A DNA stretch of 51,858 nucleotides from Psammoneis japonica. Lineage: Eukaryota. The notes beneath the pieces are model-generated. The model did not search any database. It was not told the DNA's origin and worked only from the letters and a program-made list of their open reading frames with translations. Position 1 is the stretch's first letter. Each line of letters begins with the position of its first letter. Made by a program: the position numbers and the translations under genes. The stretch lies in the NCBI GenBank assembly GCA_008632985.1, contig QPGO01000340.1, forward strand, positions 1 to 51,858, given 5' to 3'. Shown one piece after another: positions 1 through 51,858 of the stretch.

Positions 1-1284
1 GGGTTTTGTTTGGTTTTCGTAGGACAATGCCAAACTAAACCATAGTTTATCTCGCCATGGAGTCTGAGATTGACAACTTCTTTCAACTTTACGACTGTAC
101 CGTAGAAGTAACACCAATCAATCATATGAAGTAGATACCCTATAATATATTTCTGGAAGGAATTGGTGATGTATGCTGTAGTCCTTCTGGTTGGTGATTG
201 TAGACTTTTTCGTGTCGGTCGGTTTGTCGGTCGCCATTTGAAAGTGTGTCCCCTGTATTTTTGAACAGGGTGGGTTGTTCAGTCCAAATCAATTAAAATT
301 GAAAGAATGATCATTACGTGGAACTATTTTTCAGAAAAGAGTGAAATTGTTGTGAAATTGGGATTGCCGGCGTGTTAGGAGAAATATTTGGCTTTTCCGG
401 GCTGTTAATAAAGATAATTGACTGTAAATCGTACACGAAACCCCGCAGTAGAAAATTTGTGCAATAAGTGAGTTGTTTGTGCGATGCGCTATTTGGCGGT
501 AAAATGGGAAAAAAAGGAGTTTCCGTGCACCTTTTTACAGCCCCATGCTGTACCGGTAGTCTAGCTTATCTGTGACAGACTTTTTGCACTCAAATAATTA
601 TGTCGGTCTTGATGCACCATAGAAAGTTGACGAATAAGGCCACTAAAATANATAGATCTTATGGCACAGAAAAAACCAAATTGACACATTTAGATATGAC
701 GCACTTTCAATGCCCGAGGAGTGTGCAAAAACTTTCCACAACCACATTTAAATCACCACATAAGCCCGTTTTATTTACACTGAACAAAAAAGAATAGCAC
801 CCACAGACTAAGAAAATTATGGCGGTTCTAATGGTGTTGCTTTTGTTGTCATAAGGTAGACATTCGATGCCGTCATGGGCCATCATCGTCATTCTCCGTG
901 CTGGTTAGTCGTGTGAGGTATTATTTAGCTTCTTAACCTCGCAGGTTAGGTCACCAAAACGCAAAACGAGAAAAAGAGATGAGGCTGGCTCTTGTTCGTT
1001 TTCTTCTTCGCTTTGCTTGAGGATCAGCCTGTGGCGCCAACAGTTGCGAATTCGACATGTAGAGTGAGTTCAGCCTTGGCCTGACGTCTCATGGACGATT
1101 CTTGAATAGCGACATCTTGGACATGATTGGCACTCCAAGTGCTACATGCATAGTTGCCAATTTGGATTGTGCAGTCAGGATTTTGACGATTCTCCATTTT
1201 AAGTCATACATCATTATTTTCATTGTGTCATGAAGCAACAAATTCATGTTTGTTAAATCTTCGTTCCAGCAAACGGATCGTTTT

Positions 1285-1506
1285 CCTCACCATGCAGCAT
1301 GTCAATCAGCTTTCCACTCAGTAGATGTTTCTACTTATGCACACTAATTCTCAGTGTTTCGAACATGAAACCCAGAGGTCTTCTTTTTATGTCCATCCTC
1401 ACCATGCAGCTGGTCAATCAGCTTTCCACTCAGCAGACATTTAAGGCGCACACTAATTCTCAGTGTTTTTGAACATGAACCCAGAGGTCTTCTTTTTTGT
1501 CCCATC
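1285..1506. repeat. Tandem duplication, unit about 112 bp, two diverged copies
   Basis: CCTCACCATGCAGC..GTCAATCAGCTTTCCACTCAG..CACACTAATTCTCAGTGTTT..CCCAGAGGTCTTCTTTTT occurs from 1285 and from 1397. The copies differ at TA/CA and TG/CA sites (cagTAgaTGttt vs cagCAgaCAttt). Confidence 0.85.
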
Positions 1507-3130
1507 TCAGGTCATTTGTTATTTTGTTGTGTCATGAATGACAGGAACTCTGAAGAATCCATTGCAATCTTGCATTGGGAGAACCGGCATTCACTGTGCT
1601 AAAAAATTCTTTTTTGAATTTCTTGGCTCAATGAGCGAGGCTGGCCTGTCCAATGCAGGCTGGCCGACCTTCTCTCCGACAACCCCCCCCCCCCCCAACG
1701 CATCCGGACGCAGGAGGGACCGCGCACGAGGTTGTGCGCGCGCGAGATGGCACACACAATCTCGACACGTAAAAAACATCTGCGCGTCAAACGTGGTGAA
1801 CACGATTTTCGGAGACATGCCAAACTTGCGCTGCAATCCCTCAAGATTTTCTCTTCGCCTTTTGGTCATCGCGCGCGCAAGAGCTATTTCGCGCGATGAG
1901 AATGCGCGTGAGTGCGCCGTAATAAAGTGTACGTAGATTGTACGTGGCGAGTATTATGGGAGGCGGGGACTTACTTCCGTTTTCCACCGCAAAAGCGCAT
2001 TCACGACAACCTCCCCGAACCCGGCTGCGTGCGACGCTGCGCGCAAAAAGTAAGAGAAAAATCTGCTTTTCATACGTGGTGAATAAAAATTTCTTGGTCT
2101 AGCTGTTCTCGTTGTCGACCTCCACTGCATGAGCTGACATCTCTTTCTTCGCCATTTGGCTTTGACTTCGTGTAGCAACTGTTCTAATTTAATGTGCTAC
2201 ACAGAGTCATTTCGCGCGGTTTTCGCGCGCACGTTCCCACACAAAGTCAGTGATGCGTGTCTTTTTGCGCGCAGTGCCATGTGTGTGTGAGCGCGCGACT
2301 TTTTGCGCGCAGTGCTGTGGGTGCCGATGCCGTTTGGCTTCTTCGGCTGGAAACAATCTTCAACACATTTGAGAACCTCTGGTGGTTTGTTTTCGAGATC
2401 CTGCTGCATCGAACTCATGCCGTCGTTCTGGAACTTGGGCAAGGTTGTTCCTTGATCTGGCAAAGAAGCTGCCTTGTTGGTTGCTTCGGAAGGAGAGAGA
2501 GGCATGATTTGAGAGTCAGTCGTGAGAAATGAAAGTGAAACGAGAATTGGTGATGCTTTTCCACCTGCCACACGGTCGCATGTGTTTTGTGTGCCGGTGC
2601 ACAGTGCGGTAGACAGGCAGGCCCTGCAGTGCTTCTAAATGATGCTGTGGAACCATCGTTCGCTTCTGCGTGCGTGAACCCTGCACAAAACAAATGCTGG
2701 GACCTGCATGATGTGGTCGAACTGTGCAGAGGATTCACGTGATTTTCTAAAGCGTGGAATTGGAATTCTTGCGAATCAATCGAGAACGACACAGAGGCCC
2801 CACTTTTAACAAAGTGTTGACTGCCATTGGCGGTCACTTGTCAAACCACTTTTTGAAAACGGGCGTTTCCCTTGAGCTTGCTCAAAATTTGCCACGCATG
2901 GTCATGGCATTTCGCTGGCCACCATGACTCGTGCACCCCCTTTCCTCCCTCCCCTCCCCCCCCTTCAAACCGCCCGCCCACTCACATCCGGGCGCGAGGT
3001 GGGAGGAGCAACTCAAACCCAGTTGGTGGTCTGCTGGCTGGGACGACATGGACTGGGCCTGTCAAAGAGGGACTCACTGTTCCGTTGCCTTCCGCCAACC
3101 TCTTTCTTTGAAAGTGGACATTTCATCCAA

Positions 3131-3852
3131 CACCAGTCCTCCCATGTCACCTGATGTCTGGACTCTCCCTGACGGCAATCCCACGGAACCAAGTCAAGAT
3201 TCAGGGGGGAGATCAGGGGAGGGTAGAGGAAATCCATTGAAGCCATTGAGTTGGCATCCCGAGGAATCAGGATTTGCTGTGCTGTCTCCACCCACATCTC
3301 TCCGTCTCCTTGACACCAGACGCAAGATTTTTGAAGTCAATGTCATCAAATTTTCGTCCGATGAACGTTGTCCACAGAGTTTGACACTGGGCCTGTGTCT
3401 CCTGCACAGTGACCAAGATCTCGTCCAGACCAATGCCCAGGCCGTGCCCCCTCGAGGTCAATCCGGCACTCGGCGATGCTCTGCACCACCACACCAGTCC
3501 TCCGACATCACCTGATGTCATCTCCCTGACGGCAATCCATGGAACCACATCAAGATCAGGGGGAAGGGATCAAGATCAGGGGAGGGCAGGAAACCCATTG
3601 AAACCATTTGAATTGGCATCCTGAGGAGTCCATCCGCATCTCTCCGTCCATCCCTTCTCATGGACATCTGTCTCCCAATGTCACGTTTGACACCAGACGC
3701 GAGATTTTTAAAGTCAATGTCATCAAATTTTCGTCCGATGAACGTTGTGCACAGTTTGACACTGGGCCTGTGTCTCCTGCACCTTGACCAAGATCTCGTC
3801 CGCCACTGCCAGGTGGTGCCCCCTCGAGGTCAATCCGGCACTCGGCGGTGCT
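3131..3852. repeat. Tandem duplication, unit about 360 bp, two diverged copies, inside a TA-poor repeat relic
   Basis: CACCAGTCCTCC..CACCTGATGTC..CTCCCTGACGGCAATCC at 3131 and 3492. The block GACACCAGACG..AAGTCAATGTCATCAAATTTTCGTCCGATGAACGTTG..CCCCTCGAGGTCAATCCGGCACTCGGCG recurs at about 3312-3476 and 3689-3847. Confidence 0.85.
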
Positions 3853-4458
3853 GCTGTTCCCCATGGCTCAGGCTGTCTATGCATCCCCAGCAGAGAAACC
3901 AAGGAGGGGCATGTTGCCATCCGTGCACATGCCACCATCCCAGGCTCCAATTGATTGACTCAGGTGGACGAACGGGCTTTTCACAGCCAATGGTGGACGC
4001 AAGCGAGATTTCACGGTACCTAGATTTTTTACTGAAATTTCATGATTAAGGAACCTGCAAGCATGTTGCGAAACATCGGCTACGCACTGCTCAAGACGTT
4101 ATCATCCATGGTCAGCTTTATCCTGGTTGCTCCGTGTCTTATCCCGCCATTTTCACTTCCTTGCCTTCTTTCAAAATGTAAACATCGTTGCCTTCTTTCA
4201 AAATGTCAACAAAAACCGCTTCTTGGGCGACAAAGAATTTTCAGAAACCATCGCCACTAGTTTATCAGGGAAAGAAGACGCAAGATCTTAAACTAGTTCT
4301 TGTAAATATTTAGTGGACTGGCTTTTTCAGCTTTTAGGTGTGAACCCCACCTTCGGCTGCAATCTTTTAAATCATTTGTGCCAATTGCTCAGATAGAAAC
4401 ATGCAATCTTTTCTGCCTTATTCAACATGAATTTTGTGAATTGAGTCTGCCACCGAAT

Positions 4459-6930
4459 CTATCCCCAATAGCCATAACAATCCTTGTGAGGTATTCCATC
4501 ATCCAAGTTGATGCTGGTTATGTGTTTTTGAGTGGCAAGGTCGTGGATTTGAACAGTGTGGCTCTTCATTGTCGTCAGTTGCCCCTTGTGAACCAGGCTC
4601 CTTGCGGGGATGCGTGCATTGTACCAACAGTAGCTCCGCCAGTTAACGATGCGGCTAGGTTCAACGTGCGATATGTTGAAAAGAGGTTCGATGCCATCGA
4701 CGTCAACGTGGTACAGACTAAAGCCGTCATAGTTGTCTCGATTACCATACCGGTAAATTTGAAGAGGGACAATAAGAACCTTTGACCTTTGTAGGTAGCG
4801 AAAGGCGTGGTGGTTCCCCTGTGCATCGCTGTACGAATAAGGAGAGTCCACTTTGTATCGTTGTACCAAACTCGGCGCAGTCAGATTAGAAACATTGAAC
4901 AAACTGACTAGAAATCCTGTTGTGCGACCAGTGGTTTCATTTGCATCCTGTCCAATTCCGATGAGCATGTTGTCGTCGACGGGGTGGAGATAGTTGGAGA
5001 AACCCGTTATCTTCAACTCGCCCTTGACTTCAGGTTTCGTTGGATCTTTCAAATCCACTGCATATAATGGATCAACCTGCCGAAAGGTGACGACGAATGC
5101 CTTGTCGTCAAAGAATCTGACGGCAAATATCCGTTCTCCCTTACCAAGGCCCTCCACAAAGCCAACGCGTTTACCGAAGTTCGCCGAATCCCCTGCCGGT
5201 TTGTTGAAGTCGAGGATGGATATCTGACTTGAAGAATCGCTGGTAATCTGCCAAGTGCATGGTTGAGTTGTTTCGTCACGAGTGGTTTGTGGGACACAAC
5301 TCCATTGAGCACTGTTCGTTGTAGCCACTCGTAGGTAACCATCATAGAAATCCATTGAGAACTGATTCAGAACATATCCCGCGACTTGCGCACCACCCAC
5401 TCCCTTGGCAGCACTACCATCATCTTGCAATTCAAATACATATAGGTAAGTGCGTTCTTTCCAGTTGCGCCAGTCATTGAACCACTGACGCCAGCCGCGT
5501 CCAGCCACGACGAGGACTTCTTTTGATACGTACACATCTACCGAGTGCGTGGGGAGAAAAGCATTCTTTGATTCAAGAGTGATTTTTTTGTCGCCAAACT
5601 CTTGGTTTATATCGAAGCTAGTGACTTTGGTGAGAGTGGTCAGCACATCAATGTTGTGGTAAAAGCCGGGCACCTTGTCCTCGGTAGTGCTGCCTGTCGT
5701 CAAGGACGATATCTTTGCAAAGTTGTGGCAGTTTCCAATGATATCTAACTCTTCTTCAAGTCTTTTAATGACGGATGGGATAAGGGCATTTGCCTTTGCC
5801 TTTGCAGCTCTTCGATATGTCTCTGTGTCCATGCCTTGATAATCTTCTGCCCATCTCTGAAGATACTGCGAGTAGTGATTATACCAGTTGAAACTGGACA
5901 TGGTAATAATGTGTCCAATAGCCGAGATGGATCGAGAAGCAATGTATCGCCCTTCCAAGTCCTGCTGTGCAAGCAATTTCAACTCTGGCACACCGGTCTT
6001 GTCAACAACGCCTGTGTTTGTGGCAGCTAAGTCATAAACACGCAGCTGCAACTTCTCTTGTCCGCCTAGAATACGTTGGTTTACGATATCGTTGCGGTAA
6101 TAGCTCTGGTACCAACCGACAATCACAACCAATCGGTTCTTGTGAAGCAGTAAGTCCTTGATCTGAGGCTTGGAAGGGTAGTGCGGGTAGATGACGCTCA
6201 GTTCGCGCCTTGTGGGGATGGTGGTCATTGTCGTGCGAGTCAGAACCTTTCCTGTTGCTGCCTCCCAGCATACGAGTACGTCACCATACGCAGCACAAAC
6301 AACTTCACCATTAGACTTGACAATGTCTCCCTCGTCCACCCCTGCTTCTTGATTGTTCGTTTCAAAACTATCCTCGGGTTGTGCATTGCTTTCGGTGGTG
6401 CTTTCCAAGGGACCATTGGATGCCCGTGGCCTACTGACAACCAGGCTGTCATCCACAAGAAACTTATCATCATTGCTCTGAAAGATGATGGAATTCGCAA
6501 GCGATTTCAAAGCATTCGTGATGTCAGTTCTTAGAGCGTTGCAGCTCTTGTACCCTTTCGCGTCAGATGCACTGAACGGACGACGTTTTACCGTAAAGGG
6601 ATGAAAACCTGATTCATCTGCGTTTACACTAAACCTCGTCCGACAGTATTCTCTGCATTTCTTTCTTCTTTTGCCTTGGGGTTTCTTCTTGATGCAACGT
6701 GCAAAGCATCTCTTCTTCCTCCTGTTTCTTGCCATCCTGTTACTGACAAGCTGAATATCTTCTAAACCATCGTATTTCTCATTCCTGTTCGATCTCAACA
6801 ATCCAGCAAGCCTGCGGCCGGAGTCCTCCTCGGCAAGACACAAAAAACTGGAGTGATTGACGCCGAGGAAGTCCCGTAGGCACGAACATACCATGGCCGT
6901 AAACCACACGATGGCGCAGAAACGACGCAT
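4459..6930 (-). CDS. Secreted beta-propeller domain protein (Beta_propel/PF09826-like), intronless, 823 aa
   Basis: Long intact ORF with a hydrophobic N-terminus and family motifs TNNQEAGVDEGDIVKSNG, GYVLNQFSMDFYDGYLRVATT, GERIFAVRF, FVVTFRQVDPLYAVDL, GELKITGFSNYLHP. Normal Tyr and TA content. Confidence 0.9.
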   Translation of the reverse strand: MRRFCAIVWFTAMVCSCLRDFLGVNHSSFLCLAEEDSGRRLAGLLRSNRNEKYDGLEDIQLVSNRMARNRRKKRCFARCIKKKPQGKRRKKCREYCRTRFSVNADESGFHPFTVKRRPFSASDAKGYKSCNALRTDITNALKSLANSIIFQSNDDKFLVDDSLVVSRPRASNGPLESTTESNAQPEDSFETNNQEAGVDEGDIVKSNGEVVCAAYGDVLVCWEAATGKVLTRTTMTTIPTRRELSVIYPHYPSKPQIKDLLLHKNRLVVIVGWYQSYYRNDIVNQRILGGQEKLQLRVYDLAATNTGVVDKTGVPELKLLAQQDLEGRYIASRSISAIGHIITMSSFNWYNHYSQYLQRWAEDYQGMDTETYRRAAKAKANALIPSVIKRLEEELDIIGNCHNFAKISSLTTGSTTEDKVPGFYHNIDVLTTLTKVTSFDINQEFGDKKITLESKNAFLPTHSVDVYVSKEVLVVAGRGWRQWFNDWRNWKERTYLYVFELQDDGSAAKGVGGAQVAGYVLNQFSMDFYDGYLRVATTNSAQWSCVPQTTRDETTQPCTWQITSDSSSQISILDFNKPAGDSANFGKRVGFVEGLGKGERIFAVRFFDDKAFVVTFRQVDPLYAVDLKDPTKPEVKGELKITGFSNYLHPVDDNMLIGIGQDANETTGRTTGFLVSLFNVSNLTAPSLVQRYKVDSPYSYSDAQGNHHAFRYLQRSKVLIVPLQIYRYGNRDNYDGFSLYHVDVDGIEPLFNISHVEPSRIVNWRSYCWYNARIPARSLVHKGQLTTMKSHTVQIHDLATQKHITSINLDDGIPHKDCYGYWG

Positions 6931-7187
6931 GATCCCGGTTTCAAATTCTTAAACGTCGTAGTTCAGATGGCCCTCTTTTTAATGTGCAATCTGCGTGACA
7001 AATGGGGACAAGGTTGTGTCTGTTAGAACAATGGGATTGTTTTCTTTTCGCACTGTAGGTTCTCGTTTTCGTTTTTTTATGAGTTGCCCAGAACATAGGT
7101 AAACACGGACGAGGAAGAGAGGGGAGACTGTATGACAAATACATAGGGAATTAGTTGGATTTATGTCGCAAAACGCGAAGCTCTCTA

Positions 7188-9406
7188 CCGGGGAGTTGCA
7201 TGAAATGTCAAAATTTTCGTTTTTCCCTGCAAAAACGCACAGAATGTCAGAGAGACCTGCCTGCACGCGAGTGCCGCCACAGTCTGCACGATGCTGCGAA
7301 AGTTTGTGCACTTGCCACCAAAACGCTGCTCGCACTTTTTGCCAGGGGACATGCCACAGACACACAATGTTGCATTTGGCTGCAGGACAAATCCTGTGTT
7401 TTTGGGGCTCTGTTTGATTTGACAAAATGTCGAAATTCCATGGAAGGTTTCTCAACAATTGCCTTTTTTCCCAACCAGCGCTGAGACAAAATGCCCCGGG
7501 AAATGCAGGTGGTTGTGTCTTCACCAGACCCCGCCAAAATTTCTCGTTGAGAAGACAACCCACTGGATGGAATGAGAATGTTTAAATGATGTTGCACAGT
7601 GCGTGAAAAATGACAACCTGCACTCACTCAATTGGGTTGGCATGGTGACATCAAGCACTGAAATGAACGACAAAACGGTGCGATAATCGATGATGACGAC
7701 ACCTTCTATCGGTGCCTGCCTGTGCGCTCATTTTCTACTGTATCCAAATTTGTATATCCACAAATACATCATAAGTAGTTGCTGTGAGCACATCACGTTG
7801 TCACGGCGTTTCTGCACGCATGATGATACGCATGGCACCGCACGACTGCAAGAGATGCCGTTGAGTTCCCTTCTCGATCCCGAACTCCGATTTGAACCAG
7901 TCACGACTGTCTCAACCTCATCGCTTCGTGCGATAGTACAGATTTCAAATTCAAACCCGCCAAATAGCTCCAACCGCCAAAACCAAAAAAGGCCTCTTGG
8001 GGGGGACTGGGGCTAGAGACTATTTTGGATTATTGTCGTTCAAGATTCCCTTGCATAGGGCCCTACCGTTCCAAAAGCGTTCCAAAAGCGTTCCAAAAGC
8101 GTTCCGAGAACGTTCTCACATGCACTAATTCGCGCGGAAATCAAACTTTGGAGCCGGTCAATTCGCCAATGAGACATATGATGCATTGTAATTAGTGCAC
8201 TATTGTTAGAACTGTTTGAGTATGGCACAACAGTGTAAAAGTTTAACAGATTATATGGATTTATTGCAAAAAGGTACACCCGTCAAAACAGGCTTCTATT
8301 TTCTCTAAGAAAAAGAACGGCTGGTAGAAGTCTCAATAATTTTGAGTTACAGTGGCTATAAGTTGAACTATAATGGTGTATTGTAACTGCTAGTATTGTT
8401 TGACAATAAACCATATCTGTGACAACCGCCAATAGCTCCAACACGGAAATACCATTCGACGAAATAGGCATTTCGTCATTCCCGTGTTTCCACCGTTCCG
8501 GGAACGTACCAAAAGCGTTCCGAAACCGCACCAAAAGCGTTCCCGAAGGGAATCTCTCTAAAAGGCCTAACATCAAAACATTGTTTTTAGACGTTGGAAA
8601 CGAATGAGAACCCTGCCCGATAATACATGGAACCATCAATCCACCTACGGCAACAAAAACACTGCTGCATGGCAATAGCGCGGTATCAATCATTTTAGCA
8701 TAGTGTAAAATATCAAATGCGCAACACACGACTGTACTACTCACCATACAAATGCGCCTGCCCAGAGCCACAGTAGATTGTCTTGCAAGGACAGTCATTC
8801 AGAGGCAGACAAGATCGGAATGGATTTGGAACCAATGGGTTCGCGTCATACTTGAGCACTTTGCAGGACATGCAGTAGTGTGCGAGTTGTGGGGCCTTCT
8901 TCAAGATGAAGGCAACCTTTCTCATGGGTTCCTGCCCACTCACTTGTTGTGTGCCCTTGTTTTCTGAATCTGCATTGTTCTGAAGCCATTTTGCCGGGAA
9001 TCTGTGGTGGAGCACACGAAGACACGATAAGAAAATGGTTTTGTGTCGGAATAGAGTTAATTGTAAATCTGGACTTGTTGCGTACCATCATTCCAATCTC
9101 TTTTTGAAAATCAACGTACTGGCATTAGCTTCACCATCTTATCATCTTAGATTGACTGGTAACACAGGTTTATGGATGATAATGGCATGCACGGTGACGG
9201 TGGACGGCACTGACTTTCGCTTCGCATCAACGAACCATCGCCGCGTTCGCCGTTCGACCCCATCTTCTATCTGGTGTCTGGTGTTCGCATAGCCCAAAAT
9301 GCAACGTTTTAGGGGATGTGTAAAATGAATTATCGTCACGAAAAAACACGAAAAACCACGAAAAACAGGGAAAAACGAAAATTTCGACATTTCATGCAAC
9401 TCCCGG
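7188..9406. mobile_element. Putative non-autonomous TIR DNA transposon (Tc1/mariner-like, TA-flanked), about 42-bp terminal inverted repeats
   Basis: 7188-7229 CCGGGGAGTTGCATGAAATGTCAAAATTTTCGTTTTTCCCTG is the near-perfect reverse complement of 9366-9406. Both ends abut TA (7186-87, 9407-08). No recognisable transposase inside; superfamily is inferred from the TA flanks only. Confidence 0.6.
8067..8546. repeat. Two clusters of an 11-bp repeat (CGTTCCAAAAG and variants)
   Basis: Three perfect tandem units plus degenerate ones at 8067-8115; degenerate units at about 8494-8546. Confidence 0.75.
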
Positions 9407-12326
9407 TAGAGAGCAGAGCAACGAGCGAACACTGTACCGGTAACTTCAAATTCACCACGAAATAGTATTGTACATAAAGGCGGATAAAGATGACTTTGAA
9501 TCTCTCGTTAGAGTTGATAAACGGCATTGACATAAATATGTTTAATGACGAAGATGGTAAACAATGACTCCACCTAATTGTTTCTGTGTCCAATCGATTT
9601 TAAGAAATGACTCAAATCTCGACCACTACATACAATGCGCGCGCGTCTCACACCCGCACACCCGGACACCTCCTGCATGCGGACGGCAGGGCCGCAAGCT
9701 CTCTCTTAGCTAGAGAGAAAAGTCTCTAGCTCTCTAGAGTAGAGCCACTCTCTAGCTAGACTAGCTAGAGGCCCCATGACACTGCAGGTGTAGACTCGAC
9801 TTTCAGAGAATGCCACCTCGCACAGACAGACCCTGCCTCTGGCACCATGGTGTGTTTTGTGTGGAAACGGGCAGCAATGTTTTTTGTGTGTGCAGAAACA
9901 CACCAGAATCTGCAAGAGCACCGGAGCACATCAGCTGCATTCATGACACCATGTGCAACCCTGGTGCATCATCTGTCAGCATCCTCTGAGAGTCTGTGAA
10001 GTGTGCGCACATCGGCTGATGATGCACAGACTCGCGACAGAGGGTGACCCGGTCGAGAGCCACGGAAAAATTGTGGAGTCACACAGGGTCATGTCAACAC
10101 TTGGGGGTGGCACTTTCTAGAATTTTAGAATCTCACCTGTCACTGGCTTTCATCACAGAAAGCTGGGTGTGATTTCATTTCCAGCGCCGGGATTTGATTC
10201 CTGAGTGCTGAGCTGCACATGCGCGCACGTGCTGAGGGGAAAAAATGCTTGTCTCAGGAGGTCACAAATGCACAACAATCCAAATGAAAACTCCACTGCT
10301 GACTGACATGCCAACAAAAGGGTGGTGGCAATTGACACCCCTGCTGCTCTCAAAATCTCGGAAATCCACAAGGCAAGAATTTCCCAACTCTTTCAGCTGG
10401 AGCATGGCCGCTGCTGTTTTGGCCATTTTTGTTGTCGTTGTCTGCTGGCGGTGACATGTTGAAGGTGCATGTAGAGAGCTCTGCAAGTTAAAAGCAGTGT
10501 GACCTGCAGGAAGAGCACAGCAAGTGGCAGTGGAAGTGGCTGGCCATTTGCCAACAAGCTGTGGTGGTTCTTCATCACAAAGCCAGGGCTCTTCGCTGCT
10601 GAGCCCAAGCAAAGTGAGCTTGACAGTCAGCCAAAAGGGAAGATCAAAACAAGCAGCAAGCTTTGCCAGTGGAATGTGCAGACAGTCTTTTGGAGCATGA
10701 CACCAGTGGTGGAGAGAGATTGTCTGCATGGCACAGGGACATGAGGCTGTGCTGGGTTGGTTCATTGCTGGGGTGTCGTGGGGCACAGCATCAAGCAGCT
10801 GACCAGCATTGTCAACACTCTCCTGCCCAGATCCATTGAGAGAACTGCAACACCGCCATTTCACACTCCATTTTGTCAGCTTCAATGCCAACACTGTGTG
10901 CAACCCTGGCCCACCCCTGAGAACATGCAAAGTGCAGAGCTTGCCCAAAACAACTGCGTGGCTGTCATGGACCTTAGGATGGAAAATCATTCCATCATCA
11001 CCCATCATCATCTCATTGCCCCCAGAAGACACAGGCCAGGGCAGAGAGATTCTTAGGCTGTTTGAGTGTGCACCATCATGTTGGCTGCAAAACAAAGCAC
11101 TGGAAGAAACAAAACATGGGCCCTTGCACTCAATGTTCCATTCTTTGTCCTGACATGAGTGTCAAAGAAGCACAACGACACTGCACCCCAGAACTGGTGG
11201 TCTCATTTGGCACCCAATCTTGAAAGATCATTGCAGTGCACAGCTGCCAATGAGAGTTGATGCATCACGGCGACGTGTTGCAGCCTTTAAATGTCACAAA
11301 GGGCGTGACAAAAACAACCTTTTGTCTGCATGCATGCTGCATTGTGAATTCACAGCGGAGTGGTTCATCGCAACCATTGGGCAGGAGGCCAGGGGTTCGA
11401 AACCCTGAGTGGGAGTTGTCTGCAGCAACGTTGATCACTGTCGAACGCGCAAAACTCTGTGCAGTTCTGTGTGTTCCTTCGCACGTACCCACACTGTTCC
11501 GCCAAAACCGTGCAGTGTCAGTGCACGTTAGTAAAGGGCCGCATGGACGCGTGACACATGGGGGAGGAGTGCAACACACAGCTGCTAACAAGAGTCAATG
11601 CATCACGGCGACATGTTGCAGCCTTTAAATGTCACAAAGGGTGTGACAAAAACAACCTTTTGTCTGCATGCATGCTGCATCATGCCACCACCAGCAGCTT
11701 GTGCTGACAAAAAATGGCAGAAACTCTTGGGGCAGCAGTGCTCTGCAGTTCATTGTCTGCAAGTCCATGAAACTCTTCAGTGTTGGTGCAAAAATTCTGT
11801 GTCAGGCCTCGCATCTTTTGAGACAGAGAAAGAATCCCCTTCCAACACTTTGTTTTCAACTTGCTTCCAATCATGGAGTCATGGAGACAAGGTGGATTTT
11901 TGCCAGTGTTTTTTCACACATCCACCATTGCTTGGCAAACCGTGCTGCTGCTTGCTGAGCTTTGCAGTTGGCAATGCAAGATTCAACTTGCAAAGTGAGT
12001 GCTCTTGGGATGGCACTTGGGGCATTCTCTCTCTTGCAAGAATGGAAGGAGGAGCGCGACCATGCACTCACTCCTCTCAAGGACACAACTCAGAAGAGCA
12101 CCCTGGCTTGGGTTCATGGGTCAGCAAACAACAACCCATCAAGCTGGGAAAGCAGGTTGACAATCCAAGTTTGTCTGGAAAGGACAGGCACAGAATCAAT
12201 CTCTTGAACGGGGCTGGCTTTGTGAAAGTGCAGCGCACTTGGGACAAATCATTTCTCTCTCTTGCAAGAACAGAAGGAGGAGCATGGCCACACACTTGTT
12301 CCCACAAGATGTGACTTGGAAGAGCC

Positions 12327-14306
12327 TCATCCATGGCACAAGCCCTCTTTTTGGACTCCTTTTTTTTGCTCCTTCCTTTGCAATCTCACACTCAATGATG
12401 CTCCTGCCATTGCAAGTCCAGGAGCTGCCTTGCACCAATCAGCAAGGTGAGCAAGCGGCTCTTTGAAACATTCCTTCCTGCTTGGTCTGGCAGGGAAGTG
12501 AACTTCAACCATGTGTTTGTCTTCAGTGACAGCCTTCACCAACTCGGAGCATCGTTGCGGCTTGAAAGGCTTGCACCACTGGTCCGGCGGACAAGTGGTG
12601 CCTCTGCATTCACCATCAGAGGCAATCTGCAATGCATGGTTGTGCCACCAACCTACAATGATGTCAAACAAGGCCTCGGATGGCAGTTTGTCATTGGGGT
12701 TGAATGGCCCAAATGAGAAAATCCCAAGGCAGCCACTCGCGCAACTCATGAGCACTTTGCATGGCACGTTGGTGGGAAGTTCGGGAATGCAGGGATCTTC
12801 CTGCATGTCATCATCCAACTGTTCAAGCTTCTCCCTTTTGCAATGCTCGTCATGAAAAACACAATCGTCACTGTGATCCACAATGGGCTTCTTCAACTTC
12901 TCACAGCTGGTGCGTGGTTTTTGACGCAGCTTTTTGTCCACCTGCTTCCTCTGAGCGATTTTGTTTGGAACAGAGCAATGGTTGCAGATTGAACCCCAGT
13001 GCTGTTTTGCAGATAGAACGGGATGTCTTGTTTCACATTTGAACTTGACATCCAACCCCTTCAAAGCCAACATTTCAAAATTGTTCTTCACCCCCTTTGG
13101 AGACTCAACTCGCCACCAACTTTGAAACATGACCTCGCCAAAAGGCAGCCACGCATGCGTCTTTAAATCTTTGGTCGACTTTTCATCATCGTGCGTTTCT
13201 AGGTTTTGAATGTTGACCAAAGATGCCAAGTGGAGTCGGCGCTTGGCAATGCATGAATGACCAGCAATGCATCCTCCTTCAACAAGCGGTTCCTCCCAAT
13301 GGTCTTCATCCTTGCGGATCTCTGTTGCAACGTTCTGACACTCGGCACTGGAATGAGGCAATGCCAAAACAATTGCAGAGCTCATTGGAGTAATCCTCTC
13401 CTTTGCACACAGGGCAACAGTGTTGCCTCGATCATTCATCATGAGATCATCCCAGCCCCAGTGCTTGCGGACATCTGCCAGATCAGAACGATCACTCATG
13501 GTGTCCGTGATGTCCTCAAAACCCATCACTCCCATGCAATGAGACTTCAAAGTCTTCTGACAATGAAGATGTGCACCCATCTTCTTGACAACACCATGGC
13601 AAATGGCTTGGGCAAGTCCAATCAAAAAAGGACATGCACCTCGACTCGACGGCATGATCGATTCGCCCGTCCCAACTGACACAACTGGAGACTCTGTCAC
13701 ATGGACACAATCAACAAGCAGGCCAATGTTTGTCTTGACAGGGTGCATCAAAACAGCAGCAATGCTTTGCTTGTCCTTCATGGCGTCCCTCATCGACATT
13801 CCTGATGGCACCACAACCAACATCAAGAGGTGCTGGCTCTTGTCCTTGATGCATTGGTTTAGTTGCGGTCGATTCTCAGAGTTAAATTTTTCACAAAACC
13901 AATCGACAACAGTGTTGCGGAATGTGTTCCGTGTTTTGGCACTGTTGAACCCATCCAAGCCATTCTTGTGATGAAGAACATGAAAGAGAGGGCTCGTCTT
14001 CTTTGTTCCATGATCTTCTGTGGTCAAGATGCTCAAATCTACAAGACCTTGAGGGCACTCAAGGGGATCAACCACATCTTGGAGAGGCACAGTGTGCCAA
14101 GTTTTGGCTTTGCCCTGCGGTGGGTGATGTTCCGCGAGTGCCTCGACGCAACGCTGGATGCAAAAGGAAACCTTCAACGTGCTGGAAGAGTCACCGTTTG
14201 CTTGAGGGGAACTGCCACCAACGGGACGCTGCTGGGAGGCTACTTTGGCCAACGTGTCTATGATGAATGCACTGCTTCTGCACTCCTGTTTGTACGACAA
14301 ATGCAC
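12327..14306 (-). pseudogene. Hypermutated 659-codon ORF of unknown origin with a possible GNAT-like segment
   Basis: Only 1 Tyr in 659 aa, with excess Cys/His. Segment LLVDCVHV..SRGACPFLIGLAQA..HLHCQKTLKSHCMGVMGFEDI resembles GNAT motifs A/B once C/H are read as Y. True start and end are uncertain. Confidence 0.4.
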
Positions 14307-14535
14307 TCCAGAGAGGGGGCCAACGTCAGTTGCCGCGAAAGTGGTGCGGATGAACAGAGGCAGCCTCTAAGGCAGTTCCAGATGCTGAAAAGTGTCAAAC
14401 AGCAAGCTGCACTCCCGCTTGTATGACAAATGCACTCCAGAGAGGGGGCCAATGTCAGTCACCATGAAAGTGATGCGGATGAACAGAGGCAGCCTCTGAG
14501 GCAGTTCCAGATGCTGAAAAGTGCAAACAGCAAGC
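14279..14535. repeat. Tandem duplication, unit about 129 bp
   Basis: GACAAATGCACTCCAGAGAGGGGGCCAA..GCGGATGAACAGAGGCAGCCTCT..GGCAGTTCCAGATGCTGAAAAGTG..AAACAGCAAGC occurs twice. Variants include cagtTGcc/cagtCAcc and cctcTAagg/cctcTGagg. Confidence 0.9.
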
Positions 14536-16578
14536 GTCACAGTGAAAACAAACCAAGACAAGTTTGTTCCAGTAGAAACTGTCACTCGGAGAACGCTCGG
14601 GCGAATGCTTGAGTTTTGTAGAAATTCCGAAGGCCCTGGTGCAAAACAACCATAAAACAACACGTGAGAAGCAACCAGAAAAACACACGCGCATGGTGAT
14701 GTGCAAAAAAAAAACACGACAGAACGACTTGCCGAATTCGAAACGAGAGAATGCAAAGAGATGGTGTTGTCCGCAATGACAGCAACTCTTTAGAGCCGCG
14801 ATCGCATTGCAACAACAATGATGTGACTTTGAAATGAAAGGAACAGATGGTTCCATGCAACCGCAAGGGCAAAGAGGGGGTTGTGGAGCGGTGACAGCGG
14901 TGTGCTGCATTGTGGCTGGTGTGTGTTGGGTGGACGGCACGTGTTTGTAGAAGTCAGCATTGTTCTGCGCATTGCCAGAAAAACATTAAATGCCAACTGA
15001 CACGATTCTTCCTGTGACGCATCATGCACCTTAGTTGTTGTGCATGAGCATTGACATCACAAACATGTTGCGTCATCAAAACAATCAATGTTTGCACAAA
15101 GCCAAAAAGTGCGAGCTCTGCCGGGTGGAGACAAAAATGTCTTGTGCTGAAAACTGGGTAGAAAATCTAGCGTGATGAAAAGCAGAGCACCTGGAGCTGG
15201 AACAGGCCTGTGAAAAGCAGGATCTGCCACCCAACAATGAAGCCCACACTGGCACCCACCCTTCATCATGCCATTGCAACTGCTGTCCTTGCTCGCGCCA
15301 TTGCAGCCTCCTGCATCACCAACATGACAGCACTGGTGGCCTTTTTCTTTCTTCTCTGGACAGGTGCTGAGTGTGCCAGTGCCCCACATGGTGCTGCCCC
15401 ACTGTGCTTGTGCAATGTGCGGCTGTTTGCAGGTCTGGCCCACCATGACCTCACTGCCACCCCGGCACAGTCCTGTGGGGCTCCACCACACTTGAGTTCA
15501 CTGCTCAGAAGAATGGCATTGATGGTCAAAGTTGTTGGCTTGTCCTGAAGTGGAGACCCCCACTTCTGCCCCCTGCTCTCTGTGGTCTGCTGTGTCAATC
15601 ATCCTCAGCAACATGGTGCTCCTCCCACTGCACTGCTGGTGTTCCACTGCTGCCTGCAGCAATGCCCTCAAGCTGGCAAAACCTTCCCATGCGCACATTG
15701 CCCGCATGCTCCGCTTGGCCATCACCATCCTCAGGCCCGCCTGCCTGTGGTTTTCTGCCCAAAGACATCTTTGCTTGGCTCTCCTGGTGATTGGGTCTGG
15801 AGCTTGAGCTCCACAAATGAACCTCTGCCACCACGTGCACCAACCAGAGTTTTTCCTTCAAGAGCTCGGCCGCCCACAAGAGATCCTCTCCTTGTGTGCT
15901 TGGCCAGCCACACCTTGGCTCTGCTGCCTTAAAAAACCACAGATGCAGTCTTTAGAGAGCTGGCCAGCCAGCAGACAGCTGCCACTCTAGCCAGCAGCCA
16001 GTCTCTGGCAGCACACAGCTGGTCTAGCAACAGCTGCGACAAGGTCTTTGGTCTCATGATGAATGTGGCATTGTGGGCCGCTTGTCCTGAAATTTGAATT
16101 TTTCAGTGCACGAACTTGCGCGGCCAAGAACACAATGGCCAGAACAGAAATGGAAGATGGAGGATCAGAGCATTGCCATGCCTCAACAAGAACAAGAAAG
16201 CACTTTGCAAAGCACAAAAGACCCCCTTTTGATGCATCTGGAATTAATTTGGTCAAAACGAACAGCCATGTTGAGAACAACGACGAAAGCCAATGACTTG
16301 TGGATGGATTGCCGTCATGGCTCCGGTCGGTTCTGCTCAAGTTGCTGCACTTCCTTGAGGTGCTGGGACAAAGCGCTTGGGGACGATGTGGTGCCATTTG
16401 TTGCAATTTGCATGGTCTCAGTCGAAATGATGCCTGCCCATTCGCCAAGGTGCTGGCACCATGATCTTGATGCTCTTGTCACTGCCAATTGTGCATGTGC
16501 TCAGCTGCACATGCTTGGATCCTTGCAGCATCCTTTTCAACTGTGCTGTTTGCCAGTTCTGGGATTCTTGATGGATGC

Positions 16579-16816
16579 TGTTGGAAATGGTGAATTAAAA
16601 GTTCAATCACCGAAATTAGATGGCGCAAAGAAGATGCATGCGTCAGCACTCATGTGCTCCACGTGAAGCACTAAAACTGCCGATGGAAGCAGTCATCATT
16701 CTCTTTTGACTCTCAGAAAGCATTGTGATAACAAGCTTGTCTATTTTGCCCTCAGGATCAGACCTCAGAGGACTGAGGTGGCTCTGGAACAGTCGCCAGA
16801 AGGATAAATTACAACA
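16579..16816 (+). repeat. Probable 5' LTR of the adjacent copia element
   Basis: Starts TGTTG (16579) and ends CAACA (16812-16816), the typical LTR terminal inverted repeat, about 100 bp upstream of the gag ATG. No second copy in the window to confirm. Confidence 0.5.
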
Positions 16817-19800
16817 GTTAAAAGAGAACAACCCAGCTGAGAGCTGTGAAAAGAAAGCAAGAAAGAAAAGAGTCATTCTCATGGTGTGTGGGATGTTTTG
16901 CTGCTTTGCCTTTTTATCATGAGTGGAAGAGGCAGAGGCAGAAATGGCAACAGAAGCCAAGGAAGAGGACCCTCAGGAAGGGGGAACAAGAGTGGCAAGC
17001 AAAGTCACAAGGGCATCAATGATTGTGTCCACCATGTTGGGAGTGCCAAGCAAGCATCTGATTTTCAGATTGCAACTGAGTTTGTCATCAACTACATTGA
17101 GAAGACTCATGAGTTTGGAAATGACATTGCAACTGCACTCAACACTTACACTCCATGTGACATGAGTTCCAAGAAGCCGACTTTGCAGGTCAGCTCAACT
17201 GGAGATGACAAGGTGGACGTGCCATTGAACAAACAATGTGAAATTGAGTTCAAGACAGAATTTGATGCTCACATTAAGAGGACCCAGACTTGCAAGAACA
17301 ACCTCATAAAGGCTCATGATTTGCTCTGGGAGAGATGCTCCAAGGCCATGAAGAACAAGATTCAAGCAAGAACTGAGCTCCAAACCAATGTTGAAAACAA
17401 TCCCATCAAATCACTCAAGGCCATTAAGGAGCATGCATTGAACCATCCAGAGCACAGGTGTGGTGTGGCTGTTGTCTCAGATTCAATGAAGCTGTGCTGG
17501 AAACCAAGCAGAAGGAGAAGGAGAGTCTCCAAGATTACACCAAGAGATTTAGGGTTGTAAGAGACATCATGAAGTCTCACATTGGAGGACCAATTGTCCT
17601 CACCAAGGCAGTGGAAGGCATGTCAGATTATGACAAGCACAATGCAGATGCCATCAAGAAGTGTCAAGACAAGGCATTCAGCCAATTGATGGGTTGCATG
17701 TGCTTGGAGAATGCGGACCAGTGCAAGCATGGATCAATTCTGACAGGATTGAACACTCAGCAATCCCTCAAGAACAACCAATGTCCCAAGTCTGTTGTGG
17801 AAGCCAACACAGTGTTGAGCAACCACACTTTTGACTGCATCAGTCAGCCTGACAACAACCACAACAGGAACAATCAAAACAACAACTCGGGCTCCAAGAA
17901 ACAAGAAGAAAACCAAGAAATCATGCTGTCCTTTGCTCAGTTAGAAGGCAAGTGTCATTGCTGTGGCAAGGCCGGACACAACTCCAACAAGTGCTGGGAA
18001 AGGCCATGAAAACCTCAAGCAGAATGGGTCATCAACAAGGCCAAAGCCAAGCAAGAAGCAAGCAAAGCTCAAGCAAGTGATGATGCCAGCACAGCCAACT
18101 CTTCTGCCAAAGAATCCACTGGAACTAAATCTGCTGTTTCAGGATGGCCTGGCACGCACATCGACGTGTCTCTCCACCAGGATCAATCCAGCAGCATGAG
18201 AGACTGATTTTATTGGACAACCAGTCCACAACCACGATCTTCTGCAATGAGAAGCTTGTCACAGACATCCGTCCGTCGGATGAAGTCATGCGTTTGCACA
18301 CCAATGGCGGGGTCTTAATCACAACACACAAGGCCATGGTGCCAGGGTTTGGTGAGACTTGGTTCAACCCAGATGCAATCACCAACATTTTTGCTTGCTC
18401 TCCAACATGAAGAAGAAGCACAGGATCACGAGTGATTCTTCACAAGACAATGCATTCACCATTCATCTGCCTGACAAGAAGGTCAGGTTCGAGGAGGATG
18501 GAAAAGGGCTGCATGTCCACAAGCCCAAGATAAATGACAATGGAGCCCAGCTCCAATTTGTGCAGAGTGTGGAAGAGAACAAGCATTTCTGCACTCCACG
18601 ACAGTTTGAGAAGGCCAAGAGGGCCAGGGAATTGTTGCGCGCACTGGGAAACTGAACTGCAAATGATTTGAAGGCCACAATTCACATGAACAGCATCAAG
18701 AACAATCCCGTTGCTGCGGAGGATGTAGATTTGGCCAAGAAGACTTTTGGACCAGACATTGGAAGTCTGAAAGGCAAGGTCACAAGGCAGAAGCTGGAGC
18801 CAGTTGTAGAAGACTGCGTGGAGATCCCGAAGGAGCTCATTGCAGCACAGCACAAGGTCACTCTTTGCCTGGATGGACTCAAGGTGAATGGATTGCCATT
18901 CCTCACCACAGTGTCACAAAATGTTTTCTGTCGCACTGTGCAACTGCTCAAGGATTTGGAAGAAGCTCTGGAAGATGTGCTGCAAGTCTGCAACAAGGCT
19001 GATTTGAAGGTCACATGCATTCATTGCAACAACGAATTCAGGCCCATTGGGAATGCACTGGAAGACAAGTTTGATCTCAAGATGAACTGTGCAAATGCTC
19101 AGGAGCATGTCCCAGAAGCCGAAAGGAACAACTGCATCATTCAAGAATGCACCAGGGCAGTCCATCATCAGCTGCCATTCAAGCATCCACCAAAACTCAT
19201 GGTCAAAGTCATGGTCACCAAAGCTGCCAAGAAGCTCAATTATTTTCCAGCCAAGCACGGTGTTTCCAAACATTGCAGTCAGAGAATGATTCTTCATCAA
19301 AAGAATCTAGACTGTTGCAAGAGCTGCAAGATCATGTTCGGCACTTGTGTGTGGGCTCACAATGACCCAGACCCCAAGAACACCCAAGAGTCATGGACCT
19401 TGGATTGCATTTATTTGTGCCCCACCGACAGCAACCAGATTGGACATGAGTTGCTGCGCTTGCAAACTGGCAAGAAGATCACCCGTCGCAAGGTCACCCC
19501 TGTGCCCATCACTCCGCCATCACAAAGCAGGTTCATCATTTGGCTGAAATGAACAAGATGCCCAATGGTCTCAAGATTCAGAACCACACTGGAACTGTTT
19601 TGTACGACAGTGCTTGGCTTGCAGGAGTGGATCATGATGAAGATAAATTTGAAGATGAGGGCTGCGATCTAGAAGAAGACATTGAAACAGAAGATGACAA
19701 GGAAGAAGAGCCAGACTGGGGAGACTGTGACAGAGTTAGTCAAGAGCTGCAAGACATGATCCAAGAACAAGAATTGGATGAAGAAGCCAGCCACATCAGT

Positions 19801-19860
19801 GAAGAACAAGACAAGACTCAAGAAGAAACCCACAATGATGAGCAACTCAGAGACAATGAT
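16579..19860 (+). mobile_element. Degenerate, 3'-truncated Ty1/copia (CoDi-like) LTR retrotransposon: gag-protease-integrase present, RT/RNase H missing
   Basis: Gag from ATG 16919 (MSGRGRGR), zinc knuckle KCHCCGKAGHNSNKC (about 17950-17995), protease ILLDNQST (about 18206-18230), integrase IHCNNEF and AQEHVPEAERNN. Several frameshifts and stops; systematic Tyr->His/Cys. Confidence 0.88.
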
Positions 19861-20218
19861 GCTTGTGACTTTGACAATGCACGTTGCTGGGAGCATTGCA
19901 TCGCGCTGCGTGCATCAGAGGCAGCTGCTTCCCGACCATGACGAATCTCAACTGGAGGAAGAGGGTCGTGATCAGGATGTGCGACGCGAGTTCCATCCTG
20001 CAAAAATCGAGGATCCTGAATGTTCTATTGTGGCTTTGCCTGAAACACATTCAGGGGAGGAGTTAAACCATACGTGCGTAAAGATAGAAGCCTAAAATTT
20101 ACATTGTTGCTTCTGCTGTATGGGTGCAGGTGCTGCAGGCCATCTGCTGGCTAGTTGGCCTCCTGCAACAAAACTAAACGCACGCGTTGGATTCAATGCT
20201 GCATGCATCACACATTTT

Positions 20219-23200
20219 TTACCTTCTCCCCCCTTTGCCTCTCTTTCGTCTGCCTCCCCCTCTGCCTGCCTGTCTCCTCCTGGCTCTGTTCGGCTGCTGC
20301 GCAGGCTGTTCTCGGGGAAACCTTTGTGGCGGCATCTGACGAGGAGGCCTGTTGTCAAAACTGTCGCTGCTGCTGTCGGAGGCGGTGGAGCTATCACTTC
20401 CCTGGTTGTCACCAACACGACCCACAAGATCTGGCATGTCGCTGGAGTCATTGTCTGAAGAGTCGTCATGCTGGGCCAAATCGGGCGGCATGCTAGAATC
20501 GTCACTGCTGCTCGGTCCATTGTCAACCAGCCCTGGCACACTTTCATTGTCACTGTTGTTGCCTTGCTGGGCTTGACCACCACGGTTGGGGAGCAAATCT
20601 GGTATGTCATCGGAACCATCAGAGCTGCTGCTGCTGTTATCATTTTCAGGACGGAAACGGGCGCTAAAGTGATTCAGAGGAGCTGGCTCACTGTCATCCT
20701 CAGAAATGCTTGAATCAGACGAGGAAGGATAATCCTGTGCTCCACTGTTTCTTGCACGGGGCTCAAGAGGAGGCATGCTGTCATTATCGTCATCATCAGA
20801 CTCGAGAGTTAGATTCTCGGCTCTGATTGCAACATTGCTGTTTCCTCCATCAATCCTCACTGCATAGCGTCCATTATCAAGACGTTTTTGAACTTTTCCA
20901 TGCTTTCCATTGTGATGGGATGCTCTCACCAAGCCATGAATGATGACTCTGTTGTTTTGGTCAAACTCCCTTTCAACATTGGGAGGAGCTGGAGCTGGAG
21001 CGAGGCTCTCATCGAAAAGACGAAGAATCTGCGGTGAGTCCATGCCGACTTCCGTACGAATGATGTCTGCTCCAAACTTCTCAAAGCAAAGTGGCCCAAA
21101 CTGTGAACCTGCATATTCTGGATCGTGGAGCAGATGGAGCATGAGAATCGTAATTGACGGAGTGCCATCAGAGGACCTCCGCAAGCGCTTTATGGGAGCA
21201 TCATTCTGGCGTGCATTCCATGCAGTTCGAAAATCTCCAAAATTCTGAGTTGCCGCATCCACGGAGTTCAGAGCACGATTAGTAACTTCTTCTGCAAACT
21301 TGAGATTCCACGTCTCGGATTTCAACGCTATCTGTGCAGCCGATACAAGAAGTTCTCGACGTTCCAGCTCATTGATAAGAAGATGACATCCTTGACTGTC
21401 GCTGAACAGGTCTCGTATGTTGGTGGAAAGCATGTCACCATCGGAAAAGTCATTCAAGTACCTAAACACAAAATCAATGGCATGGTTCACGTTCTGTCGA
21501 GACGTGTACCAAGTGACAACCCCCAATCGGTCGTCTTGATATCTTTCTTCCAGATCTCCAATGATGTCTTCCCTGAACTCGTCTCGGTCGAAGCTGTGCA
21601 GTTCTTCCGCACCGCCCCCAGCATTTCTCACAGCAAAAAGAACAATGCCACGGCCGAACGCTTCCATGCACCTATTGGCGTTGTTTCTCGAAGCCGCTTG
21701 TGCTTGCGGCTGCTCAAACAGGGTAATCAGAAGATTCGTCTCAGAACTGCTAAACCTCTCTCGAGCAAGTCTCTGCCTTTGAGACACGCTGATGTCACAT
21801 GGATCCAGCCAGAGGTTTACGAGACGCAACACAGCATCTTGAGGGAAGCAGTCAGGTCCGGCTAGTTTGATTTTTGCAATGGCGCCTTCGCTTGCTTCTA
21901 CCGCACACCCTAAGTCTTTTCCGGCAAGGAAGAGCCGAAGCGCATCAAGGTATTCTTGTCGTTCCAGGTAGACGTCGCCCACGATGCTCGGCAGCTTTGT
22001 CTCCATCGCCCGCAATTCTTCCGGCGTGCTCTTCTGCGCAATCTCCTTCAGCACAGGTTTCTCCCGGTACGACAAAAACAGGTCACTTGTCGAATGGTCA
22101 ATGAGGTCTGTTGGGTATATGGAATGCCAAGCTCCCCGAACAATGGCAAACTTGACTGTTTTGGCTCGTGGGAGATAGTTGGGTTCCTGTTTCAAAGCCC
22201 GGTCAAGCATCGCATCATCCTTTTCGTCCCATGGAGGAATGCCAGCTAGGTCGTTCATCGAGTCAAGACATCCTCTATAGTCCGACATCTCGTAAAACAA
22301 CTTCGCAGACGTTCTGAAAAAGGTCTTGGCATCCTGTTTTCCTCCTGTTGAAAGATGATAGTGTGCCCGTGCTCTACTTGACCAACCAAAGCTACCCGCA
22401 GCGTTGAAGCATCCAACAGCTACGGAAAATTTCTCCTCATCGAAAAGCTCCATACCTCTGCTGAACCACATCTCGGGAGTCGTGACCTTGTCAAACTCAA
22501 CTAGAATGGCTTTTGGATCTCGAACCTCTTCAATATTGCAATCAAGACGATTTAAGAAGAACTCAAACATCGACTTGTTTCTCTTGCTTGTCAATATAAC
22601 CACTCTTTGTCGCCCGCGAGTGGTAGCAACATATAGTTCTCGGAGCATGCAGAGACTGAGAAAGCATTCTGAACGAGGATTCCATGCTTTGTGAGGATAA
22701 TCAAAGGCGTGAATCACGACATCGTCAAATTCAAGTCCTTTCGACTCTAATGCCGATAGTATGAAAGGGTGCTTTCTTGTCCACCGCGATAAGGAATCTT
22801 CAATGTTTGTAACATCCTTTTCAGGAGTCGCGTAGATTACGGCTTGTCTCACTCCAAGTGATACTCTCTCTTTGACGGCCTTATCCCAGTCGAGAAGAGC
22901 TACTCGAAAGCCCAAGTCCTTCTCTGCAGATTCGGGAGGCTGCAGTACGAGAGAGAAGAGGATGTCGCAGATGAGCTCACAGCCACTGCGGTGCTGAACC
23001 ATCAAGTACGACAACAACTTACGGCATATTCAATAGCGTGCGGAAAGTGACACTTCAATTCTTTCAAAATAGCGTTGCCTACGTCGAGAACCCCCTTACT
23101 CAGCCGGTAGTTCCTTGTCAATTGTTCAACCTTGCGAAGTTCCACGTTTTCGTTGAGAGCCCTCATCGTCTGTTTCATGCCGTCGAAAGTGAAGCTACAG

Positions 23201-26200
23201 CCGGCACTGATCATTTGTGCCGTGTCTAGCCGAATGCGGCGAGCAGTAGTGAGCGAACGGATATAAAGGCCAGAAATCTTGCCGGGCACGACAACTTACC
23301 TCCCGCAGCTGCCCAACGGCCACCTCCTCTACCAGCTATTTTGCAGATGAGAAAAAGGCATGCGTAGCTAAAATCTTGAACCTCGTCGACATAAACTGAA
23401 AAAAGGTAGTGAGCATGCAGAGTTAGGAATTGCGAGTCAGTTGTTGCCAAACGAACGAGACCAGTGGTAACACTTGCCTGACTGAAAAATCTCGTCTTGT
23501 GAGCCATCTTTGATCAGCCGAAGGACAAGATCATGTATGTCGACCTTGCGATGCTTGGTTTTGAAGGCTTCGTATTTCTCGTATTCATCGTAAATGTTGT
23601 ACCTGGTGTTTCGGCCCTCATCGGTTTTGTTAGGAACATTACTTCGTTTCTCCATCAGGTAAGCCTCCCGAGTGAGAGGTTTGCACGTCAGCGCGCATGC
23701 AAGCGATCCCTCGATAACCCCACCAATTTCGTTATTAGCCAGACTTACGTCAACGGGGATTCTTTGATTTGAAGAGCGACCTTCGTTGACATACTCTAAG
23801 AAACTGTACAAATCTGTAACCGCCATATCTGTGATCGAATACGTTCGGAGTAGCCGTGTGAGTAGGTCGCTGAGCGTATAAAAGTGGACCGGGTGCAATT
23901 TCCCTTCTGTCAGTAGTTTTTGGGCTTCGTCATAGCGTCGTCTGAGCTCAGTACAGAGCCGTGGCGAAACTGTAATGAAGCATATTGGCTTCTTAGTGTC
24001 AAACGGACTTTGAGCGTACGCAAAGGCATGGCTGGAGCAGGGCAGGTATTAGACAACTAAACGTCCTAGCAAAAAACATGCACAAAGACGGACGTTGCCT
24101 CGACTTACCAAAACAAACAGTTTGTTTTTCCCGTGCCAGAACGGGATTCTAGCAACAAAGGTGGTGGACGATTGACGACCCGTCGTTGGTCCGGATCAAG
24201 GATGAACAAACCCTCAGGCAAAGACTCAATTGTTTCATCGATGACAGCATTCTGTAGCTCGTTCGTCACCAGCCACGACAAATCAAGATCAGTCGCCTGC
24301 GGCGGATCCTCACCGTCGCCGGCCACGAGGCGCATCGCACTGCGGCTTATGTCGCAGACAACGCCTCGAACCTTCCTTGGCAAGGACGTGACCTGCATGA
24401 ATTGAAGTGCGTCTTGGCGCGAACCAACAAAGTGTGCTTCGATTGTGCCAACGTAGCATTGATCCGTGCCAACAGCTTGCTCGTGCTCCTTTGCCACCCA
24501 AACAACCACCGCCGTGTTCTTCTGTTTCCTCAAAGAACTCTTTTGCCAACGCGGCGCCTGCCCCACAGGAAACTCTGACATGGCCTTGAAATCAGGTTTC
24601 GCAATCGAGAGAAGCGTGTTGAATGCTACGTTACGTTCGATCTTTGCCATTCCTTGTAGGCAATTGTGAAACCTTGAAGTCATGGTTGGCTGCCAGCTCG
24701 TCACAATGGACCAATCTGGTAGGCTCCAATCCGCCCTGAGTTCGGATCGGCGAACAAAATTCTTTTGTTGCATGAATTTACCCAGAAGTTGAAGCGCCGA
24801 GCCTGCAGGCAAAGAACAGAAGAATTTAATGTCACCAACAACCCTCAGCACCATCTTTGCCCGGGTCACCGCTACATTCATTCTATTTGCGTCAAGGAAC
24901 TGTGCCGACTTCGACGTCCGAACGGTAGAAACTATAACCACGTCGCCCTCTTGCCCTTGAAACGAATCAACAGTTGCAATGTCTAGTTTGCGGCCTTTCG
25001 ACATGTACGTCTTCAGCACTTTCTTGAGGAAACGAACTTGCGCAGTATACGGCGAGATAATGATGACCCGAGAGTCTGGGCTTCTTTCGAGAAGGCGTAC
25101 AATATCGTCATCGTTGAACAATATGTGCTTGATTGTAGCTGCTTCATATTCATTTTTCCACGAAGGGGGGTCTTGCTCCTCCGCACTCATGCCTGCTACA
25201 TCCACAAAGAGTGCAGCAGATTGAATTTGGTAATGTGCGCGACAGTCGTGGACATTGTCACCCGAAATGATTCTTCCCCCATAGAATGTAGCGTTTGGAA
25301 ACATCAAGATGTCGGGATCCATACGGTACTAAGTTGGTGGTTGTGGGGAAGCAAATATGTTGGACAAAGGGAGAAAAAGAATTCATTTTGATAAACGCCA
25401 AACGTACCTGAGTGTCAAGAAGATGGACCTTATGAGGATGATACCGCAAGACGTGTTCGAGCAAAGATTGATCATACCCGGCATCGCGACATCCTTGATC
25501 GACAACTGTGGCGGAAAGTTGCTTGGGATCACCGACAAAGACAGCGCGATGCACGCCAGGAATGGTCGTTGCAATGTAGGACTCTGCTTCTGGACATTGT
25601 CCCGCCTCGTCCAAAATGAGCAAGTCAACTTTCCCCGCAATGGCTTTCCTGAGCAACCCGGACCCCGCTGTGTTGAGTGTGCAAAAGATGAAACGAGCGT
25701 GGGACAGCGGCTTGTCTCGATCAAACTTGCACAACTTTGCAATGTCCTCAACAGATGTCGTCTCGGAATTCTGGTGGAGAAATGATGCGAACTCAGTCCG
25801 CCTCCTCGACTTTTCCGATTCAATTTCCGCTTTGCTGTAACCTTGAATAAAACCTTTGAAACGGGCGTTCCTAATTTCTGGGTTTAGGAATTTAACTGAA
25901 TCGTCGCAATTCTCTCCCCACACAACGATATCTGTAATTGAAAACTGGTTGGTGTTCAGGAGCATCAACGCCAAATTCGCCACCGCAGCGTTGGAGGGTG
26001 CGGTGACAATGACGCCTTGCTCCAAACACTGCAGAATGCCAACGATTGTGTGGGATTTTCTGTCACAAGAACCAGCAAGTAAGAAAAGATGAGCCAGAGA
26101 CCAAAGAGCATTTCAAGACGCAATCCACGCACCCTGTTCCTGGAGGGCCCTGAACAAAAAGCAAACCAGATTCAAATCCTGGCGCAGCAACTGTCTGAAC

Positions 26201-29200
26201 CACTTTTCGCTGCGATTCATTCAACCCATTAAAAACAGACAAAGGAATTTCTTTGTCACTATCCTCGGCAACTTCGACGAGGTTTTCACGCTGCATTACT
26301 TGATGCATGAAGTCGCCGGGTGCCGGGCGAGACATGAGACTTTCAAGAATCCGCACGGTCCCGCTTAACGAAGCAACACGTCGCACGTAAGAAGTTTCAC
26401 CCAGAGGCACGAAATTGTGGTTTTTGTCTTGCATAAACAAGTCTCTGCTTCTCCCACCGGCTGGTCGGCAAACTGCCAATTCCCCACCTTGCTTGTAGAA
26501 GCTAGACTTCAGAAGAAAGACGTCATATGGTCGTGGAATGTCTTTGGATCCTTTCCGGCTATCATCCTTGATGGAATCGGACAGGGATCTAAAGAATTCA
26601 ATGCACACAAGGTTTGACAGCTTATTGAGGGCCGCATGATCCAGCACTTTGAAGTCGATGGTCTCGTCCGCGCTGATCACTGCACGTTTACGGCCGAACA
26701 CCACCTCAATCAATCTGCTAGTGGCATCATCGATAGATTCGAATGTGTTCCCGTCAATGTCCTCCAGGTTCGAACCACCTCCGTCCATGGGATTTTCCAG
26801 GCGAACATGCCCTGCCCGAATGCCGTGTGTTCTTTTGCAGGCATCGCTGCAATACCAAACGTACGGGCAAAGCTCACACTGATGACCGGCCCTACCAAGG
26901 CATATTGCGCACACTGGGCCATCCAGATCTGGCAGAGAAACGAGTTCTTCCGCATCCCCGGTAAGTTCGTTTTCAGAAGAGATCATCTGTACGCCCGGGT
27001 GGTGCTTTTTCAATGCTTTGTCTAGGAGTGATATCCAGTCTAGCCATTTCCTGTACATTATTCCAAGAATTGTGTGAGAAACTCTGGTCTCCTTCCCACC
27101 GGTCCCCAGTCTGGCGCTTTGAATGCTGCAAGGATGCTCTCCATTTCTTGACGGTCACTTCTACTGATTTGTGCAGCATGCTTCCTAGAATCCAATGCGC
27201 GCTGGCATAGGATTGCCATCCTGGTAGCTTCAGGGGAGCTTGGTCCCAGTTGGTCGGCAACCCGAGTCCACGCCTCGGACGATCGAGAGACAATGTCTCC
27301 TAGAGCCATCATGCTGCCGAAAACTTGCAGTTGATTTTCCTTGAGCGGAGCTGTACAAGCTGAGGGTGAAAAGACGCGCGAGACATCAATGAATCTTTTA
27401 CTGTCCGGAATGGGTCCCTCGAGTCTGCTCCCAAAGTCATGAGGTGAAGCTGGCGAAAGTTGCCCAAAGATTCTTTGCTCATGCATGATGAAGTACTCGT
27501 CCCCATCGCAGTCCCCCCCGGCAAGCATATCAGCCAATGGCCGGGCACCTCTGGCACTAAGCACCAACACGTCTTGTAGATACTTGAAAACGTAAGGCGG
27601 TTCCTTCTCTAGTTGCCCTTGGACAGCATAAGCGCGCTGTATGTCTCCAGGCATGTTACACGGCGAGCGGCAGATAAGCACAGAACCCTGCACAGCACCA
27701 TTACCAACTAGTACTTCACCTTCGTCGAGAATACCGTGTTCATCGACAACAGCCTTCATCAAAGTTATGTGACTCTGAAGACTGACTCGGGTCTTTGCCT
27801 TGGTCATTGCCTTCTTTAGTGCGACTAACTCCTCTGGGGAGAAACGATCACCGTTCAGTTTTTTCCCCTCTAGTGTGACCATATTCACGTAGTCATGGGT
27901 TCGTGTCATATCGCATTGAGCCTTTAGTCGGTCTAACCCGTCGTCAAACTCGGAGGCCATTTCAGCACATGCCACAGCTTGGAGGTCCAGAAATGGACGA
28001 GGGGGGACATTCAGATAGTGCATGACGAGTAAAGCCTGGTTGAATATCTTGTTGTCGGTGCTGTTCTTCGCTATGGCAATCTCCTTTACTTCCAGGATCA
28101 TGTGACTCGATCGAAACTTGACCATACTTGGTCTCAATCCAATGCAATCCGCTGGAAAACCCCTTACCAATGACAGCATACCTTTCACCCCACCCATACG
28201 AATCTGTATCGCTCCTGGAACCTTGGAAAGCTTGAAAACTGCTTGAGCTTTCCTTGCAATGTCGATTCCCATCACGCCACAACCGTCGGAAAAAATGTAG
28301 TTATTCCGGATGATTTCTTCGATCGCAATGATTCGACCCATCGAGAGGATGTCTACAGGCTTCGTATGCGTAAACGCCAAACCGATGCGATCGCCAACTT
28401 TAGTTTCGACGATGCCTTCAAAGCAGCCCAAGCTTCCCAAGAACTCATCTCTTGAAAGAAAGGACTCGCAATACAGCCAGACCTGTGCGTATCCCGAAAC
28501 AAAGATTTTTCGTAAGTCACAAAGCCACAACGTCGAAGTATAGGCCCGTGTATGACCATACTTACATTTGGTTTGCCAATGCCTTTGTCAAACAGATATG
28601 AATACTTTCGACCACACAATTCCGGTTCCCTTGCCAACCACGGCGCCAGCTCTGTGTTGTACAGTCTATCAAATTTGACGGAGCTGACAAGGACAAAGCA
28701 GTCTCGAACACGCCATCCCTCTTCCCGTAGCGCTCTGCGACTGTTTGGAACGACACGCGCATTCTTTGTCAGATTCTTGTTATTCATTTCGTACTCGGAG
28801 GGAACAAGTCGAGCGCTTCTGAACTGCAGTTTAGGCGGAGAACCCCTATACTCCGTATCCACTACTATCTTACAGCGATACTCTGCTGTTGGCCACATTG
28901 ATCGCTTCTGAATAATGTCAAAATCATTGTTGTCTCCATAGTCAAGGTCATCTTCTTTAGCATCCACGAAATCCTCTGCCTTTGCCAAACTTTTTGCTGC
29001 TCGCTGCAATGCAGATTCGACAGCTTCTTCCCAAAACTCAAAGCCTTTTCCCTTGTCCATAGCTAGCTTTACTTGGCACAGAGACTCCCAAATCTCATCG
29101 GCGAACAACTCTTGAATCGTCCTGCCCCACTTATCCCAAGAAATGGCCAAAAGCGGTGGGAGCACAATCTGCATGTACACCAAGATCAACTTTCGAGCTC

Positions 29201-29803
29201 CAATCTCAACAGTGCTCTTGATCCCTTCGTACTCTGCAGGGCTCTGAGGTCTCTTTTTGATACGCAACCGATCTGGCGCATCCTTCATGAGAATCGATCT
29301 CTCAAGTTGGAATCGAAGTGGAAAAGGAAGTGCCGAAGCGGCAGCTCGGAACGATAGCTCAAGCCGCGTCTTTTGGGCCAAGATGGCTTGTTCCTCAGAC
29401 GATGACTCGCGCTGCAACTTTTCTAAGCTGCAAAGGCAGCAGCCATTTCACTCTCTTTTTTGGTGCTTCCAACCCCCGTACCAATCAGTGATTCGTTGGC
29501 CTCGTGGACGACCATACTCTCAAACGTAGGGGCATGAGGTGGTCCGTCCTGCTTGGAGAGCGTGTACGTCGGTGGACTGTGATACATGCGTTCACAAAAG
29601 AGCTGCAGCTTGCCTTTGTAGTTATCACTGCTTATAGCGGATGCGGCATTTAGAGCTGCAGTCGACAGTGCGGTTGGATTGGCCAGAACAGGAAGCTCCA
29701 CTTCTTCGGGAAGCTCCAAGAGAGTATCATCATTGTACTCGCCTAGCAGCGCAACAAAGACGGGGTCGTCTCTCGTCGCGTCGTACCAGTGGTACTGCGC
29801 CAT
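20219..29803 (-). CDS. Giant RdRP-helicase fusion protein: dsRBD - RdRP - zf-MYND - UPF1-like helicase - (RelE-like) - TRANK1/UvrD-like helicase - TPR-like - SH3-like - acidic tail; 8 exons, about 3,010 aa
   Basis: Exons 29803-28566, 28482-26133, 26059-25408, 25328-24109, 24031-23478, 23395-23300, 23225-23023, 22939-20219. Introns are 73-83 nt, all phases are consistent, and splicing restores split motifs (GPPGTG|KS, LDTQ|YRM, FQS|VYVDEVQD, AG|DTAQMI). The model needs two 1-nt insertions in short homopolymers (about 29425, AAFAA-LEKLQ; about 27105, PDWG..SHTILGIMYR). Confidence 0.85.
21880..24200 (-). other. TRANK1-like UvrD/SF1 helicase followed by TPR-like helices
   Basis: SRSGTGKT, FITVSPRL, YVDEVQDF, GDTAQMISAGCSF, LTRNYR, ESKGLEFDDV, LRELYVATTRGR, then TPEMWFSRGMELFDEEKFSVAVGCFNAAG, as typical of TRANK1-family proteins. 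Confidence 0.88.
24830..26230 (-). other. UPF1/DNA2/NAM7-type SF1 helicase (AAA_11 + AAA_12)
   Basis: LNESQ, QGPPGTGKS, APSNAAV, ILDEAGQ, VGDPKQL, LDTQYRM, IISPYTAQV, TVDSFQGQE, NRMNVAVTRAK. Confidence 0.95.
26825..26911 (-). other. zf-MYND-like zinc finger
   Basis: CAIC-x7-CELC-x4-YCSDACKRTH. Confidence 0.75.
27040..28700 (-). other. Cellular (eukaryotic) RNA-dependent RNA polymerase domain
   Basis: Motifs KVGDRIGLAFT, FSDGCG, AIQIRMGGVKGML, LRPSMVKF, VVDEHGILDEGEV, RSPCNMPGDI, DMLAGGDCDGDEY (catalytic DxDGD at 27499-27513), and ILGIMYR after the indel. Confidence 0.95.
29415..29623 (-). other. Double-stranded RNA-binding domain (dsRBD) of the fusion protein
   Basis: NYKGKLQLFCER..PTY..GPPHAPTF..GTGVGSTKKESEMAAAFAA(L) matches the dsRBD consensus. 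Confidence 0.9.
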
Positions 29804-30128
29804 TCTCTTTTACGAGTGTCTCCTCTTGTAATATTTACGTTGTTTCGTAAGATCTTGATTGAAGGCAGTGGTGCACCAGTTGTATCGACGAAGATACGGT
29901 GCACGGAGGTGATTATTTGTGATCATCATGGCCGATGCCAGAGGAGCGGGAAAACCGGAAAAGGCGCAAGATCGCGCGCAAGGGATGCCGAGATGGACGT
30001 GCAGACGCTCAATCGAGCGCGCGGTTGATCGATTTCTTCCGCCTTCCGTCTGCTTCTGTTTTTCATCGGCGACAATGAGCACCCGCCAACAAACATATCC
30101 TCGATCCTCGTCAAACCAACGTTTCATC

Positions 30129-30961
30129 ATGGCCGGACTCAACGAAGCAAATGCACTCCTAGCTGATCTCAATGCAAAAGTACAGGCTGGAGATGTTCAG
30201 GGAGGTCTTGCTACGTTGGCAAAGCTAAAGGTTTGTGACGACGTTTTGAATGTCAAATTTTGTATGCACTTGTTGTTCTCACCCTACCTCATATCAGGTG
30301 ACGATTCTTGGGTTTGAGAGTGGTTCAAATGAGCACAACTTGTGGTTGCCGCCAAAGCTCTCGAATTGGGAGTGTTGTTGACGGTTGCCGATGGCGATCT
30401 TGATGCGTTTGCTCGAAACATGGCACAGCTCAAGCCATACTACGCGTCCCTCTCGACTCCAACTGAACGAAAGGCTCATATTCTGGGACTCAATCTGATG
30501 CATCTTTTGGTAGAAAATAGTCTCTCCGAATTCCACGCGGAACTAGAGCTCTTGACGGCTCAAGAGGCCACAAATCCGTTTGTTTCGTTTCCAATCACGC
30601 TTGAACGGCAATTGATGGTGGGAAGCTACGATGAGGTCTTGAACGCGGGTTCTCGAATCCCCGATGCTTCCTATCAGTTTTTCATGGACAATTTGCTCAA
30701 ACGGTCCGAGACAGCATTGCGGACTGCATGGAGGTGTCTTACAAAACAATGAAGATTGAGGACGCTATGAAAATGATCAAGTTTGAATCGCAACAACAGC
30801 TTTTGGAATACGTGGAGGAATGCCGTGATGACTGGATCATTGAGGGTGGATCGCTCTGTTTCCAGCCTCCTCCTACTGGAAGCAAGGCTAGTGATATTCC
30901 GTCCATGAAGCTTATTGCACAGAGTCTTACGTATGCTACTGAAATGGATCGAATTGTGTAG
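30129..30961 (+). CDS. RPN12: 26S proteasome regulatory subunit RPN12/PSMD8 (2 exons; two apparent 1-nt deletions)
   Basis: Exon 30129-30230, GT-AG intron 30231-30297. Motifs FARNMAQLKPYY, ILGLNLMHLLVENSLSEFHAELE, LERQLMVGSYDEV, TVRDSIADCME, YATEMDRIV. Frame slips near 30338 and 30698. Confidence 0.93.
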
Positions 30962-31348
30962 AGCGTATCACTTGCAAGTTTAGGATTTGCTTTTCTTCTT
31001 TGCTTTAATGGCATTGCCATTTGTTATTGTAGTTATCTGTCCTTTGATTAACGGATGCTTCGTGACTGTTTCTTAATGCGTTCCTCGACTGAACGGAATG
31101 GTAATTGCTCGTACATCTTGCTGCTCCACTGCAAAACAAACCTCGGGATGCACTTGGGTAGTTCGTTAGCTGAGCTGTGGCCGAAATCGTAATCGAGAGA
31201 GACCATGCAGTAAGGTAAGATCAAGTGGTTACATATGATGCACATGATAGATTCTCTTTGGTGATGCTAGGTTTTTTTTTAACATAGAATGCTCTAATGT
31301 ATGATGGAAGCATGGCACCTCGATCTACTAAATCACCCATTATCTTTA

Positions 31349-33595
31349 TTAACGGTTGCAACGTGGGACATTCGTTTCCCCCAATTTGTTCATAATCCTC
31401 GAAATAGCAACCTGGCATTTGCCGACACTTTTCTTCCATTGTTTAGCCTTTTTCTTGGACTTTGCGATAGCCAAATTTGTCTTGCGCACTTGATTAAGGA
31501 ACCCATCGCCAAGGATGCCCTTGCCCTTGTATGCGTTGATGACGCTATCAACAAGACCAATAGCACAAGTGCTTGCTTTTCTACCAACGTCGTCTGAGAA
31601 CCCGGGAGCAGTCATTCGGAGTTTCTCAATGGATTCCATGGATCGCGTGAGCTTGTTGAGCGATCCAACAACATTCCCTTGATTCTTGATTGCTGCCATG
31701 GAAGCATATGCTTTGCGTCTGGCTGTGTCGTAGGCAAACTGATCTGTCTCAAATTTGGTGCGCCTCTCCAACCTTTCGAGAACTTTCCCAAGGCACGATT
31801 TGTAGGCGCAGATCACCTTCTTGAAGTTTGGGGGAAAATTTCCGGTCAACTTTGTTGTTATAGTGACAGTCGTACAGCTTTGGGAGACATCTTGGTCCAT
31901 GATGCTAGCCACCACACAAACGTTCACGATGGCAGGGGTGTCGGTCAAGCTACTGCACGTGAGCTTGGGATCGAGGACACGTGAATCAGCAAAAGAGCAC
32001 TTCTCATCGTCAACAGTCCAAAAATAGTTATTGGCATTACCAACAACGGATGCTTTGTTCAAATTGATAGGTTCGTCGGCATTCCCACTGTATGGCCCTC
32101 CAGCGTCGATCTCAACAACGTCAGCATCTGGGAGGCACTCATTGAGGGCTGGAAAGGCATTGTTAACAAATAACCAAACGCCATTGTTCCAGGTTGACAT
32201 GGGCGGATTATTCGCATTCCGGAAATATCCAAGGTTAGAAATTCGTTTTGCTTCACTGCCTGATGCTTTATAGTTACCAACGCCGGGTTCCGACTGATAG
32301 TAGTTGTTGTCTAGCGAATTCGACCTCTTATAGTGGCCAATCAGTCCACCTATGTCATTTCCAGCAACACCTGACACTCGCCCCGTCGCAAAACAGCTCC
32401 TAATAGAGCCACCTTGGTTGAGGACTTGGCCAACAAGTCCTCCACCAGAACCATGCGTTGCATTGACATCGCCGAGAGCGTAGCTGTTCGATATGGAAGA
32501 GCCATTGTAAGAGCTTCCGACCAGTCCACCCGCATTGTCACCTTGTATGACACTGCCAGTTGCTAAGCAGTTATTGATGGTAACTCGATCCATTCTTCCC
32601 ACCAAGCCACCGTGATGCGACCCGTCGGTTCCCCGAACGGTAACTTGTTCAGCGCTACACCGGTCAATTTTTCCATTGCTAAAGTGGCCAATAAGGCCTC
32701 CAACGGATTCTTCACCCAAGACTCTCCCACCTCGTGCACGGCAGCACGAGATAAATGACTCTTTTTCGCCACCAAGGAAACCAACAAGTAAACCAGCTCC
32801 ACCTTCGCCTTTACCGAGAGGTCCCCTGAATCCTTCTACCGTTGTATTCACAATCTCAATATCTCGTATTGTCACACCGCCTTCATAGATGCCCCCAACA
32901 AGTGCACCAGATGCATCTCCGCCCGGAATATAGGAGTCTGCAATTGTGAGGTTGAAAATCTCGGCATTAGGTCCAGCAGTCCCGAAAAACCCTTGTCGGT
33001 CACTACTGCCATATAAATAGCTCTTCGCGTCAAAATCGTCAAAGGCAAATCGAACGGTATGGCCATTGCCGTCAAACACTCCCGTGAACGAACCAATAGG
33101 CCAGTGGTATTCGATATCAAGGTCAGCCATTAAAACATAGTGTCTGTCAGCCACCTTATTAACATTGATATTGAATAAGTCTCGTAGCGAAAAAATCAGG
33201 CAGGGTTCATTCCCTTCCTTCCCACAGTCAGAAGAAAAAGTTACTCGAACCTTAGTACAGTCTTCCATGGAGAGCTTTCCAAAAGTGGCCGTCAAACACA
33301 CGCCAATATCGACATTACCCATGAAACCTGTGTCATCTTTGCAGATAAGGAAAGGCTGGAGGACCTGGCTATTGACAAATTCACACCTATCGTCATCAAC
33401 GGTCCAATCATAGCTACCCTGTGAATCAGTGGAAGTAGCTCGATCCAAATGTATCACAACACCTTCGACCCCACCTGTGTAGAATGGGCCCGCAGAAATT
33501 ACAGGTGGAGGAGTCTTCGAAAGAGTTATCGGCAGAATCCATAGCATCAGAATACCCCCAATCGTACCAAATCGAAGATTAAGGATCTTCGTCAT
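31349..33595 (-). CDS. Secreted/surface GLUG-motif protein with two PKD-like 'AG(G)P[FY]' Cys-containing repeats, intronless
   Basis: Likely start MTKILN (33595) followed by a hydrophobic signal. Repeated GGL[VI]G motifs. Two related domains (AGPFYTG..YDWTVDDDRCEF..VLQPFLIC and AGGPYSG..YFWTVDDEKCSF..VLDPKLTC) flank the GLUG region. Confidence 0.8.
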   Translation of the reverse strand: MTKILNLRFGTIGGILMLWILPITLSKTPPPVISAGPFYTGGVEGVVIHLDRATSTDSQGSYDWTVDDDRCEFVNSQVLQPFLICKDDTGFMGNVDIGVCLTATFGKLSMEDCTKVRVTFSSDCGKEGNEPCLIFSLRDLFNINVNKVADRHYVLMADLDIEYHWPIGSFTGVFDGNGHTVRFAFDDFDAKSYLYGSSDRQGFFGTAGPNAEIFNLTIADSYIPGGDASGALVGGIYEGGVTIRDIEIVNTTVEGFRGPLGKGEGGAGLLVGFLGGEKESFISCCRARGGRVLGEESVGGLIGHFSNGKIDRCSAEQVTVRGTDGSHHGGLVGRMDRVTINNCLATGSVIQGDNAGGLVGSSYNGSSISNSYALGDVNATHGSGGGLVGQVLNQGGSIRSCFATGRVSGVAGNDIGGLIGHYKRSNSLDNNYYQSEPGVGNYKASGSEAKRISNLGYFRNANNPPMSTWNNGVWLFVNNAFPALNECLPDADVVEIDAGGPYSGNADEPINLNKASVVGNANNYFWTVDDEKCSFADSRVLDPKLTCSSLTDTPAIVNVCVVASIMDQDVSQSCTTVTITTKLTGNFPPNFKKVICAYKSCLGKVLERLERRTKFETDQFAYDTARRKAYASMAAIKNQGNVVGSLNKLTRSMESIEKLRMTAPGFSDDVGRKASTCAIGLVDSVINAYKGKGILGDGFLNQVRKTNLAIAKSKKKAKQWKKSVGKCQVAISRIMNKLGETNVPRCNR

Positions 33596-34099
33596 AACAC
33601 TTGTGTTTTCTTTTCTCTCTCTCTTGCTGTTTCTCCTTTCCCCGTGCCAGCAAAATAAAAAAAACAAGGGTCAGTCACTGTTCTTCACAGATTCTTGTAG
33701 GTGAATTACGTAGCGGTAGTGGCTAATGAATTTGCCGTCATTGCTTTACTCACGTCAATCTTGTTTCTTATGGCTGATGAGTTCAAGTTTCCTGCGACTT
33801 TCTCGGTTTGGGTTCTCGATGCCTTTTTTCTTTTTTTGAAACAACTTATGTTCGGTGATCTACATACATTCTTCTTCAGAATGAATATGTAAATAAGGTC
33901 ATCGCAGTGAGAGTTCTCATTAGGAACCAATCAGATTTCTCCATTTCCATTAAATCTTTGAAATCGTTAAGTGATGTTTAGCACACATGATGTCTCGGCG
34001 ACACTCTACAGTAGGCCCTTACGTACGGTACGACACATAAATGTTTCAAACACGTACAGGGCGCAGAAAATGTCTTTCGTTGCTTCACTCTTCCGCTCT

Positions 34100-37000
34100 G
34101 CCTGAAGGCCGCGCCTGTTTGTGGCTTTGTGCCTTGCAGTTTGTGTGTCGGCAACAATGATGCCTCTGAAATTATCCACCCACAACAGAGACACCCAATT
34201 GCCCGGCTGTCATTGTGGAGCTCTTTGTCTTCTGCTCCAACCTCTTTTGATGGTGGGAGTCTCCAGAGTGGGGGTCCTTGCAGCACACGCGCACGCACCA
34301 TGCACAAAAACAAGGCAAAGAAATCACACCATGAGTGGTTGCAAATGTGGCACAGCACAATGGTTCCATTGGAAACCACAGCTGTTGTTCTGCACTGGAT
34401 TCCTTTTAAGACAGGCCAGCATTGCTGAGTGCGAGGAGCAGAGTTCAGCACTTTCTGGCAACCAGGGTGCACTCTCTGTCGTCCAGTGTCCGTGCCAGCC
34501 ATGGCAAACAAAAGTTCTCTCATTGCCAATGACAGCTCAGCTGCAGCTCAATTTCAAGCAGCAAAGCCAAATTTGTCAGAGGCATCAACAAACTGTCATT
34601 CACGCAACTCTGTCAGCGGCAGCTTGGGGGTGCCCTCTGGCCTTTTTCCTCTGCTCCTGGCGGCATTGTTGTGCCATCAATGCAAGTCTGTTTTTCTTCT
34701 TTCCTGCCACTGAGGTTGCTTCATTGTTGGAGCTTCAAACTTTCCACACCATTCTTGTCTTGATTTGCTGCTTTCCAAGTTGATGCTCAACTTTGACTTT
34801 GTTTTGGAGGAAATGAGCTCCTCTTTTCTTTGTCGGATGGTGGACTGTCAAGTGTGCTGCTCAATGAGAGAGGGTTGGATTCATTGCAGTGAGCCAATTT
34901 TTCAAGGCTCACCAAGCATGTGGGTGTCCTTTGCCATTGGCCACAGAGTTCAAAACAAACATTGCGAAGCAACGTTGCAGAAAGCTCCAGAGGCCCTGCT
35001 CGAGTGCTGCAGACGAAAGAACTGGGGGTCAGGTTCCTGGCTGAAGTTGCATGTCTCCCAAGCACATGCCATGCATCTAACATCACTGTTGTTTGCATTG
35101 GTGAAGTTGATTTGTCTTCCTTTGCTGACAAAGTGGACTGGATTGGCATCAATGCCGCAGTTGCGAGTGGGTGTCATCACAACAAGATGCCAAACAGCAC
35201 GTCTGCTGCCTCCCATCAGAGACCCAATTGTTGTGACATTGGCCCTTCTGGTGGCCGATCAAGCAGTTGTGACAATTTGAAAGAGATGGCCATTGGACTT
35301 CCAGGTCATGTCAAGCAACCTAGAATCCAAGCAGTGCAGATGAGGTGCACACACAACCATGCATTCGTTGATGGTTTGGTGTTGACATTGTCCAGATTGA
35401 CGGGCATCATGGCCAACATTGCTCCATGGGTTCCTGCTGGACAATTGCCCTTTCAAGACAATTTGCACCCAGATTGTCATGCTGCCTTTGACCTCATTGC
35501 AAGATCCACTGCAACATGAAGAATGGATCCATCAGCAGCATTCGTGGCACATCTTCCATTGAAAATGACCCAATCACCAGGGAGCTCATCCAGCATGGAA
35601 TCAATGTGCAGGTGCACAAAGCCATTGATGACATCTGCACAAACTGCATTGCCAAAGACCCAGCTCTTGACAATCTCTTGGAAAGCTGCTCTGCTTGTGA
35701 TCCAAAAGGACATTGAATGTCCAACAAATGGTGGGAAGGACAAGTTCACAAATGGACACCAGGCTTTCCTTGTGTCCACAACCAGTGCAATCTTTCAGCC
35801 TGGGCAGTTGTGCAATGTTGTTGCATGATTCAATTGTGTGCTTTTCATTGAAGTTCAACCTCAAGTTTGTTGAAATCAAAATGATGTCACTCTGTGAATG
35901 ACGTGCTGAATGTCTGTGTGCAATGGCTGCACACTTGGTGTTGGATGAAACTTGCATGCTGCTGCTTTTGACACCATGAGACTCACTGTGTGTCATGCAA
36001 AATGAAATGTTTGGTTGCTGTGTCACTGAGATGATGCCTGCCCAATTCAATGCATTCAAGCAGAAAGGTTTGCATGCAACACAGTCTTTTCACTGATGGG
36101 GGCAGTCACTGGACCCAGCTGACAAGTTGGCAAGGAAGATGTGAAAGTCACAAGTCAAGATTCAGGCAAGTGCCTGCCTGTGTGTTTGGAGATGCCATGG
36201 CAATGACCATCCAAGTTTGACAAAACAACCCAAGTCATGCTGCAAAGATTTCCCTGAGGTCACAGCTGAGAAATTGAGTGACAGCAGCAACCTTGCTGCA
36301 ACACATTCTATTTCCATGAATGCACAAATGGGTTTCCTCCCAGCTTGCATGTCCAAAGTTGCCCTTGTCAAGACAAGTGCACCAGTGATTGTTTCCATCA
36401 ACAAGGAACTTAGCCCATCAGATTAATTGAACTCTGAAAGCAAAATCCAGTTGTTTGCAAAAACTCTTGTGCATCATCTTTGAGCCAAAAAAGGACAGGT
36501 GGAGTTTCACCATGATTGCTGGTGTGAGGCCTTCCTTTGTGAAGAAAAGAAACAACACAACTGTCAAGAGTTGGAATTCTGGTGGGATGCTCTTTGTTCA
36601 AGAACTCAAAGTTTGTGTTTGAGTGGGTTTCTTTGGACAAAACACTGACAGTCCCACCTGGAACAGATTTTGTTCATGTGGAGAATGCAGGCAGACCATT
36701 GACTTCATTCCTTTTAGTTGTGACAGGTTGAAGTGGAGTGAAGTTGCAAGTCATGTGGACATTGGTCTGCCAAGCAATGGAAAGCTGCCCTCTCCCATTG
36801 ATTGCAGTCCTTGGAGTTTCCCAGGGAACTGTTGGCTCCCAAGACATGGCTCACACCACCAGTTGACCATGAAGTCAACTTGCTGCAACCCCTGTCAGTC
36901 ATGACAGGTGGGAACATCTCCCAGGATGCACTTGGCAAAGCACTTGGTGGCACTAAAACAAGGTGAAGTAATTTTCACATTGCATTTTTTAAAAATGCTT

Positions 37001-40000
37001 CAACTGGTGTGTGTCATGCTGTGCAACAACAGTCAGGCAGCAGCACTGTTGAGTGCATCATCAAGTTGAGTGGGAGTGCCCACATGGCAATGTGGCTGTG
37101 TGATGTGACATGAGTGGGAGCATTGACATGGCCATGTTGTGTGAGTGCTGGTTTGTGCCACCAACACAACTGCATCACACCACCATGACCACTGATTGGT
37201 CTGTCTTGCTGAGTTGAGTGTGACCATTGAAATGCATCAAGCCCATTGCAGCAGATGTGGGTCCTTCTGCATGTGGTCTCCCACACTTGGAACAATTCTC
37301 TGAAATCCATTGCAGTGGTCAGTTTCCATTGCTGGCACCTGAGTCAAAAGAGTGAAACTTTTGCCATGGATGTCAGCAATCACAGCATCTGGCAGCTCTG
37401 CAATGGGTGACACACTGGGCATGTCAACCAGGGGCACATTCTGTGACTCAAAAACACCACAAAGCATGCTTGGCTTTGGCATTGAGAGGTTGTGCACATT
37501 GTCAGTCTCTGCTTCAGGCTTTCCATCACCCTCATTGGGTTGTGCAATTCATCAAAAGGGCAATCTTTGAAAGGGAGGTTGTCTTCTCTGGCATGGTCTC
37601 TGCAGTTGAGTTCCAAACAAAAGCCCCCAGCAGTGTTGCTGTCACTGTCATCCCCATCATCAGCATTTCCAACTTGGGACATTTGGGAAAATCTGATGAT
37701 CTCATCATGGTGGTCCATGGGCATGGCACACTTGATTGCCAAATCCGCTTGTTCTCTCAAGCAGCTCTGCAACAAATCAGCTGCTTTGGCTTCATTGAAA
37801 AATGACTTCTCTTGCAAAGTGGTGGGAGGAGGCAAAGTTGACAGGTCAAAGTGGTGGGCGGCATCCTGGGGCCTTTGATGGTGTCTTGTTCTGTTAAATT
37901 TTTCCCATCATGTTGCTTGTCTCCTGTGCATGCATGGTGAAAACACTTGTGCCACCAAACAAATGGAAACATCATGATGGGTGAAACTCTTGAAGGTTGC
38001 ACCGAGCTTGAACAGCACATCTTTCATTTGGTGACTGCAGCACCCAAGTCCAGTTTGATTGAACTCCAAGCAGCTAAAGTAGAGAACTCCATTTGCATCC
38101 ATTCTGACCATGTGAACTCAACAAACAAACTTTGGAGTGCACTTGAAGAAAGTGTTTGATTCCAAGTCTTCACCCATTTCCTCTTGAGGCCTTCTTTGGA
38201 CTTTGTCTGCAGAATGGAAGAGATTTCCACCAATGATTTGGGATGCCCTCAGCTGGGGTCACAACAAGGTGGTCAGTCATTGGCAACTTTGACCACAGGC
38301 ATTTTGTGTGTGCCAAGTGACTGGAGGCAGCACACAGCTCCATTGCCTTCATGTCTAACTGCCTGGCAAGCTTGAAGGTGCTTGTGGCCAAATTGTGTGA
38401 CAGCAGAACAGGAGCGGAATGACTCTTCATTCCTGAGTTTGTTCCCTCATGTCTGGAGCTGTTTGCCTTTTCTTCAATTTGTCACACTGTCACCATGTTG
38501 CCCTTGTGAACCATCAACACAAATGGCAAATGAAGGAACATCTAAAGCAGAACCTTTGAAACCTTCAATCCCTCACATTGTTCTCACAACCACCCAGGCA
38601 TGCATCTGAGAGCACAACCAGGCCTTGTGAAGGACACAAGCTGTTTGTGGTGTGTCTTCTTGCATCCTGCAGGTCCCACACAACTGTCTCCCGGGCAGAT
38701 GTGTGTGTCCAGCCTGTCCTTTTTCCACAATGTGCCACCATGGCAGCACCTTGCTTGAAATGTGTGAGGCATGTGGGTGGCTGTCACTTTGACACAGGAG
38801 AGAGTGTGCTTTCATTTGACAGAGTTGGCAGCACCACTTGAAAGACCCAGCAGAAGGTGGGCTGTGTTTGGTCTGGCCTGGCAAGTGCAACCTCAGAAAC
38901 ATGGAGCGCTTCCATCTGGCGCCCTTGCCAAAAATGTGAGAAGGACATGCTTCTTCTCATTTGAGTGGGAAGTTGCATCAACTTTCACCACATGGCAGAG
39001 CAACATGAGAAAATGGCACTTTTCACAGCTCAATTGTTCAGGCAGTGCCAACAAAAAGATTGTCACAAGGATGGAGATGCATGGAGTCATGTTCATGCTG
39101 ACACAGTGCTGGAACCTCTGAGCAAGCTCCTCCAAATTGCCATGCTTCATCAAACAAAAGGGATGACTGGTGATGCAGATTTCTGTCATGGTTGGGTGTT
39201 CTCTGCTGAGTTTTGACCGCTGCCCAAGATGCAGCAGTTAACATCATCATGACTCACAAAGAGGTGCTGCAACTCAGATGCACCTTTCTTGGGAGGAGCT
39301 TCCTCCTCAGGAGGGAGAATTGGTGCAACAAGATCTTCTTCATCATCAGCATGCATGACATGCTGCATCATTTGCTGATGGGTCAGGAAGCAGTCTTTGT
39401 TTGCTAAAACACAATTTTGCACATGAGCAGTGCCCAATTGTCCCTTGCACATCCACTTGATTGCTGTGATGCTTGCGGATTTGAGCTCATAAATCTTCTT
39501 TTGCATCTCATCCGGTGCTTGTTTGAGGTGATTGCACTGAGCAAGACAGCTGGCTCCACATCAAAAGAGGCAATCATCAAATGAATTGCACTTGATTGAG
39601 ATGTTCCATCCACAAGTGGATGCAGAGTCCAAGCTCTTGCTTGTTTGCTGGTGATGATGTTGCTTTTTGTTGCCTTGTGCATTGTTGTTTCTGTGATGAT
39701 CATCCAGAAAAGAAGGCTTGTGGTGCTTGCCCTTCTCTCCTGCCCTTGCATGTTTTTGGTCTGAGTCAGACTGTCAGGTGTGTGCCAAGCATGACTGACA
39801 CAACACTTGGCTGCTGTGGTTGGCCGTGATCTCAAAACCAGTGGATTTTGCTGCAGCACAGCCCAAATGCAGCCACGCAGCATGGAGTGCATCGCATCAT
39901 CTTTGCTGCAACCTTTGACTCTGTTTGGCTGTGATCATGGATGTTTTCATGTCATCAAAGCATGCAAGCAATTCTTTGTGAAGAAATGGGCTTTGTTGTT

Positions 40001-40880
40001 GGTGGTGAAAGAGGAGCACCATCTGGGCAAAAGTGGGTGGGGGAGTGTTTGCTGGTGACAGCACTGCACAAACTGGCAAAAGGAGAGGGCTGTGCCAGTC
40101 ATCTTCAAGACAATTGAAATGACTGTCAACAAGCTCTTCATGACTTGATGTGTGTCCTCATCCCAGTGTGGCCTCTGCCCCATGGCAGAAGAGGAGGACA
40201 ACCCCTTTGCTGTTTTCATCAAAAGAAGAGTTTGTCTTCATCAAAAGCTTCATCATCTTCATCAAAAGCCATCATGGCAAGGAGGTGCTTGCCATGCCTC
40301 CAGCAAGAGTGCTTGCACTGTCAATGGCATTGGGGCTGGGGATGTGCCACTGGATTCAAACAGGATTTTCCAAGCCAGAGAGACAGGGCAAAACCACAAA
40401 AATTTTGACAACAAACATGATGTTGGCCCGCAAATGTGGACACAACATGCAAAGTGGTTTGCCAAAATGACTGCTCTTGCAGCAAAGTGTTTTCAGGTTT
40501 GCACTCTTTTTGTCATGTTTGCAGTGCACCACCCCTTCAGACATGAATGTGTGTCCTTGGCTTCAGCCTCATCGTGGGTCCCTGCAAATGTGGAGGGTAA
40601 CCCAGAAACCTTGTGAGTCCTGCGTGCAAGTGCGGGGACTCTTCACGTGCATTTTACACCAGAGCTGCAGCATTGCCAGTGAGCCAGCTTGGTGGCTTGC
40701 TCGAATGGGTGGGGGGATTTTGGAGAAAGTGGATGCACACACATCTCATGCACACCAGCACAAAGCAGGGTGAATTGCAACTTTTAAGAACGTGCAAATG
40801 GCCACAGCAGAGCTGCAGACAAAATGCAATGAGCTGCCATCTGTCAGAGCTGAACAGTTCCTCACTTGTCTTGCACAGCA
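34100..40880. mobile_element. Heavily decayed repeat/TE block depleted of both TpA and CpG; family not recognisable
   Basis: No TA or CG found by eye in 37021-37740. Only short Cys/His/Trp-rich ORFs. Abrupt transition from normal composition near 34.0-34.15 kb. Confidence 0.65.
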
Positions 40881-40914
40881 CCCAAATTAGACTGAATGCA
40901 AATGCAAGCCAAGC

Positions 40915-41259
40915 ACAACAAGGATGAGTGCAAGATCAATCATGCTCACTGTAAATGCATGTGACCAAACAAACAAAACACACAAATGTTGTCCAAACTT
41001 GTTGCAAACAAGCCATTCCAGGCATTTTTGTTGAGTTCCAAGCAAAGGCATCGTGCACATGTGATGCAAAAGTGGCTCCAATGCATCCACACAAGATGGA
41101 TCACACTCACTGCAAATGCATGTGAGCCAAACAAACAACACACACAAATGTTGTCCAAACTTGTTGCACACAAGCCAACCTCAATCGAGGCATTTTTTGT
41201 TGAGTTCCAAGCACAGAGGCATCATGCACAAATGACATGACAGTGGCTCCAACACATCC
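40915..41259. repeat. About 165-180 bp tandem repeat, left part (2 copies)
   Basis: Unit contains CTCACTG[TC]AAATGCATGTGA..CAAACAAAC..ACACACAAATGTTGTCCAAACTTGTTGCA..GTTGAGTTCCAAGC..GGCATC..GTGGCTCCAA. Confidence 0.9.
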
Positions 41260-44200
41260 TCTTAGTGGATCGTGTCATTCCCACTTAGATGCAGCACATC
41301 TGTGCTGTGCACTGTGCACTCACATAGAATCAGCACTGGAGCCTGCAGAGCACACTGCAGACCGAAGCACACATCACGCGAGTCGTGTGGAAAATTTTCG
41401 TTGTGATGTTCCTTGTTGAGCTCCAACTCATCTCTAGAGTGGGAAACAACTTGCCCGACTTGATGCCAGAATGACACATCCAAATGAGAATGGCAACAGT
41501 TCCTGAGAATTCAGGACATTCTTCATCATCCCAAACCATGAAATGAAGATCCTTGTCATCACGCTTGCCACGGATTTTGGCACAGAGACCCTTGACGGCA
41601 TTCTCCGACACTTGGCAGCACTTGGTGACAAACTTCTCAACCGTCATCTCCAAAACCTCTTCGCAGCGTAGAAATGACTTTGCACCAACAACAATGACAG
41701 TCCAAAGCATTGGATGACACTTGTCATTGTGTGACAAACAGCAGCCTCGAACAGCCCGCACCTCGCCCGGCAAGAATGCAAAAGCACTTCTGGCTTCGCA
41801 GCAGTTCGATGCATGGTCTTGCCATTGGTCAATTGCAGCCTTGAAATCTTCATGTTTGGTGGCATTTCCATATGCCAGAAATGGGGATCACCAGGGTGTT
41901 TGCGGCATCCAGTGCCCTTTCGGGCTTCATCCTCGCAATCTCACGACAATCAGCACACATTTCTCTGTGTTTGCCATTGGTGTTTCGCAGTGCTTGTGAA
42001 GCTTGCTCATGGCAGTGCGGAAGAGCCCAGTGGAAGAATGACCTTTCCAATCCCCAATGCAGGTGATGGGGTTTCCACACCGGTCCTTTGCTGGAGCGTT
42101 TGTGCAGTTGTGAAGCAGTGGTTTGCCCTTTTGTTTTGTCCTGAACTGAGCAAACTGGGTTGCTGCATCCAAATTCAAAGGAAAAGGATCTGATGGACAC
42201 AAGTCACATGCCGGCAGCATGGCACTTTCAGAGTCACCAATGGGGCAACAGAAGTCACGAAAAAGCCTCCATGTGGGTTCATGCCGTGCAATGGAACTGG
42301 TCGCAATGGTGTCAGTGCCTGCTTCGCCGGTCTTTTTGTTCTTCCCTGCAATTGCAAGTTTTGGTGACGTTGTGTCTAGCTTGTGCTTTGTCAGCATCTT
42401 GTTCAAGCTCGACTCACCAAGAGAGCGGGTTTGCTGCATTATGTTGAATCCGCCGCCCTTCAAAACAACGTAAGATGCCATCGTCGAGTGTGTGTTTTCT
42501 GTCTCGCGAACGAGAAATGCGAGTTTGGGTTGATTTTCTTGTGGCGTGCCCCTCGAGTTTTTGAATGACCCTTTGGACAAAGCCACTTGGGGACGAAAGA
42601 AAGTCAAAATTTGCTTGTCAGTGCACCGGTGTGCACCGGAAATTGTGCCAGTGCACTTGAATTGCACCGCCCCCTTCAACTGAGCACACGTCACCATCTC
42701 AAAATGTCAACCCCCCTCTGGTGCCTGCAGACACAGGGATCTCTGTCAGGTTGTGAGCAACGCTTACACAGACGTGCAAGCAAGGCTCCTCTGCCACTGC
42801 TGACAACACATTTTCCTCTCGTTTCATTGTCGACGACACCGGCAGAGAGCGTTTGCATCATAAACTTTGCCGCTCTGTTGACGACAACGACGTCCGCGTA
42901 TTGGACACTGATTCACGCCATTGCCGTTTGTTTTTGTGGCTGCTTGCGTGGGCATCAGTGTGCTTTCTACGTACGTTGCGATCTCCTTGGGTCCACACCA
43001 CAGAGATCCGATCCATGCTGCCCCTGCGTGTTGTAATGACATCGATTTTTATTTTCATTGTCGATCACCATGGCGCCTGCTAACAGCACCCGTTCGAAAA
43101 CGGCATCCTCTTGGCGGGCCACTCTGTCGTCACTCCAGGCCGCTGTGTCACCAATGTCGGCCGACGGCTCCCAAGTCTCTCCTCCTCCGGTGGAGACTGG
43201 CCCAACATCTGCTGGCAACACAATGGCAGAGGATGCTTTGGCGCCTCACAATGCGCCCATGGCAGAGGACGCAATTGAGGCTGAAGCCACATTGGCGGTG
43301 AACATCACTGCTCCGGAAGCCGACGCGATTCTTGCACAGACGGACACCGCCGATTCTGTGTCAGAGCAGCCGGCGCCACCAGTGCTGCCAAGCTTCCTCC
43401 ACGCTTGCCGCCTGCCCTACCTCCTGAATAGCCTCACACGCCTCCTGGCACTCCCCCGATGCCTGAGGAACCTCCTGACCCTCCACACTCACCTCCGACA
43501 TCGACGCAGGCTCTCCTCAAGACGTTTGAGAGCAGTCTCACATCAGCAGTTGCCCGCATTCATGAACACAAGCGGGCACTAGATGCATCTGTGGAAGAGG
43601 TTTCCAAGCTAAAATGGGAGCTGCGCGAACTCCATTCGGTCACGAACAATCATGCCTCGGCCATTGCGGACCTCAAACATGCTCGTGATTTCAAGCTCCC
43701 ACGAACCGAGGTCCAGACCCAGCTGAAAGCAACTGCGGATGAAGCCATTGCTTTGGCTGGAGATGCGGCCAACGAAGCTTTGGCAACACGTGATGCTCAA
43801 TTCTCAGAAGCTCTCGACAAGAAGATTGTCCCATTTACGAAGCAGCGGAAGCTGCGATCCTCAAATGCATCCATTCTGCTGCGACAACTGCACACAACAA
43901 CATGGTGTCTTTTGTGGCGGAACAAACCAGCCGACTAGAATCCGCTGCTTTGGAAGCCATCCGTGCTGTGGGAGACCACGTCGGTGCAACCCGTAAAAAG
44001 TTCCAGGCTCGGATCAAGCATGATGTCAAGCTTCACATGGATGACCTGGACATCACCCTTGCCCATTTGGACTCCACCAAGAAAGCCACTGAGCAGACAA
44101 TTCAAAATGGCCTCAGTGTGGCCAGTGCCATGGCAGACATCTTGGAAGACTGTGAAAACGCTGCCGCGCCCTCTTCTGCGGTTACATCATCTGCTCCGGC

Positions 44201-47200
44201 CACAGGAATCCAATGTGTCACAAAGGACCACCTTGCGGACACACTGAAGGACAACTTGGATGGACTCCAGGCTCAGCTGATCTCACAGCAAGATGCCACT
44301 CAAGTGCATGCCGGCAAGATCAAACGTGCCACTGATGCATCTGAAGCTGCCAGGCGTGCGGTTGCTGGGGTTCAGAAGGAACTGGGCAAATGTCGATCGG
44401 AGTTGTCGACTCTGACGGCAACCATGTCACCCGCCACTCCGGATCCTGGACCAACGGTTGCAAAAACGCATTGCTTCTTTGTTGAACAACATCGCTGATT
44501 GTCTCATGACCTCGCCCGATCCCACGACATCTCCGGCAACCCCGGTTGTTGGCACCAATCATGCTGCTGCGAGCAAACCAGCCTCCTCATCGGAACGACA
44601 CCACAACTCCAAAACCTTCCGTGAGACCCCCGGTCCCTTTCTCCGCTCCATGGAACCCAACAACATCGCACTGTTCCTCAAAGGCATGCACACACGGTGC
44701 ACCCAGGCCAACATTCCCATCCGGGATCCGGACACTCTTGCTTGTGAGAAGTCCGACTTCTGCAACCCGATGTCAGCAAGCACATCCCATCGTCAATGCC
44801 ATGCGATTGAGATGCACTCGAAACTGGTGCAGGACAACACACTTCCGGATCACCGATTGTGCGAAGGATGGAAAAAGACACACGCAGCGTCGATGGATGG
44901 TTTTGCGATGCTCAATCACCTCGCTGCTCTTGGCCTTCCACCCCTGACGGGCAAAGCAGTCAACACCCCGTCCTGGAAGGGTGACCTGTGTGAGCTTGTG
45001 GTGGAATTCACCATTTGCTTTGCCACCATTGAAGCCTCACATGCCAAGATGGATCCCACTGCACCCCCGGCCTGCTCGGAATGCCAGAAGTCTCTCAAAT
45101 TGCTGGAGGCTGTTCCAGCCGGCATGCATGAACCAGCTCTCCTCCTCAAACACCATCTGAATGAGATTGGGGACTCTGCTCCCTTGCCCCATGATCTGCA
45201 CCTGGTGTCTCTTGTCACACAGATTGACCCCAGGCTTGCTGCGAATGCTGACCCGATGGGCTCCTTGAGTGCATTCCACGGCCGACCATCTCACGGCCGC
45301 CAGTCAGCTTCACCGGATCGACAGCACACCCCATTCCAGCCCCGGAAGGATCTCATTTGTGATGCTTGTGGAGCGCATGGCCACAGTCACTTTAACTGCA
45401 CCAACCCAGCCCGCACTGCATTGCTGCTGGATTTTGTCAAGGTCAACACGGAGAAAGTCACGTCCATTGTCTCTAAATGGCATTCCCACAACAAACGCTG
45501 AAAGGACACACCACGCCTGACTGCCCGTCCATTTGCGGCAGATGTTTCGAGTGACATTGTCGATTGTGTGATGGATGAAACAGCCTTGGACCTCCCATTT
45601 GAGTTGGGTGCACCTCCGGATTTTCTGCAAGCCGGCCGCATGCTCCATCCATGTGTGGTGAACGGCTTGCCAATGGCTGCGGGGCAGATGATCAGGATGA
45701 CACATCGTCTCTGCCTTCCGCTGACTCTCCGATCCCCACCTCAGTTTGTCGCTCTTTCGCATCCAGCATCCCATGCTTTGACCAGCTCCCGGACTGGAGT
45801 CATTCCGGCCATCCTTCCGATCTCGCTTAGCACGGATTCGGATTCTGCGACATCGTGCTCGACACCGGACGATGACTCACTTTCCCTGTCGGACGAGTCA
45901 TGGGCTGCGGCGGTCGAGGATTTTGCCGAAGACCCTCAGGCTGCCCTCCACTGCTTTGCGATGAAATTTGAGTCCATGGAGTCCGTCACTCCTCCCACCA
46001 TTGTGCTTTCCACGGCTCTGGCACTGGAACATGAAACCGCGCCACTGCCCACCTTCCACCGTGCCAGCATTGGGAACCTTGCTGCGGACTCTCCAGTGGA
46101 AGCATCCGGGCAAACGGACACTGGTGCCAACTGCAGTGCCACATCCCAACGACACCTGCTTGCCAACTGTCGCCGTTTTACGAATCCCAAACCCATGAGC
46201 ACAGCATCCGCGGCCGACACCCACACTCACAGCGCTGGGTGCAGGCATGCACACCATCCGTGACATGGACAATTGTGAGTGTGATGTCCTGATGTTTTGC
46301 TGCCCTGGGCTGGGTGAAACCCTGACCTCCCCTGATCACATGTGCAGAGCGTCCAAAGAGCAGTGCAACCAATGCCATGCTTCGCATTTTCAGGATTCTG
46401 GACACGGAATGCCAACGGTGACAATCATGACCGTTCACTTGTCCGGTCTTTTCCCATGGTACGAGCAAATGGCTTGTGGTTTATCCCACAACTCCGCCCT
46501 GATGCACCCCCAACCGACGGTTGCACGGAACTGGAGGGTGCCATGCAAACATTGTGGATGCATCCACCAACATTGAGAGACCTTGGACATGAGTTCGATG
46601 TGCCTGATCCTCCCGGCAAATGCGAACAACTTGACTCTGATGTCCCATCATCCCCTGCGCCCATGGACCCTGTCCCCGAACATCCCAGCAACAGTGAGGG
46701 CCCGTCCAATGTTCCAGAACCACAACTGTCCTCCCTTCAACGCATCACCACCAGCAACTTGGCACCATTGCCTGGGTCACCCTGGCATGCACCACTGTTG
46801 TACCTGCGCCGACATGCCACAGGCATCCCATCATCCACTGATGCCACACCTCATCCCCATCGATCATGCTCTGCATGCAATGATGCCTGGCACAGGCACA
46901 CCCCCATGGGATCCCAACAGGACGACATGGACTTGGACCCAGCGGCATTTCCAGATGGACTGTGGGTGTGTGCGCACTTCTGGGCCGGACATGAAACCAT
47001 GCTCGAAGAAACAACGTGACAAGGAAGGCATTGAGCGCATTGTTCAATCACATGATGGGTGCAATTCGTGCCTGCTCATCATGGACGCTGAGACTGGGCA
47101 TGCGTGGGTGTTCCTTGCCCCGAGTGAGGACCCACCAATTGAACTGGTGGATGCTTTCTCCTGGCTCGGCACAAGTGCACTGATGGCACACGCACGGTTG

Positions 47201-50200
47201 GGGCAGATCAAGGTGGTGAATTGGCCCACTCTGAGGAATTCCGGAAGGTCTGCCTGAAACACGACTGTGTCATGGAGCCTGCCGGCGCGGACGCCCCGTG
47301 GCAGAATGGCAGGGTTGAGACATTGAATCGGACCTTCGGGGCAATGGTTTGAGCTCTGCTGTGCTCATCGGGTCTCCCGGCCACATGCTGGGCCGATGCA
47401 CTCACCCACGTGGTGCACCTCAAGAACCGGCTGTGGCACTCGGCCACAGACATGACTCCACACCAGGAATGGATGGGTGAGGTTCCTGACTTGTCCCATC
47501 TCCGAGCGTTTGGATCTCACATGTGTGCTCGGCGTTCTGGCAAACCGGCTGCTAAACTGGACAAACATGCCTTCCATGGTGTCTTTGTTGGATGCTCGGC
47601 TGCGGATGGCAATGTGCGCCATGTGGATGCCACATCCGGACGAGAGAAGTCTACTCCGCACGCCACTTGTGACGAGGCCCACTTCACTCAACCGATTAGA
47701 CCTCCTGGTCCACAGCTCTCATTCGATCTCGGCATCCAACAGGTTGCACCTCCATCCCCGCCTCCACCACAGCCAGCGACCCCAGCACCACATCCCCCCC
47801 TTGTGCACAACAAAGGCTTGTCTCCACCCTCCCCGATGAGCCTGATCCAGGGTTTGCCGCTTGGTGAAAACGCATTGTTTCCCGAGGACCAATGTCACGC
47901 GATGGCTGCTGCTTTTGTGTCCAAGGACCCCGTCACCCCCGAATCCGTCACCAATGTTGTGATGTCCTTCGATCCGTACGACGACTCTTTCGATGCACCT
48001 TTGCCCAGCCGTGGGTCTAGAAAACCACGATTGGGTTTTGAGTTTGACTGTGACCCCCGCCGCCATCGCCTGCGACTCCATCACTGTCGCCCTGGATCAC
48101 GGGCAGCGAGAGTGCCACGATGGCGATCCGAGCTCAAACGCTTGTGCCTCATCGCAGTTGACACTCGGCCTGTCCACGATTTTGCTGACCTCAACCGTGT
48201 GTTAGAAGACATCAATCCGGATGCTCAGGACATTGTTCTCGTTTTGCCCACGACTGCCGGTCACCGACCTTGGACACTGCAGGATTGCCACAACTGTTTT
48301 TGGACCAGATCAACCATGTCCGCCATCAGCTAGACTCCCTGCATGACCCTGCTCTCCCTTCATTGTACAAGCTCACACGCCGGAAACTCCAGATGCAGGA
48401 AGACTGGCCGGACTAAGAATCGGGTGAATTCAAACAGCTTGACATGTGCAACAGCCAAGGCATGTTTGGGGACCCCATTCCTGCCCCTCCGGGAGCCACG
48501 GTGTTCCCATGGGCATGGTCATGCCTGGTTAAGAACGATCTGACCCGTGCCAAGAAGGCCCGTGGAGCATGCGATGGCAGCCCCAGAGCTGGATTTGTCC
48601 AGACAATGGCACAGACATGTGCAGCGTCTGTTGAGCAACCTGGCACTCGCCTGTTCTTTGCTTTGGCAGCACTTAAGAATGAACGGGTGTGCGGCATGGA
48701 TGTCAGCAACGCCTTCGCTGAGGCTCCTCCTCCCAAGCAACATTTCTACATGAGAGTGGATAAAGTTTTCCAAAACTGGTGGACCAAGCACCTGGGTTCC
48801 CTCCCATCCCCGAGGGCTGCGTGCCACCTGTGCTCCAAGCTCTACAAAGCCATCCAGAATCTCCCCGCTTGTGGAGCATGCATGTGGATAAGATCATCCG
48901 TGAACACCTGCATCTTGCCCCAACCACCCATGAACCATGCATCTGCAGTGGTGCAGTGAACGGCAAAGAGGTGCCATTTCTGTGGCAAGTCGATGATTTC
49001 GCCATTGCTGCGGACTTGGACGCAACATGTCAACGCACATGTGACATTGTGGGTGAACATCTCACCTTTGGCAAGAACAAACATCAGGGCTTGCTCACCC
49101 TGTTTCTGGGTTATGATGTTGAACAGACCAAAGACTGTGTCCGGTTGCACAGTGCCTCGTGCATCAAGAGGATCTTGGCTGACTGTACTTTCCTGACCGA
49201 CGACAAACTTGGCCCGCCTCCCGCCATCCCGATGCCCGGCGACACCTCCCACTCCAAATCCCTCGATGAGGCTCCCACTCCGGCCGACTCCAAGGCATCT
49301 AAAACCCTTCAACAACAACAGGGTTTCTCTTGTTGGAAGGCGTTGGCGAATTGACATGGGCCATGGTTGCCACCCGCGTGGATCTCAGCTGCTTGATCAC
49401 CAAGCTGAGCCAATTCGGCTCTAATCCTGGACAACTGCACTGTGAAGGCATGAAGAACTCTCTCCGGTGCCTCGAGCATCACCCCGACTTTGGCCTTGCG
49501 CACTGGCATCAACAACCTAACCCGACGCTCCCCCATGTTCCTCCTCCACCTCCGATGACTGTGCCCCATGACCGCGCACCGCTGCCCCCTCAGGCATCAT
49601 CTCTTGCCAAACTCACAGGTTGCAAGGACTCTGATTGGGCCGCCGACATCCGACACCGCCGCTCGATTGCCAGCATTGCGTTTCTCCTTGCAGGAGCCGC
49701 AACAGCATGGAAGACCAGAGTGCAACCAACTGCATCAACCTCTTCATCGGAAGCTGAGTTTGTCGCTGCATCGGACGCAGGCAAAATGGCACTGCATCTC
49801 CGGTCTGTCATGGATGAACCATTGGTCTCCCCCAGATGCAAGTTGCGTCGGTGCGAAGACAATGATGCATCCCAGAAGATGACCACTGCCAGCCAACCCA
49901 CCTGCCGCACCCGTCACATTGACATTTGCCATTTCGCTCTACAAGACTGGGTCGAACGCAACTTGGTTCGACTGGATCGCATTGACACACCAGCCAATTG
50001 CAGCGACATGCTCGCCAAGAATGTGGCGCGCATCTTGTTTTTCCAACATTTGGACACATTGAGTGGACATCACTGTCCATCCTACATGCCAGACAGCAGC
50101 AACAACACACCACTGCACTGTTCACTAGAAGAACAGTGCACCCAGACTCACAGGGGTCACGATTCTCCTGGTGTGGGGGGGTCTTGGTGGATTGTGTCAT

Positions 50201-50228
50201 TCCTGCTTAGATGCAGGGATCTCTGTCA
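41260..50228 (+). mobile_element. Full-length but degenerate Ty1/copia (CoDi-like) LTR retrotransposon with 5-bp TSD CATCC
   Basis: TSD CATCC at 41255-59 and 50229-33. LTR starts match (41260 and 50182) and LTR ends match (CAGGGATCTCTGTCA at 42734-48 and 50214-28). PBS-like GGTTGTGAGC at 42749 and G-rich PPT at about 50170-81. Gag ATG 43070, knuckle CDACGAHGHSHFNC, protease DTGANCS, integrase DQGGE and PWQNGRVE, RT DVSNAF and QVDDF, RNase H DSDWA, EAEF, EDN, TRHID. Confidence 0.93.
41370..42700 (-). mobile_element. Crypton-like tyrosine-recombinase element fragment nested in the 5' LTR
   Basis: Frameshifted ORFs (41927-42697, 41330-41773) with WRLFRDFC..GDSESA, FLRCEE (catalytic Arg box), RGKRD (Lys) and GKLFP. 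The C-terminal HxxR/Tyr part is not visible. Family assignment is by motif recall only. Confidence 0.55.
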
Positions 50229-50525
50229 CATCCAACAACAAGAATGAGCACAAGATTAATCACACTCACTGTAAATAAATGTGAACCAAACAAATCAAAC
50301 ACACAAATGTGTCCAGACTTGTTGCATCAAAGCAAATCCAAGCATCATTGTTGAGTTCCAAGCAGAGGCATCATGCAAGAATGACACAAAAGCGGCTCCA
50401 AGAATGTGCCCAACAATGAGAATGAGCACGAGATTGATCACACTCACTGTAAATGAATGTGAACCAAACAAATCAAACACACAAATGTCGTCCAAACTTG
50501 TTGCATCAAAGCCAATCCAGGATTC
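50229..50525. repeat. About 180 bp tandem repeat, right part (about 1.7 copies), same family as 40915-41259
   Basis: GAATGAGCAC..ATCACACTCACTGTAAAT..TGTGAACCAAACAAATCAAACACACAAATG..ACTTGTTGCATCAAAGC occurs twice and is co-linear with the left copies. Confidence 0.9.
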
Positions 50526-50823
50526 AGGCATTGTCATGTTATTGAGTCCGCACTGTACAAGTGAAACGTCATCACGCGCCGCCTGCCAACCACTCAAATT
50601 TTCAAAAATACTCGCACAAATTCGTGCTTTCTCAAACCCCTCACTCCCGGCCGTGCGTGAGGCCCACGATGTAGTCGGCTTCAGTCATCATCTCGCCACT
50701 TATTTACAGGGCCCTACAGCACAAGGCATTGTCAAAGTTCTCGAATATATGTGCATGCGATGCTATGCATTGTCCTCGGCTTGTGTCTACAGTAGTCCTG
50801 CGGAAGGAAGAAGAAGCAATATT

Positions 50824-51858
50824 ATGACATTGACGAGCGAAGGACCTTCGGAGGGACAACCACAGCCATCATCGATACGGAAGGTGCCGATTATCCTACT
50901 AATAGGGTTGTTCACTTTGTCGAACTTCTTTATTGGGATCAGTTGGTACAATGAAAACAGGATATTGTTTGGTGCACAAGCACTCACTTCTCTCGGAACC
51001 GTCGCTGCGAGGTCGAAGCGAAATGAGGCTTCCGCAGAGGAATTCTACTCAAACCTATACGAAATCATCAGGGCTTCCATCCTGGCAAATAAAGCAAGCA
51101 ACCTCCTCAGCTGGGGTGAGAAGGGGGGGCTTCTTCACGATCGCTTTGTGGCTGAACATCCGGCTGATTTTGAGTTTGTTGATCTCCACGGCAGTCCGTT
51201 GAAGTCAGAAGGAATCAAGATAACCGAAGAGCGATCTTCTGTGTGGAACACCACAAATCCGGAAATTGTTTACGAAGACGATATTTGCAAGTCCGTTCGC
51301 AGCTTTTTTCACTTTGGAGGAGTGAAGCCACATGTAGTGATTGCGAAACTTACGTGGGACGGCGGTGCTCTTTCCTCGCATATACCAGGGCGAACATCAC
51401 GATACCCCAATTATTGGAAATTCAAGGAAAATGGAGCTTGTAACATGGACGACCTTGTCGGGTACTTTGAACACCCCAACATGTTGGCCGTAATAACAAA
51501 CCATCAACAATTGTGGACCACCCAAAAGTGCACGCTCTACCATTAGGCGTAAGGAATAGGGTGGGAGTTCTTAAACATTTGAAGCAGCCTTGGTCTCCAA
51601 ACAGGTCGCAGCTGCTCATGGTTAACCACAAAGAGCTTGGTAATCGATTGAACATCACAAAGTCCATATTGAACAAGTTTGCCGGTCTTGGTGTCAAGAA
51701 TACTTACAAGATGGGAACTGTGGATGATTACTTTGAAGAATTAAGACGATCCAAGTTTGTTCTATCCCCATCTGGTCACGGATACGATTGCTACCGCATT
51801 TGGGAAGCCCTGTACATGGGAACGATCCCCATCGTGGACACACTTAATCGGACCGATG
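50824..51858 (+). CDS. Exostosin/GT47-like type II membrane glycosyltransferase, 3' end outside the window
   Basis: Likely start MTLTSEG (50824) and TM segment VPIILLIGLFTLSNFFIGISW. After a 1-nt slip near 51512 it reads DHPKVHALPLG..YFEELRRSKFVLSPSGHGYDCYRIWEALYMGTIPIV. Confidence 0.85.

Follow-up and report, generated by a model that had tools for sequence, protein, structure and literature searches.

A dead copia retrotransposon and neighbouring blocks of DNA with the probable footprint of a TpA-directed mutator

The locus analysed here raises the question of how a copia-type element and the DNA around it came to be almost free of the dinucleotide TA. The earlier note on the window (the whole analysed stretch of 51,858 nt) had described a TA-free run at about 44185-45392 with abundant CG and neighbouring genes that use TA normally. 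Each of these observations was reproduced. The longest TA-free gap in the window spans 44183-45393 (1210 nt) and exceeded the longest gap in 200 of 200 first-order Markov simulations of the window (100 per chain; maximum gap 583 for the whole-window chain and 424 for the normal-segment chain). The interval 44001-45000 holds 50 CG per kb, with a CG observed/expected ratio (O/E) of 0.67. The depletion was wider than claimed: a two-state segmentation of the window drew four depleted segments (2207-4011, 7196-7679, 9796-20024 and 34071-50080; together about 28.5 of 51.9 kb). The depleted sequence (28,676 nt) contains 159 TAs and the normal sequence (23,132 nt) 888. The TA O/E was 0.03-0.11 in the four depleted segments and 0.50-0.70 in the normal segments, which hold the genes between them, and the block borders were sharp and no more than a few hundred bases from genes. 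Pooled O/E values in depleted versus normal sequence were 0.09 vs. 0.55 for TA, 0.44 vs. 0.92 for CG, 1.75 vs. 1.21 for TG and 1.62 vs. 1.20 for CA. The shift was limited to these four YpR steps, and the remaining 12 dinucleotides moved by at most about 0.1. TA was below expectation even in the genes of the window. The features are as follows.

2207-4011, no strand: TA-depleted block (TA O/E 0.07, CG 0.68) holding a 360-nt tandem duplication
7196-7679, no strand: short TA-depleted segment (1 TA in 484 nt)
9796-20024, no strand: TA-depleted block (TA O/E 0.11, CG 0.36)
34071-40914, no strand: block with TA and CG nearly gone (TA O/E 0.05, CG 0.12), single-copy in run X1
40915-41259, no strand: tandem satellite of about 178-nt units, TA-poor, left of the element (unit comparison)
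41255-41259 and 50229-50233, no strand: left and right target-site duplication CATCC, 5 nt (read directly)
41260-50228, plus strand: degenerate Ty1/copia-type LTR retrotransposon (TA O/E about 0.1; tblastn with seven intact polyproteins)
41260-42748, plus strand: 5' LTR, 1489 nt (alignable with the 47-nt 3' LTR over 35 nt at its start and 13 nt at its end)
42749-42758, plus strand: PBS-like motif GGTTGTGAGC, in which TG replaces TA (comparison with related loci)
43060-45500, plus strand: gag-like region containing the TA-free run, with CX2CX4HX4C at its end, which we take to be a zinc knuckle (translations)
46100-50100, plus strand: pol, with protease (DTGA), integrase, reverse transcriptase and RNase H; conserved Tyr lost at 21 of 22 positions
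50155-50181, plus strand: purine-rich, polypurine-tract-like sequence adjoining the 3' LTR (read directly)
50182-50228, plus strand: 3' LTR remnant, 47 nt (alignment to the 5' LTR)
50235-50521, no strand: the same satellite of about 178-nt units with TAs retained, right of the element and outside the depleted domain

An identifiable element, the copia, was present in one of the four depleted blocks. Pfam searches of 113 ORFs gave hits for two only, every hit being below the curated cut-offs, and found nothing in the 34071-40914 block, which has no recognisable TE domain. The 679-aa ORF at 12330-14366 (minus strand) had 0 relatives among 1.84 billion representatives. The borders of the copia element had been placed correctly at 41260 and 50228, as seen from the flanking CATCC. 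The intact polyproteins used as tblastn queries (1196-1432 aa; precomputed Pfam PF07727 in 7/7 and PF13976 in 6/7) mapped to 46100-50100 on the plus strand only, and a PF25597 hit lay at 47353-48333. The pol frame is broken near 47158, 48200-48215, 48782-48788 and 49321-49339. In run X1, contigs pass from 50181 directly into 41260 and from 41281 into 42730, indicating that long and short LTR forms both exist among the copies. The PBS is altered, as had been proposed: GGTTATG[AG]GC was found in 9 of the 10 related-locus matches to GGTTRTGRGC, and these matches lie mostly directly 3' of an LTR-like '...aaca' end.

The TA loss in the copia element is derived, and intact relatives retain Tyr. Tyr is shared by at least five intact relatives at 22 positions. 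In the window, one of these is still Tyr, 13 are Cys (TGY), 3 His (CAY), 4 Phe and 1 Thr; non-Tyr residue classes were retained at 35-88% in the same polyprotein comparison. The claim that copia tyrosines had become Cys or His stands, but two of its examples, 'HLKNR' and 'TPY', are non-diagnostic (His is native in 4/7 relatives in the one and Phe is present in 4/7 in the other). Among 80 related metagenome loci 0/80 were TA-poor, the TA O/E being at least 0.47 in all of them. The window copy is dead, its coding capacity destroyed by the TpA to TpG/CpA process.

The sequence context was counted at 531 conserved positions. The A>G and T>C changes inferred there numbered 41, with 33 of them inside TpA. 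A 5' T preceded 21/27 A>G changes compared with 1/21 G>A changes (Fisher p = 2.5e-7), and 8/14 when Tyr codons were left out (p = 9e-4); a 3' A followed 12/14 T>C changes. The proposal of a derived, inactivating TpA to TpG/CpA change on both strands, with TA-context enrichment, is upheld, and the adjoining genes are free of it. The 3' neighbour was a pyrimidine in 25/27 A>G changes. Loss was more complete at TAY sites (RTA on the other strand) than at TAR sites, a preference that derives from the surviving TAs and the 27 inferred changes, 13 of these in Tyr codons. TAY survival was below TAR survival in all three large blocks. Relative to the normal segments, survival was 0.05 for TAT, 0.10 for TAC, 0.20 for TAG and 0.24 for TAA; among tetranucleotides it was 0.012 for ATAT, 0.015 for ATAC, 0.38 for CTAA and 0.48 for TTAA. 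Outside Tyr codons the strand outcomes were equal (8 TG vs. 9 CA), and the two outcomes were interspersed and unclustered (16 runs vs. 16.3 expected).

The mutation occurred in the chromosome after integration, at the DNA level, because the LTR ends differ only at YpR, the flanking satellite is also changed and the changes on both strands are unclustered. The 5' and 3' LTR ends differed at three dinucleotide sites (TA/TG, CG/TG and CA/TG). The right-hand satellite sequence TTAATC corresponds to TCAATC or TGGATC in the left-hand units, and TAAATAAATG to TAAATGCATG or CAAATGCATG; units inside the block, 9 kb off, have lost TAs kept by units just outside. Run X1, which may be the source sample of the window and would then not be independent evidence, contains one 8481-nt contig (depth 63.5) that spans 34000-40964 and departs from the window there at 18 letters and by 8 gaps. 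None of the 16 substitutions listed for this stretch restores TA, and the stretch is single-copy in this run, the one run that contains it (one contig, single-copy depth, 80% likeness threshold). Among 24 listed changes (20 events) in the multicopy part, TG or CA of the window is matched in other copies by TA at 5 sites and by CG at 6, and one CG of the window stands opposite TG. Either TA or CG as the ancestral state could account for the CA-versus-TG double differences between copies.

CpG>TpG/CpA decay is a second, separable process in the same blocks. The losses are uncoupled, as blocks with a TA O/E of 0.07-0.13 still show CG at 0.67-0.68, and the CG O/E falls to 0.12 in the 34071-40914 block. 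TA was lost about 4.7- to 6.7-fold faster than CpG (copia and the 2-4 kb block). The earlier note had argued that 5-methylcytosine decay removes CG and not TA; this is true, but CpG decay is present alongside the TA loss.

Mettrop et al. 2026 (bioRxiv 10.64898/2026.01.13.699255) report TpA-only A:T>G:C hypermutation in mutation-accumulation lines of Bigelowiella natans. We consider it probable that a TpA-directed mutator rewrote the copia element, its satellite and adjacent DNA in the chromosome, leaving a historical footprint of B. natans-type hypermutation. The context, the direction, the action on both strands and after integration, and the discrete blocks are observed here. In this reading, A:T>G:C transitions affect TpA on both strands and give TpG or CpA, TAY sites (RTA on the opposite strand) are struck most, and the activity ends no more than a few hundred bases from the neighbouring genes. 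A slower CpG>TpG/CpA change, typical of 5-methylcytosine deamination, acts on the same DNA. The two processes together push every YpR step towards TG/CA and remove Tyr codons and the PBS, TGA being the sole stop codon still possible. The process may be an enzymatic defence against silenced or foreign DNA. As the target, silenced or foreign DNA agrees better with the data than repeats do. Repeat or homology sensing, which the earlier note had built into its reading, is not demonstrated, because the most depleted block (34000-40964) is single-copy in run X1 and without a recognisable TE domain, and the main target in B. natans is a single-copy viral insert. The footprint alone does not separate bursts from slow change over a long period. 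The chemistry is more tentative: deamination of DNA adenine to hypoxanthine by an ADAT2/TadA-like enzyme, as the earlier note had suggested, is a possibility that we hold at somewhat short of even. The same hypothesis is put forward for B. natans in the preprint, and no feature within the window points to the responsible enzyme.

A different base may have been attacked. Thymine of TpA in silenced chromatin could be modified, for example through oxidation to 5-hydroxymethyl- or 5-formyl-uracil by an enzyme of the TET/JBP type; the product would mispair with G and give T>C. 5-Formyluracil is mutagenic towards A:T>G:C, and base J and 5-hydroxymethyluracil occur preferentially at TpA in some protists, both in favour of this route. 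TA is self-complementary and the counts fit attack on T in RTA as well as attack on A in TAY; because TA is palindromic, the base attacked cannot be read from the sequence. However, no window feature bears on thymine modification, and the B. natans authors name an ADAT2-like candidate, untried by experiment (10.64898/2026.01.13.699255). We regard the thymine route as unlikely. It is less likely still that no dedicated system existed and that ordinary context-dependent bias led to a TA- and CG-poor equilibrium while selection preserved the TAs of genes. The under-representation of TA in the genes themselves and an age of the blocks sufficient for frame breaks would suit such drift, but the sharp borders near genes, the satellite that keeps its TAs just outside the block and the excess of TA loss over CpG loss argue against it. 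The B. natans background, moreover, is described as AT-biased, with a local and episodic TpA process (10.64898/2026.01.13.699255).

Editing before integration, in which A>G in RNA (ADAR- or ADAT-like A-to-I) or in cDNA is fixed by reverse transcription, is already disfavoured and appears highly improbable. The Tyr codons at first sight favour it, with 13 changes to Cys (sense-strand A>G) against 3 to His. Yet the TAY preference alone accounts for the Cys excess (among 1527 sense-strand TAs of intact relatives, 1058 are TAY and 692 RTA), and the strands are equal outside Tyr codons. The LTR ends, identical at integration, now differ at YpR sites, and the satellite and blocks without a retroelement signal are also affected. 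ADAR favours G as the 3' neighbour, whereas a pyrimidine stands there in nearly all of the A>G changes. According to work cited in the preprint (10.64898/2026.01.13.699255), ADAR-type enzymes avoid a 5' G and favour a 5' U, which would fit the 5' T seen here. A sequencing or assembly artefact, such as a modified base called as G or C, is scarcely credible. The stretch is present in one study only, with the library type unrecorded; against this, the TA-free sequence recurs in run X1 contigs (word depth about 63), the changes accompany frame breaks, CpG decay and Cys and His outcomes alike, and family copies in this run carry TA at some sites, so TA is readable there.

The probable TpA-directed mutator can be compared with known systems. 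The earlier note knew of no description of such a system in diatoms; TpA-only hypermutation has been described in B. natans, though not in diatoms, and the present organism is probably a different one (the window genes are intron-poor and the protein collection lacks the window's own proteins). According to the preprint (10.64898/2026.01.13.699255), mutations in the two viral regions numbered 231, of which 230 were A>G or T>C, all of these stated to be on TpA; the per-site rate was about 6e-7 per generation, and TpA-depleted CDS were enriched in RT and DDE domains. Both cases share TpA>TpG/CpA on both strands, restriction to separate stretches of selfish or foreign DNA, low TpA with high CpA+TpG as a long-term signature, and TE-type domains in TpA-depleted coding sequence. 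They differ in that a rate was measured in B. natans and a historical footprint is seen here; the identifiable target there was a giant-virus or virophage insert and here is an LTR retrotransposon with a satellite. The depletion, with a TA O/E of 0.05-0.13, is far deeper than the Rho of 0.45 of the NCLDV region, CpG transitions are mixed in here whereas the spectrum in the lines was nearly pure TpA, and the main text searched gives no extended context comparable to the preference for TAY over TAR. The lower survival of TAY than of TAR, the separable CpG decay and the single-copy status of the most depleted block are additions of the present analysis.

RIP in ascomycete fungi likewise makes dinucleotide-specific DNA transitions that disable transposons and skew TpA/CpA/TpG ratios. 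The RIP machinery is cytosine-methyltransferase-like and would not explain A:T>G:C. Its direction is the opposite, as the name "reverse RIP" implied, since RIP converts CpA to TpA (C:G>T:A) and TpA is destroyed here; RIP also depends on duplication, a dependence not demonstrated for the window. As a mutational process, "reverse RIP" is real, and the interpretation attached to it is partly supported. Deamination of 5-methylcytosine in methylated transposons gives the same CpG>TpG/CpA (13/21 G>A changes have a 5' C) but cannot remove TA. ADAR and APOBEC3 editing of retroelements in animals is also deaminase-type hypermutation against selfish or viral nucleic acids; it acts on RNA or nascent cDNA, before integration and on one strand, in contrast to the post-integration changes on both strands, and in non-retroelement DNA too, seen here, and APOBEC gives G>A/C>T and not A>G. 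Finally, the element shares with Ty1/copia elements of marine protists (P0001-P0012, L001-L080) the order protease, integrase, RT and RNase H, the 5-nt target duplication and the PBS motif type GGTTATG[AG]GC. The window copy differs from them in being dead, with frame breaks and erased Tyr codons, and in its 3' LTR of 47 nt compared with its own 5' LTR of 1489 nt.

TA dinucleotides numbered 1-12 per kb at 10-20 kb and 34-50 kb of the window versus 22-64 per kb elsewhere, and the observed/expected ratios (O/E) of TG and CA in these TA-poor stretches rose to 1.5-2.2. A segmentation into two states, based on whether each T was followed by A, delimited four depleted segments, which total 28.5 kb of the 51.9 kb.

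2207-4011, depleted segment
7196-7679, depleted segment
9796-20024, depleted segment
34071-50080, depleted segment

These segments span 0.5-16 kb, with a TA O/E of at most 0.11 and TG/CA O/E of 1.46-1.93, and the genes between them were spared. The pooled TA counts were 159 in 28,676 nt of depleted DNA and 888 in 23,132 nt of normal DNA. Only four of the 16 dinucleotides were shifted. The fall of TA and CG and the rise of TG and CA indicate that every YpR step was driven to TG/CA.

O/E of the shifted dinucleotides in depleted and normal segments
TA: depleted 0.09, normal 0.55
CG: depleted 0.44, normal 0.92
TG: depleted 1.75, normal 1.21
CA: depleted 1.62, normal 1.20

The longest gap without TA covered 1210 nt (44183-45393), and four further gaps exceeded 900 nt. 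In Markov simulations (100 per chain), the longest TA-free gap was 583 nt with the dinucleotide chain of the window and 424 nt with that of the normal segments. The TA-free run that an earlier note had seen by eye at about 44185-45392 is therefore real and lies beyond all simulated gaps.

One depleted block could be identified, as a copia element together with a satellite; three had no identifiable origin when Pfam and relatives were searched.

41260-50228, plus strand, degenerate Ty1/copia-type LTR retrotransposon, recognised by its TSD, LTR ends, PBS-like motif, purine run and polyprotein matches
41260-42748, 5' LTR, 1489 nt
50182-50228, 3' LTR, 47 nt, which aligns with 35 nt at the start and 13 nt at the end of the 5' LTR

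The element is bordered by a 5-nt duplication (CATCC) and sits inside a satellite of ~178-nt units, as evidenced by the 78% match between 40915-41259 and 50235-50521. Several contig joints in run X1, the one public sequencing run that contains this DNA, place the satellite array at other sites of the genome too, in different registers. The LTRs are unequal (1489 vs 47 nt). In contigs of run X1, position 50181 is linked to 41260, and 41281 is linked to 42730, indicating that long and short LTR forms are both present among the copies. The ~1.44 kb at 41282-42729, which the 47-nt 3' LTR lacks, may have been inserted into the 5' LTR or may have been deleted from the 3' LTR; its two minus-strand ORFs had no Pfam matches. 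The PBS-like GGTTGTGAGC lies directly 3' of the 5' LTR, a purine run precedes the 3' LTR, and the gag-like part terminates in a CX2CX4HX4C knuckle. Seven intact copia polyproteins (1196-1432 aa) aligned collinearly to 46100-50100 with four or five frame changes. PF07727 was found in all seven and PF13976 in six of them, and over the RNase H part their identity to the element was 44-49%; a PF25597 match lay at 47353-48333. The collinear tblastn hits put integrase ahead of RT and RNase H within a single polyprotein, and this order, with the LTRs, 5-nt duplication, PBS-like motif and purine tract, assigns the element to Ty1/copia. Scans of the whole window for tRNAs and Rfam families gave no matches.

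The coding region of the element was compared with these relatives at 531 conserved positions, each with agreement of at least five relatives. Most residue classes were retained at 57-88%, whereas Tyr was retained at one of 22 positions; the other fates were Cys (TGY) in 13, His (CAY) in three, Phe in four and Thr in one. The systematic Tyr to Cys or His replacement claimed in the earlier note thus holds in general. Two of its examples, 'HLKNR' (His in 4/7 relatives) and 'TPY' (Phe in 4/7), are not diagnostic because the relatives themselves split there.

Base changes inferred where a single change was unambiguous
A>G: 27, with 5' T in 21
T>C: 14, with 3' A in 12
G>A: 21, with 5' C in 13 and 5' T in 1
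C>T: 5, with 3' G in 3

Thus, 33 of the 41 A>G and T>C changes fell within TpA. The excess of 5' T in A>G over G>A was significant (Fisher p = 2.5e-7) and persisted when Tyr codons were excluded (5' T in 8/14 A>G, p = 9e-4). Most of the 21 G>A and 5 C>T changes were at CpG, and transversions were also inferred. The TA O/E across 80 metagenome loci encoding relatives was 0.47-0.89, with none below 0.47, in a scan seeded with two conserved peptides from which badly decayed copies could have escaped; these relatives support a derived TA loss in the window. Furthermore, GGTTATG[AG]GC stands in 9 of 10 PBS-type motifs of these loci, against GGTTGTGAGC in the window, in agreement with the TA to TG change proposed for the PBS. 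Locus L070, a distant metagenomic copia relative (GC 0.68, TA O/E 0.50), also has GGTTGTGGGC at a PBS-type motif (5179-5188), with TG replacing the usual TA.

The TAs that survive in depleted DNA were a non-random sample of contexts. Survival is given relative to the normal segments.

Survival of TA by flanking bases
ATAT: 0.012
ATAC/GTAT: 0.015
ATAG/CTAT: 0.055
GTAA, GTAC, ATAA, CTAC: 0.11-0.15
CTAG: 0.28
CTAA: 0.38
TTAA: 0.48

By trinucleotide, survival was 0.05 for TAT, 0.10 for TAC, 0.20 for TAG and 0.24 for TAA, and TAT and TAC were both below TAG and TAA in all three large blocks. A 3' pyrimidine likewise followed 25 of the 27 inferred A>G changes, although 13 of these 25 are in Tyr codons. 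In the intact relatives, 1058 of 1527 sense-strand TAs were TAY and only 692 were RTA. A preference for TAY, read as RTA when the opposite strand is hit, accounts for Tyr to Cys being far commoner than Tyr to His. Without Tyr codons, the outcomes on the two strands were 8 and 9. We dropped a transcription-strand asymmetry suggested by an excess of TG over CA in O/E, given raw counts in pol of 390 TG and 407 CA. TG and CA outcomes showed no strand clustering along pol (16 runs vs 16.3 expected).

Over 35 aligned nt, the LTR ends disagree at three dinucleotides, all of them YpR steps (TA/TG, CG/TG and CA/TG). Since LTR ends are identical at integration, these differences arose afterwards. The satellite, which is no retroelement, also lost TAs. 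Compared with copies just outside the depleted domain, TTAATC has become TCAATC or TGGATC in copies inside it; likewise, TAAATAAATG outside corresponds to TAAATGCATG or CAAATGCATG inside. Moreover, the depleted domain continues through DNA without retroelement signal and stops within a few hundred bases of the neighbouring ORFs. The YpR differences between the LTR ends, the loss in the satellite, the interspersed TG and CA outcomes and the spread into non-retroelement DNA indicate that the process acted in the chromosome, after integration.

TA loss and CG loss were uncoupled, indicating two processes.

TA and CG O/E in three depleted parts
Copia internal part: TA 0.13, CG 0.67
2207-4011: TA 0.07, CG 0.68
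34071-40900: TA 0.05, CG 0.12

If both dinucleotides began at the levels of the normal segments, TA was lost 4.7 times as fast as CG in the copia internal part, 6.7 times in 2207-4011 and 1.2 times in the saturated 34071-40900; these ratios are inferences on assumed starting levels.

Run X1 comes from the only study containing the stretch, which may be the source of the assembly; a search for RNA data sets containing it gave none. The contigs of run X1 (word depth ~63) matched 34000-40964 apart from 18 other letters and 8 gaps, and over the TA-free run they matched 43755-44393 except for 3 letters and 44380-44914 except for 6. None of the 16 substitutions in 34000-40964 among the best-supported 40 of 1933 differences restored a TA. 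The copia part reached a summed contig depth of 230-750 versus 63.5 for single-copy DNA, with 914 contigs at 80% likeness. The block at 34000-40555 was single-copy at 80% likeness, a threshold that old, diverged copies might no longer reach. For the multicopy part, the best-supported 40 of 1933 differences included 24 changes that reduce to 20 events; they offer a glimpse of the copies and are neither a spectrum nor a random sample.

Events in the multicopy part among the best-supported 40 of 1933 differences
Other copies TA, window TG/CA: 5 of 20
Other copies CG, window TG/CA: 6 of 20
Window CG, other copies TG: 1 of 20
CA-versus-TG doublets: 4 of 20
Other: 4 of 20

The doublets were rejected as diagnostic of a TA ancestor hit separately in different copies, because an ancestral CG yields the same pattern.

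We compared these features with known mutators. Fungal RIP changes C:G to T:A, typically CpA to TpA, so that TpA rises; the depleted DNA shows the opposite (TpA O/E 0.09 with CpA and TpG raised), as the earlier note had argued in calling the process 'reverse RIP'. RIP also requires a duplicated target; the copia part is multicopy, and 34000-40555 is single-copy at 80% likeness. ADARs prefer a 3' G. Hyperediting of RNA by an ADAR-type enzyme, fixed by retrotransposition, would yield A>G changes on a single strand, made before integration; here both strands are hit in an interspersed manner, the LTR ends differ, the satellite is affected and the 3' base is a pyrimidine in 25/27 cases. Editing of the ADAR and APOBEC types therefore fails on strand, timing and context. 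The closest system is that of Bigelowiella natans. In mutation-accumulation lines of this species, 231 of 302 mutations lay in two integrated viral regions, and 230 of the 231 were A>G or T>C, all stated to be on TpA (bioRxiv 10.64898/2026.01.13.699255). The preprint gives a TpA mutation rate of ~6e-7 per site per generation, which is ~1000-fold above background and episodic; only 11 of 15 lines were affected, and the main target is single-copy (bioRxiv 10.64898/2026.01.13.699255). It also describes 124 clusters of TpA-poor, CpA- and TpG-rich windows and an enrichment of RT and DDE domains in TpA-depleted CDS, and its authors propose an ADAT2-like DNA adenine deaminase; extended context is absent from its main text (bioRxiv 10.64898/2026.01.13.699255).

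The window resembles B. natans in its A>G and T>C changes on TpA (33/41) and in its blocks of low TA with raised TG and CA. It differs in that its signature is much deeper, lies on an LTR retrotransposon and a satellite and is accompanied by CpG decay. For the mutation rate, the window offers as a proxy the loss of TA in two blocks, 4.7-6.7 times as fast as that of CpG. The near-pure spectrum reported there (230/231 A:T>G:C) is not matched, as the window also has G>A, C>T and transversions. An old footprint sums all processes, so an impure spectrum is expected and is compatible with the same mutator. The mutational process behind the 'reverse RIP' proposal stands, and its novelty does not, because the preprint describes such a process. 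In our literature search, TpA loss by hypermutation was described only in that preprint, and for no diatom. We conclude that the window probably records TpA-directed A:T>G:C hypermutation, in place, of silenced selfish DNA. We infer deaminase chemistry behind it; repeat targeting is unproven.

A much wider reading is conceivable, if rather doubtful: TpA hypermutation might be a widespread, ancient eukaryotic defence rather than peculiar to one chlorarachniophyte. In unrelated marine protists, a natural, TAY-preferring DNA adenine deaminase guided by chromatin or small RNAs would then act beside cytosine methylation to wipe out retrotransposons, satellites and integrated viruses. If so, the window would be the first footprint outside B. 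natans and the first on an LTR retrotransposon. Genome defence that mutates A:T pairs has hardly been described; our literature search found a single 2026 preprint, which covers one species. Another footprint, deeper, lying on a retrotransposon and a satellite and in a probably different organism, would promote an isolated oddity to a candidate for a general mechanism. The preference for TAY over TAR, the action on both strands, the sharp borders and the independence from CpG decay are testable parameters, and the agent, if a natural DNA adenine deaminase, would be of interest to base editing.

The depleted blocks also carry a warning for annotation, since gene finders would over-call them. 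Without TA, the stops TAA and TAG are impossible and long ORFs appear in all six frames; spurious long ORFs and TE proteins stripped of Tyr defeat domain searches there. Pfam searches of the 113 ORFs of 90 aa or longer, from the three ranges that contain the depleted blocks, gave hits in only two ORFs, and the DUF7934, DUF4407 and Toxin_18 hits, all below curated cut-offs, were taken as chance. The 679-aa ORF at 12330-14366 (minus strand) had no relatives among 1.84 billion representatives and was treated as a by-product of stop-codon loss rather than a gene. The TA-depleted blocks contain tandem or near-tandem duplications of 80-93% identity (3130-3480/3491-3852, 14278-14535 and 11239-11342/11577-11680). 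A 50-nt inverted repeat (7180-7229 and 9366-9414, 96% identity) encloses ~2.2 kb and may mark the termini of a DNA transposon; the short depleted segment 7196-7679 begins at its left arm.

The genes of the normal segments are long uninterrupted ORFs of 773-936 aa.

4459-6948, minus strand, beta-propeller ORF, 829 aa, intron-free, complete PF09826 (E = 2.8e-108)
24105-29447, minus strand, RdRP gene of ~5 long ORF pieces, with PF05183 (E = 2.5e-71), a MYND finger and an AAA_12/UvrD-type helicase

Neither had near-identical proteins in a collection of 5.8 billion proteins. The best relatives of the beta-propeller protein were 27-39% identical (32% where the alignment covers 85% of the query, with local values up to 39%), and the named ones were bacterial (Actinomycetota MAG), so that the gene may be of bacterial origin. 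The long uninterrupted ORFs and the lack of near-identical proteins in that collection speak against the B. natans reference genome, which is annotated and intron-rich. The closest relatives of the RdRP were 48% identical and have the same helicase and RdRP fusion. This RNAi-type RdRP gene sits between two hypermutated blocks.

Follow-up and report, generated by a model that had tools for sequence, protein, structure and literature searches.

In a Ty1/copia retrotransposon of Psammoneis japonica, TpA dinucleotides were changed to TpG and CpA on both strands, with the change of A to G depending on a preceding T, and this erosion was confined to blocks of repeats. The element lies in a stretch of 51,858 nucleotides (contig QPGO01000340.1, hereafter the window), in which a first-pass annotation had marked a pair of LTRs and had attributed the differences between them to mutation of TA in DNA after integration.

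The copia element, its LTRs and its insert

The two strings marked as LTRs are the true LTRs of a single Ty1/copia element that extends from 41260 to 50228. The first (41260-41294, plus strand, 35 nt) is positions 1-35 of the 5' LTR and matches 50182-50216 at 31 of 35 bases. Both strings had been read correctly, except that the end given for the first, 41295, overshoots by one base. The four mismatched bases fall at three places and are all transitions: A versus G at position 5 (41264 and 50186; TA versus TG), C versus T at position 12 (41271 and 50193; CG versus TG), and CA versus TG at positions 23-24 (41282-3 and 50204-5). Direct reading confirmed that the two strings differ solely by TA/TG, CG/TG and CA/TG.

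The whole LTR spans 47 nt rather than 35. The complete 3' LTR is at 50182-50228 (plus strand), and six contigs with other copies of the element reach 50228 and then continue into differing flanks. It closes with the exact 14-mer AGGGATCTCTGTCA (50215-50228), which occurs a second time at 42735-42748, where positions 28-47 of the 5' LTR (AGACACAGGGATCTCTGTCA) are found (42729-42748, plus strand). The first 8 nt of this second piece of the 5' LTR repeat 41287-41294, and the two copies of the 8 nt differ by TG versus CA.

The surroundings of both LTRs are those of one insertion. The 12 nt missing from the first piece of the 5' LTR (42737-42748) are followed by a motif on the primer-binding-site side (GGTTGTGAGCAACGC, 42749-42763, plus strand) that is common to four relatives, the intact short-LTR Ty1/copia elements L008, L010, L020 and L041 from metagenome contigs; these have GGT[CT]/GGTT directly 3' of the 5' LTR, with a CA/GGTT junction in three of the four and AA/GGTT in L010. 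A polypurine tract with a run of G (GGTGTGGGGGGG, 50170-50181, plus strand) abuts 50182, and the relatives have a tract ending in TGTGGGGGG directly 5' of their 3' LTR. A target-site duplication of the 5-bp Ty1/copia type, CATCC, is present at 41255-41259 and at 50229-50233 (both plus strand). The element was inserted into an array of a 160-178-bp satellite, two units of which form the left flank (40913-41259) and about 1.8 units the right flank (50229-50550), in phase across the insertion. The matching satellite junction (CACATCCAACAATG), found among other genomic copies, has one CACATCC and then AACAATG. Because of the target duplication, the polypurine tract and the motif on the primer-binding-site side, we conclude that the two strings are LTRs of one insertion and therefore that their differences arose after integration, as had been proposed.

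Several searches around the LTRs had negative outcomes. A longer LTR that takes in 40913-41259 was rejected, its similarity of about 80% to 50232-50550 being that of the flanking satellite. We found no tRNA complementary to the GGTT motif and no tRNA within the window, and an Rfam search of the window returned no family. A degenerate 30-nt LTR pattern had no matches in viral_contigs or in metagenome_contigs.

A foreign insert of 1,434 bp (41295-42728, minus strand) splits the 5' LTR after position 35. In another genomic copy that is without this interruption, LTR position 22 is joined straight to 42730. The insert carries a tyrosine-recombinase (Crypton-like) reading frame that is truncated and broken by two stops in frame (41333-42706, minus strand). 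A Pfam search of the insert found no match; it had an atlas feature score of 0.96 to Phage_integrase, NDC10_II and DUF3504 clusters, which we treat as a lead only. The insert is probably a Crypton-like DNA transposon fragment.

The coding regions identify the element as Ty1/copia and show that it is dead. A gag-like open frame (44416-45498, plus strand) encodes a CX2CX4HX4C zinc knuckle (CDACGAHGHSHFNC) and had no Pfam match at E 0.01. Downstream is a decayed pol (46100-50090, plus strand) with integrase, RVT_2 reverse transcriptase and RNase H, spread over several frames with stops. In a tblastn search, 14 homologous polyproteins gave collinear matches along all of this region; these homologs carry PF13976, PF07727, PF00665 and PF25597. 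The SH3_retrovirus domain (47353-48330, Pfam E 2.3e-8) is upstream of the RVT_2-homologous part, and the integrase is thus ahead of the reverse transcriptase and RNase H, the Ty1/copia order. Among the pol reading frames, the integrase SH3 domain alone passed in Pfam; RVT_2 was undetected at E 0.01 though the 14 homologs have it, which we read as an effect of erosion. A second copia copy at 16-20 kb, considered on account of weak SH3 and CCHC hints, was rejected when tblastn gave no match below E 0.1.

The element shares with the four metagenome relatives the polyprotein family (35-38% identity to P0012, the first sequence in the alignment), a long 5' region ahead of pol, the polypurine tract, the GGTT after the 5' LTR, an LTR that starts with T[GC]TTA and, with three of the four, an LTR that ends in CA (L010 ends in AA). 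It differs from them in the LTRs themselves. Theirs are 81-95 nt long, have 10-12 TA each and are 98.8-100% identical, in contrast to 47 nt, one or two TA and a divergence of about 9-13% here.

Loss of TpA and the direction of change

TpA was depleted in three blocks of the window. In the block that contains the element (34001-50500), the observed/expected ratio was 0.08-0.12 for TA, 1.59-1.81 for CA+TG and 0.29-0.64 for CpG. The corresponding values were 0.13, 1.67 and 0.38 in a second block (10001-20500) and 0.09, 1.47 and 0.59 in a third (2501-4000). Outside the three blocks, in the neighboring genes, TA was at 0.52-0.59 and CA+TG at 1.19-1.27. The copia element had a TA ratio of 0.13, versus 0.55-0.99 in all 78 related loci, and TA made up 0.65% of pol dinucleotides, versus 3.3-5.7% in 18 relatives. 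The Crypton-like insert (0.49% of dinucleotides TA) and the satellite were eroded as strongly as the copia element. Since the insert, the satellite and the two other blocks were eroded likewise and the neighboring genes were not, the erosion is not tied to reverse transcription.

A Pfam search with 56 open frames from the eroded blocks gave no match below E 0.04. A 679-aa open frame (12330-14366, minus strand) had no matches among 1.84 billion representatives, and we regard it as a stop-free artifact and not a gene. As for the host reading frames of the window, the best protein matches were just 32% and 47% identical and almost none were named; the atlas clusters gave generic eukaryotic RdRP only.

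We determined the direction of change from codons in pol, using as reference 512 columns conserved across 14 homologous polyproteins that are 44-49% identical to the window copy. Where Tyr is conserved (22 columns), the copy in the window reads Cys (TGY) 14 times, His (CAY) 4 times, Phe twice, and Thr and Tyr once each. Tyr was thus replaced by Cys or His in 18 of 22 columns, versus 5 of 349 conserved Tyr columns in 15 related loci used as controls. Conserved Arg was retained in 26 of 44 columns, with eight changes of the CpG type. The 112 one-step changes comprised 27 TpA>TpG, 11 TpA>CpA, 12 CpG>TpG/CpA, 14 other transitions, 44 transversions and 4 ambiguous changes. The transversions represent ordinary divergence, and some of the columns treated as conserved may not be ancestral.

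Change of A to G at codon position 1 followed the preceding base. With a preceding T, it was found at 13 of 14 conserved Ile/Met/Thr codons and at 1 of 4 conserved Lys/Asn codons (14 of 18 overall); otherwise it was found at 3 of 32 and 0 of 21, respectively (3 of 53 overall). Both products, TpG and CpA, were present, indicating that both strands were hit, and the pol codons in this way bear out the earlier proposal of a two-stranded TA>TG/CA process. There was an excess of Tyr>Cys over Tyr>His (14:4, binomial p 0.03; 10:3 with a purine at -1). We rejected the TG/CA ratio of pol as an index of strand bias, since its baseline ranges from 0.42 to 1.16 among relatives. The window suggests a wider target motif, T-A-pyrimidine, with TA followed by a pyrimidine hit hardest.

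Ordinary decay of CpG to TpG and CpA is also at work in the TpA-eroded blocks. In CpG decay by deamination of 5-methylcytosine, a self-complementary step becomes TG or CA according to the strand that is hit, yielding CA-versus-TG pairs between repeat copies. TpA is likewise a self-complementary pyrimidine-purine step that gives TG or CA by strand. CpG decay, however, explains only a minority of the changes in the element, 12 of the 64 inferred transitions versus 38 at TpA.

Timing of the changes and rival explanations

One of the three LTR differences can be polarized as a loss of TA. The LTR starts with TGTTA in three of the four related elements and the 5' LTR retains TTA, so TA is ancestral at this site, as the first-pass annotation had supposed, and TG in the 3' LTR is derived; the polarization concerns this one site and uses some six bases over which the distant relatives can be aligned. 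Ordinary CpG>TpG is the simplest account of the CG/TG site. At the CA/TG site an ancestral CG fits as well as an ancestral TA, and the claim that this site needs hits on opposite strands did not hold, since a two-step change in one LTR (TG to TA or CG, then to CA) fits too. Further signs of change after integration are the TG-versus-CA difference between the two 8-nt copies on either side of the insert and the outcome in seven pairs of repeats, where CA/TG accounted for 10 of 12 adjacent double transitions (4.1 of all kinds expected). Among repeats within the window, CG versus TG/CA differences numbered 21 and TA versus TG/CA differences 12. As proof of TA mutation the three LTR sites are insufficient alone, one being CpG and one ambiguous, but the conclusion drawn from them is backed by the pol codons and the composition.

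Other comparisons bear on earlier losses. The two LTRs agree at seven TG/CA steps and, if these were once TA, the loss could have preceded this insertion. We also compared the window with other genomic copies, using the best-supported 40 of 2,134 differences; all 40 fall outside the LTRs. Among these 40, the window had TG/CA where TA was found elsewhere eight times, all in the insert, and the reverse was never found. At the seven of the 40 that fall within the copia element proper, the other copies had CG or TG/CA and never TA. Much of the TA loss may therefore be common to other copies of the element. Going by summed contig depth, the family may number some ten copies, a crude figure since such depth is not a count of copies.

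The shared steps and the missing TA in other copies of copia proper speak for a rival view, in which most TA had been lost before integration because ADAR-like A-to-I editing acted on the element RNA, possibly alongside deamination of the minus-strand cDNA. The copy would then have arrived hypermutated or been mobilized in trans, and the LTR differences would be ordinary later transitions. The sense-strand excess of Tyr>Cys over Tyr>His is what such editing of the transcript would give, and the preference for an upstream U that metazoan ADARs usually show at their editing sites, according to a preprint (bioRxiv 10.64898/2026.01.13.699255), fits as well. We nevertheless consider this explanation unlikely. 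Changes of A to G were neither restricted to the transcribed strand nor identical in both LTRs: there were 11 inferred sense-strand T>C changes at TpA, and the TA/TG difference was polarized as a post-integration loss. Moreover, the Crypton-like insert, the satellite and the two other blocks are equally eroded, other copies keep TA at eight insert sites where the window has TG/CA (among the best 40 of 2,134 differences), and, according to the same source, integrated DNA in lines of Bigelowiella natans acquires new TpA>TpG/CpA changes. The argument that had been made against ADAR-type editing is therefore sound for the discordant sites; for the shared changes, the 14:4 bias allows a sense-strand or transcription-linked component and is compatible with a partial contribution of such editing.

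It is very improbable that nothing special happened, that is, that CpG methylation decay and random transitions suffice and low TA is a habit of the genome or the element family. The CG/TG difference, the CA/TG site with its possible CpG ancestor, the CpG ratios of 0.29-0.64 in the eroded blocks and the excess of CG over TA differences between repeats (21 versus 12) all agree with such a view. Tyr, however, is encoded by TAY only, and 18 of 22 conserved Tyr codons are now TGY or CAY, versus 5 of 349 in the controls, while 26 of 44 conserved Arg codons persist, many as CGN. The TA ratio is at least 0.55 in all 78 relatives and 0.52-0.59 in genes of the same window, and the dependence of A>G on a preceding T contradicts this view too. 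Post-integration timing would be void if the 35-mers were not LTRs of one insertion, belonging instead to two separate elements or matching by chance, which we find hardly credible at all. It is true that unrelated sequence follows the 5' copy after 35 nt, and that a 17-mer common to both LTRs, found at no further place in the window, gives a test that is weak alone (with up to 3 mismatches allowed, 0.37 matches expected and at least 2 in 5 of 100 shuffles). The missing 12 nt followed by the motif of the relatives, CATCC at both ends with the satellite in phase, and the polypurine tract immediately before 50182 all speak against it.

Probable DNA-level erosion compared with known systems

Based on these results, we believe that the window was probably shaped by insertion of the copia element, later arrival of the Crypton-like insert, and then DNA-level erosion of TpA to TpG and CpA in the element and the surrounding repeats. 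A Ty1/copia retrotransposon whose LTRs, at 47 nt, are unusually short would have entered the satellite array, duplicating CATCC, and a Crypton-like fragment would later have landed in its 5' LTR. Both, with the surrounding repeats, would then have been stripped of nearly all TA as TpA became TpG or CpA in DNA, equivalent to A>G on either strand. CpG decay would have proceeded in parallel, so that both self-complementary pyrimidine-purine steps collapsed to TG/CA. The LTR differences would be single post-integration events: TA/TG by the TpA process, CG/TG by CpG decay and CA/TG by either. We infer that most of the TA loss took place on integrated DNA. By analogy with the proposal for B. natans, the agent may be a DNA adenine deaminase of the ADAT2/TadA kind; damage on the T side of TpA would leave an identical pattern.

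The closest known system is that of B. natans, where new TpA>TpG/CpA changes appear in the integrated viral DNA of mutation-accumulation lines (Mettrop et al., bioRxiv 10.64898/2026.01.13.699255). The two cases share the almost exclusive change of TpA to TpG and CpA, local blocks beside normal DNA (TA ratio at most 0.43, CA+TG about 1.5 or more), and sequences bearing reverse transcriptase among the eroded ones. They differ in that the events there were de novo, in single-copy NCLDV and virophage inserts, and are here only inferred from sequence, with an LTR retrotransposon, a Crypton-like fragment and a satellite as targets. They also differ in the CpG depletion of the eroded blocks and the T-A-pyrimidine preference seen here; the terms CpG, LTR and retrotransposon do not occur in the main text of the preprint, where 'strand' is used with other meanings.

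Repeat-induced point mutation (RIP) of fungi, as described in PMC2621366 and PMC7296669, turns CpA into TpA and enriches TA. Like RIP, the process here is a dinucleotide-specific transition hypermutation that is limited to repeats or foreign DNA and wrecks reading frames. Unlike RIP, it runs in the opposite direction, with TA destroyed and CA/TG enriched: in place of C>T at CpA and an enrichment of TpA, we found a TA ratio of about 0.1 in the repeats and a polarized direction of TA to TG/CA. APOBEC3 and ADAR hypermutation (PMC12548423) resembles the pattern here in its deaminase-type, context-dependent clusters of transitions in retroelements, and there too LTR comparison dates the events. These enzymes, however, act on RNA or minus-strand cDNA, on one strand, with the changes copied to both LTRs; here both strands were affected, one polarized TA loss distinguishes the LTRs, and sequences other than copia were hit.

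So far a single report, a preprint of 2026 that deals with one alga, has described TpA-directed hypermutation of integrated foreign DNA. At the level of sequence, the window appears to be an independent case in which the direction of change is established. New here are the T-A-pyrimidine preference and the loss of CpG in the same blocks. An LTR retrotransposon, a satellite and what is probably a DNA transposon join the list of targets, and bacterial-type genes within the same window were spared. The T-A-pyrimidine motif and the link to CpG decay suggest clues to the enzyme and to the choice of targets. Eroded blocks lose TAA and TAG stops, which leaves long meaningless open frames, and true domains sink below Pfam thresholds, so that gene callers and annotators of transposable elements misread such blocks.

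We tentatively raise the possibility, to which we give somewhat less than even weight, that P. japonica is a second eukaryote with a repeat-directed defense by adenine editing of DNA, a reverse RIP. Such a defense would recognize T-A-pyrimidine, erase TA from retrotransposons, DNA transposons and satellites already in the chromosome, and operate in silenced blocks where CpG methylation decay also takes place. The T-A-Y preference presumably resembles the U-A-C anticodon-loop context of TadA/ADAT2. If true, this likeness would link the enzyme with a tRNA deaminase redirected onto DNA.

Boundaries of the copia element and its LTRs

The window carries a decayed Ty1/copia element on the + strand (41260-50228) between two LTRs. 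A gag-like frame at 44416-45498 (+) contains a CX2CX4HX4C knuckle, an integrase SH3 domain lies at 47353-48330 (Pfam E 2.3e-8), and 14 polyproteins (44-49% identity; PF13976, PF07727, PF00665) were collinear with ~46100-50090 in several frames. The LTR strings and differences quoted in the first-pass annotation are present: 41260-41294 and 50182-50216 are identical at 31 of 35 bases, and all four mismatched bases are transitions, at position 5 (A in the 5' LTR, G in the 3' LTR; TA versus TG), position 12 (C/T; CG versus TG) and positions 23-24 (CA/TG). A 17-mer common to both LTRs had no third occurrence in the whole window.

The 3' LTR is 47 nt (50182-50228), preceded by a polypurine tract whose G-run ends at 50181. 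We placed its end at 50228 because the phase of a 160-178-bp satellite is unbroken across the element, CATCC flanks the element on both sides (41255-41259 and 50229-50233), and six contigs with other copies of the element reach 50228 and then diverge into different flanks. At the same satellite junction elsewhere, contigs from this organism have a single CACATCC followed by AACAATG. A longer LTR including an outer similarity of ~80% (40913-41259 and 50232-50550) was rejected, as those stretches are satellite units ~80% similar to each other. The satellite occurs in many genomic places (numerous unit-unit joints in contigs); in the window its units occupy 40913-41259 and 50229-50550, and one TA, within CTGTAAAT, is kept in all four.

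The last 14 nt of the 3' LTR, AGGGATCTCTGTCA, recur exactly at 42735-42748, and the 5' LTR is therefore split, with positions 1-35 at 41260-41294 and positions 28-47 at 42729-42748. Between these parts is a 1,434-bp insert (41295-42728) flanked by an 8-nt duplication, AGATGCAG/AGACACAG. In another genomic copy, LTR position 22 is joined directly to 42730, so the interruption is specific to the window copy. The insert, in which TA makes up 0.49% of dinucleotides, encodes a truncated minus-strand frame with two in-frame stops. Pfam gave no match for this frame, and a protein atlas put it among tyrosine recombinases and domains derived from Cryptons (score 0.96); we take a Crypton-like candidate tyrosine recombinase as a lead only. 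A stretch of the insert (41378-41675) is part of a repeat with very high contig depth (~1,790, run X2).

Searching metagenome contigs with a profile from ten homologues retrieved 78 related loci. In four complete relatives (L008, L010, L020, L041), LTR length is 81-95 nt and LTR identity 98.8-100%, and in three of the four the LTR ends in CA. The polypurine tract and LTR start read ..TGTGGGGGG then TGTTAG in the relatives, and ..GTGTGGGGGGG then TCTTAG / TCTTGG in the window; the 5' LTR ends ..CA (..AA in L010) then GGTT.. in the relatives, and ..CTGTCA then GGTTGTGAGC in the window. These common landmarks confirm the boundaries of the element, and a 47-nt LTR is short even within this short-LTR clade. 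The length comparison left out L012, L030 and L035, whose contigs have identical 123-127 nt at both ends; these look like assembler overlap via the LTR, or a tandem or circular form, and not a measured LTR length. The usual minimum LTR length of LTR-finding programs exceeds both 47 nt and 81-95 nt, and such elements would escape them at default settings.

Extent, direction and context of TA loss

The dinucleotide composition of the window is strongly bimodal. In three eroded blocks (2501-4000, 10001-20500 and 34001-50500), TA observed/expected was 0.08-0.13, CA+TG 1.47-1.81 and CpG 0.29-0.64, versus 0.52-0.59, 1.19-1.27 and 0.89-1.00 in the genic remainder. TA observed/expected was 0.13 in the window element versus 0.55-0.99 in all 78 related loci. 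The most extreme part of the window is 36001-40000 (CpG 0.02-0.10, TA 0.05-0.06, CA+TG 1.87-1.91), which had no Pfam match.

Tyrosine is encoded only by TAY, so the direction of mutation can be read from proteins. At 22 conserved Tyr columns (Tyr in at least 70% of at least six homologues), the window copy has Cys (TGY) at 14, His (CAY) at four, Phe at two, and Thr and Tyr at one each. With the identical pipeline, 15 related loci together had 349 conserved Tyr columns, five of them with Tyr>Cys/His. Conserved Arg was retained at 26 of 44 columns, and eight of the replacements were CpG-type. Among 154 changed conserved columns, 112 differed from the conserved residue by a single nucleotide step: TpA>TpG (27), TpA>CpA (11), CpG>CpA (8), CpG>TpG (4), other transitions (14), transversions (44) and ambiguous changes (4). 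A>G at codon position 1 depended on the preceding base, with 13/14 after T versus 3/32 otherwise at conserved Ile/Met/Thr, and 1/4 versus 0/21 at conserved Lys/Asn.

We compared survival of NTAN tetranucleotides (eroded blocks/genic remainder, both strands pooled). Survival was 0.01 for ATAT, 0.03 for ATAC/GTAT, 0.08 for ATAG/CTAT, 0.14-0.16 with one A followed by a pyrimidine, 0.16 for GTAC, 0.33 for CTAG, 0.41 for CTAA/TTAG and 0.52 for TTAA; the use of coding regions as the control biases the ratios somewhat, by far less than the ~50-fold range. The values fit a target of T-A then pyrimidine on either strand. TTAG, a resistant context, holds both the TA surviving in both LTRs and the TA lost only in the 3' LTR.

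With TA, the stops TAA and TAG are lost too, so all six reading frames of the eroded blocks are rich in long open frames (85 of at least 80 aa in the 13.9 kb of 38000-51858). A 679-aa frame at 12330-14366 (-) contains a single Tyr and had no match among 1.84 billion proteins. Gene callers would over-predict in these blocks.

The large host-like ORFs (4462-33670) are all on the minus strand, long and uninterrupted, and lack TA erosion (TA observed/expected 0.52-0.59). One encodes a bacterial-type beta-propeller protein (PF09826, E 2.8e-108) and another a GLUG-motif protein. A database search found no protein above 47% identity to the host-like ORFs, so the window probably does not come from the annotated Bigelowiella natans strain. 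A helicase/MYND/RdRP region (24108-29447) is divided among five overlapping frames, suggestive of short introns or frameshifts.

Probable DNA-level action and its timing

The first-pass annotation had concluded from the LTR pair that TA was lost in DNA after integration, on both strands. This is right in substance, but the LTR pair alone under-supports it. The LTR starts with TGTTA in three of four relatives and the 5' LTR of the window keeps TTA, so TG in the 3' LTR is derived and the site reads as TpA>TpG, polarised over about six alignable bases. The CG/TG site is most simply CpG>TpG decay and lends the TA process no support. The CA/TG site had been said to need an ancestral TA or CG, which is too strict: an ancestral TA or CG could have changed once in each LTR, or TG could have become TA or CG and then CA inside one LTR, although every route passes through TA or CG. 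Comparison of seven pairs of repeats within the window gave 12 adjacent double transitions (4.1 of all kinds expected), 10 of them between CA and TG and none between TA and CG. If TA and CG both decay fast, a slow transition at TG or CA would be quickly resolved, half to the other product, and this may be why such doubles are so common.

Other comparisons bear on the level and timing of the changes. The 8-nt duplicates flanking the insert, identical at formation, now differ as TG versus CA. TpA changes occurred on both strands of the element (TpG and CpA products). Erosion also extends beyond copia: TA is scarce in the insert, and in the satellite and two other blocks its loss is as severe as in copia itself. 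Among the 40 best-supported differences from other copies, eight sites, all in the insert, had TG/CA in the window and TA elsewhere, and none had the reverse; differences of CG versus TG/CA ran 7 to 2, and four were CA-versus-TG doubles. We conclude that these observations, with the TA/TG site and the CA/TG doubles of the repeat pairs, argue for DNA-level, post-integration action. Part of the TA loss may nonetheless predate this copia insertion, because seven TG/CA steps are identical between the two LTRs and the relatives' LTRs are TA-rich (10-12 TA per 80-95-nt LTR, versus one in the 47-nt window LTR). In copia proper, other copies had retained TA at none of the seven best-supported differences.

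The first-pass annotation had also argued against ADAR-type RNA editing. The LTR discordance, the changes on both strands and the erosion of insert and satellite agree with that argument. However, Tyr>Cys exceeded Tyr>His by 14 to 4 (p 0.03), and it is possible that transcript editing contributes or that the DNA process has a non-template-strand bias. The preference for T-A-Y explains part of this excess, since every Tyr codon places its sense-strand A in this context, but an excess of 10 to 3 persists with a purine at -1.

Relation to TpA hypermutation

A full-text literature search found one paper with the TpA>TpG/CpA direction, a 2026 preprint on Bigelowiella natans (bioRxiv 10.64898/2026.01.13.699255); the other matches concern fungal RIP, whose direction is opposite to that seen in the window. 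The preprint's main text describes mutation-accumulation lines in which 230 of 231 changes in two integrated viral regions were A>G or T>C, all at TpA, and 124 genomic clusters with TpA rho of at most 0.43 and CpA+TpG rho of at least 1.52, values that the window also shows. TpA-poor coding sequences there were enriched in reverse transcriptase and DDE endonuclease domains, and an ADAT2-like DNA adenine deaminase was proposed as the agent. In that main text, the terms CpG, LTR and retrotransposon did not occur on a term search, and 'strand' was used only with other meanings. We file the window as a further case of this recently described TpA hypermutation. Relative to the preprint's main text, it adds a protein-level test that polarises the changes, a preference for T-A-pyrimidine, CpG loss in the same blocks and the sparing of adjacent bacterial-type genes.
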